Below, piece by piece: positions 1-64,000 of a stretch of DNA of 64,000 nucleotides. The translations under genes were made by a program, and so were the position numbers. This DNA comes from a virus (lineage: Duplodnaviria; Heunggongvirae; Uroviricota; Caudoviricetes). The notes below the pieces were generated by a model, which worked only from the letters and a program-made list of their open reading frames with translations, made no database searches and had not been told where the DNA came from. Each line of letters begins with the position of its first letter. The first letter of the stretch is position 1. The stretch covers positions 15,486 through 79,485 of the IMG/VR virus record IMGVR_UViG_2740892219_000010, one strand, 5' to 3'.

Positions 1-763
1 GCCGCTCCATTACGCTGTAAAAAATGTTATCTCCGCGGGTTTGTCCGTCCTCGAGCGGCTCGAATATGTGAATGAATGCGTGTCTGCCGCTGCTGAGCTG
101 CGCCGGGATGCGCCGGCATTTACCAACTCCACCGAGGGGGTAGGTGTCCTCGGCTATCCAGTACCCAACCGCGGCCCCGTTTTTATCAATATCAACACCG
201 GCACGGCGAAATTGAGTGTCAGCTGTGTAACCGGGGTTTCTAATTCGTTTCGGTGAGACCATTTTGAATCGCGTCCGAAAAACGCTGCCGGCGCTGCTCT
301 CCCACACCGGTTGTACGCAGGTTTCACCGTTGAACGCGTGAGTGGCCACGCCTTCGCGGATCATCATTGTGAACGTCCGTTTCCGCTCGATATCAATCGT
401 GCAGTGAGGGTCCTCGGCGTATTCAGTCCACGCGACCTCAACGTCACGCGCCAGCGCCCTGGCGTCCTCGCGAGATATCCCGATGTAACGCCAGTTAGGG
501 CGATAACTCAACTTAAACAGATTGCCGACGATATGATCCTGATGCAGCTGCACGGCGTTCGACGCGACGCCGTTATTACGAACGAGATCGTCTGCTCGCG
601 CGTTACCGCGATAAAAATTAGGCAGCAGTGCCGCATCGGCGCTTTGCTGTGGTGCATTCCAGTCAATCAACTGGCCACCGAAGCCGGGACCGCCGCCGTT
701 ATACCCCGCGTAACGGCGTAGTGGCGTTTTACCGTCAGGCCCGAGCAGCTGCTGAGCAGTCAT
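1..763 (-). CDS. B: Lambda-like portal protein (gpB homologue), N-terminal part; gene continues beyond window start
   Basis: Minus-strand frame opens at ATG 763-761 and stays open to position 1 (not in the ORF track because it is truncated). Translation MTAQQLLGPDGKTPLRRYAGYNGGGPGFGGQLIDWN...HQDHIVG closely resembles recalled lambda gpB N-terminus. ATGA overlap with the upstream W-like gene. Confidence 0.8.
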   Translation of the reverse strand, partial: MTAQQLLGPDGKTPLRRYAGYNGGGPGFGGQLIDWNAPQQSADAALLPNFYRGNARADDLVRNNGVASNAVQLHQDHIVGNLFKLSYRPNWRYIGISREDARALARDVEVAWTEYAEDPHCTIDIERKRTFTMMIREGVATHAFNGETCVQPVWESSAGSVFRTRFKMVSPKRIRNPGYTADTQFRRAGVDIDKNGAAVGYWIAEDTYPLGGVGKCRRIPAQLSSGRHAFIHIFEPLEDGQTRGDNIFYSVMER

Positions 764-993
764 AATCGAACTCCCACGGGACGGCGGCGTCCCGTACTCA
801 GACCGAGCTGTGATTTCAGCTCGATAATGTACGTTCGGAGCTGTTCAATACTAGCCTGGGAGTACTGATAGCTCCGGTTATTTCCCGCTGAATCGCCGTG
901 AGACAGCGATACAGTCGATCTACCCGTTAATAATTTGTGCAGGGCAATTTCAGCTTCCAGTAGCCGTTCTGTTAAAACCTCGCGCGACGTCAT
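760..993 (-). CDS. W: Head-tail joining protein, lambda gpW-like
   Basis: 77 aa, between terminase large subunit and portal as in lambda; resembles recalled lambda W (LTG..TGRRRP..V). Confidence 0.6.
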   Translation of the reverse strand: MTSREVLTERLLEAEIALHKLLTGRSTVSLSHGDSAGNNRSYQYSQASIEQLRTYIIELKSQLGLSTGRRRPVGVRL

Positions 994-2954
994 GAGCTCC
1001 CTCCGAGCATTCTGGCCATCTCCTCGAGAGACAGTTTGTTTTGTGATTTTTTCCGTTGCTCAGCGAGCGTCTCGAGATTGAGCTGGAAACGAATTTTACT
1101 GATACGTAGCGCCGCCAGCGCGTATACCCAGCAGTCGAGCGCTTCATTTCGCCGGCCCTGGTTGTCCCAGCGATAAACGACGCGACCGTTAATCAGTTTC
1201 GGAATCAAAACTTCAGAGACGAGCTGTTTTGCCTCTGTCGTGCCGAATATTTCGTCGTCGTTGGGAAAATGAATCGCACCTGGTGTCGCCGATTTAGAAT
1301 CGGGTTCCAGCGGCAGGCGCATTGCGAGCAAATCTTTTGCCGTATCAGTACCGATTAACGACAAATAGACTTTATTCGCGTTACGTGTACGCGGCATATT
1401 TACGACTGGCTGACCGTATGAGCTCGCACCTTTAATTGGAATAACCCACAGCGGACCGAGTTTCAGCGAGCGGTTATAAACGACCTGCGCATCTATACCA
1501 CCGGTATCCCACGCCCAGCGACTGACGCCGATTGTGGTTCCGTCGCTGCGTCGGTATTGTTTGCGAATCACACCGTCGACGCGCTGCAGCGTGTCCTCCT
1601 CGTCGTAGCGACCGAGAACGATGGTTTTATCAATCAACCAGCACTCTTCCTCGGCTCCCCAGCCCCATACGTAACACTCGTAGCGCCCGGACGTCTGAGA
1701 GTCGATGCCACCGGTCAGATAGACAACACCGTCAGGAACCTGGCTGGCGTATTTTTCCCGGCGATTAACGAGAATATCGTGCTCCAGCTGCTCGCTGGCT
1801 ACGTCGCTCCAGAGTTCGCCGAGCGTCGTGTTATGAAACGTCTTCTCCTTGAGCGGGTCGCCTTTCGCTTTCAGCCACTCGCTGACAATCTCGCCCCAGC
1901 CGTCGAGATTCAGTGAATACAGGGCGTTTATCACGATCGCAGCGTGTTTCGGTGCGCGAACGACGCCTCCGTCATGATCAAAAAAATGAATGCCGTCCCG
2001 GGTCCAGGTGCAGTCCTCGGCTATCCAGCGCCCTCCGAGCTCCATTTTTTCGAGGTCGCGATAGTAAAAATGCTCCGGGCAGTGGCAGCACTGGTAATAC
2101 GCGGACGACGATTTCGCCTCATTGGTCTGTAAGCTGTTATCCCATTTGAGGCCGTATTCGATACCGTCGAGACCAAATACCAGGGTCTGCTCCTCGCTAC
2201 AATGCGGACACTTCAGGTAAAAACGAAATGTCAGATCAGCAGCGTCTTCCAACATTTCTATATGGCTTTTGCCGGTAACGGTCGGCGTCGAACCGAAAAT
2301 TGCTTTTGGGTACGCTGCACCTTTAATTCGAACGAGCGCCAGCTCGATGGGCGAGCCCTCGCCCTTGCCTTTTTTTGCAACCTCCAGCGGCCAGCCGTCG
2401 ACTTCGTCACCCTCGACAACCTGTTTCGTCAGTCGCCGGAAATTTCCTGGTGTACTCGCGCCACGAAAATCGATAATCGCCCCGTTCATCTCTTTACGCT
2501 GGAGATTGTTACGCTCGTTGCTTTTATCCCAGTCGGGGAAAATTTTCTGAATCACCGGCATTTCGGCGATAGCGGGGTCAACCTCGTCGGCGACAAATCC
2601 ATCCGATTCGTCATCGATAGGCTGATAGACCACGGCACTACGTTTTTTGTGCTCAGCGAAATAGAGCAGCGCCGCGACGAGTATTTTTGTATAACCGAGA
2701 CGAGCTGATTTGCGAACAGACACTATTTTTATCGCGTCGTTTGTCATCATATTCAACATCACAATCTGGACCGGCTGAGTCGTCCAGTGACCCGCAATAT
2801 GGCTGGAGCCTTCGGGGAGGTAAAAATATTTATCAGCCCACTCAACCCCCGTCATCGGTATCGTCACGCGCAAGGGATTCAACCCTGTCGAGATCGCGTT
2901 CGATATCGCTGACATCGTAATCGCTGAAGTCGACTCGTATGTCTGCCAGTTCAT
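990..2954 (-). CDS. A: Terminase large subunit, lambda gpA family
   Basis: 654 aa; motifs VEWADKYFYLPEGS, KSARLGYTK, YLTGGIDSQ, VIPIKGAS, EALDCWVYALAALRIS match recalled lambda gpA. Confidence 0.9.
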   Translation of the reverse strand: MNWQTYESTSAITMSAISNAISTGLNPLRVTIPMTGVEWADKYFYLPEGSSHIAGHWTTQPVQIVMLNMMTNDAIKIVSVRKSARLGYTKILVAALLYFAEHKKRSAVVYQPIDDESDGFVADEVDPAIAEMPVIQKIFPDWDKSNERNNLQRKEMNGAIIDFRGASTPGNFRRLTKQVVEGDEVDGWPLEVAKKGKGEGSPIELALVRIKGAAYPKAIFGSTPTVTGKSHIEMLEDAADLTFRFYLKCPHCSEEQTLVFGLDGIEYGLKWDNSLQTNEAKSSSAYYQCCHCPEHFYYRDLEKMELGGRWIAEDCTWTRDGIHFFDHDGGVVRAPKHAAIVINALYSLNLDGWGEIVSEWLKAKGDPLKEKTFHNTTLGELWSDVASEQLEHDILVNRREKYASQVPDGVVYLTGGIDSQTSGRYECYVWGWGAEEECWLIDKTIVLGRYDEEDTLQRVDGVIRKQYRRSDGTTIGVSRWAWDTGGIDAQVVYNRSLKLGPLWVIPIKGASSYGQPVVNMPRTRNANKVYLSLIGTDTAKDLLAMRLPLEPDSKSATPGAIHFPNDDEIFGTTEAKQLVSEVLIPKLINGRVVYRWDNQGRRNEALDCWVYALAALRISKIRFQLNLETLAEQRKKSQNKLSLEEMARMLGGSS

Positions 2955-3408
2955 TCAGGGCTATCGCCAGCTCCTCTCGTAATACACTGCTCGCCTCCTG
3001 CGGCATTTCAGGCCACACCTTTTTCAATCGTGGTGGCCACGACTCGACGCGGGTACGTAATTCAACGGCGACGCGAGATACAGCTACGCTGATTAATTCA
3101 ATTGGCGCGTAGCGTTTAGCAAGAATGCGACGTTTTACTCGTGCCATCAGGATTCGCTCCTGTCGTTCCTCATTTTTCAGCCACTGCTCGCGATTTTTTT
3201 CGGGAGAATTGTCCCCCACTTCCGGTTCGTCAGTACCAATTGTGTCGCGTCTATTACTCCGGAGATAATGAATATAAAAATGGCGCCAGGCATCAAGGTC
3301 CCAATCGCCACGTCCCTGTGGGACTGGAGCTCCCGGAAGTTTTGCAAGATCGCGCAGACGACGATCAGATAGCAGTAAATGTGCTGCGACCTCAGCCTGA
3401 CTTGCCAT
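2842..3408 (-). CDS. Putative terminase small subunit (Nu1 position)
   Basis: 188 aa ORF immediately upstream of and overlapping terL; assigned by position, sequence similarity to Nu1 weak. Confidence 0.45.
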   Translation of the reverse strand: MASQAEVAAHLLLSDRRLRDLAKLPGAPVPQGRGDWDLDAWRHFYIHYLRSNRRDTIGTDEPEVGDNSPEKNREQWLKNEERQERILMARVKRRILAKRYAPIELISVAVSRVAVELRTRVESWPPRLKKVWPEMPQEASSVLREELAIALNELADIRVDFSDYDVSDIERDLDRVESLARDDTDDGG

Positions 3409-3459
3409 TAAAAATCCTCACCGGAACCGGAAATACCCAAAATGAAAAAATACTAAAAA

Positions 3460-3520
3460 TGAGTGAGTTTTTGCGCGTCTACCGACCCTCGGTGTTTTGG
3501 ATTTCGGAAAGGACCCGCGA
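3460..3520. other. Putative lambdoid cos region (cosQ-like GGGTCCT motif)
   Basis: cggaaaggacccg at 3505-3517 is the reverse complement of the lambda right-end motif containing cosQ; sits just upstream of the terS-like gene, where cos is expected. Confidence 0.3.
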
Positions 3521-3760
3521 CCAGGGGGCTATCTCCCTTTCAGGACAGGAATCGGGGGCTCGCATCAGGTTCATCAAACTCGACTGTAGCCTCGCGACGT
3601 ACTTATTTGCATACCTCAGCTTTGTGTATCTGATTATCAGCATAAACTTTCACTTTGGCAGCGAGCCATCCTTTTGCGCTGTATCGATAGGCTACCGAAC
3701 AAGTTTTCGATATATGTATATATCTTGAACTTATTGATATCCTTACAGAAAAAAACAGCC

Positions 3761-4021
3761 ATGAGCACACAAAAAATGAACAGAGAAAAAACTGAAGCCT
3801 TAATGAGCGTAATATTAAAAGAAGCTGACCCAAAAAAGTTTCCTGAGAAGTTATCAGAGGACGCCATCGTATCTTTTTATCGTGCGAACTCCTCTTATCT
3901 AAATTGTTCAACTTTACGAGAATGGTTAAGCGGCGAAGCAGAGCCTTCAGATGAGATACTTCAGGAGATTATGGTTCAGAACAACTGGCGCGCAACTAAA
4001 TGGTCAAATCGGTTACCTTAA
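3761..4021 (+). CDS. Hypothetical protein (moron between cos and lysis genes)
   Basis: ATG at 3761 in the frame of track ORF 3674-4021; AT-rich, opposite strand to the phage late operon. Confidence 0.4.
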   Translation: MSTQKMNREKTEALMSVILKEADPKKFPEKLSEDAIVSFYRANSSYLNCSTLREWLSGEAEPSDEILQEIMVQNNWRATKWSNRLP

Positions 4022-4306
4022 CCTGTTGAATGTGTGCCGCCTTAAAACTAAAAGGCGGCCTCTCGTTTAAGTAAAGCGTCTCTTTCATCAGCCACCAGCT
4101 CTTTGGCACATTGCGCAGTTGTTTTTTATACGTCGGCGAGCTGTTGCGAAGCTCAGTCCCTGCGCGTCACACCATTCTTTCGGTGATACACATGATTTGA
4201 CGTACTCGGACAGGAACCGCTTCTGAAGCTCAAGCCCAGTCCCGGTTTGCCATTTGGAATTTTTCATTAACTTGTTATTCTTAAATCAATTCTCTGGAGG
4301 CTAAAA

Positions 4307-4777
4307 ATGAATGAACTGGTTTTGACAATACTCAAACTCGCAGCAACAACTGCTACCTCGAATATCATTGGTTTTGACGTTAGAGATATTAGTGTTCGCG
4401 ATACCAGAAATCCTACATTCCCAGTAGAGAGCGAAGAGATTACAGCTGAGGCTCTACATTCCTATTCAAAAATCGAGCAAGAACTTGCCATCGCCAGACG
4501 CACTTTAATCTCTGAAACTGTCGAAATAGAAGAATATTACGGCAACTCGCTGAAGGGCGACGTAGGCGCGAAAGTTAGCGCTACCGATGTCGGTCTGGCA
4601 GCAAGCGCTGAAAAAGGAAAAGTTACGAAACGCATTATCAAATTCACTGGATTTAACTCTGAAACCGAATCAATACTTAATGCAATGGAAGCATCTCTCC
4701 TTTCGAAGTTGAAAGCTGAGCTTTCTGCCAAGAAAGATAGCGAAGCAGCAGAGTCGAGCATTATCGTCAAAGAATAA
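4307..4777 (+). CDS. Hypothetical protein (moron)
   Basis: 156 aa ORF with RBS ggagg upstream, followed by a hairpin terminator; no recognisable domain. Confidence 0.5.
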   Translation: MNELVLTILKLAATTATSNIIGFDVRDISVRDTRNPTFPVESEEITAEALHSYSKIEQELAIARRTLISETVEIEEYYGNSLKGDVGAKVSATDVGLAASAEKGKVTKRIIKFTGFNSETESILNAMEASLLSKLKAELSAKKDSEAAESSIIVKE

Positions 4778-4820
4778 TGATAAATGCCATTACTATATGT
4801 CTTCCCATGGTGATGGCAAT

Positions 4821-4846
4821 AAAAACCGCCCATAGGCGGTTTGATT
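4821..4846. terminator. Putative bidirectional intrinsic terminator
   Basis: aaaaaccgcc-cata-ggcggtttgattt: 7-bp GC stem flanked by an A-run and a T-rich tail, between convergent ORFs. Confidence 0.5.
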
Positions 4847-4850
4847 TCAC

Positions 4851-5099
4851 TTAGCAATCGACCAGATAGTCGTCTATATTTGATACACTTGCATAATTGC
4901 GGTCATCTGGTAATGGAAACAATGGATCATAAATAACCCATTGCGCCTCAGACATTCCATCCTGGCCTTGCTCGTTCTTACAAGAGCGCAGTTTATAGTG
5001 AATAATTTTTTCTACGTTGCTATATTCATTTCTTGCATAAATCTCATACTTATTATTACCTGGCAATAGCAATGTCTTAACAAGTTTTAACTTAGGCAT
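4851..5099 (-). CDS. Hypothetical protein
   Basis: 82 aa ORF, AT-rich, downstream of the lysis cassette. Confidence 0.35.
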   Translation of the reverse strand: MPKLKLVKTLLLPGNNKYEIYARNEYSNVEKIIHYKLRSCKNEQGQDGMSEAQWVIYDPLFPLPDDRNYASVSNIDDYLVDC

Positions 5100-5200
5100 A
5101 ATATTTCATTATGTCACATTAGTGAACCATATAGTTTTTCTATAATGCCAACTCGTAAACCTAATTCAAGGTACTTAATACCGAAAACAGCAAGTTACAA

Positions 5201-5392
5201 TCACTTTGCCTGGCAAGCCGTTACGACACCGGTTGAATCAATACAACCACCGTTCGCAGTAGTAATCTTCGTACCCGGCGCGATCATCACGTGTTTAATG
5301 CTGCTGCCGTCAGCGCGAGTCGCTTCGGTGTATGTCGAATGTGTACATCCTGCCAGCGTGAAGAACGCGACAGCTAAGAGAAGTTTTTTCAC
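5201..5392 (-). CDS. Small lipoprotein, possible lysis accessory (spanin-like)
   Basis: 63 aa with signal peptide and lipobox LAGC, immediately downstream of the endolysin. Confidence 0.45.
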   Translation of the reverse strand: MKKLLLAVAFFTLAGCTHSTYTEATRADGSSIKHVMIAPGTKITTANGGCIDSTGVVTACQAK

Positions 5393-5399
5393 GTTTTAC

Positions 5400-5879
5400 C
5401 TACGCTTCTGAGATAGATTTCTCAGCATTCACGAATGGAAGTGATTGTGGAACATCCGTTTGACCTGCTGGCCAGCGATAGCCGGTAACGCGTGAGCTCG
5501 GAAAAGCTTTGATATTTACTTCATCTGCCTGGTTACCCCCCAAAATCATTAAATCCCCGGCGGCATTTTTCCCGACAACAAAGCCAACGTGGCCACCGCC
5601 AGACCGGGACAGAATAGCAATGCATCCATAGGCGGGTTCCTTCAGTTCATTACCCCAATCGAGATAAGAATTCGCAGACTCAAAACGCGTTGAGCGAATA
5701 CCCGCACGTTCCAGCATTGCCCCGGTGAAAGCAGCGCACCACGGGGTTTCATCATCCTTAATGCCGCCGCGTTTGATATCTTTCCAGTACTGCACAATTT
5801 CTGCAGCATGTTGCTTCCCTTTCATTTCCCGAATGCCGAGATTTTTTCGTGCCTCAATTAGCCATTTAGGATCGGTCAT
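5400..5879 (-). CDS. Endolysin, CHAP / NlpC-P60-like peptidase (TIGR02594-like)
   Basis: 159 aa with candidate catalytic Cys (PWCAAFTG) and His (GGGHVGFVVG); follows two small membrane proteins. Confidence 0.65.
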   Translation of the reverse strand: MTDPKWLIEARKNLGIREMKGKQHAAEIVQYWKDIKRGGIKDDETPWCAAFTGAMLERAGIRSTRFESANSYLDWGNELKEPAYGCIAILSRSGGGHVGFVVGKNAAGDLMILGGNQADEVNIKAFPSSRVTGYRWPAGQTDVPQSLPFVNAEKSISEA

Positions 5880-6151
5880 TACCTGTCTCCTGTTATTTTT
5901 GAAATATTCCCTCGTGCCCGCCAGACAGCAATACAGATGGTGAGATTGAGAAAGAACTCTGCGGGATCAACCTGCGTATATTTTCCGTATAAAATTCGTA
6001 GGGCTATCCAAGCAGCAGACAGAATCGCCAGGTAAGCAGTTAGTGAGATAAAAAAACGATAGCGGCCTGTTTTTTGAAAAAACATCAACCGTAGTGCCAA
6101 CATCAGACAGATAATTGCATTGGCATTGATGAGGACAGAGTGCAGGGTCAT
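5879..6151 (-). CDS. Holin-like small membrane protein
   Basis: 90 aa, hydrophobic segments, ATGA-coupled to the endolysin. Confidence 0.5.
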   Translation of the reverse strand: MTLHSVLINANAIICLMLALRLMFFQKTGRYRFFISLTAYLAILSAAWIALRILYGKYTQVDPAEFFLNLTICIAVWRARGNISKITGDR

Positions 6152-6534
6152 TATTTCATCCCCTTATCTGATTTCCATAAACGAGCTTGTGACATGATCC
6201 GCAACAGTGATGTAACGCTGATTACTGATGCAACCAGTGCACCAATGGCGGGAGATACTTTTACTGTTATGGGTGGGTTCAGGTGACTCAGCGCCGCATT
6301 CAGAATACCGGTAATGATGGCTGATGCTGTTTCAGCGCAATACACACCACCAACAAACGAAATGAGTGCGAAAATAACCTGCTTCCAGAATCGATGCTGC
6401 CCGGACGACAACACATAGAGAGCTGCGCCTGCCAGCGCACAGATCATCACTGCAGGTGTTGCCTCAGGAAATAACGCAGCAAACGTCACCCCCGCCGAGC
6501 CAGCAGCAACGCCAGCGGTTAGAGGTTCAGACAT
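6151..6534 (-). CDS. Holin-like membrane protein
   Basis: 127 aa, multiple hydrophobic helices, first gene of the lysis cassette downstream of the Q-like gene. Confidence 0.5.
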   Translation of the reverse strand: MSEPLTAGVAAGSAGVTFAALFPEATPAVMICALAGAALYVLSSGQHRFWKQVIFALISFVGGVYCAETASAIITGILNAALSHLNPPITVKVSPAIGALVASVISVTSLLRIMSQARLWKSDKGMK

Positions 6535-6646
6535 GATTTTTCCTGATTCAGAAACGACAAAACCCCGCCGTGGCGAGGTTCTTAGGGATTTGGCAACATA
6601 CCAAATTAGCGTTAAATATGGCCTATTTTGTTCGGTTTTGCAAGTA

Positions 6647-7318
6647 TTATACGCAAACGTCGTCTAAATGGTTCTGATAATGATGCAAAGTTGCAAGAAG
6701 TGCCATTTCATCAAGTGCTCTCACCGCCTCTTTCATTCCTGCCCAGTGCGGGGAGTATGTTTCGCACCAGGTGGAACGAGAAACAGAAAGCATTACAGCT
6801 AGCGCAGATCCGGCCATCTCCTTAAAATCCTCGCGTTTATTTGCTGCTGCAACCGCCTGCACGGACAACCACACCAACGAAAGCAGGCGCTTAACTACTT
6901 TTCTCTGAGTTGACGCGGGGATGTGTCCTTTATAGCGACTCCAGACAGCCTCACAAATAGCTGTTTGGTGTTTGAACGCCAGGTTACCACCGTAGCAATA
7001 ACGCAACCACGCTTGCTGACTTGCATCCAGCGAGTTCACAGAACGCCGCCAGGATGAATCAGCAAATTCAAAATCATTCATCGGCGGCGCGGGGCGACGT
7101 CTGCTGAAACTTTCCAGAGCGTAAACTGGCGTAACCAGAGCATCAACGGTCCGGTCCTCCAGTTGCACACGGTGAATATGTTTGCGTGGGTATGCGTTTT
7201 TGTCTGCCGGTGGGTGCTCACACAATGCTTCCAGCTGCCCCTTAGAACCACCAGACAAATCCCGCAATGCAGCGCGCAGTTTTATGCGGGTATATTCCAA
7301 TAAATACTCGTTACTCAT
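6647..7318 (-). CDS. Putative late-gene antiterminator (Q position)
   Basis: 223 aa ORF between nin-type genes and the lysis cassette; assigned by synteny only. Confidence 0.4.
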   Translation of the reverse strand: MSNEYLLEYTRIKLRAALRDLSGGSKGQLEALCEHPPADKNAYPRKHIHRVQLEDRTVDALVTPVYALESFSRRRPAPPMNDFEFADSSWRRSVNSLDASQQAWLRYCYGGNLAFKHQTAICEAVWSRYKGHIPASTQRKVVKRLLSLVWLSVQAVAAANKREDFKEMAGSALAVMLSVSRSTWCETYSPHWAGMKEAVRALDEMALLATLHHYQNHLDDVCV

Positions 7319-7611
7319 CAGATAAACTCCTCATCGCGCCAGATAGCCAGTGTTCTGAAAACTCCCTCAGCGTGCATCAACAACAATGAGTCGTACTCGT
7401 AATCCGTTTTTGTACGTCCGTCGATGGCATCGTGACACGCACTGCAGGCGATAGCGCCCTGCATATCGTGAGGTTTGATGGCTGTGCCGCACGTTCCGGC
7501 GAGACGATAATGAGCCAGTACGCTGGTTTCAGGATTGTGATTGCACACACCGGGGATACGCACAGTACAAGCGCGACTGCGTGCAGCTTTTCTCAGGTCG
7601 ATTTTTTTCAT
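7318..7611 (-). CDS. YbcO-like protein (DUF1364), putative nuclease
   Basis: 97 aa; RKAARSRACTVRIPGVCNHNPETSVLAHYR and CSACHD closely match recalled E. coli DLP12 YbcO. Confidence 0.7.
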   Translation of the reverse strand: MKKIDLRKAARSRACTVRIPGVCNHNPETSVLAHYRLAGTCGTAIKPHDMQGAIACSACHDAIDGRTKTDYEYDSLLLMHAEGVFRTLAIWRDEEFI

Positions 7612-8204
7612 GATGTGTAATCCAGCAGCTGCGCGGCGGCATTTTCAGCGGCCTCCTGAGAGGCAAATGTGCGGAACAAAATATAATTCCACAGCACATC
7701 TAAAACGGCTGAATACAGTTGACCGAACTCAAGATCGTCCATCGCTGCAAACGAGATTGAACGAGGTACGCGCATCAAACTGCCGTCTGGCATCTGATGA
7801 ACGTCATAAAACCCAGCTTCCATAATCGCCCATGCGCGAAACGCCTCGAACGACTTCACCGCACTGATACTCCCCGCGCGCTTTTCCGACTCATCGAGAA
7901 GATACTGATCAGCCAGCTCTGCCATGACATCACCGTGTCCACCGTAATACGCCAGTAACTTAACGTAGCCGTGAACCAGTTCGCGCTCCGCAGGAGAAAT
8001 AGCCCCTCCGGACGGATGCCAGTAATCAAAGCCCAGGTTGAGAAGTGAGAAAAATTTACGATGAAACGCGGGATTACGCGCCTGTTTGAAATCTGCATAC
8101 ACAACAGCACCTGGTTTGACTCGTTCAGTCAACCAGCGTTGCGTGTCTGGTGTCGCGGGTATTAGCGAACCGCCGGATACCCTGATAAATGAATGCTGCG
8201 CCAT
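7608..8204 (-). CDS. Conserved lambdoid nin-region protein (DUF1367-like)
   Basis: 198 aa ORF overlapping the YbcO-like gene start; family name from memory. Confidence 0.45.
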   Translation of the reverse strand: MAQHSFIRVSGGSLIPATPDTQRWLTERVKPGAVVYADFKQARNPAFHRKFFSLLNLGFDYWHPSGGAISPAERELVHGYVKLLAYYGGHGDVMAELADQYLLDESEKRAGSISAVKSFEAFRAWAIMEAGFYDVHQMPDGSLMRVPRSISFAAMDDLEFGQLYSAVLDVLWNYILFRTFASQEAAENAAAQLLDYTS

Positions 8205-8288
8205 GGTTAACTCCAGGTGGCGCGGCAGTGTTCAGAAAATGGTGCCGGGTGTTCAATCCAGCACCGATATTATACCGTGTTTTACGCG

Positions 8289-8483
8289 TCAGGGGGGTGT
8301 AATAGTATATCCAGCTATTTCTGCCAACTCGAGAAACGCCATCAGGCTGGCAATCCGCTCATCATCGGTCAGAACACGCACACCAACGATGTGTCCGTCC
8401 TTACGCTTGATAACAGCCCGGCATGTTTCCGGTAGTTCGCCTATAGATTCTTGAATATTCATGTCTTCCCCCCAATGCCACAA
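8289..8483 (-). CDS. Hypothetical small protein
   Basis: 64 aa ORF in the early-right operon direction. Confidence 0.3.
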   Translation of the reverse strand: MWHWGEDMNIQESIGELPETCRAVIKRKDGHIVGVRVLTDDERIASLMAFLELAEIAGYTITPP

Positions 8484-8613
8484 CCTGTATATTTATACAG
8501 TATTTTATGGCATTTGTCATAACGCCAAATACAATGAGGGAATAATGAACAATTATATTCACGTCGTGAATTTTATTAAACGGTTTTATAGGGGATTAAA
8601 CCGTTTATGGTCA

Positions 8614-9291
8614 TTATTTATCACTCCTGTAAATTGGAATTAACCATTTTCTAATCGTCGACGCTGCAGGTGGGTCAGAGTATTTCGCCACAAAAATACC
8701 GGATATGTATTGCACGCCACGCGATAATGGCGCTGTCGGGTTTTCAGTAAAAAAACGATCAGCCAGTTCAATGGCTTCGCTTTTTAATCTGTGCTGTGGT
8801 CGTCCTCCGCCCTTTGTTCCCAAGTATCGCGCCAGTTGTTTGAAACGGTAGGCGATGATTAACGGTCGCATCATCATATTGAAAAAATCGCGGGCATCGT
8901 TGTCAGCGCCTTGCGCTATCAACAGTGCAAAAAACAGATACGGGATTATGTACACTTCAGGAGATATACGAACCCGTTCACAAGTTGGTGGAGCCAACTC
9001 AATAAGTAAGTCAGCCAGCGGATTCCCCTTTTCTCCACGTTTGTAATAGCGATACAGCGGCCCGATATCAAGTTCACTCACGTCGATTTCAGGATGCCCG
9101 GCAACGACTGTACGTATCTCTTCTGCCAGAGCGTCAAATATTGCCCCGGTCCGTTCAAGATAGAGCCTCCGGGTCGAACCGCGATCATCCAACGCCCGTA
9201 ACATATCTAACCGGCTAACGAAAGTTTCAGGCCAGTCCTCATAGAAGGTTTTCATAATTACCTCGAATAATAAAAACTGCACTATTTGCAC
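8614..9291 (-). CDS. Hypothetical protein
   Basis: 225 aa ORF (possible internal start at MKTFYEDW, 9255); no recognised motif. Confidence 0.45.
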   Translation of the reverse strand: MQIVQFLLFEVIMKTFYEDWPETFVSRLDMLRALDDRGSTRRLYLERTGAIFDALAEEIRTVVAGHPEIDVSELDIGPLYRYYKRGEKGNPLADLLIELAPPTCERVRISPEVYIIPYLFFALLIAQGADNDARDFFNMMMRPLIIAYRFKQLARYLGTKGGGRPQHRLKSEAIELADRFFTENPTAPLSRGVQYISGIFVAKYSDPPAASTIRKWLIPIYRSDK

Positions 9292-9498
9292 AATTTATTA
9301 TTCGTTTTCACGCCGCTGAGTTCTATAAAAAAGAAAAAACCTCCGAGGCAGGGTTTTGTTATGGCTCGTTAAATCATCATCCAACTTTTTAGACTGAACG
9401 GTGATACTTGCAAATATTTGAAAATATGGGCTGGAACCCTATCTTATGATGTGCCTGGTAATTTATATTGTTGGGTCTTTATATCATGAGGAATCACT

Positions 9499-9732
9499 AT
9501 GGGTACGTTAGGCAACCAGCCGTGCAGAAGTCGTTATGAGTTCGATGATTTTAATTTAGCCAATCGAGCTGCGGCTCTTACTAAGTTAGCAAAAGAAACT
9601 GGTGTATCGGTGGATACCTTAATCAAACTTGAAATTGCTATGCAACTGAATCGGCTCAACTCCATCCTTATCGAAAACGGTGACAAGATGGACGAGAATC
9701 TGGCAGGTATTGGCGAGATACTGCAGAAGTGA
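9499..9732 (+). CDS. Hypothetical small protein, first gene of a plus-strand cargo block
   Basis: 77 aa with RBS gagga; could be the regulatory partner of the downstream ImmA/IrrE-like peptidase. Confidence 0.4.
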   Translation: MGTLGNQPCRSRYEFDDFNLANRAAALTKLAKETGVSVDTLIKLEIAMQLNRLNSILIENGDKMDENLAGIGEILQK

Positions 9733-10130
9733 GAGTAGCCCCTCTTCTGAGGGGTTGCACATTTAAAATATTAAGGGCGGTCTTCTTCACGTACACAGTC
9801 ACCTGGTCGAATCGTTCACGCATACTGAGTACAAAAAATCTCAACGATAAGATCAGGTTAGACCTGTATTTTTCAGAAACATATGGACGCCTAAAAAAAC
9901 ACTAAACTCATGATTATCATGTATGTTTTTACTGGAAACATTGAACCATCCACAATACAGCGTAAAAAGCAAGCAATTCACAAGATTTTAAAGTGATTTA
10001 TCTGGAAGACTTTACTACTAACAGTTAATATCGTACCAGAAGTGCAGAATTTGCACTTTTACAGGAATGTGGTACGGAACATGCTGTCTATATTTCAACC
10101 AATAATCGTAATGCAGTAACTGGAGGAGCT

Positions 10131-10619
10131 ATGGCTACCAACCCAAGAGAGCACGCCCGGCGAGTGCTGGACACGTTCTGGTGCGGGCGTGGTTTCCCTG
10201 TTGATCCAGCGAAAATTGCTCACGACATGGGATTAGATGTTTTTATTACCGATCTTCCTGGGAAAGTTTCTGGCGCACTGATTAAACAAAAAGATCAAGA
10301 TCCAGCGATCTTTCTAAACAGTGATGACAACAAAGTTCGTCAACGTTTTTCATGTGGGCATGAGTTGGGGCATTACATCGCCCGGCAAGCATCGCATAGC
10401 GATGAATATGAGTACGTTGATTTACGTGGCGAAACCGCAAGCGCCGGAACGCATCCTGATGAAATTTTTGCGAACAAGTTCGCAGCAGAACTTCTGATGC
10501 CGGTTGATGAGGTCAGAAAACTGCACGCTGACGGTCAACCAAGTTATATAATGGCGCATTATTTTGGCGTATCTGACGATGCGATGACTTATCGTTTAAA
10601 GAACTTGAGGTTGGGGTAA
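10131..10619 (+). CDS. ImmA/IrrE-family zinc metallopeptidase (DUF955-like)
   Basis: 162 aa with HEXXH motif (CGHELGHYIA) in the context typical of ImmA/IrrE; RBS ggagga. Confidence 0.65.
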   Translation: MATNPREHARRVLDTFWCGRGFPVDPAKIAHDMGLDVFITDLPGKVSGALIKQKDQDPAIFLNSDDNKVRQRFSCGHELGHYIARQASHSDEYEYVDLRGETASAGTHPDEIFANKFAAELLMPVDEVRKLHADGQPSYIMAHYFGVSDDAMTYRLKNLRLG

Positions 10620-10628
10620 CGCTTTAAA

Positions 10629-11234
10629 ATGCCATCGGATGATGATTTTAACAGCCGTTTCAAACAGGAAGTTGCACGCCGACTGAAGGATTCCCTCAAC
10701 CTACACCGCCAGTTAGCAGAAGAGGTTGAGCCGGAGGACGATGAAACTCCGGTTCAGTCTCCTGACGAAGCTTCACCTCAGCCAAAGGTTTCGCACGCCC
10801 CCAAAAAAACGGCTGTCCGTATTCGCGGAATAGCCAGAAAACGAGCTGCCGAAGCTCGCAAAATGGCTGTAGCTGCATCTAGCAAAAGAATTCCAACTGT
10901 TACACCCTCTCAACAAGTCACCCGTACTGAGAGTAAAATCTTGACCGAGTTCACATCTGTGAAACAGGTGAATTCACTTGATACCGAGCATGAGCGCAAA
11001 CAACTCAACAACAAAGATTTTGAAGCAGAAATCGCTCTAAAAAAACGATACGGGAAATGGTTCCTGATTATCCTTGCTTTCCAACTTCTGATAATGAATG
11101 GTGTATTTATTGCCGACGGCGCAGGTAAGCTGGAATTTGAGGATTTAACACTACAGTTGTACATGGGCGGTACTTTGACAGAGGTATTCGGCCTCGTGCT
11201 GGTCGTGACAAAATACCTTTTTAAACGCAAGTAA
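10629..11234 (+). CDS. Hypothetical membrane protein, charged N-terminus and two C-terminal TM helices
   Basis: 201 aa, 10 nt downstream of the ImmA-like gene; its last ~22 codons are duplicated at 15760-15827. Confidence 0.5.
   Translation: MPSDDDFNSRFKQEVARRLKDSLNLHRQLAEEVEPEDDETPVQSPDEASPQPKVSHAPKKTAVRIRGIARKRAAEARKMAVAASSKRIPTVTPSQQVTRTESKILTEFTSVKQVNSLDTEHERKQLNNKDFEAEIALKKRYGKWFLIILAFQLLIMNGVFIADGAGKLEFEDLTLQLYMGGTLTEVFGLVLVVTKYLFKRK
11163..11230 (+). repeat. Direct repeat DR1 (68 bp), left boundary of cassette island
   Basis: atgggcggtactttgacagaggtattcgg...aaacgcaa recurs at 15760-15827 with 3-4 mismatches. Confidence 0.85.
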
Positions 11235-11483
11235 CTCTCTCAGTCCAACAGTCTTTCGAAGGCCTTGATCAAAGGGCCTTGATAAATTAGCAGTGCGTTG
11301 AAAACAGATAGTTATTCCCATCAGTTCCAACGTAATACACATCAAAAAAATCACCATTCTTTTGCTCTAACGTCAACACCTACTCTTAAAAAAATAATTC
11401 TCCAAGAATGAGAAAGTTATTGTGTGTATTAGATAAGATATGAGCTGACACATCTATGGCGTGGAGCCAAATTTAATATGACA

Positions 11484-11507
11484 GTCCGCTCTGTGCCAGG
11501 AGCGGAC
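11484..11507 (+). repeat. Hairpin repeat copy A (partial: 3-prime half only)
   Basis: gtccgctctgtgccaggagcggac; GTCCGCT/AGCGGAC inverted repeat around loop TGTGCCAGG, shared with copies B-D. Confidence 0.8.
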
Positions 11508-11871
11508 GTTGTAAAGTTTATTTGGAGAATAATGGTTAGAAGAACTATGTAGATCATAGCCCTCTAAAGTCAGTAGTTTTACACCATATAAATGGTCATT
11601 TAGAGATAGTACACCACCTACAAAAAACGAGATAAAGCGTGCAAGCGGCATGAAGATACATAAAATACTCCATTCTGCACTTGATGTTAGGATGAATACT
11701 GACACTCGCTTTGTAAAGATAAAGATGATCTTGAGGATGATTAGTTTATTAATTATCTCCAATGTTTGTTATTTTGTGATGATAAAGATTCTCTGGATTA
11801 ATAGGATGGTAATTCAATTAAAAGAGACCTTATAGAAGGCCTCTTTTAAGTTATGAGAGCTGATTTTATAT

Positions 11872-12249
11872 TCAATAGAGTATTCTCATCGAAGAAATAA
11901 CCTCATAAAATGTAAAGACAGCCAGCAAAAAAATACAGATAAAGATAAGGGAAATAGCACACTTAACTAAGGACTGAATCCCCCGAGGTGTTCCCCATGG
12001 TTTAGACATTTGGGTTATAACCCAAATAAATAAGGCCATAAAACAGCAAACACCAGCCAATCCGAGCAGAGATATTATGACAACTCCAAATAGATTTCCA
12101 ACATCTAGTTTATCTGTTTTTGCAACTAGGGTTAACAAACCAGCAATAATAGTTGCTATCGATATTCCCGCAATGGTTGTGAGATCAGCGATAACAGCCA
12201 GTTTTTCTTTAGTATTTCCTTGAGTAAAAACCTCTAAAATTGATTTCAT
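11872..12249 (-). CDS. Small multi-pass membrane protein
   Basis: 125 aa, about four hydrophobic helices, RBS aggtgg; flanked by hairpin repeats A and B. Confidence 0.5.
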   Translation of the reverse strand: MKSILEVFTQGNTKEKLAVIADLTTIAGISIATIIAGLLTLVAKTDKLDVGNLFGVVIISLLGLAGVCCFMALFIWVITQMSKPWGTPRGIQSLVKCAISLIFICIFLLAVFTFYEVISSMRILY

Positions 12250-12364
12250 GGAAAATAACCACCTACTATCGATTATATTCAGGAACTTTTTATCATAACG
12301 ATATCAGATAGATAAGGATATTGTAATATTTTGGATGATTTAAACTTACTTTTGTAACTCTAAT

Positions 12365-12430
12365 GTCCACTTTTCGCTCACAGCGGACCTTTAGCTCAGT
12401 TACCTCGTCCGCTTTGTGCCAGGAGCGGCC
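12365..12430 (+). repeat. Hairpin repeat copy B (~65 bp)
   Basis: gtccac..cgctcacagcggacc..tagctcag..gtccgctttgtgccaggagcggcc; same family as C and D. Confidence 0.8.
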
Positions 12431-12691
12431 GCTAACCTGATTGACGGGAAATCATATTAAGTCGGCATAAAAAATTAGAATATCTTTAGTGACTATTACT
12501 AATGTGTGTGTATAACTTATGCCTAATTTATCGCTCCGGCTGAGGGAATCTTGCCTCCGCTGTCACTTTTAGGTATGTTAACAACTATTTTTACAGTGGT
12601 TCCGAGTTATGCTATCTAACAGATTACTTGAACCGAGTCCGTTTATCAGTATGGCGTTTTATATGCTCAGAGTCCATCCAAGGAGTGACTT

Positions 12692-13168
12692 TTGAAATTT
12701 GAACAAATCTATAAAAATATTACTGGCCTTAGCTGTCCCATATTCGGGATTCAGTGGAATGCTCCAATAATAGAAACTGACGAAGCGAAGAAGTTCGTCA
12801 TTTTTCTTGAGGACAAGCGCGTTCTTTTCAATCCTGTCGACATGGAGGGTGCTAGTCATTGCACTTCGAGTGTTATCAACATTAGATCTGAATTGACTAA
12901 AGTCCTACAAGGTTTGCCGAGCGATTCACATTTAGCAAAACAATTAAGGAAAATGAGAAAAGCATGCCAAGAATTCTGTGACAGCGTTGGCTCCCCTCAC
13001 TTTATCCAACTTGATCATCCTGTTCAAATATCCATACTTGAGCGAGCCCTTTTTAAACTGCGACAAAAGTGTGGTAACTCTCTGGCAGAAATAGCGGTTA
13101 CCTATGGTCTTGATGTTGATGACGGATTGGCCAGTATTATCCCTTTTAATAATCCCAGTAACATATAG
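12692..13168 (+). CDS. Hypothetical protein
   Basis: 158 aa; probable TTG start 6 nt after RBS aaggag; flanked by repeats B and C. Confidence 0.45.
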   Translation: MKFEQIYKNITGLSCPIFGIQWNAPIIETDEAKKFVIFLEDKRVLFNPVDMEGASHCTSSVINIRSELTKVLQGLPSDSHLAKQLRKMRKACQEFCDSVGSPHFIQLDHPVQISILERALFKLRQKCGNSLAEIAVTYGLDVDDGLASIIPFNNPSNI

Positions 13169-13264
13169 CAATGACTATGAATTTGCTTGCTGGATTAATT
13201 ATCATGCAACCGACAGTTTTGGGTCGGAAGCGGTTAGCAAATTAGTCATTAGTGAGTCGTTATG

Positions 13265-13330
13265 TCCGTTCATCGCTCACAGCGGACCTTCAGCTCAGGT
13301 AACTTGTCCGCTTCGTGCCAAAAGCGGACA
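13265..13330 (+). repeat. Hairpin repeat copy C (~65 bp)
   Basis: gtccgttcatcgctcacagcggaccttcagctcagg..gtccgcttcgtgccaaaagcggaca. Confidence 0.8.
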
Positions 13331-13448
13331 TGTCAAAGCGCAGAGTGAATGGCTAAGTCTAGCTCATTAAAAATGTTCACTTCATGAAAATGGCTGCAGC
13401 AAGAATCTATCTCACTGCGGCCTCTTTACAATAACGAAATTTTGCAAG

Positions 13449-14204
13449 CTATTCCTTGGCCTCTTTATTCTTCTCGCCATCGCCAATATAAATAAGATAG
13501 TCGTTTAAGGATATCCTTCCGGAGGGACCGGTCCATGTTATCAATCCGTTTTCACGAAGATTAAATAATGCTTCCATGAACTCATTATCGTTAAAAGAAT
13601 GATCTTCTGAGAACAGAATGTTCATTTTTCTCAATAGTTCTTCCACTTTAATCTTTTCATATCGCCTTATCAGACTTAGTGCTCTACGACGCATTAAGAC
13701 TGTAGGTACTGCTTGTGAACGAATGGTTTTTTGTATTCCACTATCAAGAACTTTCTTAATCTTACTCTCTAATTCTTTGATTTTAGTTTCATTATCTCCA
13801 TTGGACTTAAGCTTTTCATCAACGATACAAATAATCTCCTGACTAATGCGGTTCTTGAGTTTGTTTATTTTTTCTTCATTGTTGAGGATCTCATCAGAGC
13901 TTCCTGCATGGGGTTTTTTCCATATGTGCTGACGCATATCCGTTACCGTATCTCTCATCATAGAGAATGTATCTGAATATAACTTGTCAAATATTTTTTC
14001 CAGTCGTTCGACACTTGCCTGGATGTCTTTTGCTGCTTTAGTTGTCTCTTTAGAAGCCTCATTCGACATTTTATAAAAAACAAAAGAAAGCCAAATAGCC
14101 CCAATGGCGAGTACTAATGAGGCTATTGTGGCAATAAAACCTATTATTGTTATTGCTGTATCTAATGTACCTGCTGCATCTGTGACTACTGTTTCTGCTG
14201 CCAT
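13449..14204 (-). CDS. Hypothetical membrane-anchored coiled-coil protein
   Basis: 251 aa, N-terminal TM helix then Lys/Glu-rich coiled-coil-like sequence; RBS gagga; flanked by repeats C and D. Confidence 0.5.
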   Translation of the reverse strand: MAAETVVTDAAGTLDTAITIIGFIATIASLVLAIGAIWLSFVFYKMSNEASKETTKAAKDIQASVERLEKIFDKLYSDTFSMMRDTVTDMRQHIWKKPHAGSSDEILNNEEKINKLKNRISQEIICIVDEKLKSNGDNETKIKELESKIKKVLDSGIQKTIRSQAVPTVLMRRRALSLIRRYEKIKVEELLRKMNILFSEDHSFNDNEFMEALFNLRENGLITWTGPSGRISLNDYLIYIGDGEKNKEAKE

Positions 14205-14488
14205 ATATCCTCAATATTTAACCATACAGGGTAGCGTGTTTTAACCGCGGGGAAGTCGGGGTGGTGACACCCTGGCCTTACCCCAATTCCAGAGTATTTG
14301 TTTATCATACCATTGAAACTATTTAATTTTATCGAAAATTTTGTCAGAGCGTGACTGAAAAGTCTTCAGCACGTCAAGCAGATCGTCGCCGTTCAATTAG
14401 CACTGAACTTTTTCTTAGTGGGGGGCTGTGCAGTTGCGAAGTTATGCCCCAGTTCCTCACTACATTCTAATTAAGCCGGCCAACTAAA

Positions 14489-14550
14489 TGTCCGCTCCTC
14501 GCTCACAGCGGGTCTTCAGTTGTTCGTCCACTCTGTGCCAGGAGCGGACA
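14489..14550 (+). repeat. Hairpin repeat copy D (~62 bp)
   Basis: gtccgctcctcgctcacagcgggtcttcag..cgtccactctgtgccaggagcggaca. Confidence 0.8.
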
Positions 14551-14640
14551 TTGATTATTCCTCACTGTAAAAATCTTAATGCTAACTAGTGGGAACTATA
14601 AGTTGTCAATTGACATAATTGTGTATATTTTGCGATTTAA

Positions 14641-15468
<828 letters not shown>

Positions 15469-15696
15469 CCAATATATGGCAGTAATGAATATTTCGGGGA
15501 TCGTGTTTGCTGCGGTCATGGTTACCATTAGCAGAATAAAACTTGTGAAGGGACGTATCAAACTAAGGATGCTATGTGCGGTAAAGTTTCAATGCAGGGA
15601 ACAGATGCTGAAGTCAAGAAAATGGTCGATTGCCAGACGCAAATGACCCTTTCAAGAATCGCTTTCCTCAGAAACCAATAACTGAAGTTTCCTTCA

Positions 15697-15728
15697 AGCT
15701 GGCGCCAGGTGTTAACCTGGTGCCAGCT
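15697..15728. other. Near-perfect 14-bp-stem hairpin next to DR2
   Basis: agctggcgccaggtg-ttaa-cctggtgccagct; no T-tract, so not a classical terminator. Confidence 0.5.
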
Positions 15729-15759
15729 TAGTCATCAAGTGCATATTTAACTGTTTTAT

Positions 15760-15827
15760 ATGGGCGGTACTTTGACAGAGGTATTCGGTCTCGTGCTGGT
15801 CGTGGTCAAATACCTTTTTAAACGCAA
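15760..15827 (+). repeat. Direct repeat DR2 (68 bp), right boundary; orphan 3-prime gene fragment
   Basis: Copy of the 3-prime end of gene 10629-11234 (would encode ..YMGGTLTEVFGLVLVVVKYLFKRK) with no upstream ORF. Confidence 0.85.
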
Positions 15828-15855
15828 ATAGAGTATTTCCGCCCCAAACAACCTG

Positions 15856-16692
15856 TCAAAATGCTGAATTAGCAACGGATATAGCCGACTTTTTCCCCAT
15901 TACCATCAATTTATCCAGTGTCATACTTCGCAGGTTGTCGCTGTGGATCACCAGATACCCTGCCCGCTCAGCGATCTCTTTGAAAGCGTCAAAAGTCATC
16001 AGATGTTCGCCTTTGGCAACATGGCGCATCCTGGTCACTTTTCCATTTTTGATAGTGGTGATAAAAGAAAAATCCGGAATGGTTGGCTGATTTTCATCGA
16101 GTAGCAGGCAGTGGATGTATTCAATCGCCTCTAACATTTGCGTCTGTGACAGTTGTTCTATGTGAGAGACGGCGAAGCGTTGATGAATCATGGTGTAGGC
16201 ATCGGGATACATCATGCCTTTCTTACCGACCAGCATATTAACGGCATCACGTAAGGGAGTACGGTCATCGGTAGTTGTACTCCGCCTCTCTGGACGCTGG
16301 CTAAAATAACAATCTTCCAGCTTTTCGAAAACTTCCCAGGCCTGTTCTGTTTCCAGCATTTTGGCATGGCGAGCTGCGCCGCGTTCTGTCCAGAGAATGA
16401 GGGATCGGGTATGTTTAGCAACTGACTGACTATCTGTCAGTCTGTTTTTGAAGTCGCGTAATTCATTACCTTCCAGCTTAAAAAAATGCTTTCCTACGAC
16501 AAATCTGGCGATGTTGCGCTTGAAGTTTTGCTGGATACCATTTACTTCCGTGCCATACAAACTGGCAAGCAATTCAGTAGTGATGACGGGAAGTTGGTTA
16601 TGATGTAGCGGAGAAAGGGATTCCGCAGATATTTGGATTGTCATCGCAGTGGCCTCACTTAGTGTTTTTTTCATCACCACCAGCGACGCCAA
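15856..16692 (-). CDS. Phage antirepressor-like protein
   Basis: 278 aa; N-terminal region resembles antirepressor/Rha-type phage regulator domains (recalled, not searched). Confidence 0.45.
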   Translation of the reverse strand: MASLVVMKKTLSEATAMTIQISAESLSPLHHNQLPVITTELLASLYGTEVNGIQQNFKRNIARFVVGKHFFKLEGNELRDFKNRLTDSQSVAKHTRSLILWTERGAARHAKMLETEQAWEVFEKLEDCYFSQRPERRSTTTDDRTPLRDAVNMLVGKKGMMYPDAYTMIHQRFAVSHIEQLSQTQMLEAIEYIHCLLLDENQPTIPDFSFITTIKNGKVTRMRHVAKGEHLMTFDAFKEIAERAGYLVIHSDNLRSMTLDKLMVMGKKSAISVANSAF

Positions 16693-16916
16693 TCATCTGG
16701 TGGTGAACTGTGCAGGGTTGGCGTAACCGGCTAAGTGAACCCGGCGCTTCCACAGAAGCCCCCACACAGCCCACCATAATGCGAATGTGGCCGTGCCTAA
16801 CACATAAAAAAACCGCTAACGCGGCTATGCGTCACTTAGATATCCGGGACGCCAATCCCGGCAACCGATTTTGCGGCTGCGCGGAAACTATAGCCCCGGA
16901 CTTTTTCTAAGTCAAT

Positions 16917-17138
16917 TCAATCAACTTCAAACCTCCGGTGTTCACATTCCATACACTCAACGGGAACATCATCGCGATGCAAGTCCACATATCCGACCCG
17001 CTTATACAACTCAATAATGTCCGGTAACGTGACCAGATGTTTTTCCGGTTCCAACACCTCAGCCCTGGTTACTTTGTAATCTGAAATATAGAGCACTATC
17101 CGCCCGTTCCGTGGTAACTCCAGTTTATCGCCAAACAT
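16917..17138 (-). CDS. Hypothetical protein
   Basis: 73 aa ORF in operon orientation. Confidence 0.3.
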   Translation of the reverse strand: MFGDKLELPRNGRIVLYISDYKVTRAEVLEPEKHLVTLPDIIELYKRVGYVDLHRDDVPVECMECEHRRFEVD

Positions 17139-17325
17139 GTCCTTTCCCTCCGGGAAACCAATGATATTGACGATATTACACCCACAAAGATTCGTTTTAC
17201 GTCACTCCGCAATCACCATACATACGTACCAATCCGTACATTCCCACCACAAAAATGGCATTCGGCGGGCACTGGTAATGGATTTTTAACGCGTGCTATT
17301 GCCTTGCGACGTATTTTCAATTCAC

Positions 17326-17550
17326 TCAAACAGCCTCCCTGCCCTCAAACGGGCGAATATTGGTTGGTTCTCCACACGGAATAGCCCAACCCAGCCAGGT
17401 AAATATTTTCAGGTCACACATCGCGTCATACCGTTCGCCAGGATTCACATCCACCATGCTGCAGGCAATTTCATATTGTTCACCATTATCAGTCAGTGCG
17501 ATCTGGTCATTAATAAACCGGGGCACAAATGCAAGAAAAAGTTCTTTCAT
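17326..17550 (-). CDS. Hypothetical protein
   Basis: 74 aa ORF, ATGA-coupled to the upstream gene. Confidence 0.35.
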   Translation of the reverse strand: MKELFLAFVPRFINDQIALTDNGEQYEIACSMVDVNPGERYDAMCDLKIFTWLGWAIPCGEPTNIRPFEGREAV

Positions 17551-17858
17551 GAAATTCTCCGCTCAAAATAAACAAACTGATTCACCGCTCCGATAGGCAT
17601 TTCGAGTTTTTCTGCGATATCCTGGCGATTAATACCCGACTGATGTAATTCCCTTGCCAGCTCGATATCCTCCTGGCAGTATTTCGCTGACTGGTGATAA
17701 TTACCCCGCAGATACATACAGATTTTCAGCTCGCGCGCTTTTGTGCGTACCGCTGCACCGGTTCTGCCAATAAGCTGCCCTATACGTTCAACTGTCATGC
17801 TGCCCGCACATTGTTTGATGATTACGACTTCCGCACGCACCCACCGTTTGTATTTCAT
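17547..17858 (-). CDS. Hypothetical protein (nin-type region)
   Basis: 103 aa ORF, overlapping neighbours on both sides. Confidence 0.4.
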   Translation of the reverse strand: MKYKRWVRAEVVIIKQCAGSMTVERIGQLIGRTGAAVRTKARELKICMYLRGNYHQSAKYCQEDIELARELHQSGINRQDIAEKLEMPIGAVNQFVYFERRIS

Positions 17859-18091
17859 TGTTCCATCACCCCTCTCCAGTAGTTCAGACGCTCTCTGAAA
17901 AATTCCCGGTACGTATCCGGCGTCATTCCGATTTGCTCAATCACGCTTCCCCTCGGAATACGTTTCTCAAAGAGTTGGCGGATCAGCGCCGCCGCTCGCA
18001 TGTCGTAGTGCTCTTTAAGCTGGTATTCCTGGGGCCATTTGGCGCGGTTGTGTGGTAAGCCGGGCGGCAGGTAATCTGATTGCCCGGCCAT
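17855..18091 (-). CDS. Hypothetical protein
   Basis: 78 aa ORF in operon. Confidence 0.35.
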   Translation of the reverse strand: MAGQSDYLPPGLPHNRAKWPQEYQLKEHYDMRAAALIRQLFEKRIPRGSVIEQIGMTPDTYREFFRERLNYWRGVMEQ

Positions 18092-18092
18092 A

Positions 18093-18503
18093 TCACGCCC
18101 CTTTCTTTGCTATCGGAGTGATGGAACTCAGCAGCAGGCGGCAGCGACCAGGCGCGCCAATGCGCTGCCCGGTTATCTTGTCGTAAGTTTCATGCGGTGA
18201 GGCACACCAGGTTGTCGCTGTTTCGTGGAGTTTCACTTGCCGCTCACCATTTCTGCGAATCGCGATCCCGGTGTGCGTTTTGCCCTTACGTTTCACTGCT
18301 GGCGCTGCGGCTACGGATGCCTGACGGGCAGGCTTAGCAGGGGTTGAAAAATTGCCTGCTTTAGGTCTTGGCACAAAAACCGCGCGAGTGCGCGCACGTG
18401 GCCCGACGTTCATATTCCACAAAATGACGTCGAGATAGTTTTTACCGTCGTCTATGTGTCCTTTGTCCGACGGGTACTCTAATTTGCCTGGAGTGGTGGT
18501 CAT
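18093..18503 (-). CDS. Hypothetical basic protein
   Basis: 136 aa, Lys/Arg-rich, downstream of the helicase. Confidence 0.4.
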   Translation of the reverse strand: MTTTPGKLEYPSDKGHIDDGKNYLDVILWNMNVGPRARTRAVFVPRPKAGNFSTPAKPARQASVAAAPAVKRKGKTHTGIAIRRNGERQVKLHETATTWCASPHETYDKITGQRIGAPGRCRLLLSSITPIAKKGA

Positions 18504-18541
18504 TGGTCTTTCCTCGGTTATTTCACGCTGGTCAGGCGTGG

Positions 18542-19957
18542 TTAAAATTCATTTGTGCGAGAATTATCGCTACGGGAATAACGTTTATTTTTTTCTGAGC
18601 GGTCGTTGGTACGGCGATAAACCTCCTCATCGCTGATATCAATAACTGAGCCATTTTTCATCAGGGCGTAGGCTGTTCCCGATGGTCCTTCGCGGTTCAG
18701 ACGTAGCAACATTTCCATGAGATTTGGGTCGGCATTTTCGTTATAAACAGCATCACGATAGAGGCCAATCCAGACATCGCAATCTTGTTCGATCTGCCCG
18801 GTATCTTTACTGTCGCTCGGGTTAGGCCGCTTATCGGCACGTTCTTCAAGCTTTCGGTTGAGTTGCGTCAGCAGGACCACAACACAATCCAGCTCTTTTG
18901 CCAGGTTCTTCAAACCGGTTGTGATATCGCCATACGCAATATCCCTACGCTCTGCCGATTCGGTCTTCATCAGCGTCAAATAGTCAATTGCCACCAGGCC
19001 AACCGAGCCACGCATCCGTTTAACTTTTCGACATTCAGCGACAATATGCGCAAGGGTTACACCTGCCGTGCTGTCAATCATCATGTTGGATTCGGCAATC
19101 TCCCCCGCCTTTGCTATTGCGAGACTCAATTCAGATTCATCGTTAGGGCCAAGATAAAAAATCTCCGAATTGACCTTTGCTTCCTGCGCAACCATGCGTT
19201 CAATGAGACTTCTGTCAGTCATTTCCAGGCTAAATACCAGCGTCGGCAAACGATGATTCAGAGCAAAATGCACCGCAATTTTATTAAACGCGGCTGTCTT
19301 GCCCATTTTTGGCCGGGCACCAATAACGACCAATGAACCTCTTAACGCCTGCTTTGGTGCCATTAAGCGATCAAGGCTTTCGATTCCGAGCGTTAGTCCG
19401 GCTGCATGTGCTGGATCATTGAAACGGCGCTCAAGGTCATCTATCCAGTCATCGACGACTTCACTTGCCGGACGCAAACCGCCCTTATGCCCGGTACGGG
19501 AATGTTCGGCCACCTGCCCAATCACTTGCTGAACGGCGGTGATCCTGTCAGTAGCAGTCATATCTGCAGGCTGGATCATAATCTCCAGACAAGAATTCAA
19601 CTTTTCCACGGCATAACGAAGAATGGCTTTTTCACGTACAATTTTCGCGTAGTTGACCATTGAGGCCGGAATCGCCGCCTTACTCATTTCAGCCAGGTAT
19701 GCGAATCCCCCCACGCGCTCATACAGCCCCTTCGATTCCATCAGTTCGGTCAGTGTTATCAGGTCAGTTGGTTTATCAGCTTGAAATAATCCTTTGATCT
19801 CCCGGTAGATAACCTGATGCGCATTGATATAAAACGTTTCCGGTTTCAGTAACGCAAATACCGCATTGGTTCTGTCGTGGTCGGTATTCAGCATCAGACA
19901 GCCCAGAACAGCCTGTTCTGCGTCAACGCTGTACAGTGCAATCGCGTTATTTATCAT
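18542..19957 (-). CDS. Replicative DNA helicase, DnaB family
   Basis: 471 aa; Walker A GARPKMGKTA and DnaB-like N-terminus (SVDAEQAVLGCLM). Confidence 0.85.
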   Translation of the reverse strand: MINNAIALYSVDAEQAVLGCLMLNTDHDRTNAVFALLKPETFYINAHQVIYREIKGLFQADKPTDLITLTELMESKGLYERVGGFAYLAEMSKAAIPASMVNYAKIVREKAILRYAVEKLNSCLEIMIQPADMTATDRITAVQQVIGQVAEHSRTGHKGGLRPASEVVDDWIDDLERRFNDPAHAAGLTLGIESLDRLMAPKQALRGSLVVIGARPKMGKTAAFNKIAVHFALNHRLPTLVFSLEMTDRSLIERMVAQEAKVNSEIFYLGPNDESELSLAIAKAGEIAESNMMIDSTAGVTLAHIVAECRKVKRMRGSVGLVAIDYLTLMKTESAERRDIAYGDITTGLKNLAKELDCVVVLLTQLNRKLEERADKRPNPSDSKDTGQIEQDCDVWIGLYRDAVYNENADPNLMEMLLRLNREGPSGTAYALMKNGSVIDISDEEVYRRTNDRSEKNKRYSRSDNSRTNEF

Positions 19958-20702
19958 TTGCGCGTTCTTCCTTGACCGAAACGTAGCAGCGTTCGGTAAT
20001 CAGATAATCAAGATTTTTACGCCGCCAGAATCCTCCCCTGCCATTTGGCCTGTCCTCCAGCATCCAGCGACAATTGCCACCGATAAATTCCAGATAGGCC
20101 CGCCAACGGGACTCATTGAAATTGAATTTTTTCCAGAAAGTGCGAAGGTGTTTTTTTCTGCCGTCAGTGAGGATTTTCACTGGTGGCATCTCTGGCAAAA
20201 TCTCGTGATAGGTATCGAGTATCACCTGATAATTTATTCTCTGGTCGGCAGGTTGTTGGGTGTCGGCGTCAACCGATTCACCATCAGTAATAATCTCTGT
20301 AGTATTCTCTGTAAGAATGTTTGTTGGTTTTCCACGTACAGGCCTGGTGGTTTTCCCCTCACCTGTATGTGGTTTTTCCGCATCCTTGTATGCGGACGTA
20401 AGTAGCTGGCACAACACATCATTATCGATTTTGTAGTACAGCCTGGCAGGCAAGCCCTGTTTACGTTCCAGCAAGATGCCGAGACCACGTAGTTTTTTGC
20501 GCGCGCCCTCCTGCTCGTATCGTGAAAGCCCTGTTTCCTCTTCCCACTCATCCTGGGTTTTATATACCCAGCCGTCGTCAGTTGTTCTGTTTGTCCAGTA
20601 CGTCAACTGCGACAGAAACAATGCGGCAGTCACGCCCATTTCAAGACGGATAAAACTTCTCTGGAAGGCTATGGGTCTATCAAGTAACGGGAGGATGTTC
20701 AT
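19947..20702 (-). CDS. Phage replication initiation / replisome organiser protein
   Basis: 251 aa immediately upstream of and overlapping the DnaB-like helicase. Confidence 0.5.
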   Translation of the reverse strand: MNILPLLDRPIAFQRSFIRLEMGVTAALFLSQLTYWTNRTTDDGWVYKTQDEWEEETGLSRYEQEGARKKLRGLGILLERKQGLPARLYYKIDNDVLCQLLTSAYKDAEKPHTGEGKTTRPVRGKPTNILTENTTEIITDGESVDADTQQPADQRINYQVILDTYHEILPEMPPVKILTDGRKKHLRTFWKKFNFNESRWRAYLEFIGGNCRWMLEDRPNGRGGFWRRKNLDYLITERCYVSVKEERANDK

Positions 20703-20923
20703 ATGCCCAAAGCCTCTGAGAGAACGCGACAGCCAGCCTCATAGGCAGCGCCAGAGAGATTTTGCTCACGCAGTTTCGCTTTTTCTTCTTCGTACTTTTC
20801 CCATACAGAACGTGCAGCTGCGACGCGGCCATCGAATATGGGGCGGATCTCTGCAACATGTGCCGGGCGTCCATTCAGGTGCCAGCCGTTACGCCAGGTA
20901 ATGCGGTCAATATGTCTTAACAT
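20699..20923 (-). CDS. Hypothetical protein
   Basis: 74 aa ORF overlapping the replication gene start. Confidence 0.3.
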   Translation of the reverse strand: MLRHIDRITWRNGWHLNGRPAHVAEIRPIFDGRVAAARSVWEKYEEEKAKLREQNLSGAAYEAGCRVLSEALGI

Positions 20924-20962
20924 CGGTCTTTCCTCGGTATAAGTTAAACGCTGGTCAGGCGC

Positions 20963-21439
20963 TCATGCATGGTGGTCTTGCGCAGTGCGTATCACTGCTC
21001 CTCGCGTCGCTACCAGCGCCGCTATTGCTTCGTCAATTTCCTGAATAGTTAACTCTGGCGCGAAGTGGAGATGTACAGCGTTAATCGCTTCCACCCCTTC
21101 TTTTGCCGCCAGCGTTGCCAGCAAAACGGGATCGCCCGGCGACTCCAGACGTGCCCGCCGTTCTGCGGGTAGCACGGCTTTCATCACACTGGCCAGCACC
21201 TGAGTTTTTCGGCGCGCCGCCGTTGTCTCGCCACGTAACCAGCGAAAGATTTTCTGCCGATTGTTGTTGATGGCTCTCCAGTCCACGTTGCCGTCCGCGT
21301 CCTCAAATTCATGTAGTCTCAACTCATCATTGCGTCCCTGACTGAACCAGGCCCGGCAGATTTCAATCGTGACGAGTTCCTGCCCTGCCCTTGCCGCCCA
21401 GGTCAAAATCTCTTTTTGTAATTCCTCTTGGTTTTCCAT
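20963..21439 (-). CDS. CII-like / YdaT-like regulator
   Basis: 158 aa; NVDWRAINNNRQKIFRWLRGETTAARRKTQ resembles recalled Rac YdaT; follows the Cro-like gene. Confidence 0.5.
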   Translation of the reverse strand: MENQEELQKEILTWAARAGQELVTIEICRAWFSQGRNDELRLHEFEDADGNVDWRAINNNRQKIFRWLRGETTAARRKTQVLASVMKAVLPAERRARLESPGDPVLLATLAAKEGVEAINAVHLHFAPELTIQEIDEAIAALVATRGAVIRTAQDHHA

Positions 21440-21497
21440 AGCGTCTCCTGTCGCTAAAAATTGATTACGCTTAATCAGATTTGGGGCTCACCAACAG

Positions 21498-21728
21498 TTA
21501 AGCTGCTTCCGTTTTAGGCAAGCTGTCATCTGGGTTTGGGTAAAGATCCGGTCTAAGATCATGAGGGGTCACGCGCCATTCAAGAGCTTCAGATGTGCGC
21601 AAAACCTCTTCACCGGGAACCCGTCCTTTGAACCAGAGGCTTACCGTTTGTGGTTTTTTCCCTAATCGCCGCCCTAACTCGGATTGACTCATTACGGAAA
21701 GAATTTTGTCTTGCAGTTGTTTATCCAT
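21498..21728 (-). CDS. Cro-like HTH regulator (YdaS family)
   Basis: Start at ATG 21728 (MDKQLQ) preceded by RBS aaggag; HTH SQSELGRRLGKKPQTVSLW; divergent from the repressor. Confidence 0.6.
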   Translation of the reverse strand: MDKQLQDKILSVMSQSELGRRLGKKPQTVSLWFKGRVPGEEVLRTSEALEWRVTPHDLRPDLYPNPDDSLPKTEAA

Positions 21729-21753
21729 ATGGACTCCTTGTGTCCGCGTCATC

Positions 21754-21774
21754 ATTACAAACAATAACTGTAAT
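21754..21774. promoter_or_regulatory. Candidate operator palindrome in the immunity intergenic region
   Basis: ATTACA-N9-TGTAAT between the divergent Cro-like and repressor genes. Confidence 0.35.
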
Positions 21775-21811
21775 TACAAATTATATTTGCAATGCTCCCT
21801 ACAATTAAACC

Positions 21812-22240
21812 TTGTATCCTTACGGTATGAACACAAAAACGAAAAACATGGCTTTTGCTAGCCGACTACAACGGATTCTAAAAGACTTAGGCTGGTCTCA
21901 ATCTGAGTTAGCTCGCCATATTGGGGTTACGGCTCAATCAGTTCAGGCATGGTGTAATGGGGTAACTCCAAGAAAAGATAAATTAGACAAGCTAGCAAAA
22001 GTGACCGGATACCCTGTTCATTTTTTCTTCATGAATGAAGGGGAATATTTGGATGAATCCACACTACACCCGGGTAATTACAATCAAGAACTAACCCCGC
22101 AAGAACAGGCTCTACTGCAACTATTCAGAGGACTGCCTGAGAGCGAAAAAAATAAATTAATCAATGAGCTAAAAGAAAAAAGAGAGCACTTCGATCTACT
22201 GCTAAAAGAACTACTTGAAGCCAAAAACCAGACAAAATAG
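21812..22240 (+). CDS. Prophage repressor, HTH XRE family, no peptidase domain
   Basis: 142 aa; N-terminal HTH (LGWSQSELARHIGVTAQSVQAW), C-terminal coiled-coil-like tail. Confidence 0.65.
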   Translation: MYPYGMNTKTKNMAFASRLQRILKDLGWSQSELARHIGVTAQSVQAWCNGVTPRKDKLDKLAKVTGYPVHFFFMNEGEYLDESTLHPGNYNQELTPQEQALLQLFRGLPESEKNKLINELKEKREHFDLLLKELLEAKNQTK

Positions 22241-23251
22241 TTCAGTTCAAATTTCCAGGCCAGCCGCTGCTGGCATGCAACTTTCCCCTAACACAAAAAC
22301 ACCTTTACACAGTGAATATTTTTTTTGCCCCTCACTACAAATTATTTTTTAAAAACACATTGACCATTACAAATACAAATTGTAAAGTCACTTTCATCAA
22401 CAACGCTTACCCAGCGGCAGTTGTTCAGAAACAAGTTCTGACAGCCGGAAAGACGGCACCAAATTTTGCGCGTCGGCGCCAACACGGTGACAGAGGGAAA
22501 GACTTCACCGGCATATGGCACATGTGTCGAAGCGGTCTGGATGGAAGCGGAGCCTTAACGCGTTGTCTCCATAGCAGGTAGCCGGAATGTGCAAGCCACA
22601 GCCAGGTATGAGCGATTGATTCACCATCAAGGCGATACGGTGTGACCACCAGGGAAGAGTCCTGGCTACAACACGAGAGCGCACTTCATCGACTCAACTT
22701 TGAGCTTTGTCGTTAAATTTTGAAATGGCGGAGTGCGCTCCCGGTTGTGGTGAACAGGTGTTTAACGGGAACTCCCTGCCCGTTACCCGGTTCGATTCCG
22801 GGCGCCCATCATCAATTTGCTGTGTTTAGTCTTTGCCCAGTCCGCACGATGGGCCATTTTTTCACACAGCCAGGTTTTATCGCTGTGCCTGAGTCCCCAA
22901 CAGGAGAGGCCAAACCCGCAGCGTGACACCAGGGAAAGACCGGAGGAAGTACCACGCCTGACCAGCGTTGACCATGAGCCTGACCAGCTCAAAACAGGAA
23001 AGACCAGCCCGGGCCTGACCAGCCCTGTACGGTCGTAATGGAAACATAACGACGCCGGAAACGTAACCGGCACCCTTTAGATAGCAAAAGACCCGCACAA
23101 GGCGGGCCAGTTACCCCGAACGGCGACCAAACCATTCGGATTTATCACAAGTGACCAAACTTGTGATGAGGAAAGACCAACGACACTGACGCTATGGAAG
23201 CTGATCAATATTCGCTGATCGGCTCTGAGTATACATTACCAAGGAGTCGCT

Positions 23252-23572
23252 ATGGAAGCGCGCACCATCCCAGTAACACTCTTTATTCATTATGCAACTT
23301 CAACTTTCAGCCACGAAAAGCTGCTTGTTGCGACTGTTGATATGTCAAAAAATTTTCCAGACAGGTACATCCTTCTGGAAAGCCGCGAAATTGAAATTAC
23401 CGTTAACCAGCCCGAGCCAATCGACATCATCGGTTTACAGGTCGAGCAACTGCGTGAACAAAAACAGAAAACAGTCGCCGACGCCCAACAGCGTATTGCT
23501 GCTATCGATGACAAAATCCAGCAGTTACTTTGCATCGAATACACGCCAGATACCGATGAGCTCCCCTACTAA
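23252..23572 (+). CDS. Hypothetical protein, first gene of early-left operon
   Basis: 106 aa with RBS aaggag. Confidence 0.45.
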   Translation: MEARTIPVTLFIHYATSTFSHEKLLVATVDMSKNFPDRYILLESREIEITVNQPEPIDIIGLQVEQLREQKQKTVADAQQRIAAIDDKIQQLLCIEYTPDTDELPY

Positions 23573-23602
23573 AAACCACTGACCTGTAATGAGGAAAGAC
23601 CA

Positions 23603-25822
23603 ATGACCATTTTTAACGGCTTGTTAGAAGCGAAAAAAGGCGCGCTCAAAAACGGCGCGATCCCGGCGCTGGCCATCGCCATCGCCGCCCCTAACAAAAA
23701 AGTTGCCGAGAACATCATCATCGGCAAATTGTGGGAAGCCTACCCTGACCACGGCGACAACTATTTCAAACCTAAAATCTGGGAAGATGCCCCGGGCCAA
23801 CCGCGCCCAGGCGTCGGTGAGTTTGATGAGACGTTTGCCACAGAACACAGTTTTGATGGCGAAAAATGGGTAGTTAACACTCCTGTTGATTCAGATTGCA
23901 GTTCAGCAGATATCTCACAGGTTAGCGACCTGATGAAACTGCCGGCTCGTGAACGATTCGCCGCCGTTCTGCTGTTCAGCCACGACGCCAACGAAGTCGA
24001 CAGTGAATTGCTTGCGCAGACGCGTGAATACCTGGAGATGCTCGATAACAGTGATACTGACAGTGAGGATGAGGTTGACGCGTTTAACCGCATCGTTCTT
24101 GATGCCATGGTGGCGTGTAAGCCCATCGAGTACATGCATATTGCTGGATTGAATAATCTGGTACATGCAATTTTGGCAAGTTGCGATACCCAGGAACAAA
24201 ACCCGACCAGTTGGACTATCTCCAAATTTATAAAAAAATGGGTAGAGAATCCCGGTAAACGCGATGAAATGCTGCCGGAGATAAAACCAGAAACAGCATC
24301 CGCACGTCCTTACAAACAGACTCACGCCACTCTGGATCGTGAAATTGCCTGCGCCCTGTTACCTGTTGCCCCGGAAAAAATCACCCCCAGCATCCTGAAA
24401 GCGGCAGACGAAATAATCAGTCAGGACAGGGAAGATTTTAAACGCTGGTCAATGGCCTTGCGCACAACGGATCAGATCCTTGCCTATGACCGCGCATCAG
24501 TATTCGGTGTTATTCAGAGCGCCCCCGCAAAAGACACGTACCACTTCCCGCAATCCCTGCGCAATCACATCGATAACTGGCTGCAAGCTAACGGGCAGCG
24601 TGATGCAAATGCTGTTGAAGAGAAGCCAAAGGAAGCAGCACCAAAGGATGATGTAAAAGTCATCAACCACGGCGGCGGACGATTCTCAATTGATGGGATG
24701 ATGTCAGAAACACCCTCAAATCAGGGCGAAAAAAGCGAAACAGCAAATGCTGGAGAACGTAGTTTGCAGCAGTTGCGTGAGCAGTTTGTCACGCCTCGCC
24801 ATGTGTATGACGTACCTGAAAATAACGCCGTATCACAGAGGGAACCTGCAGCTATTACTACCCCGGCAGAAGAGACTCCTCCACAAGAACAACTTAGCGA
24901 GCAGGTAAAGGATCTGGTGCAGAACGTTGACGCGCTGGTTGAGCGGATCCATACCGAAGAGCACAAGCGGCAGAATGCAATCTCAGCTATCGAAACGGAG
25001 TTAAAGGACTCCGGCGACACGGATAACCTGGCATTGTGGAAGAACGTATTCAAAACCGATGAGCGCTTCACCAGTGCTTTCTCTCAGAACGGCGGCGGCA
25101 CATCCATCAACGGCACTTATATAGCGATGAAAGCGACTCGCGAATTTGGGCCGTTTGGTATTGGCTGGGGTGTAGAGGTGCTGGAGGAGCGCTTTGATAA
25201 AGGCGCACCGATAGTTCGTAAAAAACAGGTTGGTGAAAAAATAGAATGGGATCTGATTCAAGACGGTGTTGGCGGGTACCTATGTGAAATGCACCACACC
25301 ATGAAAGTGAGAGTCTGGTACATATTGAATGGGGTACGCGGTGAGTCCGAGGCTTACGGATGCACACCTTATATCTACGACACTAAATACGGACCAACAA
25401 GCGACGGCGAAGCGCCGAAGAAATCCTGGACGGATGCTGTTAAGAAAGCGCTATCCCCTCTCGGATTCAGCGCCGATATTTTCATGGGCCTGTACGACAA
25501 TCCGGAATACCGCCAGAGGAATAAAGCTGAGTTTGATATCAAGAATGCCAGCGAGAATGCGGAAGATGCTACCCGTCTGCGTAAGGAACTGGATGAGGAG
25601 CTTATCAACGTTGCCAATACGCTGGCCGCCGCGGTAACCACCAACGAAGTAAACAAGGTATTTGGCCTCATCGCCCGCGAAGTGGATGTACACAGGAAAG
25701 CAGCGGAAGCCAAAGGCGATAAAGAATATTCATCGTATCTGGGATCGCGCCTGCGCCGTATCACCGACATTAAAACTGAACGCCTCGCCGCCCTTACCGC
25801 TGCACAGGAGCAAACCGCATGA
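23603..25822 (+). CDS. Large protein with C-terminal Rad52/Sak/Erf-like single-strand annealing domain
   Basis: 739 aa; C-terminal motifs GTYIAMKATREFGPFGIGWGVEV and KKSWTDAVKKALSPLGFSADIFMGLYD resemble Rad52-family signatures; N-terminal ~480 aa unassigned. Confidence 0.5.
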   Translation: MTIFNGLLEAKKGALKNGAIPALAIAIAAPNKKVAENIIIGKLWEAYPDHGDNYFKPKIWEDAPGQPRPGVGEFDETFATEHSFDGEKWVVNTPVDSDCSSADISQVSDLMKLPARERFAAVLLFSHDANEVDSELLAQTREYLEMLDNSDTDSEDEVDAFNRIVLDAMVACKPIEYMHIAGLNNLVHAILASCDTQEQNPTSWTISKFIKKWVENPGKRDEMLPEIKPETASARPYKQTHATLDREIACALLPVAPEKITPSILKAADEIISQDREDFKRWSMALRTTDQILAYDRASVFGVIQSAPAKDTYHFPQSLRNHIDNWLQANGQRDANAVEEKPKEAAPKDDVKVINHGGGRFSIDGMMSETPSNQGEKSETANAGERSLQQLREQFVTPRHVYDVPENNAVSQREPAAITTPAEETPPQEQLSEQVKDLVQNVDALVERIHTEEHKRQNAISAIETELKDSGDTDNLALWKNVFKTDERFTSAFSQNGGGTSINGTYIAMKATREFGPFGIGWGVEVLEERFDKGAPIVRKKQVGEKIEWDLIQDGVGGYLCEMHHTMKVRVWYILNGVRGESEAYGCTPYIYDTKYGPTSDGEAPKKSWTDAVKKALSPLGFSADIFMGLYDNPEYRQRNKAEFDIKNASENAEDATRLRKELDEELINVANTLAAAVTTNEVNKVFGLIAREVDVHRKAAEAKGDKEYSSYLGSRLRRITDIKTERLAALTAAQEQTA

Positions 25823-26388
25823 GCACTGCTATCGCTATTGCAAAAGAATATGCCAGTCTGATTGACCTGTTAGAAACCTCCGACGAACTGACGCCAGAGA
25901 TGATCGCCGACACGCTTGAAGGTATGGAAGGAGAACTGGGAGACAAACTGGACGCCATGATGGTCATCTGCCGCAATTTACAGGGCAATGCCAATACCTG
26001 CGCTGAAGAAATGTCTCGCCTGGCTACCCGTAAGACGTCCTTTGAAGGCAAGGAAAAAGCAATTCGAAAGCATATGCTCGCCTGCCTGCAAGCTGCTGGC
26101 CTGGATAAACTGAAAACCGCAAAAAACACATTTACTGATGCACAGGGGGCTATCCGGGTAATTATTGATAACAAAGATAAGATCCCGGACGAGTATGAGG
26201 GTGTGTCACTTGTTGATGTAGAAACGGTTATTACACCAAACAAGCGAGCCATTAAAGAAGTGATTGAATCTGCGGAGGCGGTTGCCGCCGAAATACTGGC
26301 GCGTGGAGAAACACCACCAGCCGAGTTATTAAACCCGGTACCAGGCGCACATCTGGAACGCGGCGAACGGTCACTGAGGATACGCTAA
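25819..26388 (+). CDS. Hypothetical acidic protein
   Basis: 189 aa, ATGA-coupled to the 739-aa gene. Confidence 0.45.
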   Translation: MSTAIAIAKEYASLIDLLETSDELTPEMIADTLEGMEGELGDKLDAMMVICRNLQGNANTCAEEMSRLATRKTSFEGKEKAIRKHMLACLQAAGLDKLKTAKNTFTDAQGAIRVIIDNKDKIPDEYEGVSLVDVETVITPNKRAIKEVIESAEAVAAEILARGETPPAELLNPVPGAHLERGERSLRIR

Positions 26389-26570
26389 TGCTTAAACTCA
26401 CATTAAAGCGTGGTGACGCGGTTCACCTGGTACTTGCCGATGGTACCAATGGCATTATTGAAGCACGGAGCCGCTGCGAACTTGGGCTACACCTGCCAGA
26501 AAACATTAAGGTCACTCGGGAGAAATCGGCATTCCCCCCACCAGAACTGATTACGCCTAATCAGAAATAA
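26388..26570 (+). CDS. Hypothetical small protein
   Basis: 60 aa, start overlaps previous stop. Confidence 0.3.
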   Translation: MLKLTLKRGDAVHLVLADGTNGIIEARSRCELGLHLPENIKVTREKSAFPPPELITPNQK

Positions 26571-26619
26571 AAACTCACCATCGCTAGCATTGCGATTCAC
26601 CAGTAACCGGAGGATCACA

Positions 26620-26844
26620 ATGCTGCGATGGCAACCGGGAGCAACTCTGCTCTCCGCATTTGATATCAAAATTGGCCGACTGTCGGCCAGCGTCAGGAAA
26701 CAGACTTTGACCGAGTCTGATATTGCCCGTGCCTGCCATGTGGCAGATGACGCAATAAGCTACATAATGAGGAAAGACCATGAAAAGCGATCACGACATA
26801 ATCACCAGAGAAGAAATGGTCGAGCTGACGGGAAGCCCACTTAA
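26620..26844 (+). CDS. Hypothetical small protein
   Basis: ATG at 26620 with RBS ggagg (track ORF begins at an upstream TTG). Confidence 0.35.
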   Translation: MLRWQPGATLLSAFDIKIGRLSASVRKQTLTESDIARACHVADDAISYIMRKDHEKRSRHNHQRRNGRADGKPT

Positions 26845-27043
26845 ATCAAAGCAATGTGAGGCTCTTCGCCGGGCTGGAATTTTCTTCATGGAAAGGGCTG
26901 ACGGACACCCAAAAACAACCTGGGGCCATTTCATGAACCCAATAAAATTTCGCAATTTACAGGAGGTGACGACGCGAAAAGATGATGAACCTGATTTTGG
27001 AGCAATATTTAATGGCCGGAAAGAGAAAGAACCCAGCAGATAA
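26780..27043 (+). CDS. Putative excisionase-like protein
   Basis: 87 aa directly upstream of and overlapping the integrase. Confidence 0.4.
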   Translation: MKSDHDIITREEMVELTGSPLKSKQCEALRRAGIFFMERADGHPKTTWGHFMNPIKFRNLQEVTTRKDDEPDFGAIFNGRKEKEPSR

Positions 27044-28028
27044 CTGGATGCCGCCTCGTGTTTACCAGGGCAAAGCGGCCTACGAATTCAGGAATAAAGA
27101 TAACAAAGCGATACGCCTGTGCGCATTGGATGCACCACGATCAGCCGTATGGCTGGCATATGAAAAAGCGGTCGGTGACGAAAAAGAAAGAAATACTTTT
27201 CAGGCGCTCGCGGAACAATTCATGACCTCCCCTGATTTTATGGATTTGGCAGTCGAAACCAGGAAAGACTACACAAAATATTCCGGAAAAGTTCTGCCTG
27301 TCTTCGGGAAGATCGACCCGGATAAAATCAAACCTGAACATATTCGGCGCTATATGGATCAACGCGGTTTATCAAGCCGAACTCAGGCAAACAGGGAAAA
27401 AAGCTTTATGTCCCGGGTATTCCGTTGGGGTTATGAACGAGGTTATGTTCAGAGGAATCCTTGTCAGGGAGTTAAACAGTTTAAAGAGACAGCTCGCGAA
27501 CGTTATATTACGGATGAAGAATATCAGGCCGTTTATGAAGTGTCTCCTGACGTCGTTCGCGTGGCAATGGAGATTGCCTACTTATGCGTGGCCAGACAGA
27601 GTGATGTACTTTCATTGCAGAAAGACCAACTGTTCGATTCCGGGATCTACATTCGTCAGGGAAAAACCGGCGTTAAGCAAATCAAAGCCTGGTCGCCTCG
27701 TCTGCAGAAAGCGATAGCTCTGGCTCGTTCTCTGCCATTAAAAACGGGAATCAGTAGTCTGTTTGTGATTCATCAAACTACCGGTGGCAAGTACACCCGT
27801 GATGGTTTTAACTCTCGTTGGCGTGATGTCAAAGCTGCGGCACAGGAAAAATATCCTCATCTGCAAATAGACTTCACATTTCATGATCTGAAAGCAAAAG
27901 GTATCTCTGATCTGGAAGGCAGCCTGGAAGAGAAGCAAGCAATTTCCGGGCATAAGAACCCACGACAGACAGCAGCATATGACCGAAAAGTTAAAGTAGT
28001 GCCCGTAGTTGGTGGCCAGAGAAAATGA
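26982..28028 (+). CDS. int: Tyrosine integrase of the lambdoid prophage
   Basis: 348 aa tyrosine-recombinase-like C-terminal region; 3-prime end 60 bp from the att repeat. True start may be ATG at 27012. Confidence 0.8.
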   Translation: MMNLILEQYLMAGKRKNPADNWMPPRVYQGKAAYEFRNKDNKAIRLCALDAPRSAVWLAYEKAVGDEKERNTFQALAEQFMTSPDFMDLAVETRKDYTKYSGKVLPVFGKIDPDKIKPEHIRRYMDQRGLSSRTQANREKSFMSRVFRWGYERGYVQRNPCQGVKQFKETARERYITDEEYQAVYEVSPDVVRVAMEIAYLCVARQSDVLSLQKDQLFDSGIYIRQGKTGVKQIKAWSPRLQKAIALARSLPLKTGISSLFVIHQTTGGKYTRDGFNSRWRDVKAAAQEKYPHLQIDFTFHDLKAKGISDLEGSLEEKQAISGHKNPRQTAAYDRKVKVVPVVGGQRK

Positions 28029-28087
28029 ATGATGATGCGTCCAGAGAAAAATCATCTTCGGACGCATCTTCGGAAATGAGAAAGAAG

Positions 28088-28213
28088 ATACAAAAAAACC
28101 ACCCGAAGGTGGTTTCACGACACTGCTTATTGCTTTGATTTTATTCTTATCTTTCCCATGGTACCCGGAGCGGGACTTGAACCCGCACAGCGCGAACGCC
28201 GAGGGATTTTAAA
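28088..28213. repeat. att direct repeat copy 1 (126 bp): leuZ terminator plus last 55 nt of tRNA-Leu
   Basis: 125/126 identical to 62929-63054; lies between the two convergent integrase genes. Confidence 0.9.
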
Positions 28214-28319
28214 AACTATCAACCACCATTTATAAATCATAACCTTATGATTTTATTAACTTTGCAAATAGCTCTATACGATGCCATTTGAATCTATTGT
28301 CACTTTTTATCGCCACTTT

Positions 28320-29321
28320 TTACCCTCTATTGTCAAAAGGGTTCAATTCAACTGCAGCCTCTAAATGACCTGGAGCAAAATGCGCATAACGCATAGTCAT
28401 TTTTATATCGCTATGCCCCAGTATTTTTTGCAACACAAGAATATTTCCTCCCCGCATCATAAAATGACTGGCAAACGTGTGACGTAGCACATGAGTTAAT
28501 TGCCCATCAGGAAGCTCGATCTTCGCTCTCTTAATTGCAGCGTCAAAAGCCTCATAACATGGTGAAAATAACGCTCCTCGTTTTTTAGGAAGCATAGCCT
28601 GCAATTGAGGTGAAATCGGTACAGTGCGGTTCTTCTTTCCTTTAGTTTTAACAAATGTGATTCGACCGGGCAGCACTTGAGATTGCTTTAATCCTTCAGC
28701 TTCACTCCACCGAGCACCAGTCGCAAGCCCAATACGGACAACAACCCCCAAATCTTTATTCCGTGACTCATCACACGCAATCAGAAGGCGTTCAATCTCA
28801 TCTACATACAGAAACGCCAATTCCTTTTCTTCCTCACGAAACTTGCGAATGCCAGTCAGGGGGTTTTCACCAGACCACTCCCCAAGGCGCTTCAGTTCGG
28901 CAAAAACAGCATGTAGATATGACTGCTCGCGATTAACGGTTGCTTCACTAAGTTTTTTCTTCCCCTTGGGATTCCATTCTCCTGATAACCTCCTTTCCCG
29001 ATAAGTAGCAAACATATTTTTGTCAAACTGAGAAGCAAATGGATCTCCCAGCCTAGAACAAATAGACTCAAGTTTGACTTTGCGCTCTGCACCAGAGGAC
29101 AAGGTTTTACCGTACATCTCAAACCAACGAGCAACCAACTCAGAAAGACGAGGACCAGAACCATCTTGAAACTCGTCTCCAACTCTACTATTCATTAAAC
29201 GGCGCTCATAAGAGAGCGCCTCACTTTTTGTCGCAAACTGTTTACGAATACGTTTTCCCGATGCCCCGTAAGGATAACATTCGCAAAGCCATTTACCTGA
29301 TGGAATCTTACGAACCGACAT
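28320..29321 (-). CDS. int: P2-family tyrosine integrase
   Basis: 333 aa; C-terminal HxxR..Y-type catalytic region (VLRHTFASHF..MRYAHF); adjacent to att copy 1. Confidence 0.85.
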   Translation of the reverse strand: MSVRKIPSGKWLCECYPYGASGKRIRKQFATKSEALSYERRLMNSRVGDEFQDGSGPRLSELVARWFEMYGKTLSSGAERKVKLESICSRLGDPFASQFDKNMFATYRERRLSGEWNPKGKKKLSEATVNREQSYLHAVFAELKRLGEWSGENPLTGIRKFREEEKELAFLYVDEIERLLIACDESRNKDLGVVVRIGLATGARWSEAEGLKQSQVLPGRITFVKTKGKKNRTVPISPQLQAMLPKKRGALFSPCYEAFDAAIKRAKIELPDGQLTHVLRHTFASHFMMRGGNILVLQKILGHSDIKMTMRYAHFAPGHLEAAVELNPFDNRG

Positions 29322-29326
29322 TTTAG

Positions 29327-29674
29327 TTACTTATCACATAAATCAAATGCAGCCTTAGTGACATCTCCCAGATTCTTTTTTAACCCTGGGGCGGCATCAT
29401 TATCCAGCCAAAATGGATTATTGTTATCTAACGGTAACGCACCAAATGTTTTACCTTTTATTCGAGCCAAACCTGTAAGCGCATATAACTTATTATCGTC
29501 AAAATTCATCACATAAGGATTACCATCTAGACACTGTAACTGAACCTCATCAGTATTAAATGGCCATACCCCATTGAAACTCTCACGTTCAATATTTTTA
29601 AAAGGCATTGCGACGGCAGAAAAAGAAAACATAGATAAAAAAGTAACTAATAGTTGAACCTTTTTTACTTTCAT
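29327..29674 (-). CDS. Hypothetical secreted protein (cargo between int and repressor)
   Basis: 115 aa with N-terminal signal peptide; P2 has no gene here. Confidence 0.45.
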   Translation of the reverse strand: MKVKKVQLLVTFLSMFSFSAVAMPFKNIERESFNGVWPFNTDEVQLQCLDGNPYVMNFDDNKLYALTGLARIKGKTFGALPLDNNNPFWLDNDAAPGLKKNLGDVTKAAFDLCDK

Positions 29675-29703
29675 ACCATTACCTCAATTTAGCTCAAGTA
29701 AGA

Positions 29704-30354
29704 TTACAAATTAAAAAACATCCTAGAAATGGCACCACCTACCAAACCCCCTACGCAGATAAAGAATATTATTTCTTTTGGATAAAGTCGGATTAATTCT
29801 GAAGCACGAAGTCGGACTTCTGGTAAGGTCGAATTCTCTGTGTTGCTTGATACCGATTGTTGCTCTAACCACGACAATGCAGACTGCAACTGAGAACGAG
29901 TAAGATCGTTTAAACGTCCTGTACCGAAATTGATATGGCAATACCGCAGAAGTTTTTGTCGAAGTCCACAGTCTTCACTGTTACGTAGTAATAAACTTAC
30001 AAGAGCCTTACAGGCATCATGATCTTTACATCGCTCAAGCATTGCATGCAGAAAACTCTCCGCTGTTTTATATTGATTTACTGTCATATCATCAATACCA
30101 GCTACACCAATCTCCGCATGTACTTTTTGCCAAATAATAAACGCTTCAGTATTGCTAGCTTCTGCAATAGCAGCAACCAAGCTATTTAGCTCCTTACGCT
30201 GAGCCTTAAGCAAAGGGCGATCGTCATCATCATTATTCGAAGGGATTGCGATATTGACGGTATGAGAACCATCATATCGCCCTATCTGAATATTCTTTTC
30301 GTGAAAATCACGCCCAGCAACGCGATTGTTTGAACCGTTTGAGTTGACGGCCAT
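29704..30354 (-). CDS. Hypothetical protein with C-terminal TM helix (cargo)
   Basis: 216 aa; N-terminus NGSNNRVAGRDFHE echoes the C-terminus of the upstream repressor. Confidence 0.45.
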   Translation of the reverse strand: MAVNSNGSNNRVAGRDFHEKNIQIGRYDGSHTVNIAIPSNNDDDDRPLLKAQRKELNSLVAAIAEASNTEAFIIWQKVHAEIGVAGIDDMTVNQYKTAESFLHAMLERCKDHDACKALVSLLLRNSEDCGLRQKLLRYCHINFGTGRLNDLTRSQLQSALSWLEQQSVSSNTENSTLPEVRLRASELIRLYPKEIIFFICVGGLVGGAISRMFFNL

Positions 30355-30369
30355 GTCACCTCCCTACTA

Positions 30370-30774
30370 TCACCTACCCTTAGTTTCGTTATAGTCACGC
30401 CCAGCGATACGGTTATTACCGCCAGAAATATTTAACTCACGTCCTGATGGCTGAGTTTCCTTTTCACTGGCCGCACCTTTTAAAGCCCCGATCACCGCGT
30501 TTTTCACATCTAACGAAGCTGCTCGAAAGCGAGTAATCAACTCCTGCTCATCATCGTTATAAGTTTCAGGTGAGTGAATTCCCAACACAACATACTGAAC
30601 ATCAAGGCCAAAACGAGACAGCGCTGCCAAATACGCAGCATCAGGAAAGCTATCTCCTTTCTCATATCTAAGCTGAGTTAGCTTTTTGACTCCACCAATG
30701 TCGCTCATAGCAACTTGACTAAGTCCCAATCTTTCCCTTTCCTCACGCAACCTCTGACCAATATCATTTTTCAT
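30370..30774 (-). CDS. Immunity repressor, HTH XRE family (P2 C position)
   Basis: 134 aa; N-terminal HTH (LGLSQVAMSDIGGVKKLTQLRYEKG); divergent from cox-like operon. Confidence 0.6.
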   Translation of the reverse strand: MKNDIGQRLREERERLGLSQVAMSDIGGVKKLTQLRYEKGDSFPDAAYLAALSRFGLDVQYVVLGIHSPETYNDDEQELITRFRAASLDVKNAVIGALKGAASEKETQPSGRELNISGGNNRIAGRDYNETKGR

Positions 30775-30783
30775 ACAAAAACC

Positions 30784-30807
30784 TTGACAGGTATCTTTTT
30801 TGATACC
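30784..30807 (+). promoter_or_regulatory. Candidate early promoter with embedded operator palindrome
   Basis: TTGACA at 30784-30789 followed by GGTATC-N6-GATACC, in the repressor/cox intergenic region. Confidence 0.35.
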
Positions 30808-30849
30808 AAAATGATTTCACGAGCTATTAGATGATCACAATATATCACT

Positions 30850-31056
30850 ATGAAACAAGTTCTTCACGATACCAGATCACGCATTCCGCGTAACACCGCC
30901 ACAGGTCCAAGACTGGCACTTCGGATGTCCCTCGAGGAGCGAGCCGTCATTGATGAAATGGCAGCTAAAGAACAACGCTCATCCTCTAACATGGCGCGCA
31001 TGATCTTCCTTCGCGGCCTAGAGCTAACCCAGAAAGAACAAAACAAATCTTCCTGA
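30850..31056 (+). CDS. Small putative DNA-binding early protein
   Basis: 68 aa, first gene of the early-right operon. Confidence 0.35.
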   Translation: MKQVLHDTRSRIPRNTATGPRLALRMSLEERAVIDEMAAKEQRSSSNMARMIFLRGLELTQKEQNKSS

Positions 31057-31072
31057 TCAGGAGGCTAATGGG

Positions 31073-31276
31073 ATGTCAGGTATAACCATCAATATCAATG
31101 TGAATGCCCCCTATGTATCCCTGCAGAAATATGCAGAGATAACAGGTATCCCTCTTAATACATGCAAAAAGATGTTGGCTGACGGTCGAATTATTATCCG
31201 ACCCAAACGCGCCAAAATGGAAAAGCCTGAAGTAAACCTTGTGGCGATGTTAAAAGACGCTTTGGCTAACAGCTAA
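31073..31276 (+). CDS. cox: Cox-like excisionase / early regulator
   Basis: 67 aa; APYVSLQKYAEITGIPLNTCKKMLADGRIII parallels recalled P2 Cox. Confidence 0.5.
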   Translation: MSGITININVNAPYVSLQKYAEITGIPLNTCKKMLADGRIIIRPKRAKMEKPEVNLVAMLKDALANS

Positions 31277-31297
31277 AACAATGAACAGAGCATCATC

Positions 31298-31648
31298 ATG
31301 AAAAAAAACACTAATATTCCATACTCCAAATTTCGTAATGGCGTAGAACGCCACGCTAACCGTTTCGCTATCAGAACATCACGTAGCAACACTCGCTACA
31401 GCCTGAGCGAAACACACGCTACACCTGATGGCCATCCCGTAAAACAAATTGGTGAACACACCTGGCTGATTGAGAAAGCTGGAATCGTGGTTCACAGATG
31501 CCAACGCAACCCATTTACCGGAAACCGCATTTTTGCTCTGAGCAACGGCGACAATCAGTTTGGACAGGATTTCACGTTGTACGAAGCTCTGCGCACGGTT
31601 GATCGTCTGCTACGCGGACAGAATTTCATTAAACAGGCTGATTTATAA
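31298..31648 (+). CDS. Hypothetical early protein
   Basis: 116 aa ORF in early operon. Confidence 0.4.
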   Translation: MKKNTNIPYSKFRNGVERHANRFAIRTSRSNTRYSLSETHATPDGHPVKQIGEHTWLIEKAGIVVHRCQRNPFTGNRIFALSNGDNQFGQDFTLYEALRTVDRLLRGQNFIKQADL

Positions 31649-31658
31649 CAGGTGCTTT

Positions 31659-31937
31659 ATGACCAAAGACCATGCTCAGGGTGTATTTATCCGCTTTATT
31701 GATTTTCGCGGTGAGCTGTTGTTGCGCGCATCAGCTATTGATGGAGTGGTTCCGGTAGATAAAAGCACGGCCACTTACATTTATCTGAACGGCACACGCC
31801 TGACCGTAGAGATTCCATATCAACCCGTATGCGAAATTATTAGCGAAGCTGAAAAAGCACGTCAGGTTAATGGCGATAAACCCTATCTCGAAATTATCTG
31901 CATGGATTCAGAAGCTGAAATTCAGAAGGCAGATTAA
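31659..31937 (+). CDS. Hypothetical early protein
   Basis: ATG at 31659 (MTKDHAQG), in frame with track ORF 31560. Confidence 0.4.
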   Translation: MTKDHAQGVFIRFIDFRGELLLRASAIDGVVPVDKSTATYIYLNGTRLTVEIPYQPVCEIISEAEKARQVNGDKPYLEIICMDSEAEIQKAD

Positions 31938-31948
31938 AGGGCGTTGCG

Positions 31949-32191
31949 ATGGATAAAGAATATAAAACTCTCGTCAATAAAGCACTTGAGCGCTTTCATT
32001 TTCGCTTAAACGCATCAGGCGCTCATGCTGAACGCGCAGCCCGAGAGTCATTGACCAGAGCTATCAAGAGTATATACGACACGGCTTTTTACGTTGACGA
32101 CCCGGACGCGCTCGACGAGCTTTCCGTACTCGTCTGCGCCGCAGAAAACGGGGACCATATTGAGCCATATAAACTGGGAAATATTGCATGA
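31949..32191 (+). CDS. Hypothetical early protein
   Basis: 80 aa ORF. Confidence 0.4.
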   Translation: MDKEYKTLVNKALERFHFRLNASGAHAERAARESLTRAIKSIYDTAFYVDDPDALDELSVLVCAAENGDHIEPYKLGNIA

Positions 32192-32387
32192 GTATATTTA
32201 TCTCATGGCTTGTTCTGATTATTTCGGTGGCCTGCGCTATTGGGATTATGCGAATTATTAATTCAGTAAAAAAGATTGAACGCTTTTTCACTGAAGAATA
32301 ACCGCGCAAATAAGACTCCAGGTTAAATAAGAAAATGTGAAAACAATCCGCATTCGCGGAGGTATTCGCACACGCCAAGGAGGCGTA

Positions 32388-32591
32388 ATGGCAATTAAGC
32401 ATTTTCCTGTCGTTCGTTTCACCTCCAGAGGACGTGAATACGAAGTTGACGAACGCCTGATTACCACAATCGACAAACACCGTTCAGAAAAGGATGCACA
32501 TCACATCTATCTCACTGACGGTACTTACTTCTGCGCCACCAACGTGGTGCAGGTGAATCTTATCAGACAGGTACAGGAGTCACGCAGATGA
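32388..32591 (+). CDS. Hypothetical early protein
   Basis: ATG at 32388 preceded by RBS aaggagg; overlaps next gene start. Confidence 0.45.
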   Translation: MAIKHFPVVRFTSRGREYEVDERLITTIDKHRSEKDAHHIYLTDGTYFCATNVVQVNLIRQVQESRR

Positions 32592-32833
32592 CCATTCTGG
32601 ACTACATCGCTGCCAATCCGGGTTGTAGCGGTGGAGAAATCGCCGCAGCACTGAATACACCAACCACAACCATTAATGCGGAGCTACGCCGTCTCTGGCG
32701 CAGCGGTTCAGTCATAAGAAAAGAGCGCAAAACAGGCGGTCGCTTTTCTTATCAGGTAAACCCGATGCCGTTTGGGTGTAGCAACCCACTAACCCAGATG
32801 TTCAACCAGCTACTGAGGGAAATCAGAGCATGA
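32588..32833 (+). CDS. Small winged-helix-like protein
   Basis: 81 aa ORF. Confidence 0.4.
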   Translation: MTILDYIAANPGCSGGEIAAALNTPTTTINAELRRLWRSGSVIRKERKTGGRFSYQVNPMPFGCSNPLTQMFNQLLREIRA

Positions 32834-32974
32834 GCACCTCCTGCTGCCGGAAACCACGTCGGGCTTCAGCAGCTCATCCGGCAGCAAAACAAACTCCGTT
32901 AATTCCTGTTCCGGGCCTTTCCTGCACCTTGCGGCGGGAGGCCTTCGCACATCTGCAACAAGAGGATTGCCGCA

Positions 32975-33340
32975 ATGATTCTCGCCGAAGACTTTTTTGA
33001 TTACCTGCTGAAAACCGAGCGCGATTTTGGTATTCGCGTTCTCGACCGCTATGCAATGTATCTGAAATCACTGCCGGAACAGCAGCTCCCGGACGGCCAG
33101 ATTGTTATTGACGGGCGCTACATGGTTGGTAGCTGCCAGGATGATTACACACTTTCCCGCATCGAAAGCGGCACGCCTTCCGTACTGGGTATTTACCAGC
33201 GAACTTCATTTCTGATTGCTGATGTAATTGCTGACAGCATTCGCATAACACACCGTTATGCCAGCACAGAGAGCACCATGCAGGAAATCCAGCGGCTGGC
33301 TACCGTCTGCCACAATGCACTGAGCGGCAAGGCGGAGTAG
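32975..33340 (+). CDS. Hypothetical early protein
   Basis: 121 aa immediately upstream of gene A. Confidence 0.4.
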   Translation: MILAEDFFDYLLKTERDFGIRVLDRYAMYLKSLPEQQLPDGQIVIDGRYMVGSCQDDYTLSRIESGTPSVLGIYQRTSFLIADVIADSIRITHRYASTESTMQEIQRLATVCHNALSGKAE

Positions 33341-33345
33341 TCAGC

Positions 33346-36168
33346 GTGGCAACGGAGTACATCAGAAACTGGCAACAACCACGCCATGCAGTCGGTCGCG
33401 AGGGAACGGGGGAGCCTGTCCGCCCCTCCCTTCTTTCTTCCTGGCTGGATGCCTACCGGGCAGAGAACGAGCGCCGCCAGGAAATGGCTGATGCGGCGTT
33501 CTCCGCCACGCCGCTGGGCAATTTGATTAATAAAAACCTGGACGCACAGGAAAAACAGGACAAAGCCATCACACTGGCAAGAGAAGCCAGAAAACAGGCG
33601 TGTGGCGCGGTGGATGAAGCAATTGCCGCACTGCGCCTGCTGCCGTCCTATCTGCGAGATCCGCTTATCCGCCATCTCTCTTTCCTGCGCAAAAAACAGG
33701 AATCCGATCGTCAGAAAGGCAAAAAGAGCTGGCAGGCTGAACGCTACGCGCGCGGAACCCTGCGCAAAATATTCGAACGTCTGGAGCGCACCGACAGACG
33801 CTGGCTGACACCGGGTTATCGCTCCCTTGCCGGGCGTGAACGCCTGGATGATTTACTTTACCTGCCGCAGCTCAACAAACACCAGATACAGACGCTGGCC
33901 GTCATGACAGCGGCGATGTTCAGCAGCACCTTCGAAAAACTCTGCGATGACTTTGGCGCGACCGATGGCGAGCTGACCATGGATATAACGCTGAAGGCGT
34001 ATCAGATGCTGGCCCGCATGGCGTTACATCTGCACACAGTGCCGCCGCATTATGACGCACTGACAACAGACAAAGACCGGAAGAACGAACCGGACACGGA
34101 GCTGCTGCCGGGTGCAATCCTCCGCCTGACCTGTGCGGACTGGTGGAAACGCAAATTGTGGCTTTTACGTTGCGAATGGAGAGAGGAACAACTCCGCGCT
34201 GCCTGTCTGGTTTCCAGAAAAACATCCCCCTATCTGAGTCAGGACGCATTAAGTGAATTTCGCGCACAGCGCGAGAAAACACGCGATTTCCTGAAAAGTT
34301 TCATGCTGGAAAATGAAGACGGGTTCACGATTGATCTTGAGACGGTGTATTACGCGGGAGTAAGTAACCCGGTCCACCGTAAGGCAGAAATGATGGCCAC
34401 CATGAAGGGGCTGGAACTTCTGGCCGAAGCCCGTGGCGACAAAGCGGTATTTCTGACCGTTACCTGCCCGTCAAAATATCACGCAACAACGGAGAACGGT
34501 CATCCGAATCCCAAATGGAACGGCGCCACCATGCGCGATTCCAGCGATTACCTGGTTAACACTTTTTTTAAGGCAGTCCGCAAAAAACTGAACCGCGACG
34601 ACCTGCGCTGGTATGGTATCCGCACGGTGGAGCCACACCATGACGGCACCGTGCACTGGCACATGATGGTCTTTGCACATCCTGAAGAAATCGACAGCAT
34701 CGTGGACATCACCCGTGATATTGCCATTCGCGAAGACCGCCACGAGCTGGGCAATGACATAACTCCGCGCTTTAAGGCAGAGTACGTCGACGGTTCGAAA
34801 GGTACGCCGACCAGCTACATCGCCACCTACATCGGAAAGAACCTGGACAGCCGCGCCGTGGATGGCATTGACCCGAAAACAGGCAAGCCACGCGTTGATC
34901 ACGAAACCGGAAAATCAATGACCGAGAGCGTGGAACGCGCCATCGGCTGGGCGCGCCTTCACCGCGTCCGCCAGTTCCAGTTCTTTGGTATCCCCTCCCG
35001 TCAGGTATGGCGTGAACTCCGCCGCCTTGCCAGTCAGATGGCCCGCAACCCGGAAGGTCCACAACGTCTGGAAAATGACGCAATGGATGCGGTACTCGCT
35101 GCCGCTGATGCCGGGTGTTTTGCCACCTACATTGAGAAACAGGGGGGCGTACTTGTTCCACGCAAGGATTACCTGATTCGCACCGCCTACGACCTCGCAG
35201 AAGAGCTGAACGATTACGGCGAGCAAAGCGTACAGATTTACGGGATCTGGTCGCCACAAATCGGGGAATCTTCCCGCGTGTGCACGCACCCGGATAACTG
35301 GAAGCTGGTAAGACGTAAACCGGAAGCGGAAGACAGCGCCCGCGAAAATGGTTTTGACCTTCAGGGCGGCCCTGCCGCCCCTTGGACTCGTGGCAATAAC
35401 TGTCCCCGTGTACAGGAAACGGACAACAACGGGACAGAACAGCCGGAAGAACGGCCAGCACCGTGGCCGCAGCTTCCTGACGGCGTTGAAGTGAATGAAT
35501 GGATGCGCTCACTGAAACGGCACGAACGCCGGGCGCTGATGCGTTCGCTGCGTGACAAACAGGCAAAAAACAGCAGTGATGAAATGCAGAACTGGACACA
35601 GAGCCGCAAACAGCCGCGGCCTTTGCCTGATAACCACGAGTTACTCGCTAAAGAATGGCGGGAGTCTGCCGAATCTCTCGGCCTGCATATCGGTAAACAA
35701 CAGATGCTGCACCTGTTACGGGGCGGCAGTCTGTACGTTGACGGCAGCATCATTGCGCCGCAGGGATATGAAATTGTACGTAAACCGGATACCCGACCGG
35801 ACAGCCGAATCACGCAGCTCTGGCAGCGCCTGAGCCGTAATCACAGCGTAAGCAGCACGGAGATCCGCCATAACCCGGTTTCCAGCTATCTGAAACAGCT
35901 CGGTGCATCAGACCCAGAAGCCGCCGCACGCCTGGCATCCACACTTCAGCAGGACCAGAACACCATGAAAACCCCCGTTACCGTGCTTTCTGACATGCTG
36001 CGCGCCATCCGTGACGCAGAGCACGCACAGAGAATCAGTGAAACCACTGAACGCGCCCACCGCAAAGCAGACCTGCTGCGGGGTGGCCTGACCCGTGGGA
36101 ACAAAAAACAGACAGAAACGGGATTCACAAATCCCGTAAATGAGCAAAAAACGCGCCGCGAAATATGA
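33346..36168 (+). CDS. A: Replication initiation protein, P2 gpA family (HUH rolling-circle initiator)
   Basis: 940 aa; HDGTVHWHMMVF motif typical of gpA-like HUH endonucleases; GTG start with RBS. Confidence 0.8.
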   Translation: MATEYIRNWQQPRHAVGREGTGEPVRPSLLSSWLDAYRAENERRQEMADAAFSATPLGNLINKNLDAQEKQDKAITLAREARKQACGAVDEAIAALRLLPSYLRDPLIRHLSFLRKKQESDRQKGKKSWQAERYARGTLRKIFERLERTDRRWLTPGYRSLAGRERLDDLLYLPQLNKHQIQTLAVMTAAMFSSTFEKLCDDFGATDGELTMDITLKAYQMLARMALHLHTVPPHYDALTTDKDRKNEPDTELLPGAILRLTCADWWKRKLWLLRCEWREEQLRAACLVSRKTSPYLSQDALSEFRAQREKTRDFLKSFMLENEDGFTIDLETVYYAGVSNPVHRKAEMMATMKGLELLAEARGDKAVFLTVTCPSKYHATTENGHPNPKWNGATMRDSSDYLVNTFFKAVRKKLNRDDLRWYGIRTVEPHHDGTVHWHMMVFAHPEEIDSIVDITRDIAIREDRHELGNDITPRFKAEYVDGSKGTPTSYIATYIGKNLDSRAVDGIDPKTGKPRVDHETGKSMTESVERAIGWARLHRVRQFQFFGIPSRQVWRELRRLASQMARNPEGPQRLENDAMDAVLAAADAGCFATYIEKQGGVLVPRKDYLIRTAYDLAEELNDYGEQSVQIYGIWSPQIGESSRVCTHPDNWKLVRRKPEAEDSARENGFDLQGGPAAPWTRGNNCPRVQETDNNGTEQPEERPAPWPQLPDGVEVNEWMRSLKRHERRALMRSLRDKQAKNSSDEMQNWTQSRKQPRPLPDNHELLAKEWRESAESLGLHIGKQQMLHLLRGGSLYVDGSIIAPQGYEIVRKPDTRPDSRITQLWQRLSRNHSVSSTEIRHNPVSSYLKQLGASDPEAAARLASTLQQDQNTMKTPVTVLSDMLRAIRDAEHAQRISETTERAHRKADLLRGGLTRGNKKQTETGFTNPVNEQKTRREI

Positions 36169-36213
36169 AGCGCGCACAAAACAGGCAAAAGCGGGATTTC
36201 AGAATCCCGTAAA
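36119..36213. promoter_or_regulatory. Pair of 18-bp palindromes flanking the gene A stop (candidate operator or parC-like site)
   Basis: cgggattcacaaatcccg-taaa (36119-36140) and cgggatttcagaatcccg-taaa (36192-36213), about 73 bp apart. Confidence 0.45.
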
Positions 36214-36244
36214 CGATTAATTAATCAACATAAGGAAAATCGAC

Positions 36245-37204
36245 ATGAAAATTTGCATCGACGACGGCTCCACCAACATCAAGCTGGCATGGACTGAGAA
36301 CGGCGAACGCCGCAACGCCATCAGCCCGAACAGCTTCAAGTCGGAATGGTCTGCGCCGTTCGGTGGCTCGCAGCCTGCGAACTACCTGCTTGATGGCGTG
36401 CGCTATGGTTTTGATCCGGTCAGCGATCGCTTTGTCCAGACGACCGACACGCAATACCAGTACAGCGATGTGAATGTAATCGCCATTCACCACGCACTGG
36501 TCAAATCAGGCATCACACCACAGGAAGTGGATGTGGTTGTCACCCTGCCACTGAGCGAATATTTCGACACAAACGCACAGCCGGACATGGCCAACATCAA
36601 CCGCAAAAAAGCGAACGTCATGCGCCCGGTGGAGTACCAGAACGGTGAGGCATTCACTATCCGTAACGTGCGGGTTATGCCTGAATCCATTCCGGCTGGC
36701 TTTAAGGCACTGGCTGACATGAGTCCGTTTGAATCCCTGCTGATTGTGGATTTGGGCGGAACCACGCTGGATGTGGCAAAGGTTCAGGGGCAACTGGCAG
36801 GCATCAGCCAGGTGTTTTGCGATCCACACGTAGGCGTTTCCCTGATGGCTGATGCCGTGCTGTCGGTGATGGCCACTAACGGTATGCGTACCAGTCACCA
36901 CATCGCCAATACCATTATTGAGCACCGTCACGATGAAGCCTGGCTACGCCAGCACATTCACAATGACGCGCATTACAACAGCCTGATGGCGGTTATTCGT
37001 GAAAAGGAGGAGACACTGAAACAACGCGTGATCCGCGCACTCGCGGGCTTTTCGGGTTACGGGCGGGTGCTGGTTGTCGGTGGAGGAGCGGAGATTGTGG
37101 CACCCGCAGTCCGTGAAGTCTATGGAGTCAATGCGAATTTCATCACAGACGGGGTGCCACAGTTTGCTCTGGTTAACGGTCTGTACGCTATGGATAAGGA
37201 GTAA
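36245..37204 (+). CDS. parM: Actin-like ATPase, ParM/StbA family
   Basis: 319 aa; IDDGSTNIKL, YSDVNV, VDLGGTTLDV, VVGGGAEI and FALVNGLY align with recalled plasmid R1 ParM. Confidence 0.8.
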   Translation: MKICIDDGSTNIKLAWTENGERRNAISPNSFKSEWSAPFGGSQPANYLLDGVRYGFDPVSDRFVQTTDTQYQYSDVNVIAIHHALVKSGITPQEVDVVVTLPLSEYFDTNAQPDMANINRKKANVMRPVEYQNGEAFTIRNVRVMPESIPAGFKALADMSPFESLLIVDLGGTTLDVAKVQGQLAGISQVFCDPHVGVSLMADAVLSVMATNGMRTSHHIANTIIEHRHDEAWLRQHIHNDAHYNSLMAVIREKEETLKQRVIRALAGFSGYGRVLVVGGGAEIVAPAVREVYGVNANFITDGVPQFALVNGLYAMDKE

Positions 37205-37210
37205 CCCTCC

Positions 37211-37522
37211 ATGGCGACATTAACCAGAAGAATAAGTTTCTATCTGAAGCCAGCCGCCGTCAAGAACGAAGGCGAAGCATGCGCCTAGCTGGACAGCCTT
37301 ACACCAGAAGCCCGCAAAAGCGGCCAGCGCGTGGCTTTTCTGGCCGGGCTGGCACTTCTGAAGATGAATCCGGCAGAGGCTTACCGACTGGCTGCATGGG
37401 CTGATGATGAAGCGTTATCAGTGACACAAACCAGGACAGAATCCCCCGCGTCACAGCCAGTATCAACCGCACAGATAACCAGTCAGATAGCAGGGAATAT
37501 CCGGGCATTATTTCCTGAATGA
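37211..37522 (+). pseudogene. parR: ParR-like gene interrupted by an in-frame amber codon
   Basis: Frame from ATG 37211 (MATLTRRISFYLKP...) hits TAG at 37286-37288 and continues in frame (LDSLTPEARK..AFLAGLALL..IRALFPE); outline resembles recalled R1 ParR. Confidence 0.5.
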
Positions 37523-37582
37523 CGAATTTGACGGCTTTTAATTTTATCGGGGTGCACTGTCGCCCCGCACGAGGAAAACACG

Positions 37583-38107
37583 ATGAAAAAATACGAATAC
37601 ATGCTAATGAAAGAAGCACTGCGGGCTGGTCTGGCTCCCTGTCCTGTATCCGTAGAAGCTGTTGTTGGGAACACGATTTTCCGAACGCTGCGAAATCGCG
37701 TATCCGTGAAGATGATTCACCAACCACCCAAATCTACCAGCATGATCTATCTGCCGCTGCCCGAGGCTATCAAACTTATGCGTTCGCTGAAATTTGCGAT
37801 TTGGATGCAGACACAACTCAACAAAGCGGTGCAAAACACCTTCGTCAAGAAACTGATGCCGGAGCTTGCTGCCAGACGTGCAAAATGTACCAGACCCGCA
37901 CTTCAATTTGATCTGTCATTGATTCAACAAGCTACGGAGGCAGAACTGTACCGCCTGTCACCTCTCCGCGATGCTCACACGGAAGCCTCAGAAATGTTCC
38001 GGCTCATGTTTCAATTTAATTTTGCCGTTCGACGCACACGCGTTCAGGTCAATCGCATGATGCAGGCGCAGGAAGAGCTGGCGCAACACAAAGGAGACAA
38101 CCAGTGA
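37583..38107 (+). CDS. Hypothetical protein (hotspot cargo)
   Basis: 174 aa with RBS gaggaaa; no recognised motif. Confidence 0.5.
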   Translation: MKKYEYMLMKEALRAGLAPCPVSVEAVVGNTIFRTLRNRVSVKMIHQPPKSTSMIYLPLPEAIKLMRSLKFAIWMQTQLNKAVQNTFVKKLMPELAARRAKCTRPALQFDLSLIQQATEAELYRLSPLRDAHTEASEMFRLMFQFNFAVRRTRVQVNRMMQAQEELAQHKGDNQ

Positions 38108-38643
38108 GCAAGATTGACTATCAGGCACTACAAATGGCAGCAGAACGGGCAATTCCGGCAATGGAACGCCTGTTAATATTGCCAGTTGATGATGATTTGT
38201 TAAGCGAACAGGAACTTAAAGATTGCGGTGTGGATATTGACGCGATCAACACCTTCAGACTTCTGGCTGGACCGGAAGACATGCTGGCACTGCTGGATGA
38301 ACTGGAAACAGCAAAAAAGCGCATCGCTGAACTGGAAAAAATCGCAACTGACCATGCACTTAAATTCCAGAAAGCACAGGACGCATTAAAGTATGCCGCT
38401 TTGCTGCATAGCCGAACGGCGCAACAAACCAATAATTTTGCAGTATTGCTTTCGGACATAAGCGAATATTTCATTAATAACGTATTTCAGCCCTTGCGAT
38501 ACGAGCGAGACGTTGAAAGAGCCATCATAAAGGCTGGCGGAAAAGCATTGTGGCAGGAGAAGCACGAGGAAAGAACGCATCAGCTAAGTGATGTAAATAG
38601 TGGATGGTTATGCCCACTGACAGAAGGTAAAAAGAACACCTAA
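38104..38643 (+). CDS. Hypothetical protein (hotspot cargo)
   Basis: 179 aa; GTG start overlapping previous stop, RBS aaggag; followed by a 9-bp-stem hairpin at 38657-38682. Confidence 0.5.
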   Translation: MSKIDYQALQMAAERAIPAMERLLILPVDDDLLSEQELKDCGVDIDAINTFRLLAGPEDMLALLDELETAKKRIAELEKIATDHALKFQKAQDALKYAALLHSRTAQQTNNFAVLLSDISEYFINNVFQPLRYERDVERAIIKAGGKALWQEKHEERTHQLSDVNSGWLCPLTEGKKNT

Positions 38644-39133
38644 TTTCCTCTCAAACCAGGGCGATAATCGCGCATCGCCCTGCTGCACAATAGTGCACAA
38701 ATTTGCACAATTTTTTTGAACGACTTTTTGCCCTTCCGGCCCGCGTGGCGGCTGGATCCGTCAAGGATCCGTGCGTGCACAAAAAAACGCGTTTTTTCTG
38801 CGCGCAGGTGACGGGGGAACAGCCCGCGTTTCAGGGGGTAAATAGCATCCCCTGAACGATGTCGCAGAGACACAACAGAATGGCCGTATTTCTCACGCTG
38901 AGCGTGAAAAATACGTGAGGGATTCTGATTTGATGGGGTGAAAGGTAAGGCCGTCAAAATCGCACTGAGGCGGCGAGAACATGCAGTCAACGCGGTGGGA
39001 TTGAGTAAGAGTCTGACCGTCGATGGTGGCGATAAACTGGAAGGCGTCGTGAAATTATCTGACTGATACAGGAGCTGGAGAGTCGGGGCATAAATTTTTA
39101 TGCCCCGGCGAAGCAGCAGACAAGCGAAGCGCG

Positions 39134-40180
39134 TCAGGATGTGGGCTGGGTGTCTAACAGTGCGTAAGGGTTAAAGCGGATCACCTCTTCGCCAAGCCAG
39201 TCATTGATGTGCTTCATGGCCTCCATGACGGGCATCAGCTCGTTAATTGCGTAAACCCGCGCGGCCTTCTCCACATCACCAAACGCACTTTTTTCACCCG
39301 GCATCGCCCCCATCAGTTGCGGCGGAACGCGGTGCGCAGCCAGCACATCATCACGGGATGCCGCCTTAACATTCATGAACTCATCCTTTGCGGTGATCTG
39401 CTGGAACGGCAAAATTTGCACCCCCTCTTTGCCCCCGTTGGGCGCATGAATGAGCACGTTTTTAAACGCACCACCACCACGCGCACCCTGTAGCGTTTCT
39501 TTCAGGGAGTCCATGCTTTCGCGGTTTACCTGCGCTGCACCGATGTAGATGATGCACCCGGCGTGGGATCCATTGTCGTAATACAGTTTTCTGAACATGT
39601 CCGCCGAATGAGACAGGCTGGCCGAGAGTAATGCGCCGAGATATTCCGGCATGCCGTAGATTTCCTGGTTAATGTCAGGATTCATCAGGTGGCACACTTT
39701 GCCAGGGCGAAACTGAAACGCGTCCTTACCATCCTGCACATACCACCATGATTCAAGATCGCTTCCGCGTCGCATGTATTTCGCCAGGGCGTGCCGTAAT
39801 TTAAGCGGTTCGCCGAGCATATTGCTTCGAAGCTCAAGAAATGCGTTACCGAACACAAACCAGTCCAGCGCCAGCGCCGAGAAATCCTGCCGGGAAAGCA
39901 GCGGGTGCGGAATATAGCAACCGAGCAATACATTGCGCTTAAAGTAAAGCGCAGACTGATGCCAGGACGTTTGCCGGGCGGATCTTGCCAGACCGTACCA
40001 GTCCACCGGGGTTTCATACCACCGCCCGTTATCAGCACAGTACATATTGTCCAGCAGGTCATGCCCGGTCAGGCGATAAGGACCATCAAATGTGAATGCA
40101 CTGAGCGATGATTCTTTCCTGAGCGCATCAGCGAGATCAATGCGTGAACTCATGCGCACTTTTTTATTTTTTCTGCTCAT
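39134..40180 (-). CDS. Q: Portal protein, P2 gpQ-like
   Basis: 348 aa, P2-like size and position, divergent from O. Confidence 0.8.
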   Translation of the reverse strand: MSRKNKKVRMSSRIDLADALRKESSLSAFTFDGPYRLTGHDLLDNMYCADNGRWYETPVDWYGLARSARQTSWHQSALYFKRNVLLGCYIPHPLLSRQDFSALALDWFVFGNAFLELRSNMLGEPLKLRHALAKYMRRGSDLESWWYVQDGKDAFQFRPGKVCHLMNPDINQEIYGMPEYLGALLSASLSHSADMFRKLYYDNGSHAGCIIYIGAAQVNRESMDSLKETLQGARGGGAFKNVLIHAPNGGKEGVQILPFQQITAKDEFMNVKAASRDDVLAAHRVPPQLMGAMPGEKSAFGDVEKAARVYAINELMPVMEAMKHINDWLGEEVIRFNPYALLDTQPTS

Positions 40181-41931
40181 CAGAACTCCATAACCGTGAA
40201 ACGCTCGTTTTCTCCTTCGCCGCCAATCGGTTCGTTAATGACAGCAAGCATGGTTGCCCACGCAAGGTCGCCGTGGCTGATCCCCCTCGCGCGGTCCGTT
40301 TCGTAAGTGATAAAGCCGCCCGGTGTTTTCACCTTACGCACGGCGTTAAAGGCCGCGACCAGCTCGCGTTCGGCGCGATCGTATTCCCACCGGCCGGCAC
40401 GCATTATTTGCAGCATTTTCAGTACCAGCGACCGTTTTGATGACAGCGTGAAGGTGTACGGAATAGCTGCAGGGAAAAACCGTTTCACTATCTGATAAAC
40501 AGCCTCCCCATTCCCGCCCGTCACATCAATGCCGATGTGTTCCACGTTGTAGCGACACGTGAACTCTTCAATGACTCTGGCCTGTTCTTCAAACTCCAGC
40601 CCCTGAACGCGTCGCGTCTCCACCGTTCGAAAACGGCCACCAGGAACAGCCGGAGGAACCACCACGGACACAGCGCCGCTGTCGCCGTTGCCACTGCTGC
40701 CGTTTGCGTCATACCCAATCCATACCGGACGATTCCCCATCGGGCGGGGAGCAAAAGGTTTCCAGTCTTTCCAGTCGTCGTATCCGTCAACACCGCAGCC
40801 AATCAGGATATTCAGGTTAAATGCCGATTCCCCTTCGCGGACAAACTCACACATATAGAGATTGAGGAACTCGTCTTCGGTGTTTTCATCACGAATTTCG
40901 TCGATATCGGTGTGTTTCCAGCCGTGATTGACCACATCTTCCAGCGTGACAATTTGCCGCCACGTCCGGTCAGGGCAGATAAGCCCGTTATGCAGCGTTT
41001 TCCAGTCCACAGAAAAACGCTGGCGTTTATGCGAGGCCTTTTTCTCGTTCCAGCGGTCGCCGTTCCAGTAGGCGTATGCCTCGTGCGTTTCGGTGGATGG
41101 CGTGGAGAAGTAGGTGCGCCGCAGTCCGCTGAGGGTTGCCATAGCGCCAGCCACCTTACGCAGTTCAGCAAAGCGACTGACCCAGAAAAATTCATCAAAA
41201 TAAAAATTGCCCGTATAGGACTGTGCCGACGCAGCAGAAGTGCCGAGAAAATGCAGCTCTGCGCCGTTGGAGAGGATGATTTTATCGCCCCCTTTCAGCT
41301 CCACATCAACTTCAGCCGCGGCCTTCTGAATAATGCTTTTAAACTGGAACGCCTGACGACGCGACGCAGACAAAAAAATCTGGTTACGCTGGTAAGGTTG
41401 CGCCACATCGTCACGCAGCGCCATCAGCAGAGCTTCCTGTGCAAAATACCAGGTCGCCCCAATCTGTCGGGATTTCAGGATCATCCTGTTACGTATCCCG
41501 GCTTCCCTGCAAAGGGTCAGGGAGTCAAACCAGCCCCGCTGATGCCACTCCAGCCTGCTGATGATTTTTTCCCGCAGTGCGGCAATCTGTTCCGGCGTGA
41601 AATGATTTTTGAGTTTTTTCGCCCGGCCTTTCTTTCCTGCGGCCATCACATCCGGCTGGCCATCATGCAGCTTTTTAAGCTGCCGGGTCAGCAGGTCTAT
41701 TTCCTTAAAGTCACCGCCTGTTTTATTCTGTTTTTCAGTAAGCTGGATGAGGCGCGCATCGATGGACTGCGTGACACGCTGCACGGGTGGCGTTTCATCC
41801 CACTGGTCACGTTTTTTCCACGCATAAATCGTGTTCGGGTTTATTCCCATCAGACGTGATATTTCTGCGGGCGGATAACCCTGCCAGTAAAGTTGCCGCG
41901 CACGCTGGCGCACAAAAGCGTCCTGAATCAT
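40180..41931 (-). CDS. P: Terminase large (ATPase) subunit, P2 gpP-like
   Basis: 583 aa, upstream of and coupled to the portal gene. Confidence 0.8.
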   Translation of the reverse strand: MIQDAFVRQRARQLYWQGYPPAEISRLMGINPNTIYAWKKRDQWDETPPVQRVTQSIDARLIQLTEKQNKTGGDFKEIDLLTRQLKKLHDGQPDVMAAGKKGRAKKLKNHFTPEQIAALREKIISRLEWHQRGWFDSLTLCREAGIRNRMILKSRQIGATWYFAQEALLMALRDDVAQPYQRNQIFLSASRRQAFQFKSIIQKAAAEVDVELKGGDKIILSNGAELHFLGTSAASAQSYTGNFYFDEFFWVSRFAELRKVAGAMATLSGLRRTYFSTPSTETHEAYAYWNGDRWNEKKASHKRQRFSVDWKTLHNGLICPDRTWRQIVTLEDVVNHGWKHTDIDEIRDENTEDEFLNLYMCEFVREGESAFNLNILIGCGVDGYDDWKDWKPFAPRPMGNRPVWIGYDANGSSGNGDSGAVSVVVPPAVPGGRFRTVETRRVQGLEFEEQARVIEEFTCRYNVEHIGIDVTGGNGEAVYQIVKRFFPAAIPYTFTLSSKRSLVLKMLQIMRAGRWEYDRAERELVAAFNAVRKVKTPGGFITYETDRARGISHGDLAWATMLAVINEPIGGEGENERFTVMEF

Positions 41932-42085
41932 TGCTCCCCCTGAGTAATTACAGGAAGATTACCCGCGCGCGAAACTGTTCTCCTTAACCCCCTGTTCTGG
42001 CCGTTTTCTTACAACAAAAGCCCTTTGTATCAGCCTGTTACGCTTTGCCATCATGACTGAAGAACCAGTCAGAGGGGCAAAAACT

Positions 42086-42922
42086 ATGGCTAATGAAAAA
42101 AAGACATCCCGCAAAAAGTTTCGCGTGGCTGTCTCCGGATCAACTGTTGATGGCCGTGAAATCAGTCCGGTGCATCTGCGTGAAGCCGCCGAGAACTTCA
42201 ACCCGGATGTTTACGCTGCCCGCGTGAACGTTGAGCACTATCTCTCGCCATGCCCGTCAAGCGAATTTTCCGCAATGGGCGATGTCACCGCACTGAGTAC
42301 GGAAGACATTACGGAAGGTCCGCTGGCCGGACGTACTGCGCTGTATGCAGAAATCGAACCGACCGAGCGCATGAAGCAGCTTGTCGCGGACGGCAAGAAA
42401 ATCTATTCCAGTATCGAACTGCACCCGCAGTTCTCCGTTAACGGGCGCGCCTATCTGGTCGGGCTGGCGATGACCGACACCCCGGCAAGCCTGGGCACTG
42501 AGCGCCTGAAATTCACGGCACAGCAACGTCAGGCGGTGATGACGTTCAACAGTGTCCAGGGTGAAGCGCCGCTTATCTCCGAAGCCATCGAGTCTGAAAT
42601 CATCGAAATGGCAGAACAACGCCAGGAAGCAGGCACCCAGTGGTTTAACCGCGTAATGGGGATTATTGGCCGTGGCCGCAAAGCGGATGACGCCAGTTTT
42701 TCCCGTATTCAGGAAGCGGTGGAAGGCGTCGCAACGTCACAGGCCGACATTATCGACCGTTTTAATGTGCTGGAAACCCGCCATCAGCAGGACCGCCAGA
42801 AAATCACGTCACTGACCACAGAGCTGGCAGCACTGAAGGAAAAACTGCGCACGCAGGACGGCGATCCGCAGAACCGGTTCACCGCAACGGGCGCAGCCTC
42901 CGACCAGCTGGCTGACTTCTGA
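42086..42922 (+). CDS. O: Capsid scaffolding protein, gpO-like
   Basis: ATG 42086 with RBS; AVSGSTVDGREISPVHL..NPDVYAARVNVEH..AYLVGLAMTDTPASLGTE resembles recalled P2 O. Confidence 0.8.
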   Translation: MANEKKTSRKKFRVAVSGSTVDGREISPVHLREAAENFNPDVYAARVNVEHYLSPCPSSEFSAMGDVTALSTEDITEGPLAGRTALYAEIEPTERMKQLVADGKKIYSSIELHPQFSVNGRAYLVGLAMTDTPASLGTERLKFTAQQRQAVMTFNSVQGEAPLISEAIESEIIEMAEQRQEAGTQWFNRVMGIIGRGRKADDASFSRIQEAVEGVATSQADIIDRFNVLETRHQQDRQKITSLTTELAALKEKLRTQDGDPQNRFTATGAASDQLADF

Positions 42923-42945
42923 TAAGACAAAGGAGCAAATTTTTT

Positions 42946-43998
42946 ATGAATCTGGTGATGTCAGATATTACCCGCAACAAGCTGGGCTGCTATATGGCGC
43001 AGCAGGCGTCGCTTAACAATATCCCGGTTTCCGCACTGGTATCGCGATTTACCGTGGAACCCTCGGTACAGCAGCGTTTTGAAAACGCCTCAAAGGAAAG
43101 CACCGAATTTACAAAAAGAATTAACGTGATCGGCGTGACCGACCAGAAAGGCGAAAAAATCCTCCTGGATACCACCGGGCCGATTGCGCGCACGAATACC
43201 AGTTATGACGGCACAAAACGCCGTAACCCGAATAACGTGGTTGATCTGAAAAACCGCAAATACCAGTGCGAACAGGTGAACTACGACACGTTTATTTCAT
43301 ATCCGCAGCTTGATGCCTGGGCGGCACACCCTGATTTTCAGTCCCGCATCAGCGCACAGATTGCCCGACAGGTGGCACTTGACCGCATCATGATCGGTTT
43401 CAACGGCACGTCTCACGCGGATGAGTCCAACTTCAGCACCAACAAGTTGCTTCAGGACGTTAACGTGGGGTGGCTGGAGCACATCAGAACCGACGCCAGC
43501 GAACGCGTTATGAATGACGTGACGCTGACCTCCCGTAACATGGACAACACCGTGGCGCACGCGGGTAAGTATGCGAACGCTGATGCACTGGTACAGGACG
43601 CGCGCTCATCCCTGCTGGATGAATGGCACAAGGAAGCTGACGACCTCGTGGTGATTATGGGGCGCAACCTGTTTAACTCGCTGCGTCTGCCCGTGCTGAA
43701 CAGCATCAGCGGCCAGAATCCCAATGCGGAATTACTCGCCGGGCAGCTCATTCTGTCATCGCGCACCATTGGCGGGCTGGGCGTGTTCCTTGCGCCGTTC
43801 TTCCCGGATTCAACGATGCTGATCACCTCGTTCAACAACCTGTCGATTTACTGGCAGAAAGGTTCAATGCGTCGTCTGATGAAAGACGAACCGGAATACA
43901 ACCGCATCGCCACCTACCAGTCCATCAATGACGCTTATGTCGTTGAAGACTATGGCAAGTGCGCGATGGTCACTGGCCTGAAGTTCGCCGACAGCTAA
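42946..43998 (+). CDS. N: Major capsid protein, gpN-like
   Basis: 350 aa; FTVEPSV, IGFNGT, LQDVNVGWL, ITSFNNLSIY, YVVEDY match recalled P2 N. Confidence 0.85.
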   Translation: MNLVMSDITRNKLGCYMAQQASLNNIPVSALVSRFTVEPSVQQRFENASKESTEFTKRINVIGVTDQKGEKILLDTTGPIARTNTSYDGTKRRNPNNVVDLKNRKYQCEQVNYDTFISYPQLDAWAAHPDFQSRISAQIARQVALDRIMIGFNGTSHADESNFSTNKLLQDVNVGWLEHIRTDASERVMNDVTLTSRNMDNTVAHAGKYANADALVQDARSSLLDEWHKEADDLVVIMGRNLFNSLRLPVLNSISGQNPNAELLAGQLILSSRTIGGLGVFLAPFFPDSTMLITSFNNLSIYWQKGSMRRLMKDEPEYNRIATYQSINDAYVVEDYGKCAMVTGLKFADS

Positions 43999-44043
43999 TC
44001 AACTCACGGCGGGCATCATGCCCGCCTGTAACGGAGAGAAAAA

Positions 44044-44841
44044 ATGATTACTCCTGCACAGCAACACTGGCAGAACGTGATGGCACAGCGCGCGGGCCGG
44101 GCGAATGAAGGCGTGGACCACGCTGCGCGTACCGCGCATGAAGAGGTGCTGTATCGTCTGCGTCTGGCACAGGCCCGGCTTAAGGGCGTACAGGCCAGAA
44201 GCGCGAAAGCCGCCATCAAAAAAGAGTTATTGCCGGATTTTTCCGGCTGGATTGAGGGAACGCTGGAGGCTGACGGCGGGCAGCAGGATGAAGTGATTGC
44301 CACGCTGATGGTGTGGGCGATTGACTGTGGCGATCTTCCGCTGGCGTTGCGTATTGGTGCGTATGTGGTCCGTCATAACCTCATTATGCCGGATAACTTT
44401 GGCCGTACTGCTGCCACGGTACTGACCGAAGAAATCTGCAACCCGGTACTGACGCAGGCCGGGGCGGATGCCGACGCGGATTTGTCCGCCTTTATCGAAC
44501 CACTGGACACCCTCCAGAAGATTGTCACCGACCAGGACATGCCGGACGAAGTGCGCGCCAAATTATGCAAGGCGTGCGCCTTTGCCCGTCGTGGTCTGAG
44601 TGATGCGGACAGCATGGCCCTGTCACTGAAGCTGCTGCGCGAAGCAATGCACCTGAACCCGAACGCAGGTGTGAAACGCGAGATTGCAACCCTTTCCCGC
44701 GCCCTGAAAAAAGCCGATTCCGCAGCCGCACCAGTTGCCAGCGCACAGCAGGCGCAGGACGAAAGCAGCAAAAGTAAAAAGACAACGCGGAAGCCTGCAA
44801 CACGAAAAACCACCGCGACGCAGAAGGCGAAGCGCGGTTAA
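44044..44841 (+). CDS. M: Terminase small (endonuclease) subunit, gpM-like
   Basis: 265 aa, P2 order. Confidence 0.7.
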   Translation: MITPAQQHWQNVMAQRAGRANEGVDHAARTAHEEVLYRLRLAQARLKGVQARSAKAAIKKELLPDFSGWIEGTLEADGGQQDEVIATLMVWAIDCGDLPLALRIGAYVVRHNLIMPDNFGRTAATVLTEEICNPVLTQAGADADADLSAFIEPLDTLQKIVTDQDMPDEVRAKLCKACAFARRGLSDADSMALSLKLLREAMHLNPNAGVKREIATLSRALKKADSAAAPVASAQQAQDESSKSKKTTRKPATRKTTATQKAKRG

Positions 44842-44942
44842 CGACTGACCCCGTCAGCGGGCGGCGTGCGCGGTGTTCCGGTTTGACTCCGTGACCGTTT
44901 ACACCACGCACCCACCGCCCGATTTTTTCAGGAGTGAACCCC

Positions 44943-45437
44943 ATGAGTATGGTTGCCAGAACCGAAACCCGCCCCGCAGAGGATGACATCACTGATACCG
45001 ATGATGGCGATACCCGTATTTCTGCGGGGGCATTCTGGCCGGATATTGTGCTGCGTGAGCTGCGTCTGGCGGTACGACTGCCGGGCCGCGTGACCACCTC
45101 CCGCCTGCTGCATACCGCCACCGGGGCGGTGGCCCACGTTACCCGTGAGCTGGAAGCGTGGCAGCAGGAACAGCAGGCAGCCGGACACGAAACACTGGCC
45201 GATGTCCCGGCGCCATTAATTAACGGAGAAAGCGTCAATCTCTGGCACTGGCGCAATGCGGTTTACACCGCCACCCGTGCCCTGATTCTGGAGCGTTACC
45301 GCGATGCGGACACAACGGATAAGGGCGAGCGCCGGGCAGATGCACTGGACGCACAGGCTGCGGACCTGTGGCGCGATGTGAGCTGGGCCATCTCTGACAT
45401 TCTGGGAAGACCACGAATGTTTGCGGAGCTGTGCTGA
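44943..45437 (+). CDS. L: Head completion protein, gpL-like
   Basis: ATG 44943 with RBS caggag; C-terminal ADLWRDVSWAI..GRPR resembles recalled P2 L. Confidence 0.7.
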   Translation: MSMVARTETRPAEDDITDTDDGDTRISAGAFWPDIVLRELRLAVRLPGRVTTSRLLHTATGAVAHVTRELEAWQQEQQAAGHETLADVPAPLINGESVNLWHWRNAVYTATRALILERYRDADTTDKGERRADALDAQAADLWRDVSWAISDILGRPRMFAELC

Positions 45438-45637
45438 TGAAAGTGAAGGCACTAGCAGGCGACACCGTGGATTCGCTCTGTTTCCGGTACTACGGCACGA
45501 CGCAGGGCGTCACCGAAAAGGTGATGGATGCCAACCCCGGACTCTGTCAGCAGGTATTTCTGAACGCCGGGCAGGAAGTGGAGATGCCGGAGCCGGAGAA
45601 GAAGAAACGAGAAATGATTCAGTTGTGGGGAGAGTAG
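45437..45637 (+). CDS. X: Tail protein X
   Basis: MKVKALAGDTVDSLCFRYYG parallels recalled P2 X. Confidence 0.7.
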   Translation: MKVKALAGDTVDSLCFRYYGTTQGVTEKVMDANPGLCQQVFLNAGQEVEMPEPEKKKREMIQLWGE

Positions 45638-45639
45638 CG

Positions 45640-45963
45640 GTGAGCACCATTCAAACAGGGATCACAGAGCAGGTTATTGCGTGGCTCCTTGACCACCTGC
45701 CAACGGTGTATGCAGTAGGCGCGGCGGTCAGCATTTCCGCGCTGATGAGTCTTTATGACGGACGAACACTGGTTCAGACCGTAACGGGATCGCTGGCGTG
45801 CGGCGTTCTTGCCATGGCCGTGGCCGGGTCGTTGCGCTTCTTCGGTTTTCCTGAAGATGCCGTGACGTTTATCGGCGCATCAATCGGTTTTATGGGCGCA
45901 GAGAAAGCACGCGACAAGGTTATTGCGGCCTTTAATCGCAGAACCAAAAGCGAGGATGAATAA
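45640..45963 (+). CDS. Putative holin
   Basis: GTG start after RBS ggggagag; ~107 aa with hydrophobic helices; immediately before the endolysin. Confidence 0.5.
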   Translation: MSTIQTGITEQVIAWLLDHLPTVYAVGAAVSISALMSLYDGRTLVQTVTGSLACGVLAMAVAGSLRFFGFPEDAVTFIGASIGFMGAEKARDKVIAAFNRRTKSEDE

Positions 45964-46003
45964 GCCGCAGACTTAACTAAAAATTGTTCACAGGGGTGAC
46001 GAA

Positions 46004-46549
46004 ATGAAATCGAAAGACGAAATTTTTGATGCCGTTCTGGGCAAAGAAGGCGGCTACGTCAATCACCCGGATGACAAAGGCGGCCCGACAAAATGGGGCA
46101 TCACTGAAAAGGTGGCACGGGCGCACGGATACCGTGGCGATATGCGTGATTTAACGCGCGGACAGGCACTGGAAATCCTTGAAGCTGATTACTGGTACGG
46201 ACCGCGTTTTGATCAGATAGCGAAGCTGTCCCCGGATATTGCCGCAGAACTATGTGACACCGGAGTAAATATGGGGCCGTCTGTGGCAACCAGAATGCTG
46301 CAGCGCTGGCTGAACGCATTCAATCAGGGCGGGAAACTGTATCCCGATATGGACACGGACGGACGCACTGGCCCACGCACGATTAACGCATTGCGTGCAT
46401 ATCTGGACAAACGCGGTCGGGACGGCGAGATGGTGATGTTAGCAGCACTGAACTGTACACAGGGTGAACGCTATCTGGAGCTGGCGGAAAAACGCGAAGC
46501 CAACGAGTCGTTTGTCTACGGCTGGATAAAGGAACGCGTGGCGGCATGA
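46004..46549 (+). CDS. Endolysin, GH108-like N-terminus with peptidoglycan-binding C-terminus
   Basis: 181 aa; LGKEGGYVNHPDDKGGPTKWGIT resembles the GH108 family motif; lysis position. Confidence 0.65.
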   Translation: MKSKDEIFDAVLGKEGGYVNHPDDKGGPTKWGITEKVARAHGYRGDMRDLTRGQALEILEADYWYGPRFDQIAKLSPDIAAELCDTGVNMGPSVATRMLQRWLNAFNQGGKLYPDMDTDGRTGPRTINALRAYLDKRGRDGEMVMLAALNCTQGERYLELAEKREANESFVYGWIKERVAA

Positions 46550-46953
46550 GGTTATGGACTTCTCTGGGCGTCGCTTTTCTTCTGATTGCCGCATGGGGAG
46601 CATCCATGCGTCTGTCGTGGTCGCTGGGCCGGGAGAACGCCAGAAACGAAGCGCAGGCCAGCGCCCTGAAAAGTACCGTCGACACCCTGAATATCATCAG
46701 CACCGGGGTACAGGATATGCAGCAGGTGCTGGCGCAACTCCGCGTGGAAAATCAGCAACGCAATCAGGATGGAGAGGCCAGACGTGAACAACTACGCAAC
46801 GATATTGCAAAAGATGAATGCGCCCACGCTTTGCCTGACGCTCGTTTTACTGACAGGTTGCGCAGGCACGCAGAACGCGCCACTGCCAGCGCCGTCGGCC
46901 CGGCTTATACCGCAGACGCTGACCATACCGGTAACGCCTCCCCCCTTCCCTGA
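46546..46953 (+). CDS. i-spanin (LysB-like)
   Basis: 135 aa, N-terminal TM helix then coiled-coil-like region. Confidence 0.55.
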   Translation: MRLWTSLGVAFLLIAAWGASMRLSWSLGRENARNEAQASALKSTVDTLNIISTGVQDMQQVLAQLRVENQQRNQDGEARREQLRNDIAKDECAHALPDARFTDRLRRHAERATASAVGPAYTADADHTGNASPLP

Positions 46954-47104
46954 TACTCCCACCTGGGGAAACCTCGGTATATGGGGCGACCGCCTTCTGG
47001 ATGCACTGGAAACCTGTAACGCGGATAAACGGGCCATTGAATTACTGGAGCAGCGCAGACTACAACGACTGAACAACGAGGACAACAGCCATGCTGAAAA
47101 CTGA
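46814..47104 (+). CDS. o-spanin (LysC-like), overlapping the i-spanin in another frame
   Basis: ATG 46814; signal peptide with lipobox LLTGC; Pro-rich mature part. Confidence 0.55.
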   Translation: MNAPTLCLTLVLLTGCAGTQNAPLPAPSARLIPQTLTIPVTPPPFPDTPTWGNLGIWGDRLLDALETCNADKRAIELLEQRRLQRLNNEDNSHAEN

Positions 47105-47558
47105 TTCCCTGCGTGAAGCCATGACCCGTTCATGCCGATGGTGTCAGGCCAACCCGGAAAAATTCACCATTTTCGTGGAGAGCGGCAACATTGAAACGAC
47201 AGGAGAAACCCCATCGTTTGTTTACCGCTATCAGATGGTGATGTTTGTCATGGATTACGCCGGGGAGCTGGACGACCTCACGCTGCCGCTGCTGGCGTGG
47301 TTATCCGAAAATCAGCCGCAGTTGTTGCTCAACCCTGAGCGTAATCAGGACATCAAATTTTCTGCCGTTATTAATGACGATGACAGCGCCGACATCCTGT
47401 TTACACTGCCCCTGCGGGAGCGCGTTCGCGTCACGCGCAACAGTCAGGGCACACCACAGGCAGAACACCTGCCGGAGCCAAAACCCCGCCTGCCATCTTC
47501 CGAAGGCGACTGGTCACATGTATTCCAGGATGTGACGTGGGGCGAAAGCGATGGATAA
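47091..47558 (+). CDS. R: Tail completion protein gpR-like
   Basis: 155 aa, P2 size and position. Confidence 0.65.
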   Translation: MLKTDSLREAMTRSCRWCQANPEKFTIFVESGNIETTGETPSFVYRYQMVMFVMDYAGELDDLTLPLLAWLSENQPQLLLNPERNQDIKFSAVINDDDSADILFTLPLRERVRVTRNSQGTPQAEHLPEPKPRLPSSEGDWSHVFQDVTWGESDG

Positions 47559-48186
47559 GGCATTCACCCGCGCGGATGAAACCTTCGAGGCTATCCGCGA
47601 CAGCCTGAATCAGCAGGCCATCAATAACATCGCCAGAAAGCTGGCACAGGATTTACGCCGCGCCCAGCAGGCACGTATCCGGTCACAGAAAGCGCCGGAC
47701 GGGACCGCATGGACACCACGCAGACGCCGCGTAACCCGGATACAGGAGCGCATTCGCTTTATCTGGAATAACGAAACACGCACGCTGAAAAACTGGCATC
47801 ACGACACAGGGAAATACGGGCGAACCATTACCGGGTGGGATGAGGATAAAAACAATATCCGCACGTTTTACCGGGATGACATCGACCGTTTTCTGGAAAT
47901 ACGCACCCGGCGTATCAACCAGGACAGCACAAAGCACGTCCCCATGTTCATAAAGCTGCGCACCGTCCGTTACCTGAAAGCCCGCGCGGATACCTCCGGT
48001 GTGACAGTGGGTTACAGCGGCGTGGCCGCACGTATTGCACGCGTTCATCAGTTCGGTGAACGCGATCAGGTTGCGCCGGGTATTTTCACCAATTACCCGG
48101 TACGTGAGCTGCTGGGTATCAGTCAGGCGGATGAGCGCCTGATTTATAACACGGTGCTGGGCCGGATTGCGGAGGCAGTACAGTGA
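47551..48186 (+). CDS. S: Tail completion / virion morphogenesis protein gpS-like
   Basis: 211 aa, P2 position. Confidence 0.55.
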   Translation: MDKAFTRADETFEAIRDSLNQQAINNIARKLAQDLRRAQQARIRSQKAPDGTAWTPRRRRVTRIQERIRFIWNNETRTLKNWHHDTGKYGRTITGWDEDKNNIRTFYRDDIDRFLEIRTRRINQDSTKHVPMFIKLRTVRYLKARADTSGVTVGYSGVAARIARVHQFGERDQVAPGIFTNYPVRELLGISQADERLIYNTVLGRIAEAVQ

Positions 48187-48764
48187 ACGCAGAACTTATG
48201 AGACTGCTGAGCAATATCATCCGCACCGGGATCATCTCTGAAGTTGATGAGAAATCCTGGTGCGTGCGGGTCCTCAGCGGCGGACTGGAAACAGGCTGGC
48301 TGCGCTGGAACACCACGCGCGCGGGAGCCTTCAACGTGTGGCTGCCGCCATCAGTGGGCGAACAGGTGGCAATTGCCTGCATCGGCGGCAACCCGGAAAC
48401 AGCCATGATAATTGGCAGCCTGTGGAGCGATGACATTCCGGCCCCCGGAAAAAGCCTGAAAGAAATCGTGGTCAGCGCGCCGGATGGCGCGGTGTTCTGC
48501 TACGACGCGGACGCAGGCGCACTGAGCGCCAGCGGCGTGAAAACGGTCACCCTGCAGGCATCCGTCAGCGTGAAACTGGACACACCTGTCGTGGAGTGCA
48601 CAAACCTTCTGAAAACAGCCGAGATTGACGTCACAAAAGGGGGAAAGATGAGCGGCAATATCACGCACAGCGGCGGCAATTTCACCTCAAACGGCATCAC
48701 TGTGCATACGCATAAACACGGTGGCGTTAAAGGTGGCAGCGATTCGACAGGAGGACCGCAGTGA
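48183..48764 (+). CDS. V: Baseplate spike protein gpV-like
   Basis: 193 aa; IRTGIISEVD, PSVGEQV, VVECTNLL, VHTHKH match recalled P2 V. Confidence 0.8.
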   Translation: MNAELMRLLSNIIRTGIISEVDEKSWCVRVLSGGLETGWLRWNTTRAGAFNVWLPPSVGEQVAIACIGGNPETAMIIGSLWSDDIPAPGKSLKEIVVSAPDGAVFCYDADAGALSASGVKTVTLQASVSVKLDTPVVECTNLLKTAEIDVTKGGKMSGNITHSGGNFTSNGITVHTHKHGGVKGGSDSTGGPQ

Positions 48765-49111
48765 CAACCCGCTACACAGGAATGAACCCGGACGGGACGG
48801 GAAACCTGAACGATATGGAGCACCTGAAACAGTCAGTCAGGGACATCCTGACCACTCCGCTGGCAAGCCGGGTTATGCGACGGGAATATGGCAGTCTTGT
48901 CCCTGATTTGATTGACGAACCCATGAATAACACTACGCGTCTGCAATGCATGAGCGCTGCTGTGATTGCACTGACACGATGGGAGCCACGCATTGCCCTG
49001 AACGCCATTGATGTTGTCTGGAAGGCGGGAGGCCGCGCCGGGGTGACACTATCGGGTACTGTCATTCAGACCATGCAGAATGTTGAATTAACCATCACGC
49101 TGAGGGAGTAA
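48761..49111 (+). CDS. W: Baseplate protein gpW-like
   Basis: 116 aa; MTTRYTGMN and RVMRREYGSL parallel recalled P2 W. Confidence 0.8.
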   Translation: MTTRYTGMNPDGTGNLNDMEHLKQSVRDILTTPLASRVMRREYGSLVPDLIDEPMNNTTRLQCMSAAVIALTRWEPRIALNAIDVVWKAGGRAGVTLSGTVIQTMQNVELTITLRE

Positions 49112-49114
49112 ATC

Positions 49115-50011
49115 ATGCCTGCCGTTGACCTTTCACAGTTACCGGAACCCGCCATCATCGCGGAGCCTGATTTTGAGGCAATTCTGGCTGACACAAAGGC
49201 CATGATGATTGCGGCTTATCCGGCCGAACAGCGCGCCGCCGTCTCCGCAGCGCTGGAGCTGGAATCGGAACCCCTGAACGTTATCGCTCAAACCATGTCG
49301 TTTCGTGAAATGCTGTTACGCCAGCGGGTCAACGAGGGCGCACGCGCCTGCATGTTAAGCCACAGCGCCGGAACAGACCTGGACAACCTCGCAGGTAATA
49401 TGAACACAAAGCGCCTGGTTATCACTCCGGCAACGGATACCACCGACGCGGTGATGGAAAGCGACACCTCGCTGAGACTGCGGGCGCAGCGGGCGTACGA
49501 CGGGCTGAGCGTTGCTGGCCCGTCAGGTGCATACGAGTATTTTGCCCGCAGTGCCAGCGGTCTGGTGCGTGATGCGCGGGCTATCAGTCCCTCTCCGGCA
49601 AATGTGACAGTTTCCATCCTGTCCACTGAAGGCGACGGCACAGCAACAGAGGCATTGCTCAATACCGTTCGCACTGCTCTGAACGCGGAGGACACCCGCC
49701 CGGTGGCCGACCGCCTGACCGTACAGAGCGCCAGAATCGTGACATGGCGGCTGAATGCAAAACTGTACTTTTACCCCGGCCCGGAATCCGAACCTATTCT
49801 GGCCGCGGCGGAATCGTCGTTCAGGAAGTGGCTGTCTGAGCAGGGACTTATCGGTCAGGACGTGGCGCTGTCAGCCATTGCTGCCGCACTTCATGTGCAC
49901 GGCGTGCAACGCGTGGAGATAATCGAACCCACCCAGAATATAGCCATCAGCGACATACAGGCGGCGCGTTGTGAGTCATTCACCATCAGCGAAGGTGGGC
50001 GCAATGAGTAA
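49115..50011 (+). CDS. J: Baseplate protein gpJ-like
   Basis: 298 aa, P2 order. Confidence 0.75.
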   Translation: MPAVDLSQLPEPAIIAEPDFEAILADTKAMMIAAYPAEQRAAVSAALELESEPLNVIAQTMSFREMLLRQRVNEGARACMLSHSAGTDLDNLAGNMNTKRLVITPATDTTDAVMESDTSLRLRAQRAYDGLSVAGPSGAYEYFARSASGLVRDARAISPSPANVTVSILSTEGDGTATEALLNTVRTALNAEDTRPVADRLTVQSARIVTWRLNAKLYFYPGPESEPILAAAESSFRKWLSEQGLIGQDVALSAIAAALHVHGVQRVEIIEPTQNIAISDIQAARCESFTISEGGRNE

Positions 50012-50534
50012 TTCACTGTTACCACCATCAGCCAGCAATTTCATGCGTTGTGCCGAAGCCGTCGGAACGCGCATTACAGACATTCCGGTAGACCTCAACA
50101 CACTGTGGTCGCCGGACACATGCCCGGTGCATCTGCTGCCTTATCTCGCCTGGGCGTTTTCCGTTGACCGCTGGGACCGCAACTGGCCGGAGGAAACAAA
50201 GCGCCAGGTGATTCGCGATGCGTGGCTGATACACCGACACAAGGGGACCATCAGCGCACTGCGCCGGGCCATTGAGCCGCTGGGATACCTCATTCGCGTG
50301 TCTGAGTGGTGGGAGTTCGGCGGAGAACCGGGAACATTTACCGTTGAAGTCGGCACGCTGGACAGCGGTGTGACGGAGGAAATGTATCTGGAAATGGAGC
50401 GGTTGATTGCTGATGCCCGCCCGGTCAGCCGCCACATGACAGGACTGAATATCATTCAGGAAATCCCGGGGGATATTTTCGCAGCGGCGGCAACTTATGA
50501 CGGTGAAGTTATCACCATTTATCCAGGCGATTAA
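50004..50534 (+). CDS. I: Baseplate protein gpI-like
   Basis: ATG 50004 overlapping J stop; 176 aa. Confidence 0.7.
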
Positions 50535-50536
50535 GC

Positions 50537-52990
50537 ATGAGTACCACAACACGAAAATTTAAAACCGTTATCACTGATACGGGTGCAAAAAAATTAGCAC
50601 AGGCAGCCGCACCAGATGGCAAACCCGTCCGCCTGACACATATGGCCGTGGGTGACGGCGGCGGTACTTTACCCACGCCAGACAGTAAGCAGACCCGTCT
50701 CGTGCATGAGGTGTGGCGACATACCGTTAATCGCGTCTTCCTGGACGCAACACATCAGAACCGCATTATTGCGGAGCTGGTTATTCCTCCAGAAACGGGC
50801 GGATTCTGGATCCGGGAAATTGGTGTGTTTGATGAGCACGGCGATTTAATCGCGGTGGGCAATACTGCCGAAAGTTACAAGCCAGCCGTTGCCGAAGGGT
50901 CAGGGCGTGCGCAAACATTTCGCACCATCCTGACTGTATCCAGCACTGCCACCGTGGCGCTTACTGTGGATAACACCATGGTGATGGCCACAGCGGATTA
51001 CGTGGATAACAAACTAAAAGAGCATGAACAGTCACGACGTCACCCGGATGCCTCGCTGACCGCAAAAGGTTTTACTCAGTTAAGCAGTGCGACCAGCAGC
51101 ACCTCCGAGTCACTGGCAGCAACGCCAAAGGCAGTAAAATCAGCCTATGACAATGCTGAGAAACGTCTGCAGAAAGACCAGAACGGTAACGATATTCCAG
51201 ATAAGGGCGCTTTCCTGAACAACATTAATGCGGTCAGCAAAACCGACTTTGCTGCTAAGCATGGCATGCGTTATGTGCGCGTTAATGCTCCGGCAGGTGC
51301 AACACCGGGGAAATATTACCCTGTTGTTGTTATGCGCTCTGCTGGCTCAGTAAGCGAGCTGGCATCAAGAGTAATTATTACTACCGCAACACGAACTGCG
51401 AACGATCCACTAAATAACTGTGAGTTTAATGGATTCGTTATGCCTGGCGGCTGGACTGACAGGGGGCGTTATGCCTATGGAATGTTCTGGCAATATCAAA
51501 ACAATGAACGAGCCATTCACTCAATAATGATGAGTAATAAGGGCGATGATTTGCGCTCTGTGTTCTATGTTGATGGCGCTGCTTTCCCTGTTTTTGCGTT
51601 TATCGAAGATGGTCTGTCAATATCCGTTCCGGCCGCAGATCTCGTTGTCAATGATACGACCTATAAGTTTGGAGCAATAAATCCGGCGACAGAATGTGTC
51701 GCGGCTGACGTTATCCTTGATTTTAAAAGTGGGCGCGGTTTTTATGAGTCCCATTCGTTAATCGTTAACGACAATTTGTCGTGTAAAAAACTGTTCGCAA
51801 CAGACGAAATTGTAGCGCGCGGCGGCAATCAGATTCGAATGATAGGCGGGGAATACGGTGCGTTATGGAGAAATGACGGCGCTAAAACTTACCTGCTGCT
51901 TACCAACAAAGGTGATGTTTATGGCGAGCATAATGCATTGAGAGCGTTTGCTGTTGATAACGCAACTGGTGAACTGACTGTTGGAACCAAACTGTCCGCA
52001 AGTCTGAACGGTAACGCATCGACAGCTACAAAGCTGCAAACGCCCAGACGGGTTTCTGGGGTTGAGTTTGATGGTTCCAAAGATATTACTTTAACCGCTG
52101 CGCATGTTGCTGCTTTTGCCAGAAGAGCAACGGGTACGTATGCCGATGCTGATGGGGGCGTTCCCTGGAATGCTGAATCAGGCGCTTACAATGTCACCCG
52201 CTCTGGCGACAGCTATATTCTGGTTAACTTCTATACCGGAGTCGGAAGTTGCTGCACCTTGCAGATGAAGGCGCATTACAGAAATGGAGGCCTGTTCTAC
52301 CGTTCATCAAGAGACGGCTATGGTTTTGAAGAGGATTGGGATCAGCTTTACACATCGGCACATCCTCCGACAGAGCTTTACCCTGTGGGGGCTCCAATTC
52401 CGTGGCCTTCTGATTCAGTACCTACAGGCTATGCCATTATGCAGGGGCAAAGTTTTGATAAAGGCTCTTATCCTAAACTTGCGGTTGCCTATCCGTCCGG
52501 GGTTATTCCTGATATGCGTGGCTGGACAATTAAGGGTAAACCTGCCAGTGGTCGCGCCGTATTGTCTCAGGAACAGGATGGCATTAAGTCACACACCCAC
52601 AGTGCCAGCGCATCAAATACTGACCTCGGTACTAAAACGACCAGCTCATTTGATTACGGGACAAAAACGGTAAGCACGTTTAACCACGGTACAAAAACGA
52701 CAAACAATACGGGAGCACATACGCACACTGTCGGTGGTCGCTATGGTGGTGACTCTGTTGGTGGTAAACAACGCGTACAGGTATCAGGAACCAACCAGGT
52801 GTCAAGCTCTGCCGGAGCGCACGCCCATACTGTTGATATTGGTCAGCATAATCACACGGTTGGCATTGGTGCCCATGCACACACTGTGGCATTGGGTGCG
52901 CACGGACATACCATCACGGTTAACGCTACTGGTAATGCGGAAAACACCGTAAAAAACATTGCATATAACTATATTGTGAGGCTTGCATGA
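50537..52990 (+). CDS. H: Tail fibre protein gpH-like with His-rich (GAHxH) C-terminal repeats
   Basis: 817 aa; C-terminus has repeated [35 protein letters not shown]. Confidence 0.8.
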
Positions 52991-53856
52991 TTAATTTAAT
53001 TCTTTCAGCACCAGTACCTGAAATGGCTGAAGCATTTAAGCGGGTATTCGCAAATGCAGATAATGTGGATGTTGTAGAAAAACCATTTGAAGCAATCCCG
53101 GAATTTGACTGCATGGTCAGTGCGGCAAACAGTTTCGGGCTAATGGATGGCGGCGTTGACACTGCCATTACTGCATTCTTTGGTACTCAGTTACAGACAC
53201 GTGTTCAGAATCATATTCTTCGTGAATATCTTGGTGAGCAGCCTGTAGGCACTGCATTTGTTATTGAAACGGGGGATAACAACCATCCCTGGCTGGTACA
53301 TGCGCCAACAATGCGCGTTCCGCTGACCATTGACGGAACAGACGCTGTATATAACGCCACGTGGGCTGCTTTACTTGCCATCTTTCAGCACAATAAAAAT
53401 GCAACGACAGACAGGAAAATAAAGACGGTGGTATTCCCTGCAATGGGGGCCGGATGTGGTCAGGTGCCGTTTGAAAGTGTTGCCCGGCAGATGAAGCAGG
53501 CATGGGATAACTTTAATAAAAAAACAGAAGCAATTAACTGGGAATACGCACACTCCCGCCAGTTGGCAGTATTTAATACATGCGCGTACTGCCCGGGTGC
53601 TCCTGTTTGTCGTTATGCGGATATTAAATATATTGGACTTGGCGATTACCGAACGTATTGCTTACGGTCGGGGCAGGTATGCATTAATCCTGAACATCAG
53701 GTTGATGACGTGCTGACTAATAATCGTTCTCGCCCGGGGGCACATATGCATCAGATTAATCCGATAAAATCCGTAGGTAATATTGCCATTGGCGCACACA
53801 GCCACGGAAGGAATATCACCATTGGTGCTCATTCCCATACCCCACATAAACAATAA
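52987..53856 (+). CDS. Macro-domain protein with Cys-rich segment and tail-fibre-like GAHxH C-terminus
   Basis: 289 aa; [26 protein letters not shown] and [14 protein letters not shown] match macro-domain signatures (cf. YmdB); C-terminal GAHMHQ, GAHSHG, GAHSHT repeats; ATGA-coupled to H. Confidence 0.65.
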
Positions 53857-53880
53857 TTCTTTCTCTGATTAGAGGTGAAA

Positions 53881-54456
53881 ATGACTTTCAGAATGAGTGC
53901 TGAAGCACAAACCATTCGCGTATTTAATTATCTCGATGGTACAAATGAATTTATTGGAGAAGGTGACGCATATATTCCACCGCATACAGGTCTGCCTGCA
54001 AACAGCACAGATATTGCGCCTCCTGATATTCCAGCGGGTTTTGCCGCCGTTTTCAATGCAGATGAAATGAAATGGGAACTGATGGAAGACCATCGCGGAA
54101 AGACTGTCTATGAAACAAAAACAGGAGCAGCCATTTATATTTCTGAACTTGGCGCATTACCATCTGATGTAACAACAATTTCCCCGACCGGCAACTATCA
54201 GAAATGGAACGGGAATGCGTGGGTGGACGATGAGAGCGCAGAACGTGATGCGCTTGTCAGGGCAGCAGAGTCCCGGAAGAAAGAGCAGATTGCATATGCA
54301 GGTGAAATTATTGCCACTCTGCAGGATGCTGTCGATTTGGATATGGCTACAGAAGAAGAGAAATTAAGTCTGACAAAATGGAAAAAATATCGGGTATTAC
54401 TTAACCGCGTTCAGCCAGAAAATGCCCCTGATATAGAGTGGCCAGAATTAGTGTAA
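53881..54456 (+). CDS. G: Tail fibre assembly chaperone gpG-like
   Basis: ATG 53881 with RBS; C-terminus [34 protein letters not shown] parallels recalled P2 G. Confidence 0.75.
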
Positions 54457-54476
54457 AAGTAAGGTGATTTAAGGAG

Positions 54477-54509
54477 CAAAACCGCCAATATATTTATTAG
54501 CGGTTTTTT
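54477..54509. terminator. Putative bidirectional terminator between convergent G and U
   Basis: aaaaccgc...gcggtttttt hairpin with flanking A and T runs. Confidence 0.45.
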
Positions 54510-54526
54510 CGTTAAATCAGAGCAGC

Positions 54527-55015
54527 TCAGAACAGCCCTTTAATCGAACTGGTCGCGCTGTTAAGGGATGATGTCACCTTATCTTTGAAGCCTGACAGCA
54601 TATCGCTGAACGATGAGGATTGCAGGCGTTCCCGCAAATCCTCATCACAGCGTTCAAGGGTCAGGGAAAACTCTATCTTTTTCGCTTTCCCGTAGCGATC
54701 CAGTTCAGAGCGGGTCGTGCTCGTTTCGGTCAGAACATACATGCCGTAAATCTGCCCGACGCCATCAATCAGAGGCCACGGGCGTCCCGCATACGCCTGC
54801 GTGGTCAGCAGCGACAGCGACACTTCGCCGCCTGTAATCTCAGGATAAAGCACGCCGGAAAGAACGATGCGATCATCACCTGCACCGATATACTGCCAGC
54901 TTGCTGAACGGTTAACGCGCTCGTTTTTCACATGTCGCCAGCTTTTGTTTTGCTGTAACTGCTGATGCGGTAATGTGCGCAATTCAAAAACAAACATGCC
55001 GTAGATCATCATCAT
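54527..55015 (-). CDS. U: Tail protein gpU-like
   Basis: 162 aa; MMMIYGMFVFEL..KSWRH..GVLYPEITGG parallels recalled P2 U. Confidence 0.75.
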   Translation of the reverse strand: MMMIYGMFVFELRTLPHQQLQQNKSWRHVKNERVNRSASWQYIGAGDDRIVLSGVLYPEITGGEVSLSLLTTQAYAGRPWPLIDGVGQIYGMYVLTETSTTRSELDRYGKAKKIEFSLTLERCDEDLRERLQSSSFSDMLSGFKDKVTSSLNSATSSIKGLF

Positions 55016-55026
55016 GGCACGACTCC

Positions 55027-57864
55027 TTACTCTTTATCATAAAAGCTGCCACGCCCGGCACGGGTACGCCGCTCCAGTTCTGCCCTGACCATTTCGCCGA
55101 CCAGTTTCGCCAGTTCGCGGGGATTCTGCGTAACAACGTTATGCAGATGGACATGAATTTCACCACCAAATCCGGGGGTCGCAGCCTCCCGGCTGCGGGA
55201 AGATGCGGAAACGGGCGCAACTGGCGCACGTGCGGCCTCCACGACCGGACGGGAGCTTGCTGCAACAACAGGGGGCAGCGCCGGAGATAACGGAGCCGGG
55301 GGCGCGGGAGTGATATTGATTGCAGGAAGAGCCTTGTTGCTCTGCGCAACCTTTCGCTCCTGCCACTCCCCACGAACAGCAAGCGCACGGGGCAGGTTCT
55401 TAAAGACAATATCACCGGGGCCGATACGCTTTTTCGTCTCATCAACCAGCTTGCCTGTGTTATCTGCAATTTTGCTGAGCCTGCGCAGCGTGCCAGTGTT
55501 GTTGTCCGTGAGCGGCTTGTTGTCTTTAGGCTTATCGCCTCCGGTCCCTGTTTCCGCAGATTTCGGCGGATTGATTTTTGCCAGGTCCCCCTGAAGCAAA
55601 GCAACCTTGTCCTGAAGAATGGCCGCACGCTGCGCGTCTTCGATTTTCTTTCTCGCCCTTTCCGCTTCATCTGGAAGGACGCCAAGTTTTTCCAGTATCC
55701 ATGCCAGCGTATCCAGCAGCATTTTTGCAGGCGTCAGGACAAGCTGTAACGCACCGCCAAGAACGTTGCCGAACACCTCGCCAGCACTGGTGCATTTATC
55801 CAGCGTTTCCTTGCTGGATTCCATCGGTGACAGCAGCGATGTAAACCAGTTAAAGACCTGAATCACGCCATCACGAACCAGTTCGAAAACAGGGCCAAAC
55901 CGTTCAAAGGTTTCGCGTAACGGGGCCAGCCGCTCCATAATCCCGCTGAACACCCCGGCAAAAAATGCCCTGATTGGGTCCCAGTATTTCCAGATGAGAA
56001 CGGCAGCTCCGGCAAGCGCAGCTACGATAAGACCGACCGGGCTGAACAACGCCCCGATAGCGCCTCCCAGTAAAGAGACGGAACCCGCCACCATTCCCCA
56101 CAGCGCTGGCAGGACCCTGACAGCATTCATTGATCCGGTCAGGAGGGAAAAACCAAGACGCAGTTTTGCCAGCGGGCCAGCAAGCACCCCAAGAGCCAGT
56201 GACAACGAGCCAACCGTTGCAGTCATTGCCAGCAGCGCACCGCCTGCAATCAGTAGCTGGCGCGTCAGTGCCGGATGGGCCTGCGCCAGCTCCGTCACCT
56301 TTGAGACCACCCGAGTGAGCCACTGCGTGACAGAGCGCAGCGGACCGTCAATCAGATCCGCAATGCGGATACGCAGCCCCTCCCATGCACTGCCGAGTGA
56401 TTTCAGGTCGCCATCAAGGTTATTGGCCATAACCTTTGCCGTGCGTTCAGCCTCACCGCGTGCGCCTTCAAGTTCTTTTCTCAGTTTGGGCAGAGAACCG
56501 TCACCTGCCGCATCAACGAGGGCCATAAATGACGTGAAGGCCTCTTCTCCGGCTATGTCCTTAAAGAACGATACCCGGTCAACTTCCCCGTATTTGCGGG
56601 TGGCTTTATAAAGGTCGGCCAGCACATCCTCCATCGGGCGCATTTTGCCGTTCGCATCAGAGACAGCCACACCAAGCTCTTTCAGCGCCTCTGCTGCCGC
56701 CTTTGGCGGTGATGCCAGACGAGCAAGGCTGGCACGCATTGCCGTCCCGGCATCACTCCCTCTGATACCCATATTCGCCAGCACGCCCGCCATCGCTGCG
56801 GCCTGCTCCAGCGATATTCCCAGCTTACCCGCCACCGGACCTGCATATTTCATGGTTTCGCCCAGCGCGCGAAGGTCGGTGTTAGTACGGGTAAACGCCG
56901 CAGTAAGTGTGTCGCCGACCCGGTCCATCTGGTCAGCAGAGAGGCCGAACTGCGTCAGGATATTTGAGCCAATATCCGCCGTCTCGCCAAGGTCCATACC
57001 GCCAGCCGTTGCCATGCTCAGCACGCCGGGAAGCGCAGCCTGAATGGCTTCTGGTGTGAAGCCAGCCATAGCAAGAAATGCCTGCCCACTGGCGGCATCA
57101 CTCGCAGTAAACTGCGTTTCAGAGCCGAGCTTTAGCGCCTGCTCACGCAGCGCCTTAAACTGCGGGCTGTTCTGGTCAATTCGCGTCAGCGCCTGCACAC
57201 GGGACATCTCTTTCCCGAATCCGATAGCGGGCTGCAAAAAACGCCCGGCAGCATAGCCGCCAGCCGCTGCCGCACCAGTTGCCAGCGCACCACCCGTTTT
57301 CAGTTTTCCCGCTGTTTCCTGCGCGCGTGAATACTGCTCACGCGCCCGCGTTACACGCGCAAGCGCCTGTCGTTCGCGTTCAAGCTGGTTGTTGTACTGT
57401 TCGGTGCGTCTGATGGCCTGCTGGATGGTGTTATCGCTGCCTGTCAGGGAAATACCGTGGCGTTTAAGCTCTCCGCCAAGCTCCCGCATTTTCTGAATTT
57501 CCCGCGTGCGCGATTCATTCAGGCGTTCAAGCCGGGTGCTTAAATGCTGCATCAGCCTTTGTTGTTTTTCGCTGAGCACAGTACCCGTGCGTTGTAACTG
57601 ATGAAGGGCGTTAAGCTGGCGTCGTGCTTTCACGATGCCAGCATCCGCTTTACTGACAGCATCGCGGGCGCGCTCAAATGAACGCGCCTGACGCTCGAGA
57701 TTTTTGATCGCCCCCTGCGTTCGCTGGATGGAGTCACCAAGCTGTCCCATCAGGCGGCGGGCGTTTTCGGCTGGCCGGGTCAGCCTGTCAACAGCACTGA
57801 AGGCGACCCGAATGTCAAGAGTCTTCATCGTCTGCATTCCCACTGCGAAGTGCCGCCCGCTCAC
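55027..57864 (-). CDS. T: Tail tape measure protein gpT-like
   Basis: 945 aa, Ala/Gly-rich with long helical segments, P2 position. Confidence 0.8.
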   Translation of the reverse strand: MSGRHFAVGMQTMKTLDIRVAFSAVDRLTRPAENARRLMGQLGDSIQRTQGAIKNLERQARSFERARDAVSKADAGIVKARRQLNALHQLQRTGTVLSEKQQRLMQHLSTRLERLNESRTREIQKMRELGGELKRHGISLTGSDNTIQQAIRRTEQYNNQLERERQALARVTRAREQYSRAQETAGKLKTGGALATGAAAAGGYAAGRFLQPAIGFGKEMSRVQALTRIDQNSPQFKALREQALKLGSETQFTASDAASGQAFLAMAGFTPEAIQAALPGVLSMATAGGMDLGETADIGSNILTQFGLSADQMDRVGDTLTAAFTRTNTDLRALGETMKYAGPVAGKLGISLEQAAAMAGVLANMGIRGSDAGTAMRASLARLASPPKAAAEALKELGVAVSDANGKMRPMEDVLADLYKATRKYGEVDRVSFFKDIAGEEAFTSFMALVDAAGDGSLPKLRKELEGARGEAERTAKVMANNLDGDLKSLGSAWEGLRIRIADLIDGPLRSVTQWLTRVVSKVTELAQAHPALTRQLLIAGGALLAMTATVGSLSLALGVLAGPLAKLRLGFSLLTGSMNAVRVLPALWGMVAGSVSLLGGAIGALFSPVGLIVAALAGAAVLIWKYWDPIRAFFAGVFSGIMERLAPLRETFERFGPVFELVRDGVIQVFNWFTSLLSPMESSKETLDKCTSAGEVFGNVLGGALQLVLTPAKMLLDTLAWILEKLGVLPDEAERARKKIEDAQRAAILQDKVALLQGDLAKINPPKSAETGTGGDKPKDNKPLTDNNTGTLRRLSKIADNTGKLVDETKKRIGPGDIVFKNLPRALAVRGEWQERKVAQSNKALPAINITPAPPAPLSPALPPVVAASSRPVVEAARAPVAPVSASSRSREAATPGFGGEIHVHLHNVVTQNPRELAKLVGEMVRAELERRTRAGRGSFYDKE

Positions 57865-58347
57865 GCCAGCTAACCACTTCGCCGGGCGTCATCATGAAGA
57901 TTTCGGCGGGCGACCAGTTAAAAATAACGGCAATATCTGCCACAAAGTCTTCTATGTGCTCAAAGCACACAACCGTGATCAGGCTTCCGTCGCCTGTTCG
58001 TTCTTCCCGCCAGAGTCCGCACCGCTCAAAAAATTTACGGCAACCACACATAACTGAATAAAGTCACGGGATGCCATTTTTTTGATCGTCACTTCATCCA
58101 GTCGCGGTGATGTCACGCGTGACAACAGCGTAAACATGGATTCCGCTTTCAGATTCAGCACATCAGACAGCGACAGACCACGCAGGGATCCAGCCTGCTC
58201 AATAGCCCCGGTGATCTCCACATACGTGATTTTTTCGTCGCCTCGCTCAATTGGCTGGGTAAGTTTTACGCCGCGCTCGCTGGTTTCTTTCGCAGTATCA
58301 GCAACCACCACAGCGTTTTCAGTATCGGTATTTTTCGTCTCTTTCAT
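57815..58347 (-). CDS. Tail assembly chaperone fusion E+E-prime (programmed -1 frameshift)
   Basis: E frame (57979-58347) and overlapping E-prime frame (57815-58051) joined at a TTTTTTG slippery heptamer (minus strand, plus coordinates 58027-58033). Confidence 0.6.
57979..58347 (-). CDS. E: Tail assembly chaperone gpE-like
   Basis: 122 aa ORF between tail tube and tape measure. Confidence 0.65.
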   Translation of the reverse strand: MKETKNTDTENAVVVADTAKETSERGVKLTQPIERGDEKITYVEITGAIEQAGSLRGLSLSDVLNLKAESMFTLLSRVTSPRLDEVTIKKMASRDFIQLCVVAVNFLSGADSGGKNEQATEA

Positions 58348-58401
58348 CAGAAAACTCCTTTCAGTCAGAGGCGACGCACTGCGCCGCCTGCATATTACTT
58401 A

Positions 58402-58914
58402 TCAGCCGAGCCCGAGCGCGGAGCGGATGCGGTCGGGTACAATGTCCTTGCCATCCTTCCGGTAGATGTGGTTCACCAGGTCAATTTCCCACACCGGACG
58501 ATCGTTAATACTCAGCTTGTAGTAGGTGTTTTTGACAGCGTAAGTGTGTGACGTGGCTTCGCCCTGTTTGGCCTCCCCCATATCAATTTCCGTCACACGC
58601 CCGCGCATCTCGATTTCATACAGGTCGCTTTCTGCATCGGTGTAGTATTCACCCGCAAAACGCAGCAGCGTGCCGTCCATTGTTCCGCCATATTTAAGGA
58701 ACAGCGCACGAACGGCGCCACCCATGACAAAACTCGCATCAAGCGCGGAATCGTCCAGGCCGAGGTCGATACTCACCGCTCCCAGCATGCCACCACCACG
58801 ATAGCTGTCGGTTTTACGCGTCAGTTTAGGCGGGGTGACAGACGTCACCTTACCCACTTCATTTTCACCATCCACAAACAGCGTAAAAAAACGAAGATGT
58901 TTTGGTACGGCCAT
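58402..58914 (-). CDS. FII: Tail tube protein gpFII-like
   Basis: 170 aa, downstream of sheath. Confidence 0.8.
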   Translation of the reverse strand: MAVPKHLRFFTLFVDGENEVGKVTSVTPPKLTRKTDSYRGGGMLGAVSIDLGLDDSALDASFVMGGAVRALFLKYGGTMDGTLLRFAGEYYTDAESDLYEIEMRGRVTEIDMGEAKQGEATSHTYAVKNTYYKLSINDRPVWEIDLVNHIYRKDGKDIVPDRIRSALGLG

Positions 58915-60098
58915 TAAGCACCTCCAAGCACTGCAAATGCAGGACCAAAGAACTCATCAGTGAACGCCTGGTAAAGCTCCATATCTTCCAGCGGAGGAAC
59001 GGGCGTATATTTATAGCGAATACGCACGCGCCCCTGTCGTAATTCTGTGGTGCTGTTATCCACGATGTCATACCAGCACGATGCGCCAATCAGTTTCCCG
59101 GCAGTAACCAGCGAATCCAGTTTTGCCCTGATGGCACTGATGACGTCCTTCACGTTCGCGGGCGTCAGTGGACTGTCGATGGTTTCAAACTGCGCTTCCG
59201 CAATTGAATCAGCCAGCACCTGTGCGGTTCGGGTATACACCTCAAAGATGTAGGCATTCGTTTCCGGTGTGCGGTTGCCCCAGAAGCGGAACCCGTTGCG
59301 GCGAATGATGGTTGTGATTTCTTTGTTGTTGAGGCTGTTGGCATCGCTGTCAGCAGCCTGCAACGACCAGAACACATGCCTGGACATCCCCAGCACATTT
59401 TTGACCGGAACGTTGGACAGCGATTTGTGCCAGCCCTGCTCATGGTCAATGTACGCACGAAGGCCGCACGCATAGGCTGGCGCGGGGAAAACCTCATTCT
59501 CGCCACTTTTCGGGTTGTAAGCGATGAAGTCCGGCCACAGGAGCATCAGCTCGCGTTCGTTGAATTTTTCACGGTATGCAATGGCTTCAGCCATCGTGTT
59601 ACAGCCATGACAGGAGGCATACACAAACGCGCGCAGTTTACCTGCAATCACGCACAGGGATTTTGTCACCGCCTCCGTGTCCAGCCCCGGCGCGGCCAGA
59701 ATACGCGGACGGTATCCGATGCTTTCATCCTGCTCTGCAACAAGCAGCGCATACATCCCCGTATAGCTGCCGTCGGATTCAGAACCACCGATAACCAGTT
59801 GATCCTGTGTTTTTCCGTCTTCTTCTTTGTGTTCAGCCACGCGAACGACGATCACCTTTGTGCTCACCTGGTCTGCAATGGGTTTCAGCGCACGGTACAG
59901 CGTCCCCGTTGTCCCGCATTTTCCCAGCACGTCATTGACGCGGGTCACTAATGCAGGCTTGTTCAGCGGGAACAGCTTCGCGTCCGCATCGTCCGCCGTT
60001 GCCACGATACCGATAACGCTGGAATCAACGTCGTTAATTGCTGTTACCAGGTCGGTACTTTCCGTAACGCGGGCGCCATGAAAGCGAGTTTCACTCAT
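58914..60098 (-). CDS. FI: Tail sheath protein gpFI-like
   Basis: Start at internal ATG 60098 (MSETRFHGA) by alignment to recalled P2 FI (GFRFWGNRT, YTRTAQV, YTPVPPLE); 394 aa. Confidence 0.85.
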   Translation of the reverse strand: MSETRFHGARVTESTDLVTAINDVDSSVIGIVATADDADAKLFPLNKPALVTRVNDVLGKCGTTGTLYRALKPIADQVSTKVIVVRVAEHKEEDGKTQDQLVIGGSESDGSYTGMYALLVAEQDESIGYRPRILAAPGLDTEAVTKSLCVIAGKLRAFVYASCHGCNTMAEAIAYREKFNERELMLLWPDFIAYNPKSGENEVFPAPAYACGLRAYIDHEQGWHKSLSNVPVKNVLGMSRHVFWSLQAADSDANSLNNKEITTIIRRNGFRFWGNRTPETNAYIFEVYTRTAQVLADSIAEAQFETIDSPLTPANVKDVISAIRAKLDSLVTAGKLIGASCWYDIVDNSTTELRQGRVRIRYKYTPVPPLEDMELYQAFTDEFFGPAFAVLGGA

Positions 60099-60253
60099 AG
60101 TTAGCCCCTTGTATCCGTTAAATGATTCGGCAACAATCATCACCCACCACGCGCGTAATCTCATCCCTGCGCCGTTCTTGCCGCCCGGCGACAACAAAAA
60201 GCAGTAACCCCGCCCGCACACACATGCGACCATGCTGCACAGGGAGGGAGCCG

Positions 60254-61354
60254 ATGATTGACACCACCATGCAACTGTTCAACCAGAGTACTGACCCCGT
60301 GAAGATGCCTGATTTTGATATTCTCGCGGAGGGGAAAACGCTGTCCGGTGTGGCAGAACGCCTGATGAGCCTGTCACTGACCGACAACCGGGGATTTGAA
60401 GCAGACCAGCTCACCATCACGCTGGATGATGCTGATGGTCAGTTGCAGTTGCCGCCACGGGGCGCTCGCCTGACGGTTCTCATTGGCTGGAAAGGCGAAC
60501 CGCTGACAGAAAAAGGCACTTACATTGTTGATGAAATTGCTCATGAAGGACCGCCCGACAGACTGACCATTTCAGCCAGAAGCGCAGATTTTCGGGATGA
60601 ATTTAACGTCAAGCGCGAAGTATCCTGGCATGATGTAACCGTTGAACGCGTGGTGTCTGCAATTGCTCACCGATACGGCCTGAAACCGCAAATCAGCGAA
60701 ATGCTGATGGATATTGAAATCGACCACGCTGACCAGACCGAAGAAAGCGACATGTCCTTCCTTACACGCATGGCGGAAATGCTGGGCGCAATCACCACGG
60801 TAAAAAGCGGTAATCTGTTATTCATCATGCCAGGTGGTGGCGTGAACGCGCAGGGAAAACCATTGCCATCGTTTGCCATCACACGCAGCAGCGGCGATCG
60901 CCATCAGTTTCGCATTGCTGACCGCGAGGCGTATACAGGTGTACGCGCCTACTGGCTTGATCTTAATTACGGGAAAAAGAAAAAAGTCAGCGTGAAACGC
61001 CGCAAACCGAAAAAGGAGAAAAGCAGCAGCCGGGAAGGCGACTATATGGCAGGCGCGGAAGGCAACGTGTTTGTGTTACGCAAGACTTATCAGAACGAGC
61101 AGGCAGCAAGACGCGCAGCGGCGGCAAAGTGGCAGCAGCTACAACGCGGAGCCGCATCATTCTCCATCACGCTGGCACGTGGTCGCGCTGAACTCTACCC
61201 CGAAATGCATGGCACGGTGGCAGGCTTTAAAAGCGACATCGACAATCAGGACTGGATTATTGCAAAAGTTGAGCATTCTATTGATAACAGTGGCTTTACC
61301 ACACAGCTTGAGCTTGAAGCAAAAATCCCGGAATGGATAGCAGAAACAGAGTGA
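60254..61354 (+). CDS. D: Tail protein gpD-like
   Basis: ATG 60254 with RBS agggagggag; 366 aa, P2 D size; upstream of ogr. Confidence 0.75.
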   Translation: MIDTTMQLFNQSTDPVKMPDFDILAEGKTLSGVAERLMSLSLTDNRGFEADQLTITLDDADGQLQLPPRGARLTVLIGWKGEPLTEKGTYIVDEIAHEGPPDRLTISARSADFRDEFNVKREVSWHDVTVERVVSAIAHRYGLKPQISEMLMDIEIDHADQTEESDMSFLTRMAEMLGAITTVKSGNLLFIMPGGGVNAQGKPLPSFAITRSSGDRHQFRIADREAYTGVRAYWLDLNYGKKKKVSVKRRKPKKEKSSSREGDYMAGAEGNVFVLRKTYQNEQAARRAAAAKWQQLQRGAASFSITLARGRAELYPEMHGTVAGFKSDIDNQDWIIAKVEHSIDNSGFTTQLELEAKIPEWIAETE

Positions 61355-61395
61355 GCAACTTAGAATAGCGGCAGCACTACGTTAAGGGGGTTGCC

Positions 61396-61656
61396 ATGTT
61401 CCGTTGTCCGCTTTGTGGCGCATCTGCCCGTATCCGCACCAGTCGTTCGGAAAATGATTCAGATACCGTACGGAAAAAATATTACCAGTGTAACAACCTG
61501 GAATGCGGCGTATGCTTCTCAACACTGGAGGCTTTCCATAAATTCACATCGAAACACGCCCCCGGCGTTCACTCTTCAGAGGGCATCCCGTGGAATGAGC
61601 TACCAGCTTCACACAGGGGAAACAACCAGATGAGTTTGCCCTTACCTCAGAATTAA
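61396..61656 (+). CDS. ogr: Ogr/Delta-type zinc-finger late-gene activator
   Basis: MFRCPLCGASARIRTSR...YYQCNNLEC parallels recalled P2 Ogr (MFHCPLC..RTSRY..YHQCQN). Confidence 0.8.
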   Translation: MFRCPLCGASARIRTSRSENDSDTVRKKYYQCNNLECGVCFSTLEAFHKFTSKHAPGVHSSEGIPWNELPASHRGNNQMSLPLPQN

Positions 61657-61846
61657 CAGGCTGAATTGCCGGAGTAACAAAAAAGCGATAAATTACGCGC
61701 GGGTGCCTTTCGGCTGATGGCTGGAGGGAATACCCGAAGGCCAGATGTGGAAAGGCCCCGGAAAACATTTCTGTTTAACCGAGGCCCTGACCATCTAACC
61801 TTAGCAAGTGATAGGTTAGCGCCTCCCCAAAAAAGGAGCAAGCGCT

Positions 61847-61987
61847 ATGTCGCAAAAATCGCTTATGGCCATCACGTTCTGCGTGACGGTAATCCTCATC
61901 ATCTGGATGCTGCACGGTTCGCTGTGTGAAATACGGATGAGCTTCTGGGGAGCGGAGTTTGCGGCGTTCTTACAGTGTAAGCAGTAA
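61847..61987 (+). CDS. hok: Hok/Gef-family type I toxin
   Basis: 46 aa MSQKSLMAITFCVTVILIIWMLHGSLCEIRMSFWGAEFAAFLQCKQ; SLCEIR and E.AAF match recalled Hok; overlapping mok-like frame 61717-61929; RBS aaaaaggag. Confidence 0.7.
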   Translation: MSQKSLMAITFCVTVILIIWMLHGSLCEIRMSFWGAEFAAFLQCKQ

Positions 61988-62076
61988 GGAAACCGCGACG
62001 GGGGAGCAATCCCCCGTCAATCGGTTGCTAAGGCTGGCCGAAGTGGCACCCTATCCCATGGACACAAACAAGAAAA

Positions 62077-62107
62077 CCCGCAGCGTAAAAACTGCGGGTT
62101 TTCTTTT
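62077..62107 (+). terminator. Intrinsic terminator downstream of hok-like gene
   Basis: cccgcag-cgtaaaaa-ctgcggg followed by ttttctttt. Confidence 0.7.
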
Positions 62108-62178
62108 GGAGCTCTCACTTAGCTAAGGTACCGTTAACAACACACATAATGCTCGCAAAACAAACCAGTTAAAAGTGA

Positions 62179-62460
62179 TTACTCAGCATTCTCCTGCTTC
62201 CATTGCCGGATCATTTCATCCGTAACATCACTCTCATAACATACCACGTCATACCCTCCAGTACGGCTATATGCACTGCGTCTACCACATCTACTACCAT
62301 TCCTTGCATGATTATAAGGACACGCACAATTGCCTGGATACGATTCAATGGATTCTTTAATTATTTCTTTCTTGATCTGAGCATCAGACTTTCCTGTTGC
62401 TGCATACCCACTAAAAGATACCAAACAAAAACAGATTGCCATTAATAAACCACATCGCAT
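62179..62460 (-). CDS. Hypothetical small secreted Cys-containing protein (cargo)
   Basis: Start taken at MRCGLLMAICF; hydrophobic signal-like N-terminus; AT-rich. Confidence 0.4.
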   Translation of the reverse strand: MRCGLLMAICFCLVSFSGYAATGKSDAQIKKEIIKESIESYPGNCACPYNHARNGSRCGRRSAYSRTGGYDVVCYESDVTDEMIRQWKQENAE

Positions 62461-62928
62461 ACCGATACACTCTATTACTAACCAATCATAACCCACATCA
62501 TAAAATCGAGATGTGGAGTACAACACCTTTAACAAGAAGGTGTCATAACGATAATATGCCGTGCAATTCATCAAAAAAAAGATCTATATCAAAGAGATAG
62601 AGCTCTTATCAGTGCTGCAGACATCGGCATTCGAGGCAGCAGAAAAACAGTAAATCTGACGAATTTGCCTTTTCTCAGGATGTTGTCAGATTAAAAAAGA
62701 CAGATTAGCGCAGGTACCTTTTGGTGGATGGCGGGAGGAAAAATGAAGTCGAGTGGAAAAATCCCAGAAAAATTTTTGTTTAACCGAGGTCCTAGTTCAC
62801 TATGCGAAATACGGAGGAGCTGCAGGAGAATTCGGCTTCATCCTTAGAGTTTAAACAGCACGTGCACTACTATTGTTTCTGCATATCGCCACACCATCGC
62901 CACTCCACCGCCATTGCACAAAATACAA

Positions 62929-63054
62929 ATACAAAAAAACCACCCGAAGGTGGTTTCACGACACTGCTTATTGCTTTGATTTTATTCTTATCTTCCCCAT
63001 GGTACCCGGAGCGGGACTTGAACCCGCACAGCGCGAACGCCGAGGGATTTTAAA
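62929..63054. repeat. att direct repeat copy 2 (126 bp), overlapping the 3-prime half of intact tRNA-Leu
   Basis: 125/126 identical to 28088-28213. Confidence 0.9.
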
Positions 63055-63086
63055 TCCCTTGTGTCTACCGATTCCACCATCCGGGC
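63000..63086 (-). tRNA. leuZ: tRNA-Leu
   Basis: 87-nt minus-strand sequence, reverse complement matches recalled E. coli leuZ including 3-prime CCA. Confidence 0.9.
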
Positions 63087-63097
63087 TCGGGAAAAAT

Positions 63098-63171
63098 TGG
63101 AGGCGCGTTCCGGAGTCGAACCGGACTAGACGGATTTGCAATCCGCTACATAACCGCTTTGTTAACGCGCC
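63098..63171 (-). tRNA. cysT: tRNA-Cys
   Basis: 74 nt, reverse complement matches recalled E. coli tRNA-Cys. Confidence 0.9.
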
Positions 63172-63224
63172 AAATTCTTCAGGCTTTTCAGCCAGACATC
63201 CGCCTGAGCCGATGTCTTTTAAAC

Positions 63225-63300
<76 letters not shown>

Positions 63301-63451
63301 ATTCATCAAGCAATCAGTTAATCACTTGATTTTATTATCGTCTGGCAATCAGTGCCGCCGTTCGATGCGTTGCATTCTACTTACCTGGCGCGATGAGTCA
63401 ACGATATTTTTCACCACTTTTGATCGTTTGCTGAAATTTGCGTCGAAACGA

Positions 63452-64000
63452 TCACTGATCAAGCAAATCCGCTCGTGCAGCGCTCAAATATTGCAACATT
63501 GACCATAGGGTCAGTACTGCAGCCACGAAGAAAAGTGCAATCCCCGCGTACTCAACCCAAATGTTTGGACGCCACAACAGCCAGGCCAACGCCACCATTT
63601 GCGCCGTGGTTTTCACTTTACCAATCCAGGAGACAGCCACGCTACTGCGTTTACCCAGCTCCGCCATCCACTCGCGCAGTGCAGAAATGATAATTTCACG
63701 GGCAATCATCGTTGCCGCCGGTAAAGTCACCCACCAGCTATGGTAATGCTCAGTTACCAACACCATCGCAATGGCGACCAGCACTTTATCCGCTACCGGA
63801 TCAAGAAAAGCGCCAAAACGGGTACTCTGGTTCCAGCGCCGGGCCAGAAAACCATCAAACCAGTCAGTCACCGCCGCGACGCAAAAAATGAGTGCGGCAG
63901 CAAACGGCGACCAGGTGACAGGCAGATAAAAGACCAATACAAAGAATGGGATAAGGATGACACGGAACAGTGTGAGCAACGTAGGGATATTAAATTGCAT
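63452..64000 (-). CDS. pgsA: CDP-diacylglycerol--glycerol-3-phosphate 3-phosphatidyltransferase
   Basis: 182 aa ORF matching recalled E. coli PgsA; start ATG at window end; expected neighbour of the glyW-cysT-leuZ cluster. Confidence 0.9.

What the first reader, a model, noticed from the sequence alone, without database searches (positions are those of the whole stretch)
52987..53856. Macro-domain protein inserted between tail fibre H and chaperone G, with a tail-fibre-like His-rich tail
In P2 the H stop abuts G. Here a 289-aa gene is translationally coupled to H (ATGA overlap) and sits before G. Its N-terminal ~180 aa carry clear macro-domain motifs ([26 protein letters not shown]; [14 protein letters not shown]), then a Cys-rich stretch ([10 protein letters not shown]), then GAHxH repeats that mirror the C-terminus of H. 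The C-terminal mimicry suggests it could dock on the fibre tip, which would make it a virion-associated ADP-ribose-binding or hydrolysing (or deacetylating) activity. I do not recall a characterised macro-domain tail fibre component.
Basis: partly seen in the sequence, partly recalled or inferred. Interest (0 to 1): 0.8.

Follow-up and report, generated by a model that had tools for sequence, protein, structure and literature searches.

The report
Macro-domain enzyme gene in tail-fibre cassette
A real, widely annotated but never studied prophage gene sits between the tail-fibre gene and its chaperone gene; it encodes an ADP-ribose-processing (macro-domain) enzyme that has gained a fibre-like, histidine-rich tail, but nothing yet shows that it is part of the virus particle.

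Summary
ORF 52987-53856 (+, 289 aa) overlaps the stop of fibre gene H (ATGA) and precedes Tfa (ATG 53881). Residues 1-197 are a confident macro domain (Pfam PF01661, E 3e-19). Its closest solved structure is yeast Poa1p, an ADP-ribose-1''-phosphate phosphatase. The core belongs to a very large family of stand-alone cellular macro proteins (47-55% identical). Only the enterobacterial phage form adds a 4-Cys stretch and 1-4 GAHxH repeats like the iron-binding repeats of the T4 gp37-type fibre tip that H carries. The gene is an optional insert of about 890 bp. Phages with 77-89% identical tips have Tfa directly after the fibre. In all 87 enterobacterial and viral loci surveyed it lies directly after a gp37-type tip, and Tfa follows in 86 (one locus ends first). 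This holds in P2-like and lambdoid phages and on plasmids. It is already annotated in Gifsy-1, SEN4/5, PHROG 2613 and 128 of 5,426 complete E. coli genomes, but I found no functional study. Docking on the fibre tip is untested: tails do not track their own fibre, and the tail is unstructured in a monomer model. The best reading is a late-expressed accessory ADP-ribose hydrolase, probably for counter-defence. Virion association stays open.

The parts
50537..52990 (+). Tail-fibre gene H (817 aa), a three-part mosaic: P88-like N-terminus, a middle section of other origin, and a T4 gp37-type tip.
   Evidence: Pfam Phage_tail_fib N-terminal domain, Gp34_trimer, Collar and gp37_C. The part up to 51150 is 93.7% identical to P88, and similarity is then lost.
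52337..52987 (+). T4 gp37-type receptor-binding tip of H (aa about 601-817: collar, HxH needle, head).
   Evidence: phmmer against PDB 2XGF (T4 gp37 tip) gives E 1.7e-77. It is 64% identical to T4 gp37 and is found in 715 phage records.
52805..52921 (+). GAHxH repeats of the descending needle strand of H (aa 757-795).
   Evidence: Read directly from the sequence. They align to the iron-binding HxH motifs of gp37 (PMC6957217).
52978..52981 (+). GAGG Shine-Dalgarno for the macro gene, inside the last codons of H. The same element serves Tfa in macro-less relatives.
   Evidence: Sequence. Junction comparison with STYP1.
52987..53856 (+). Macro-domain protein gene (289 aa). It is the coding part of an optional insert of about 890 bp between the H stop and the Tfa start.
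   Evidence: Clean insertion relative to STYP1, Chlobot and P24A7b.
52987..53577 (+). Poa1p-type macro domain (aa 1-197) with the signature [21 protein letters not shown] and GAGCG.
   Evidence: PF01661 E 3e-19. Model pLDDT 85-97. Yeast Poa1p (1njr) is the best match by fold (E 6e-9) and by profile (E 5e-10). dN/dS 0.11.
53578..53700 (+). Conserved 4-Cys region (aa 198-238; C202, C208, C225, C232) with a predicted beta-hairpin at 211-225. Possibly a metal-binding knuckle.
   Evidence: Conservation. Model pLDDT 58-71. dN/dS 0.25. No homologue outside the family.
53701..53853 (+). His-rich tail (aa 239-289) with three GAHxH repeats. The number and spacing of repeats vary between lineages.
   Evidence: dN/dS about 0.38. 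pLDDT below 40 as a monomer. No PDB match.
53881..54456 (+). Tail-fibre assembly chaperone Tfa/G (191 aa), with its own GAGG at 53872-53875 carried in by the insert.
   Evidence: Pfam Caudo_TAP E 8e-39. 91.4% nucleotide identity to the Tfa of macro-less STYP1.

Best explanation
The gene encodes an accessory enzyme, not a fibre subunit or a required chaperone. It is a Poa1p-type macro domain that binds an ADP-ribose derivative and most likely hydrolyses a substituent at the 1'' position. The domain was captured from a widespread family of stand-alone cellular macro proteins. It now travels inside the T4-gp37-type host-range cassette (fibre tip, macro gene, Tfa) of enterobacterial temperate phages. 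It has no promoter or terminator of its own and is translationally coupled to the fibre, so it is made late and together with the fibre. In this setting it gained a C-terminal extension of four cysteines plus HxH repeats. I infer that this extension forms a small metal-bound, fibre-like trimerisation or tethering element, possibly folded by the same Tfa. I infer the biological role to be counter-defence in the producing cell: removing ADP-ribose-derived immune signals or ADP-ribosyl marks at the time the fibre and its chaperone appear. Shown here: gene structure, fold and motifs, optional-insert status, strict synteny, cellular origin of the core, and purifying selection on all three regions. 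Inferred: catalytic activity and substrate, trimerisation and metal binding, and the counter-defence role.
For: Macro fold and motifs. Poa1p is the best match by both fold and profile. N48, D58, G154 and G158 are invariant from E. coli phages to Chloroflexota and a cyanophage. Strong purifying selection on the macro domain (dN/dS 0.11). Cellular origin: at least 7,992 stand-alone homologues at E <= 1e-10; 73 of 73 loci from other phyla lack a tip, a Tfa or the extension and share no conserved neighbours. Optional insert: STYP1 (tip 89% aa, Tfa 91% nt), Chlobot and P24A7b have Tfa directly after the fibre, and T4 gp37 carries the same tip type. Strict synteny: all 87 loci have a gp37-type tip directly upstream and 86 have Tfa downstream, in lambdoid Gifsy-1, P2-like SEN5 and Chuche, and a plasmid. 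No promoter or terminator signal above chance. The extension is confined to the fibre-linked form, keeps HxH even where the middle region differs, as in Izhakiella, and is under constraint. HxH triplets bind iron and are essential for gp37 folding (PMC6957217). Precedents: the T4 macrodomain AdfM counters DarTG2 (bioRxiv 10.1101/2025.11.20.689424); fibre plus chaperone determines sensitivity to ADPR-signalling Thoeris II (bioRxiv 10.64898/2026.06.04.730250); phage Macro genes among morphogenesis genes are predicted to counter ADPr-based immunity (PMC9503650).
Against: No biochemical or genetic data exist for any family member. The second catalytic motif of MacroD enzymes, G[VIA][YF]G, is not kept (it reads G-C-G-Q), so the domain may bind rather than hydrolyse. 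Similarity to known counter-defence macro domains is weak: DarG E 0.0035-0.06 and Tk.4 E about 1e-2. Late expression is a poor fit for defences that act early. A purely cytoplasmic enzyme has no obvious need for a fibre-like tail.
Confidence: 0.4

Rival explanations
1. Virion component. The HxH/Cys tail trimerises like a fibre needle and attaches the macro domain to the fibre, to Tfa or to another part of the particle. The enzyme then travels with the virion, either displayed at the fibre or delivered at infection.
For: The gene is always embedded between structural genes and coupled to the fibre. The fibre-like tail is found only in the fibre-linked form and is selected. A tail-less member of the same PHROG in Microcystis phage Mae-JY35 lies among genes matching PHROG families for virion structural, ejection and released-upon-infection proteins. 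A published survey predicts that phage Macro proteins encoded among morphogenesis genes are packaged (PMC9503650).
Against: No proteomic evidence was found. There is no partner-specific covariation with the fibre. The protein has no baseplate- or fibre-attachment domain and lacks the gp37 C-terminal collar segment. A protein on the outside of the fibre tip would not reach cytoplasmic ADP-ribose substrates (inference). The published prediction concerns head packaging, not fibres. 'Tail protein' labels on relatives look like annotation carry-over.
Confidence: 0.25
2. Metabolic or RNA-repair clean-up enzyme. It would be a plain ADP-ribose-1''-phosphate phosphatase, like Poa1p, that removes by-products of 2'-phosphotransferase-type RNA repair or NAD turnover during late infection, with no direct link to immunity or to the fibre.
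For: Poa1p is the closest characterised relative. The jumbo-phage relative in FBKp24 lies five genes from an RNA 2'-phosphotransferase gene. The cellular family looks like ordinary chromosomal genes with no conserved neighbours.
Against: This does not explain the strict placement in the fibre cassette across three phage types or the gain and maintenance of the HxH/Cys extension. I did not check whether these small temperate phages carry a 2'-phosphotransferase or RNA ligase of their own.
Confidence: 0.15
3. Fibre-assembly helper. It would be a second chaperone, or a metal (iron or zinc) donor for the HxH needle of the fibre, with the macro fold serving mainly as a scaffold.
For: Its position between fibre and chaperone. 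His- and Cys-rich segments are plausible metal ligands. HxH iron sites are essential for gp37 folding (PMC6957217).
Against: Nearly identical tips and Tfa proteins work without it in isolated phages: STYP1, and T4, whose gp37 carries this tip type. The strictly conserved ADP-ribose-binding motifs and the dN/dS of 0.11 point to an enzyme or ligand binder. There is no similarity to Caudo_TAP or gp38.
Confidence: 0.08
4. Selfish or neutral passenger. The gene would be kept only because it lies between the two conserved stretches that I take to act as recombination linkers of the host-range cassette, and the tail would be debris from a fibre gene.
For: It lies in a conserved island between hypervariable segments. 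Frameshifted and truncated copies exist.
Against: All three regions are under purifying selection, and intact ORFs were recovered from loci of Escherichia, Salmonella, Erwinia and Izhakiella. There is no DNA similarity between the tail and the fibre.
Confidence: 0.05

Closest known systems
Yeast Poa1p / Ymx7 (PDB 1njr), ADP-ribose-1''-phosphate phosphatase
   Same: Best match by both fold (Foldseek E 6e-9, 223 aligned columns) and sequence profile (E 5e-10). Both share the signature VS(P/A)(G/A)NS(Y/F)G..GG.D and H.PT..P.
   Different: Only about 19% identity. Poa1p has no Cys/His extension and is a eukaryotic housekeeping enzyme. Activity of the phage protein is untested.
Stand-alone cellular macro proteins of about 200-215 aa (Chloroflexota, cyanobacteria, Acidobacteriota, Bacteroidota and others)
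   Same: 47-55% identical over residues 1-195, with the same invariant motifs.
   Different: They have no C-terminal extension, no phage context and no conserved neighbours. They too are uncharacterised.
Phage counter-defence macrodomains: T4 AdfM (Tk.4) and DarG-like antitoxins
   Same: Phage-encoded macro domains proposed or shown to reverse ADP-ribosylation by host defences (bioRxiv 10.1101/2025.11.20.689424; PMC13309987).
   Different: A different macro clade: DarG E 0.0035-0.06 and Tk.4 E about 1e-2. Here the gene lies in a late structural operon and carries a fibre-like tail.
HxH iron-binding needle of the T4 gp37 receptor-binding tip (PDB 2XGF)
   Same: The G-A-H-x-H repeat motif. In gp37, three chains contribute HxH to each iron site (PMC6957217). 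The neighbouring H protein carries this very tip.
   Different: Only 1-4 repeats (two or three in most members). There is no collar, head domain or C-terminal NIAFNYIVRLA segment, and spacing varies (11 residues here against 9 in H). No PDB match, and no evidence yet of trimer or metal.
gp38-type adhesins of T2- and S16-like phages
   Same: A protein encoded directly after the distal fibre gene. In those phages it binds the fibre tip and stays on the virion (from memory).
   Different: No sequence or fold similarity. Here a separate Tfa chaperone is also present, and the protein is optional.
Phage Macro, NADAR and Nudix genes among morphogenesis genes, predicted to be virion-packaged (Iyer et al. 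2022, PMC9503650)
   Same: A macro gene inside a late structural cluster, with a predicted role against NAD+/ADPr-based immunity.
   Different: That prediction concerns head packaging and is generic. The paper does not contain the term 'tail fiber', so the tail-fibre cassette placement and the HxH tail are not described there.

Membership tests
Macro domain superfamily (Pfam PF01661) | Profile match above the curated gathering score | tested here: met
   69.6 bits against a cut-off of 22, E 3e-19, residues 44-169 covering profile positions 1-118 of 118.
Macro domain superfamily (Pfam PF01661) | Three-layer alpha/beta/alpha macro fold | tested here: met
   AlphaFold model with pLDDT 85-97 over most of residues 1-197. 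Foldseek probability 1.0 to many solved macro domains.
Macro domain superfamily (Pfam PF01661) | Binding or hydrolysis of ADP-ribose derivatives | not testable with these tools
   Needs biochemistry. Only the conservation of the ligand loops (N48, D58, G154, G158) was shown.
Poa1p-like macro clade (overlaps Pfam Macro_2, PF14519) | Closest relationship to Poa1p by sequence profile and by fold, with a shared motif signature | tested here: met
   1njr is the top hit by Foldseek (E 6e-9; next hits about 1e-5) and by hmmsearch (E 5e-10).
Poa1p-like macro clade (overlaps Pfam Macro_2, PF14519) | Pfam Macro_2 match above the gathering score | tested here: not met
   22.4 bits against a cut-off of 27 for the window protein. 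Two of four cellular relatives tested reach 29 bits.
MacroD-type hydrolases (MacroD1/2, YmdB, OiMacroD) | First catalytic motif N-x6-G-G-[VLI]-D | tested here: met
   N48-SFGLMD-G55-G56-V57-D58. N48, G55, G56 and D58 are invariant and V57 is at least 90% conserved. The motif definition is from memory.
MacroD-type hydrolases (MacroD1/2, YmdB, OiMacroD) | Second motif G-[VIA]-[YF]-G with the aromatic residue over the distal ribose | tested here: not met
   The aligned positions read G156-C157-G158-Q159, so there is no aromatic residue, as in TTHA0132.
DarG-type antitoxin or anti-DarT macrodomain | Match to DarG models and presence of the DarT-binding C-terminal domain | tested here: not met
   NCBIfam DarG E 0.062, 12.6 bits against a cut-off of 250. 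PADLOC DarG E 0.0035 over 39 residues. The C-terminus is unrelated.
Tail-fibre protein (T4 gp37 / P2 H type) | N-terminal attachment domain, collar, and C-terminal NIAFNYIVRLA segment around the HxH needle | tested here: not met
   Only the HxH repeats are shared (BLASTP E 5e-5 over 38 aa). No fibre Pfam domains and no PDB match for residues 176-289.
Tail-fibre assembly chaperone (Caudo_TAP, gp38) | Caudo_TAP profile match, and being required for fibre assembly | tested here: not met
   No Caudo_TAP hit. Closely related tip and Tfa pairs occur without the gene in isolated phages.
Moron (autonomous accessory gene unit in a prophage) | Own promoter and terminator flanking the insert | tested here: not met
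   Three promoter-like sites against 4.2 expected, none upstream of the gene. There is no terminator between H and Tfa, and the start overlaps the H stop.
PHROG phrog_2613 (function unknown) | Profile match | tested here: met
   E 1.1e-136 over residues 1-258. Mae-JY35's 185-aa macro protein also matches (E 2e-51).

The most novel reading that the evidence does not exclude
The HxH/Cys extension is a miniature iron- or zinc-bound trimeric needle, folded by Tfa. It would tie a Poa1p-type ADP-ribose hydrolase physically to the fibre-chaperone complex or to the virion. Either outcome would be new. One is the first enzymatically active ADP-ribose-processing accessory of a tail fibre. The other is a trigger-antidote linkage, in which the gene that suppresses ADPR-based immunity (for example Thoeris signals or ADP-ribosyl marks) is inherited and expressed together with the fibre tip that triggers it.
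Probability: 0.2. Interest if true: 0.8.

Novelty: new variant of a known kind. Interest (0 to 1): 0.5.

Why it matters
Phage macro domains are emerging as tools against ADP-ribose-based bacterial immunity, and a recent preprint implicates tail fibres with their chaperones in triggering such immunity. This family sits inside a host-range cassette that is exchanged among P2-like phages, lambdoid phages and plasmids of Escherichia, Salmonella, Erwinia and relatives. About 2.4% of complete E. coli genomes carry it, as does Gifsy-1 of Salmonella Typhimurium LT2. If it suppresses immunity or rides on the virion, then swapping a fibre cassette changes more than receptor specificity. That matters for phage host-range engineering and for pseudotyped P2 and tailocin designs that borrow these cassettes. 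The work also has a practical annotation result. The label 'phage tail protein' on this family, including thousands of cellular macro proteins, appears to rest on gene position alone.

Tried and rejected
1. Recent duplication of the fibre 3' end as the origin of the His tail. Rejected: no DNA similarity.
2. The Cys/His module as a general docking module shared with other proteins. Rejected: an exhaustive HMMER search with residues 176-289 found only fragments of the same family. The one outside hit (P0124, 1,529 aa) is a spurious repeat match.
3. Partner-specific co-evolution of macro tail and fibre repeats. Only a weak effect, confounded by shared lineage.
4. 'Tail protein' annotations of jumbo-phage homologues as independent evidence of tail association. 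Rejected: those genes lie among nucleotide and RNA-repair genes.
5. Conserved neighbours of the cellular homologues as a functional clue. None found beyond within-lineage synteny.
6. Defence-system membership. PADLOC gave only a marginal DarG hit.
7. Own promoter or terminator. None above chance.
8. Virion proteomics for SEN4/SEN5. The paper has none.
9. Structure of the C-terminal 90 residues.
Full report
OBSERVATION. Its ATG overlaps the TGA of the 817-aa tail-fibre gene H (50537..52990) as ATGA. A GAGG Shine-Dalgarno (52978-52981) lies within the last H codons. The tail-fibre assembly gene (Pfam Caudo_TAP, E 8e-39) follows. It most likely starts at ATG 53881, which matches the start used in relatives. 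No promoter-like or terminator-like site above chance separates H, the macro gene and Tfa, so they form one late transcription unit.

THE MACRO DOMAIN. Pfam Macro (PF01661) matches residues 44-169 over its full length, at 69.6 bits against a cut-off of 22. A first AlphaFold model from 30 close homologues was mediocre. A second, from 74 sequences that included cellular relatives, gave pLDDT 85-97 over most of residues 1-197. Foldseek against the PDB returns macro domains only, and yeast Poa1p/Ymx7 (1njr, an ADP-ribose-1''-phosphatase) is clearly first (E 6e-9, 223 aligned columns). TTHA0132, macroH2A, MacroD2, YmdB and OiMacroD follow at about 1e-5 to 1e-4. A profile search of PDB sequences gives the same order, with 1njr at E 5e-10. 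Poa1p shares the family signature VS(A/P)(A/G)NS(F/Y)G..GG.D and H.PT..P. The first MacroD catalytic motif, N-x6-GG[VLI]D, is present (N48...G55-G56-V57-D58). The second, G[VIA][YF]G, is not: the aligned residues are G-C-G-Q, as in TTHA0132. DarG-type models match only marginally, and the T4 Tk.4/AdfM family is a remote structural match (E about 1e-2). The domain is therefore a Poa1p-type macro domain, not a DarG-type or canonical MacroD-type one.

ORIGIN OF THE CORE. A scan of one genome per bacterial species found 73 loci outside the Enterobacterales that encode proteins 47-55% identical over residues 1-195. They come from Chloroflexota, Acidobacteriota, cyanobacteria, Bacteroidota, Planctomycetota and others. 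A profile search found at least 7,992 such proteins at E <= 1e-10. The 120 best listed are 197-225 aa long. None of the 73 loci has a fibre tip, a Tfa or the C-terminal extension, and they share no conserved neighbours. N48, D54, G55, G56, D58, P107-T-M-R110, G154 and G158 are invariant across phage and cellular members. The phage gene thus carries a domain taken from a large, strongly conserved and still uncharacterised cellular enzyme family.

THE C-TERMINAL EXTENSION. All enterobacterial phage-borne members add about 70-110 residues. The extension has a conserved stretch with four cysteines (AYCP....C..A...YIG.GDYRTYC..SG..CI...HQ; C202, C225 and C232 invariant, C208 at least 90% conserved). 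This is followed by a variable number of (I/T)GAHxH repeats: one to four in 57 of 58 distinct coding sequences and none in one. An Izhakiella variant has a different Cys-rich middle region but again ends in HxH repeats. An exhaustive HMMER search of 1.84 billion representative proteins with residues 176-289 found only fragments of this same family. There is no PDB match. The repeats resemble those at the C-terminus of H (BLASTP E 5e-5), but with no DNA similarity. dN/dS is 0.11 for the macro domain, 0.25 for the Cys region and about 0.38 for the His tail. The tail is therefore under constraint, though less tightly than the rest. As a monomer it is predicted to be unstructured (pLDDT below 40). 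That would also be expected of a segment that folds only as a metal-bound trimer.

THE FIBRE TIP NEXT DOOR. H residues about 600-817 match the crystal structure of the T4 gp37 receptor-binding tip (2XGF) at E 1.7e-77, including the HxH repeats. In gp37, histidines from the three chains coordinate seven iron atoms. They are essential for folding, which also requires the chaperone gp38 (PMC6957217; PMC11705849 citing Bartual et al. 2010).

GENOMIC CONTEXT. The prophage is P88-like (Xuanwuvirus, Peduoviridae). Relative to P88, window 51151-54479 is replaced. P88 has an invertible fibre segment and an invertase there. The gp37-type tip occurs in 715 phage records, but only six records match at least 80% of the macro protein. 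The closest macro-less tips are STYP1 (89% aa), Chlobot (78%) and P24A7b (77%), and all have Tfa directly after the fibre. At DNA level the window matches STYP1 up to 52997 (84.6%) and again from 53880 (91.4%). The gene is therefore a clean insert of about 890 bp, which reuses the Shine-Dalgarno that serves Tfa in STYP1 and brings a new one for Tfa. In all 87 enterobacterial and IMG/VR loci, a gp37-type tip ends exactly where the macro gene starts. Tfa follows in 86 of them, and the remaining locus ends first. The same order is seen in lambdoid Gifsy-1 (STM2588.1n, annotated with Pfam Macro), P2-like SEN4/SEN5 and Chuche, and a 95-kb plasmid whose neighbouring genes include a holin and tail-fibre genes. 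In complete E. coli genomes the gene is present in 128 of 5,426, with 22 of the 130 copies on plasmids. Identity profiles show a conserved island made of the H 3' end, the macro gene and the Tfa 5' part. It is flanked by the hypervariable tip head and the Tfa C-terminal part. Macro tails match their own fibre's repeats only weakly: the median rank is about 12 of 49, and identical tails occur with different tips.

WHAT IS ALREADY KNOWN. RefSeq calls the protein 'macro domain-containing protein' or 'phage tail protein', and PHROGs holds it as phrog_2613, function unknown. I found no paper that characterises it. The SEN4/5 paper contains no virion proteomics. A survey of viral NAD+/ADPr systems predicts in general that phage Macro proteins encoded among morphogenesis genes are packaged into heads and counter ADPr-based immunity. 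That paper does not contain the term 'tail fiber'. The 'tail protein' label is also attached to jumbo-phage relatives that lie among nucleotide and RNA-repair genes and to cellular proteins of Chloroflexota and cyanobacteria. It appears to be a positional annotation that has spread. One independent hint of a link to late or virion genes exists. The 185-aa member in Microcystis phage Mae-JY35 lies among genes that match PHROG families described as virion structural, DNA-ejection and released-upon-infection proteins.

INTERPRETATION. The gene is not a fibre, because it lacks the attachment domain, the collar and the C-terminal segment. It is not a required chaperone, because closely related tip and Tfa pairs occur without it in isolated phages. 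It is not an autonomous moron, because it has no signals of its own. The best-supported reading is an accessory Poa1p-type ADP-ribose-derivative hydrolase or binder, made late together with the fibre, whose HxH/Cys extension forms a small metal-bound trimerisation or tethering element. I consider counter-defence in the producing cell the most likely role (confidence about 0.4). Three precedents support this: T4 AdfM against DarTG2 (bioRxiv 10.1101/2025.11.20.689424), fibre plus chaperone as determinants of Thoeris II activation (bioRxiv 10.64898/2026.06.04.730250), and the general prediction in PMC9503650. However, a macro domain displayed outside the cell would be separated from its known cytoplasmic substrates. 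Plain metabolic clean-up (0.15), help with fibre assembly or metal delivery (0.08) and neutral hitch-hiking (0.05) are less likely.

VERDICT. The family is common and already annotated, so the gene itself is not a discovery. What I could not find described is threefold: the architecture (a cellular-type macro enzyme plus a fibre-like HxH/Cys tail), its strict residence in the gp37-type host-range cassette across phage types, and the propagated mis-annotation. I rate it a new variant of a known kind, of moderate interest, with cheap decisive experiments available.

Noticed in passing
window 50537-52990: H is a three-part mosaic. Residues 1 to about 205 are P88-like (93.7% nucleotide identity up to 51150), the middle section (51151 to about 52336) is of other origin, and residues about 600-817 are a T4 gp37-type tip.
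   Followed up: partly
window 51151-54479 compared with L005 (phage P88) 15066-19452: P88 has an invertible fibre segment here, with a second inverted fibre-tip and Tfa pair plus a DNA invertase. This prophage has a single fixed tip, the macro gene and Tfa, and no invertase.
   Followed up: partly
P0128, P0130, P0188, P0206, P0233 (cellular proteins); L009 4911-5510; L012 3938-4585: Stand-alone macro proteins of Chloroflexota and cyanobacteria are named 'phage tail protein' in NCBI records. So are jumbo-phage macro genes that lie among nucleotide and RNA-repair genes. The name appears to have spread from the position of the enterobacterial prophage gene.
   Followed up: yes
window 53875-53883: The Tfa reading frame opens at GTG 53875, but the start used in macro-less relatives and the GAGG at 53872-53875 point to ATG 53881.
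   Followed up: yes
L018 120-1022 and L019 120-1022 (Izhakiella australiensis): A 300-aa variant of the macro protein has a different Cys-rich middle region (CDCGCG..., CRCG...) but still has an HxH-rich tail ending in HHGVKK. This suggests the middle module can be replaced while the His tail is kept.
   Followed up: partly
L011 3935-4489 (Microcystis phage Mae-JY35): A tail-less 185-aa member of the same PHROG lies among genes that match PHROG families for virion structural, DNA-ejection and released-upon-infection proteins. This is an independent case of the macro subfamily sitting in a late or virion gene cluster.
   Followed up: partly
L003 5001-5892 (E. coli plasmid p1919D3-2): 22 of the 130 copies in complete E. 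coli genomes are on plasmids. This copy is annotated as frameshifted, next to fragmented fibre genes and LPS-modifying genes.
   Followed up: no
window 63000-63300 (- strand): A tRNA-Leu(taa), tRNA-Cys(gca) and tRNA-Gly(gcc) cluster lies near the right end of the window. It is possibly related to the prophage boundary or attachment site.
   Followed up: no
P0024 (463 aa, one short metagenomic contig): A predicted fusion of ParM/StbA-like domains with the macro protein. P88-like phages carry a parM gene, so this may be a rearranged prophage or an assembly artefact.
   Followed up: no

What the first reader, a model, noticed from the sequence alone, without database searches (positions are those of the whole stretch)
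54527..60253. Tail sheath-to-gpU block is inverted relative to canonical P2 gene order
V-W-J-I-H-(macro)-G run on the plus strand and D-ogr also on the plus strand, but FI-FII-E-E-prime-T-U between them are on the minus strand, converging on G at a shared hairpin and diverging from D at 60099-60253. In P2 as I recall it, FI through D form one co-directional operon. Either this lineage has an inverted tail module with its own late promoter, or an inversion occurred in this prophage.
Basis: partly seen in the sequence, partly recalled or inferred. Interest (0 to 1): 0.45.

Follow-up and report, generated by a model that had tools for sequence, protein, structure and literature searches.

The report
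Inverted tail module, normal for P88-like phages
The tail sheath-to-gpU genes really do run backwards compared with phage P2, but this is the fixed gene order of a large, old group of working P2-like phages (P88, SEN4 and relatives), not a defect or a recent event in this prophage.

Summary
U, T, E/E', FII and FI lie on the minus strand (54527-60098), between V...G and D-ogr on the plus strand. A two-way terminator hairpin sits at the G/U end, and a 155-bp divergent gap lies at the FI/D end (60099-60253). The P2 reference record confirms that P2 has FI-FII-E-T-U-D as one co-directional operon.

The inversion is not special to this prophage:
- The closest phages share it: plaque-forming P88, phiSM, PhiR44_2 (genus Xuanwuvirus, about 92% identity).
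- SEN4 (Senquatrovirus) and a Klebsiella Reginaelenavirus share it.
- All 80 close IMG/VR relatives share it.
- All 59 species-representative Enterobacterales loci whose D is at least 60% identical share it.
- The FI|D junction is contiguous in 1,355 of 5,426 complete E. coli genomes.
- All 21 surveyed loci with D at 49-54% identity are collinear like P2, as are three more distant phages.

Trees of D, FI, FII and U fit one ancient inversion.

The gap holds one conserved P2-type activator dyad, T(G/C)T-N12-ACA (60176-60193). It lies about 82-87 bp from the FI start, as in P2 pF. Conserved -10-like elements flank it about 55 bp to each side, which mirrors P2's shared pP/pO site. This points to a bidirectional late promoter; that step is inferred, not shown. 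The finding is ordinary and of low interest.

The parts
41996..42013 (.). Companion late-activator dyad TCT-N12-ACA (GTTCT...ACAACAAAAG) in the divergent P/O gap. It is the only other site in the window with the same extended half-sites in an intergenic region.
   Evidence: The O start is probably the ATG at 42086, which aligns with the P2 gpO N-terminus. That makes the P/O gap 154 bp.
54474..54508 (.). Two-way intrinsic terminator hairpin shared by the convergent G (plus strand) and U (minus strand) transcription units.
   Evidence: -23.6 and -23.5 kcal/mol on the two strands, z = -6.5 and -7.5, with a U-run after the stem on each strand.
54527..55015 (-). gpU tail protein (162 aa).
   Evidence: PF06995, E = 5.7e-39. 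Same position and strand in P88 and PhiR44_2.
55027..57864 (-). gpT tape-measure protein. This is the maximal ORF; the likely start is the ATG at 57828.
   Evidence: PF10145, E = 4.9e-59. for the start.
57815..58347 (-). gpE (57979-58347) and the E+E' frameshift product. The slippery T_TTT_TTG is at 58027-58033 and the E' frame is open to 57815.
   Evidence: P88 and PhiR44_2 annotate the E and 'GpE family' ORFs at the same place.
58402..58914 (-). gpFII tail tube protein (170 aa).
   Evidence: PF04985, E = 1.6e-45.
58914..60098 (-). gpFI tail sheath protein (394 aa; true ATG at 60098).
   Evidence: PF04984, PF22671, PF17482; 100% identical copies in IMG/VR.
60136..60164 (-). Predicted core of the FI-operon promoter: -35-like ATGAGA (60164 to 60159), 17-nt spacer, -10-like GATGAT (60141 to 60136). 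Predicted transcription start near 60129.
   Evidence: In 40 non-redundant relatives anchored on the dyad, the invariant positions are A2, A5 and T6 of a minus-strand hexamer that ends 48.5 bp from the dyad centre. Inferred, not mapped.
60176..60193 (.). Late-activator (Ogr-type) dyad TCT-N12-ACA, centre 60184.5. It lies 86.5 bp from the FI ATG and 69.5 bp from the D ATG.
   Evidence: 55 of 60 inverted-type loci carry T[GC]T-N12-ACA 78.5-88.5 bp from the FI ATG, mode 82.5. P2 pF is at 82.5.
60225..60233 (+). Predicted D-ogr promoter: extended -10 TGc + GACCAT. Predicted transcription start near 60240, just before the Shine-Dalgarno GGGAGGGA at 60242-60249.
   Evidence: conserved 'G.aA..aT' at a fixed distance from the dyad. 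Inferred, not mapped.
60254..61354 (+). gpD baseplate hub / late control D family protein (366 aa).
   Evidence: PF05954; 96% identical cluster with 6,052 member sequences; 53% identity to P2 gpD.
61361..61366 (+). -10-like TAGAAT of a probable promoter of ogr's own, in the 41-bp D-ogr gap.
   Evidence: A -10-like hexamer (TAGAAT, TAAAAT, CATAAT, TATAAT or TATACT) recurs about 25-30 nt before the ogr ATG across the clade. P2 annotates its ogr promoter in the equivalent gap.
61396..61656 (+). ogr-type zinc-finger late activator (86 aa).
   Evidence: PF04606, E = 2.4e-14.

Best explanation
The window carries an intact P88-like (genus Xuanwuvirus, family Peduoviridae) prophage. Having the block [pF promoter-FI-FII-E/E'-T-U] inverted relative to P2 is the normal, fixed gene order of a large clade of enterobacterial P2-like phages. 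One ancient inversion had breakpoints between G and pF and between U and D. It turned the block round and carried the pF activator site with it.

As a result:
1. The long plus-strand late operon that ends with V-W-J-I-H-(macro)-G and the minus-strand FI-to-U operon now converge on one two-way terminator (shown by sequence and folding).
2. FI and D diverge from a conserved gap of about 155 bp. It holds a single Ogr-type dyad, T(G/C)T-N12-ACA.

Inferred mechanism: Ogr bound at this one dyad activates two promoters placed about 55 bp to either side. One reads leftward through FI-FII-E/E'-T-U and the other reads rightward through D (and on into ogr). This is the way P2's single site serves pP and pO.

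Ogr itself probably still starts from a small sigma-70 promoter of its own, just before its gene. The phage would then run its late genes from two bidirectional control regions, P/O and FI/D.
For: Shown:
- Gene identities and strands.
- P2 is collinear (PMC3931495 lists the FI-FII-E-E'-T-U-D operon under PF and the TGT-N12-ACA consensus).
- The same inverted order is annotated in P88, PhiR44_2, SEN4 and the E. coli RM9088 prophage. tblastn finds it in Klebsiella phage Kp4871-3.
- 80 of 80 IMG/VR loci with FI at least 95% identical share it.
- 59 of 59 GTDB species-representative loci with D at least 60% identical share it, across more than 25 Enterobacterales genera. 21 of 21 loci with D at 49-54% identity are collinear.
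- Mannheimia, Burkholderia and Aeromonas phages are collinear.
- The inverted set is a single split in NJ trees of D, FI, FII and U.
- The junction is contiguous in 1,355 of 5,426 complete E. coli genomes.
- P88 and phiSM form plaques (PMC5285337, PMC6456863).

Promoter model:
- The dyad is present in 55 of 60 loci, 78.5-88.5 bp from the FI ATG. Collinear loci have it at 79.5-82.5 bp and P2 at 82.5 bp.
- Conserved -10-like positions sit on both sides at fixed distances. They predict starts 111 bp apart, equal to the spacing of P2's annotated pP and pO starts, 3016 and 3127, around one dyad.
- The same extended motif occurs in the window's own P/O gap.
- A conserved -10 lies before ogr.
Against: - No transcription data were available. 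The starts, the Ogr dependence and the two-way use of the dyad are all inferred from conservation and geometry.
- The window's left half-site is TCT, not the canonical TGT. This variant is shared with many relatives.
- The predicted D leader is only about 14 nt.
- Five of 60 loci lack a match to the dyad pattern at the expected place. Three have CCT in the left half-site; two Providencia loci differ more.
- The survey saw only the best 80 of 420 matching genomic loci, so rare exceptions in either direction could exist.
- ogr and J trees do not follow the split, which shows mosaic exchange around the block.
Confidence: 0.9

Rival explanations
1. A recent inversion, or a rearrangement in a decaying prophage, specific to this genome.
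For: Only the contrast with the P2 gene order.
Against: - The arrangement is identical in plaque-forming phages P88 and phiSM, and in PhiR44_2 and SEN4 (PMC5285337, PMC6456863).
- It is identical in 80 of 80 IMG/VR relatives and 59 of 59 genomic relatives down to 60% D identity.
- All genes of the block are full length, and the E/E' frameshift site is kept.
Confidence: 0.01
2. An assembly artefact: a mis-joined or flipped contig.
For: None found.
Against: - The FI|D junction is contiguous, at 90-99% identity, in 1,355 complete E. coli genomes.
- It is also contiguous in independently sequenced phage genomes.
- The other junction is a well-formed convergent terminator.
Confidence: 0.01
3. A programmed invertible segment that flips between orientations, like the Gin/Cin/Hin tail-fibre switches. 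Close relatives do carry a DNA invertase next to U.
For: - P88 and RM9088 have a DNA invertase and an invertible H'/G' segment directly beside U.
- The orientation of G varies among close relatives.
Against: - The switch in the relatives covers only the fibre-tip and chaperone genes.
- The FI-U block has the same orientation relative to D and to J/I/H in all 139 inverted-type loci examined.
- No inverted repeats pair the two ends of the block.
- This window has no invertase gene between G and U.
Confidence: 0.01
4. The lineage feature is real, but the FI/D gap is not a shared two-way Ogr site. The dyad would serve only the FI operon (the old pF). D-ogr would be read from an ordinary sigma-70 promoter that does not depend on Ogr, or D would be expressed earlier than the other tail genes.
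For: - The D-side elements resemble an extended -10 promoter (TGn + aAnnaT), which can work without an activator.
- In many relatives a TTG-type -35 lies 17 bp upstream.
- The dyad-to-FI distance is the one inherited from pF.
Against: - The D-side -10 sits at the mirror distance from the dyad centre in all relatives. That gives the same 111-bp start-to-start spacing as P2 pP/pO.
- The gap length is held at about 145-158 bp across the clade.
- D is a structural baseplate-hub protein that is needed together with the other tail proteins.
Confidence: 0.3

Closest known systems
Escherichia phage P88 and other Xuanwuvirus members (PhiR44_2, P884B11, Citrobacter phage Shae_phiSM), family Peduoviridae
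   Same: - About 92% nucleotide identity over the tail region.
- Identical order and strands: V-W-J-I-H-G on plus, U-T-E'-E-FII-FI on minus, D-ogr-hok on plus.
- Same FI (394 aa) and D (366 aa) lengths.
- Prophage next to ihfA, as in E. coli RM9088.
   Different: - P88 and RM9088 carry an invertible H'/G' segment and a DNA invertase between G and U. This window instead has a macro-domain ORF between H and G, and no invertase.
- The tail-fibre C-terminus differs: only 72% of the 12-kb query is covered.
Bacteriophage P2 (Peduovirus P2), F operon and late promoters
   Same: - Same gene set (FI, FII, E/E' with the T_TTT_TTG frameshift, T, U, D, ogr).
- Same activator-site type (TGT-N12-ACA class).
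- Same dyad-to-FI distance, about 82 bp.
- D is 53% identical.
   Different: - In P2, FI-FII-E-T-U-D is one co-directional operon and U abuts D.
- P2 has a separate pV promoter and the fun(Z) gene before pF.
- Here the FI-U block is inverted, D has its own promoter side, and V follows S directly with no gap.
P2 pP/pO divergent late promoter pair sharing one activator site
   Same: - One dyad lies midway between two divergent starts. P2's dyad centre is 3071.5, with starts at 3016 and 3127, 111 bp apart.
- Here the dyad centre is 60184.5, with predicted starts near 60129 and 60240.
- PMC3931495 describes the same shared PP'/PO' site in phage Smp131.
   Different: In P2 the starts were mapped experimentally and are annotated. 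Here they are only predicted. The genes served are tail genes, not head and packaging genes.
Salmonella phage SEN4 (Senquatrovirus) and Klebsiella Reginaelenavirus phages
   Same: Same inverted FI-U block and divergent FI/D gap. SEN4 also has a macro-domain ORF after the fibre gene.
   Different: D is only 63-75% identical. They belong to different genera and have different hosts.

Membership tests
P2-like phages (Peduoviridae), tail module | Presence of the sheath FI, tube FII, chaperones E/E' with a -1 frameshift, tape measure T, U and the D hub. | tested here: met
   Pfam hits. The T_TTT_TTG slippery site and the open E' frame. tblastn identities to P2 proteins.
P2-like phages (Peduoviridae), tail module | Canonical P2 order: FI-FII-E-T-U-D co-directional in one operon. 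| tested here: not met
   FI-U lie on the minus strand and D on the plus strand. P2 itself is collinear. Gene order is not a formal criterion for the family; whole genera of the family share the inverted order.
P2-like phages (Peduoviridae), late regulation | Ogr/Delta zinc-finger activator, plus TGT-N12-ACA dyads about 55 bp upstream of the late transcription starts. | tested here: inconclusive
   The ogr gene is present. Dyads of the form TCT-N12-ACA lie in the P/O and FI/D gaps and are conserved across the clade. Binding and start sites were not measured.
Xuanwuvirus (P88-like phages) | High nucleotide identity to P88 across the genome (ICTV uses about 70% for a genus; stated from my own knowledge) and shared gene order. 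| tested here: met
   92.5% identity over 72% of a 12-kb tail-region query, with the same gene order. Only the tail region, not the whole prophage, was compared.
Programmed invertible DNA segments (Gin/Cin/Hin type) | A serine invertase gene, plus inverted-repeat crossover sites flanking the segment. Both orientations are found among close relatives. | tested here: not met
   No invertase lies between G and U in the window. No inverted repeats pair the block ends. The orientation is invariant in 139 related loci.

The most novel reading that the evidence does not exclude
The ancient inversion created a second two-way late control region. One Ogr dyad now drives both the FI-to-U operon and D-ogr, so ogr gains positive feedback. 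With pV lost, since V abuts S, the whole late programme of this clade runs from only two activator sites. P2 uses three. This compact wiring has not been described in the P88, phiSM or SEN4 papers I could read.
Probability: 0.55. Interest if true: 0.3.

Novelty: already known. Interest (0 to 1): 0.13.

Why it matters
It matters little for discovery. The arrangement is already recorded in reference phage genomes: P88 (KP063541/NC_026014), SEN4 and Klebsiella Reginaelenavirus phages. It occurs in about a quarter of complete E. coli genomes.

It has modest practical value:
- Prophage annotators and synteny-based tools should not flag this order as a rearranged or defective P2.
- The orientation of FI relative to D is a clean marker that separates two deep clades of enterobacterial P2-like phages.
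- The predicted two-way FI/D promoter is a simple, testable case of how an operon inversion can be tolerated when the activator site is symmetrical.

Tried and rejected
- I looked for inverted repeats at the two block ends as traces of a recombination or switch mechanism. None pair 54.5 kb with 60.2 kb.
- The generic sigma-70 and terminator scan found no promoter in the FI/D gap and missed the G/U hairpin, because of its loop-size rule. Conservation analysis and folding replaced it.
- My first reading of the P/O gap put the predicted pO start after the ORF's first ATG (42053). Comparison with P2 gpO shows that the real O start is probably 42086.
- Literature searches for an explicit description of the inversion found nothing. 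The P88, phiSM and SEN4 papers and searches on Peduoviridae gene order do not mention it. The xenorhabdicin paper PMC3133312 is not held.
- Two scripts failed at first because loci are stored several to a file.
- A PHROGs scan failed on a wrong hok frame and was not repeated.

Full report
**1. What is in the sequence**

| Strand | Gene | Coordinates | Evidence |
|---|---|---|---|
| plus | V | 47551-48186 | ORF list |
| plus | W, J, I | follow V | ORF list |
| plus | H | 50537-52990 | fibre domains |
| plus | macro-domain ORF | 52987-53856 | Pfam Macro |
| plus | G | 53875-54456 | Caudo_TAP |
| minus | U | 54527-55015 | PF06995, 5.7e-39 |
| minus | T | 55027-57864 | PF10145, 4.9e-59 |
| minus | E | 57979-58347 | no Pfam hit; position as in P88, P2-type frameshift site |
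| minus | FII | 58402-58914 | PF04985, 1.6e-45 |
| minus | FI | see below | three sheath domains |
| plus | D | see below | PF05954 |
| plus | ogr | 61396-61656 | PF04606 |

- The long ORF that reaches 60233 over-extends FI. The true FI start is the ATG at 60098, giving 394 aa as in P88.
- D starts at 60254, giving 366 aa.
- The P2-type -1 frameshift site T_TTT_TTG lies at 58033, with the E' frame open to 57815. The module looks intact.
- Between G and U, a hairpin at 54474-54508 folds at -23.6 and -23.5 kcal/mol on the two strands (z = -6.5 and -7.5). A U-run follows it on each strand. It looks like a two-way intrinsic terminator for the convergent units.

**2.

Yes. The P2 reference record annotates a single F operon 'FI, FII, E, E', T, U, D'. 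It starts at 17626-17628, has an activator site at 17555-17583, and U abuts D. All of it is on the same strand as V-G and ogr. PMC3931495 restates the four P2 late operons and their TGT-N12-ACA consensus.

**3. Is the inversion special to this prophage?**

No.

- A megablast of 50000-62000 finds phages of the genus Xuanwuvirus at about 92% identity: P88, P884B11, 520873, PhiR44_2 and Citrobacter phage Shae_phiSM.
- The annotated records of P88 and PhiR44_2 show exactly the same order and strands.
- P88 was induced, forms plaques and has contractile-tailed virions (PMC5285337). phiSM is a spontaneously released, plaque-forming temperate phage (PMC6456863).
- All 80 IMG/VR loci with FI at least 95% identical have D and ogr opposite to FI, and J/I/H opposite to FI.
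- The 1-kb FI|D junction is contiguous in 1,355 of 5,426 complete E. coli genomes. That rules out an assembly artefact.

**4. How far does the arrangement reach?**

I scanned one genome per GTDB species with a D-protein alignment. I then determined gene order in the 80 returned loci by tblastn, using both the window's proteins and P2's. The result is clean.

| D identity to the window | Loci | Gene order |
|---|---|---|
| 60% or more | 59 | all U- T- E- FII- FI- / D+ ogr+ (inverted) |
| 49-54% | 21 | all FI+ FII+ E+ T+ U+ D+ ogr+ (collinear, like P2) |

- The inverted loci come from Salmonella, Citrobacter, Klebsiella, Raoultella, Enterobacter, Kosakonia, Kluyvera, Serratia, Pectobacterium, Brenneria, Erwinia, Pantoea, Mixta, Edwardsiella, Hafnia, Xenorhabdus, Photorhabdus, Providencia, Morganella, Yersinia and others.
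- Among isolated phages, SEN4 (Senquatrovirus) and Klebsiella phage Kp4871-3 (Reginaelenavirus) are inverted.
- More distant phages are collinear: Mannheimia 587AP1, Burkholderia SBP26 and Aeromonas LPM4. Collinear is therefore the ancestral state.
- In neighbour-joining trees of D, FI, FII and U, the inverted loci form a single split. This fits one ancient inversion. The ogr and J trees do not follow the split, as expected for mosaic exchange.
- No inverted repeats pair the two ends of the block. The block never appears flipped within the clade. So it is not a programmed switch, even though close relatives carry a fibre-tip invertase next to U.

**5. How it most likely works (inferred)**

*The gap and its dyad*
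- The FI/D gap keeps a length of about 145-158 bp across the clade.
- An alignment of 57 distinct gaps shows a conserved dyad, T(G/C)T-N12-ACAAC.
- 55 of 60 loci have it, with its centre 78.5-88.5 bp from the FI ATG and a mode of 82.5 bp.
- P2 pF has its dyad 82.5 bp from the FI ATG. Collinear relatives have it at 79.5-82.5 bp. The old pF site evidently travelled with the block.
- In the window the dyad is TCT-N12-ACA at 60176-60193.

*The flanking promoter elements*
I anchored 40 non-redundant sequences on the dyad without gaps. The remaining conserved positions are these:
- A minus-strand hexamer, gATtAT, with A2, A5 and T6 nearly invariant. In the window it is GATGAT, 60141 to 60136.
- A -35-like xTGAxx 17 nt upstream of that hexamer.
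- A plus-strand TGn + aAnnaT. In the window, TG is at 60225-60226 and GACCAT at 60228-60233.

*Predicted starts*
- These elements predict starts near 60129 (minus strand) and 60240 (plus strand). Each lies about 55.5 bp from the dyad centre, and they are 111 bp apart.
- P2's annotated pP and pO starts (3016 and 3127) lie 55.5 bp either side of one dyad and are also 111 bp apart.

*The rest of the late wiring*
- The window's own P/O gap carries the same extended motif (GTTCT-N..-ACAACAAAAG, 41996-42013). Once the O start is corrected to 42086, that gap is 154 bp long.
- V overlaps the end of S, so there is no room for a separate pV.
- A -10-like hexamer before ogr (TAGAAT, 61361-61366) is conserved in the clade. 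It matches the position of P2's own ogr promoter, so Ogr synthesis need not wait for the D promoter.

*The model*
Ogr, made from its own promoter, binds two dyads. Each dyad fires two divergent late promoters: P and O...G, and FI...U and D-ogr. The two long units that converge at 54.5 kb stop at the shared hairpin. None of this has been measured. An alternative, in which the dyad serves only FI and D uses an activator-independent extended -10 promoter, remains open at about 0.3.

**6. Comparison with what is known, and novelty**

- The element is a member of the P88-like group. It differs from P88 mainly in the fibre region: a macro-domain ORF, and no invertase cassette.
- It departs from P2 in gene order only.
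- The inverted order is recorded in public reference genomes. The papers that describe P88, phiSM and SEN4 do not comment on it, and my other searches found no explicit description.
- I therefore rate the feature as already known and ordinary. The small unreported point is the likely two-way use of the relocated pF dyad.

**7. Verdict**

Interest is low, about 0.13.

Noticed in passing
window 52987-53856 (+): A 289-aa ORF with an N-terminal Macro domain (Pfam 3e-19) sits between the tail-fibre gene H, whose stop it overlaps, and the fibre chaperone G. P88 and RM9088 have an invertible H'/G' cassette plus a DNA invertase in this region instead. The same fibre-macro pairing occurs in Escherichia phage Chuche (90%), Gifsy-1 (67%) and SEN4/SEN5 (70%). 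Its role is unknown.
   Followed up: partly
window 61848-61978 (+) and upstream 61700-61840: A small Hok/Gef-type toxin ORF (MSQKSLMAITFCVTVILIIWMLHG...) lies after ogr. It is preceded by a strongly folding region (61657-61760, -44.4 kcal/mol, z = -4.4). P88 and RM9088 annotate a Hok/Gef or MokW-like gene at the same place.
   Followed up: partly
window 42053-42922 (+): The scaffold gene O is probably over-called at its 5' end. The P2 gpO N-terminus aligns with the second ATG, at 42086, which has a GAGGGG ribosome-binding site. This makes the P/O gap 154 bp, almost the same length as the FI/D gap.
   Followed up: partly
window 47551-47558: V starts inside the end of S, with no intergenic gap. 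P2's orf30 and pV promoter region are absent. The head, lysis, baseplate and fibre genes (O through G) appear to form one long plus-strand unit.
   Followed up: no
loci L004-L083 (IMG/VR) and L169 3296-4799: Among close relatives, the best match to the chaperone G lies on either strand. Several relatives carry a second inverted G'/H' pair and a recombinase. This indicates an active fibre-tip inversion switch that the window's prophage lacks.
   Followed up: partly
window 62070-62105 and about 62180-64000; L169 13658-16349: The right end of the prophage lies just before ihfA and pheT. The RM9088 prophage has the same neighbours. A symmetrical hairpin at 62070-62105 separates hok from the host genes. 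The attachment site itself was not defined.
   Followed up: no
locus L084: A 96% identical copy of this enterobacterial prophage region sits on a contig labelled Vagococcus sp. WN89Y, a Gram-positive genus. This probably reflects contamination or mislabelling of that assembly.
   Followed up: no
window 60208-60220 and 41965-41972: A C/G-alternating box lies between the dyad and one of the flanking -10 elements in both late control regions. It is CGCGCG in most relatives and CCGCCCGCACAC in the window's FI/D gap. It is one of the best conserved features of the FI/D gap, and I have no explanation for it.
   Followed up: no

Follow-up and report, generated by a model that had tools for sequence, protein, structure and literature searches.

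A hok/sok-type toxin-antitoxin cassette, with its predicted RNA elements, and a truncated relative at the att site of a P2-like prophage

What is the small reading frame that follows the late-gene activator ogr in this prophage, and what could it be doing for the phage that carries it? The initial annotation proposed a Hok-type toxin with a leader frame and an antisense RNA, a broken second copy further on and a role in holding the prophage in its host. In the following, the window is the whole 64-kb stretch of DNA that was analysed. Our data make it very probable that the first copy (~61666-62107) is a complete hok/sok-type type I toxin-antitoxin (TA) cassette, carried as cargo between ogr and the att site. 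Membership of the peptide in the Hok family, purifying selection, conservation of both promoters and a predicted refolding of the mRNA are established here.

The prophage and its Hok gene

The setting is defined by the following features.

28088-28213, no strand assigned: attL copy of the att repeat, made of the 3' 55 nt of tRNA-Leu and 71 bp downstream
28320-29321, minus strand: tyrosine integrase gene adjoining attL (Pfam Int_N 8.5e-32, Phage_integrase 2.5e-22)
60122-61354, plus strand: P2 gpD-like tail/baseplate hub gene (Pfam Phage_GPD 1.2e-17), the open reading frame being an upper bound
61396-61656, plus strand: ogr/Delta late-gene activator gene (Pfam Ogr_Delta 53.4 bits; annotated in RefSeq)
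61847-61987, plus strand: hok toxin gene, 46 aa (Pfam HOK_GEF, PHROG 251, RefSeq)
62929-63054, no strand assigned: attR copy of the att repeat, overlapping an intact tRNA-Leu (63000-63086, minus strand)

The cassette lies in an E. coli prophage of the P88/P2-like kind, integrated at tRNA-Leu (leuZ), with a 126-bp att direct repeat at its ends. The two copies of the repeat differ at one position, which separates identical blocks of 66 and 59 nt, and from about 62929 onwards the sequence is common to nearly all other complete E. coli genomes, K-12 derivatives included. The gpD-like gene and ogr lie at one end, the integrase gene at the other, and the att repeat is at a tRNA gene, as in P2-like phages (Peduoviridae, P88/Xuanwuvirus-type). 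From ogr to hok, the prophage shares 93-96% identity with P88, Chuche and Xuanwuvirus P884B11, and at least 80% of the ogr-to-leuZ stretch is present in 317 E. coli genomes. The cassette is also found in lambdoid Stx phages, near tail and membrane-protein genes; there the homology begins at the hok promoter and spans exactly the hok -35 to fbi, the fold-back inhibitory element located below.

That a Hok-family toxin frame of 46 aa lies just after ogr was borne out. The peptide scores 30.3 bits against Pfam HOK_GEF PF01848 (cut-off 22) and 3e-23 against PHROG 251, and RefSeq annotates it as WP_000078911.1, a 'Hok/Gef family protein'. It is a small peptide with a single transmembrane (TM) segment, the conserved Cys/Thr and LCE(I/V)R...EVAAF, as seen in alignment with HokB, HokC and R1 Hok. 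Homologous cassettes were collected with a back-translated DNA pattern of the 46-aa peptide, and in all 71 distinct ones the Hok frame is intact; its pN/pS of ~0.25 indicates coding constraint. The gene is already known. Apart from RefSeq, it is named in the records of P88 and related phages, which label it 'MokW-like host killing', the same label being on PHROG 251. Cluster 72 of the 2026 Hok catalogue (Escalera-Maurer et al., bioRxiv 10.1101/2025.08.07.668861) covers P88 gp52 and WP_000078911.1. Two peptides of this cluster, 72_1621 and 72_1589, were cloned for overexpression toxicity assays and are absent from the three non-toxic peptides among 45 (bioRxiv 10.1101/2025.08.07.668861). The first is identical to the window's Hok at 44 of 46 positions, and the assayed peptide is not the exact version found here (M7, V15); the second is the Stx-phage variant of the cluster-72 Hok.

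Promoters, RNA elements and predicted refolding

The RNA parts of the cassette were located as follows.

61666-61694, plus strand: hok promoter, -35 TTGCCG (61666-61671), 17-nt spacer, -10 TAAATT (61689-61694)
61701-62107, plus strand: predicted full-length hok mRNA of ~407 nt, its ends placed by leader alignment and by the intrinsic terminator
61701-61715, plus strand: tac element at the mRNA 5' end; predicted partner fbi before truncation, ucb after it
61745-61805, minus strand: predicted Sok-like antisense RNA of ~61 nt, the span transferred from the K-12 sokC/sokB annotation
61750-61761, plus strand: ucb (upstream complementary box); predicted partner CCGAGGCC (61779-61786) before truncation, tac after it
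61781-61784, plus strand: GAGG where the mok Shine-Dalgarno (SD) sequence would be, present in 69 of 71 cassettes
61790-61804, plus strand: variable loop that the target hairpin presents; its sequence complements the 5' tail of Sok, and it is a hairpin loop in the truncated fold
61810-61826, plus strand: dcb, which is also the hok anti-SD (GCGCCUCC), predicted to pair with the hok SD or with GAGGC depending on the form
61813-61841, minus strand: sok promoter, -35 TTGCTC (61841-61836), 17-nt spacer, -10 TAACCT (61818-61813)
61833-61838, plus strand: hok SD AAGGAG, read from the sequence, sequestered in the full-length fold
61997-62018, plus strand: 3' stem-loop with compensatory changes, presumed end of the processed mRNA
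62036-62051, plus strand: fbi, with the core GGCACCC at 62045-62051
62070-62107, both strands: bidirectional intrinsic terminator, common to hok and a converging 93-aa gene

This RNA anatomy of a hok/sok locus is conserved across the 71 distinct homologous cassettes. The hok -10 is TAGATT, TAAATT or TAGAAT in 68 of them and aligns with TATAAT of K-12 hokC. At the 5' end of the mRNA, GGGTGCC lines up with the beginning of the K-12 leaders of hokB and hokC and with that of the Rfam RF01794 model. The tac element is identical in 65 of the 71. The loop at 61790-61804 is the most variable 10-nt bin within the cassette (0.95 bit). The clean terminator claimed after the Hok frame is present, as a stem of 62077-62083 with 62092-62098 followed by TTTTCTTTT. 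When 68 sequences were compared, two pairs of the 3' stem-loop showed compensatory changes, in 22 and 20 of them respectively.

It had also been claimed that a sok-like antisense RNA would be found on the minus strand around 61700-61850, and the conserved promoter at 61813-61841 and the predicted RNA running from ~61805 to 61745 agree with this. The sok -10, TAACCT, is identical in 70 of 71 cassettes and the TTG of the -35 is invariant; the spacer is 17 nt in 65 cassettes and 18 nt in six. The position of promoter and hairpin matches that in K-12 sokB/sokC and in the R1-type locus. The predicted Sok would fold into a single-stranded 5' tail and a hairpin (-30.8 kcal/mol, z -4.7), past which the U-tract is just 3 nt. 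A generic scan for sigma-70 promoters and terminators missed the sok promoter and found no terminator for Sok; the promoter call is thus based on homology and conservation. Sok expression and processing of the hok mRNA are what we infer from these sequence features.

The full-length mRNA has a minimum-energy fold of -163.4 kcal/mol (z -7.2), in which nucleotides 1-15 are paired to 62036-62051. The same tac/fbi pairing appears in the minimum-energy fold of 67 of 68 homologues, with a mean 5'-3' pairing probability of 0.98; this support is thermodynamic, without two-sided covariation, because the 5' side is invariant. In the RNAalifold consensus of the 68 sequences, a local 5' hairpin and a GCGG/CCGC helix were chosen over the 5'-3' helix, and the dcb helix was retained. 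When the window's mRNA is truncated, tac is predicted to pair with ucb and GAGGC with dcb. In the window dcb pairs with the hok SD in the full-length form (p=0.97) and with GAGGC in the truncated form (p ~0.9). In the 68 homologues the partners of GAGGC lie upstream in the full-length form (0.78) and downstream after truncation (0.57). Refolding of tac onto ucb and of the GAGG box onto dcb is predicted in silico both for the window and for the mean of the 68 homologues. The opening cost of the stretch from the hok SD to the AUG falls from 11.9 to 7.2 kcal/mol upon truncation, and the SD hairpin (p=0.97) gives way to weak pairs of 2-3 bp (p ~0.5). The idea that truncation frees the hok SD entirely was supported in part only, as opening would still cost 7.2 kcal/mol and the mean unpaired probability of the SD is 0.08.

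By analogy with plasmid R1, the cassette could work in the following way. A weak constitutive promoter would give a stable hok mRNA of ~407 nt with tac locked onto fbi; in this form ucb would hold GAGG, and the anti-SD would hold the hok ribosome-binding site in a 10-bp hairpin. Slow 3' trimming would remove fbi, upon which tac would switch to ucb and GAGGC to dcb/anti-SD, forming a hairpin that presents the variable loop. A short, unstable Sok, made from the minus-strand promoter that overlaps the hok SD, would bind this loop and the duplex would be destroyed. If the supply of Sok stops, the 46-aa Hok would be made and would depolarise the inner membrane.

The mok-phase frame and the second copy

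Three further features are needed here.

61717-61929, plus strand: frame of 70 aa in phase with mok that lacks conservation and is probably not a gene
62179-62460, minus strand: AT-rich gene for a 93-aa Cys-rich protein (RefSeq hypothetical protein; PHROG 27544, 2e-58)
62705-62860, plus strand: hok remnant (copy 2), a leader (62705-62794) fused to SLCEIR... codons (62796-62830)

An overlapping upstream frame had been placed in the mok position. The frame exists, at 61717-61929, but its reading as mok did not hold. It has no family match in Pfam or PHROG, and it stays open in the window solely through a TTA that stands in place of one in-frame TAA; the mok-phase frame of P88, Chuche and the Stx phage is closed by an in-frame TAA and has no start codon. 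It is open from about -169, with an ATG at -130, in 15 of 71 cassettes. An ATG, GTG or TTG 4-13 nt past GAGG is absent from 68 of the 69 cassettes that carry this box, and the R1-type position of the mok ATG, 8 nt past GAGG, reads ATC, TAT, GCA or GTC in this Hok subgroup. In 27 of 69 cassettes a leader ORF in another frame than hok extends to the hok SD; the other 42 have none. A substitute leader ORF from the conserved ATG at 61745 or GTG at 61747 was also considered; it gives no conserved peptide and was rejected, because frame-shifting indels among the homologues move the stop codon.

In R1 the mok leader ORF is mandatory for translation of Hok (PMC9841398). With mok absent from most of the cassettes, translation of Hok may therefore be poor or work differently. 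We tentatively consider, as a possibility with the odds against it, that the cluster-72 cassettes are a mok-less variant of hok/sok in which GAGG is kept solely as an element of the RNA switch. GAGG would then partner ucb in the locked mRNA and dcb/anti-SD in the processed one, the 3' processing itself would loosen the hok ribosome-binding site, and Sok would recapture GAGGC or trigger cleavage rather than block translation of a leader peptide. If true, this would be a second regulatory solution in the best-studied type I TA family. The non-conserved mok leader in cluster 72, the one uncommon trait of the cassette, in any case bears on the generality of the translational coupling described for R1.

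A degenerate second copy, with a hok leader fused to a fragment still encoding CEIR, was indeed recovered. The segment 61693-61789 aligns with 62705-62794 at a score of 71 (best of 300 shuffles, 27), and 61918-61952 aligns with 62796-62830 at 28 of 35 identical positions and a score of 35 (best of 500 shuffles, 30). Since the two local alignments are contiguous, copy 2 corresponds to copy 1 minus 61790-61917, a deletion of 128 nt. Lost with it are the Sok promoter, the hok SD, the start codon and the codons of the transmembrane helix. In the 64-kb window the motif L-C-E-I-R is encoded at just two places, copies 1 and 2. Copy 2 has no match in Rfam. It occurs, unannotated, in ~615 E. coli genomes and four IMG/VR contigs; an intact parent was sought in phages, E. 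coli genomes and IMG/VR, and every inspected copy has the same truncated form. Judged by its sequence, copy 2 is the dead remnant of an older cassette. It abuts the att site as had been claimed, with attR beginning at 62929, one base past the end of the stretch that the initial annotation described.

An AT-rich gene for a secreted protein had been placed between the two copies. The gene is present at 62179-62460, with a GC content of 0.35-0.43 against ~0.51 for the ogr/hok region, and the N-terminus of its 93-aa product has a hydrophobic, signal-like segment as judged by eye. Pfam, NCBIfam and PDB gave no relative of this protein.

Possible roles and relation to known hok systems

The first guess at a role, an addiction module stabilising the prophage, is plausible by analogy with plasmid R1. 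Other roles need to be weighed against it. The cassette could aid the phage itself, if Sok falls and Hok rises during lytic growth and the damage to the membrane speeds lysis and raises release. The sole prophage hok/sok studied experimentally, hokW-sokW of Sp5, is reported to assist lysis and phage release; when the locus was deleted, half as many phages came out after mitomycin C treatment (PMC8621323). The occurrence of the cluster-72 cassette in Stx phages fits such a role, as does its place directly downstream of the late-gene activator ogr in P2-like phages. However, HokW differs (a 51-aa Hok with another leader, as seen by comparison of primer sequences), and the sequence shows no link between phage late control and either promoter, hok or sok. 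P2-like prophages are, moreover, typically not SOS-inducible, and on balance we regard a lytic function as unlikely. Alternatively, the cassette could be an abortive-infection or exclusion module, in which an invader shuts off host transcription, the supply of Sok ends and Hok kills the cell first. The slot between hok and att/int has variable cargo, a pattern typical of accessory or defence sites; Chuche has a com/methyltransferase pair there, and P88 and the window have small genes that differ. PMC8621323 cites hok/sok as implicated in phage defence. This role seems improbable to us.

It is also conceivable that the cassette is a selfish, decaying and silent passenger, where the mok start has been lost, the hok SD stays closed and Hok is hardly ever made. 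The missing start codon past GAGG in 68 of 69 cassettes would agree with this, and so would the hok SD, which is still paired after truncation (unpaired 0.08; 7.2 kcal/mol to open). The dead copy 1 kb away would show the fate of such cassettes. Several chromosomal hok loci of K-12 are inactivated, and the annotated K-12 IS186 copy ends 20 bp from the hokC stop codon. Against this, the Hok frame is intact in 71 of 71 cassettes with pN/pS ~0.25, and P2-like and lambdoid phages alike have kept the two promoters and the refolding elements, which is unexpected for a silent gene. We therefore hold a silent passenger to be quite unlikely.

The preferred reading, a complete hok/sok-type cassette, can be set beside the known systems. 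The K-12 hokA-E/sokA-C loci have homologous leaders with the same 5' GGGTGC motif, and sokB and sokC map onto 61745-61805, but HokC and HokB share only 22-24% peptide identity with the window's Hok, and hokB and hokC carry annotated mok genes. HokA is the best NCBIfam match; its score of 35.1 bits against the NF007290 equivalog cut-off of 89 means that the peptide is not a HokA orthologue. The Rfam family RF01794, which is called 'sok' and is actually the sense-strand hok leader, scores 45 bits here (E=3.8e-8), below the gathering threshold of 59, compared with 48 in P88, 42 in the Stx phage, 118 in K-12 hokC and 110 in hokB.

The likeness to plasmid R1 hok/sok lies in a single-TM Hok with the C..T...SLCEIR...E(V/F)AAF motif (30% peptide identity), in the tac/fbi locking of 5' and 3' ends, the ucb/dcb refolding and the GAGG box, and in an opposite-strand sok promoter whose spacer is 17 nt and whose -10 has nearly the same surroundings (AGGATAGCCTC in R1, AGGTTAGCGCCTC here). 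The sok promoter of the R1-type locus, TTGCGC-17-TATCCT, has the same layout as TTGCTC-17-TAACCT here. The two differ in that 8 nt past GAGG there is an ATG in the R1-type locus and none here, that Hok has 52 aa in R1 and 46 aa here, that the sok -35 overlaps the hok SD here and lies upstream of it in R1, and that the location is a prophage rather than a plasmid. With hokW-sokW of the Stx2 prophage Sp5, the cassette shares its carriage by a prophage; that system has been experimentally shown to be a type I TA (PMC8621323), with a toxin of 51 aa and a different leader, and the cluster-72 cassette has another place than hokW-sokW in Stx phages. As prophage-borne hok/sok has already been studied by experiment, the value of the present work is chiefly correct annotation. 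The 2026 catalogue (bioRxiv 10.1101/2025.08.07.668861) deals with the coding sequence and explicitly leaves aside mok, Sok and mRNA structure; what is added here is an explicit map of the unannotated RNA parts of cluster 72, namely promoters, Sok, tac, ucb, dcb, fbi and terminator, together with the lack of a conserved mok leader in this cluster and an unannotated hok remnant adjoining attR.

Prophage setting of the hok cassette

At its right end the window consists of E. coli chromosome, where pgsA and the tRNA genes glyW, cysT and leuZ are all on the minus strand. Sequence common to almost all other complete E. coli genomes, among them K-12 derivatives, starts at ~62929. To the left lies an element bounded by a direct repeat, with a tyrosine integrase at one end and gpD and ogr at the other. 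The stretch from ogr to hok shows 93-96% identity to phage P88, phage Chuche and Xuanwuvirus P884B11. The repeat, the integrase, the position of gpD and ogr and the P88-like identity thus make the hok region att-proximal cargo of a P88/P2-like prophage, whose attR coincides exactly with the end of the region.

Features of the hok region and its prophage boundaries
28088-28213 and 62929-63054: 126-bp direct repeat, one mismatch (3' 55 nt of tRNA-Leu plus 71 bp downstream)
28320-29321, minus: tyrosine integrase adjoining attL
61666-61671 and 61689-61694, plus: hok promoter, -35 TTGCCG, 17-nt spacer, -10 TAAATT
61841-61836 and 61818-61813, minus: predicted sok promoter, -35 TTGCTC, 17-nt spacer, -10 TAACCT
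61847-61987, plus: hok toxin ORF, product MSQKSLMAITFCVTVILIIWMLHGSLCEIRMSFWGAEFAAFLQCKQ
61997-62018, plus: 3' stem-loop, after which the simulated cut was placed
62070-62107, downstream of fbi (3' fold-back inhibitory element): bidirectional intrinsic terminator
62179-62460, minus: AT-rich gene, 93-aa product with signal-like N-terminus
63000-63086, minus: leuZ tRNA gene

Cargo between hok and the integrase/att differs among related phages. The slot holds a com-like gene and a DNA methyltransferase in Chuche (L007, 3115-4057), a small hypothetical gene in P88 (L002, 2926-3168), and a secreted-protein gene and a hok remnant in the window. Directly left of the middle att copy is a second tyrosine integrase ORF (26982-28028, plus; Pfam Phage_integrase and Phage_int_M), and ~10 kb further left lie isrK and a C4 antisense RNA with a1/b1 targets (16696-16893, minus), all above the Rfam gathering score. 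Thus, another prophage-like element appears to stand in tandem with the P2-like prophage at leuZ.

The first hok copy is a genuine but ordinary hok/sok-type cassette that is already annotated; its ORF is labelled 'Hok/Gef family protein' in RefSeq and 'MokW-like host killing' in phage records. The initial annotation had placed a Hok-family toxin frame here, and the ORF indeed scores 30.3 bits with Pfam HOK_GEF (cut-off 22) and matches PHROG 251 (3e-23). The peptide scores under the cut-offs of both the NCBIfam HokA and Hok models. It retains the family motifs, with an identity of 22% to HokC, 24% to HokB and 30% to R1 Hok. The R1 sequence used in the comparison is matched at 100% by more than 2600 plasmids. 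At least 80% of the stretch from ogr to leuZ is present in 317 E. coli genomes.

Conservation was assessed on 71 distinct cassettes from the window, P88-like phages, Stx phages, Salmonella and IMG/VR contigs. The Hok ORF is intact in all of them, with 12 protein variants and a pN/pS of ~0.25. The copy in lambdoid Stx phages is homologous from the hok -35 exactly as far as the fbi box, and the cassette thus acts as one unit. The hok pattern also matched two contigs labelled Gram-positive, a Planococcaceae MAG (L009) and a Vagococcus sp. (L011). The Vagococcus match aligns near-identically to the E. coli P88-type cassette; that of L009 contains Ns and was left out of the alignment, and hence of this comparison. 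Contamination or mis-binning, not true hosts, is likely to be behind both matches.

Predicted mRNA refolding and antisense control

Homology, conservation and folding give good support to both the identity of the cassette and an RNA-level mechanism. Transcription of hok would start at ~61701. The mRNA 5' end (tac), GGGTGCCTTTCGGCT, is identical in 65 of the 71 cassettes, and the GGCACCC core at the 3' side (62045-62051) is essentially invariant. The terminator that had been noted after hok is present and bidirectional. Folding of the 356-nt full-length region gives -163.4 kcal/mol (z -7.2) and pairs nt 1-15 with 62036-62051; this 5'-3' pairing is found in the minimum-energy fold of 67 of 68 homologues (mean probability 0.98).

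In the full-length fold the upstream complementary box (ucb) GGCCCCGG (61754-61761) pairs with CCGAGGCC, while GCGCCUCC (61819-61826) sequesters, within a 10-bp hairpin (p ~0.97), the hok SD GGAG together with the bases that immediately precede the start codon. After the simulated cut, the mRNA 5' end pairs with GAAAGGCCCC (61750-61759) and GAGGC pairs with GCCUC (61821-61825), giving a hairpin with 61796-61809 as its loop. The predicted switch is the same as that of R1 hok/sok, where tac/fbi and SD/ucb pairing changes to tac/ucb and SD/dcb (downstream complementary box) pairing (PMC9841398). Averaged over 68 homologues, upstream pairing of GAGGC is 0.78 in full-length versus 0.33 in truncated RNA and downstream pairing rises from 0.00 to 0.57. 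Upon truncation, the cost of opening hok from SD to AUG drops from 11.9 to 7.2 kcal/mol. The RNAalifold consensus retains the GAGGC/GCCUC helix and lacks the 5'-3' helix. Within the 3' stem-loop it reveals compensatory substitutions, from GC to AU in 22 sequences and from AU to CG or GC in 20.

An antisense RNA had been expected on the minus strand around 61700-61850. Mapping of the annotated K-12 sokC/sokB through the alignment puts the predicted Sok equivalent within this interval, from ~61805 to ~61745. Generic scans for promoters and terminators detected neither the sok promoter nor a Sok terminator. The putative -10 TAACCT is identical in 70 of 71 cassettes and the TTG of the -35 is invariant; 65 cassettes have a 17-nt spacer and six an 18-nt one. 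An R1-type plasmid locus is laid out alike (TTGCGC-17-TATCCT), with a near-identical -10 context. In the predicted Sok RNA an unpaired 5' tail precedes a stable hairpin (-30.8 kcal/mol, z -4.7), after which comes only a short U-run. The most variable patch of the cassette, 61790-61799 (0.95 bit), lies in and beside the loop which the Sok 5' tail would contact, and this fits a specificity-determining recognition region. The Rfam model RF01794 ('sok antitoxin') represents the hok mRNA leader in sense orientation; its K-12 matches (L004, L005) are on the hokC/hokB strand at 118/110 bits, opposite the annotated sokC/sokB, and the strand of its matches should not be taken as that of Sok. Its threshold of 59 bits is missed by the window (61701-61835; 45), P88 (48) and the Stx phage (42).

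The hok remnant and its neighbouring gene

The two copies are related by two contiguous local alignments, 61693-61789 with 62705-62794 (score 71; shuffle maximum 27) and 61918-61952 with 62796-62830 (score 35; shuffle maximum 30). The second copy thus amounts to a hok cassette that has lost 128 nt internally, in agreement with the earlier suspicion of a truncated copy. The deletion took away the promoter and 5' end of Sok together with the SD, start codon and transmembrane-helix codons of hok, and what is left is a dead remnant. It had no match in Rfam. The remnant occurs in ~615 E. coli genomes and on four IMG/VR contigs, and none of these copies is annotated; all four IMG/VR copies share the truncated junction, and alignment to E. 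coli genomes is uninterrupted among the matches listed. No intact parent was found among phages, E. coli genomes or IMG/VR contigs.

The AT-rich secreted-protein gene reported between the copies is present. The mature part of its product has four cysteines (CxC...C...C), and its sole match is PHROG 27544 (2e-58), labelled unknown function; no relatives were found in Pfam, NCBIfam or PDB. The gene and the remnant occur together in ~583 E. coli genomes, including O157:H7 strains, which keep both and miss the first hok copy, its place being taken by an IS30 element. In O157:H7 RV06 (L003, 2484-4329) IS30 shortens gpD of the equivalent P2-like prophage and ogr and the first copy are gone; the small secreted-protein gene and the remnant adjoining leuZ are retained.

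The mok leader frame and related Hok systems

The subgroup of the first copy is cluster 72 in the supplements of a 2026 preprint cataloguing Hok homologues (bioRxiv 10.1101/2025.08.07.668861). The initial annotation had described an overlapping frame in the mok position. A 70-aa frame does exist (61717-61929), but as a gene it is not conserved among the cassettes. The R1-type locus has an ATG 8 nt after GAGG, whereas cluster 72 cassettes have non-start codons there (ATC in 19, TAT in 14, GCA in 12, GTC in nine, and others), and 68 of 69 cassettes have no ATG, GTG or TTG 4-13 nt past GAGG. An out-of-frame leader ORF reaches the hok SD in only 27 of 69. K-12 mok starts align with ~61795 of the window. 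In P88, Chuche and the Stx phage a TAA lying 46 nt upstream of the hok ATG closes the mok-phase frame, and no start codon follows it; the window has TTA at this position.

In R1, Hok is made only if mok is translated as far as the hok SD (PMC9841398), and the lack of conservation of mok therefore puts the mode of Hok translation in cluster 72 in question: Hok may be translated directly after refolding, or be largely silent. This is the one non-trivial point here, and it is a modest lead, not a discovery, because mok is hard to call (bioRxiv 10.1101/2025.08.07.668861) and frames vary in the R1-type plasmid. In that IncFII plasmid, pMTY1886 (L135, ~264-479), the ATG after GAGG lies 57 nt upstream of the hok ATG, in frame and stop-free, and would therefore lengthen Hok instead of giving rise to a Mok of its own; the RefSeq annotation of this hok covers just its final 33 codons.

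The catalogue found Hok homologues enriched in prophages (23% observed against 5% expected) and deliberately left out mok, Sok and mRNA structure (bioRxiv 10.1101/2025.08.07.668861). Its cluster 72 peptide 72_1621 is identical to the Hok of the window at 44 of 46 residues, and the Stx-phage variant is 72_1589. The two were cloned, and only 19_179, 60_1482 and 69_1540 are named as non-toxic among the 45 peptides tested (bioRxiv 10.1101/2025.08.07.668861), so the toxicity test has in effect been done on near-identical peptides. The cassette could serve addiction, lysis assistance, phage exclusion or selfish persistence. The hokW-sokW locus of Stx2 prophage Sp5 has been proven to be a type I TA system and aids lysis and phage release (PMC8621323).
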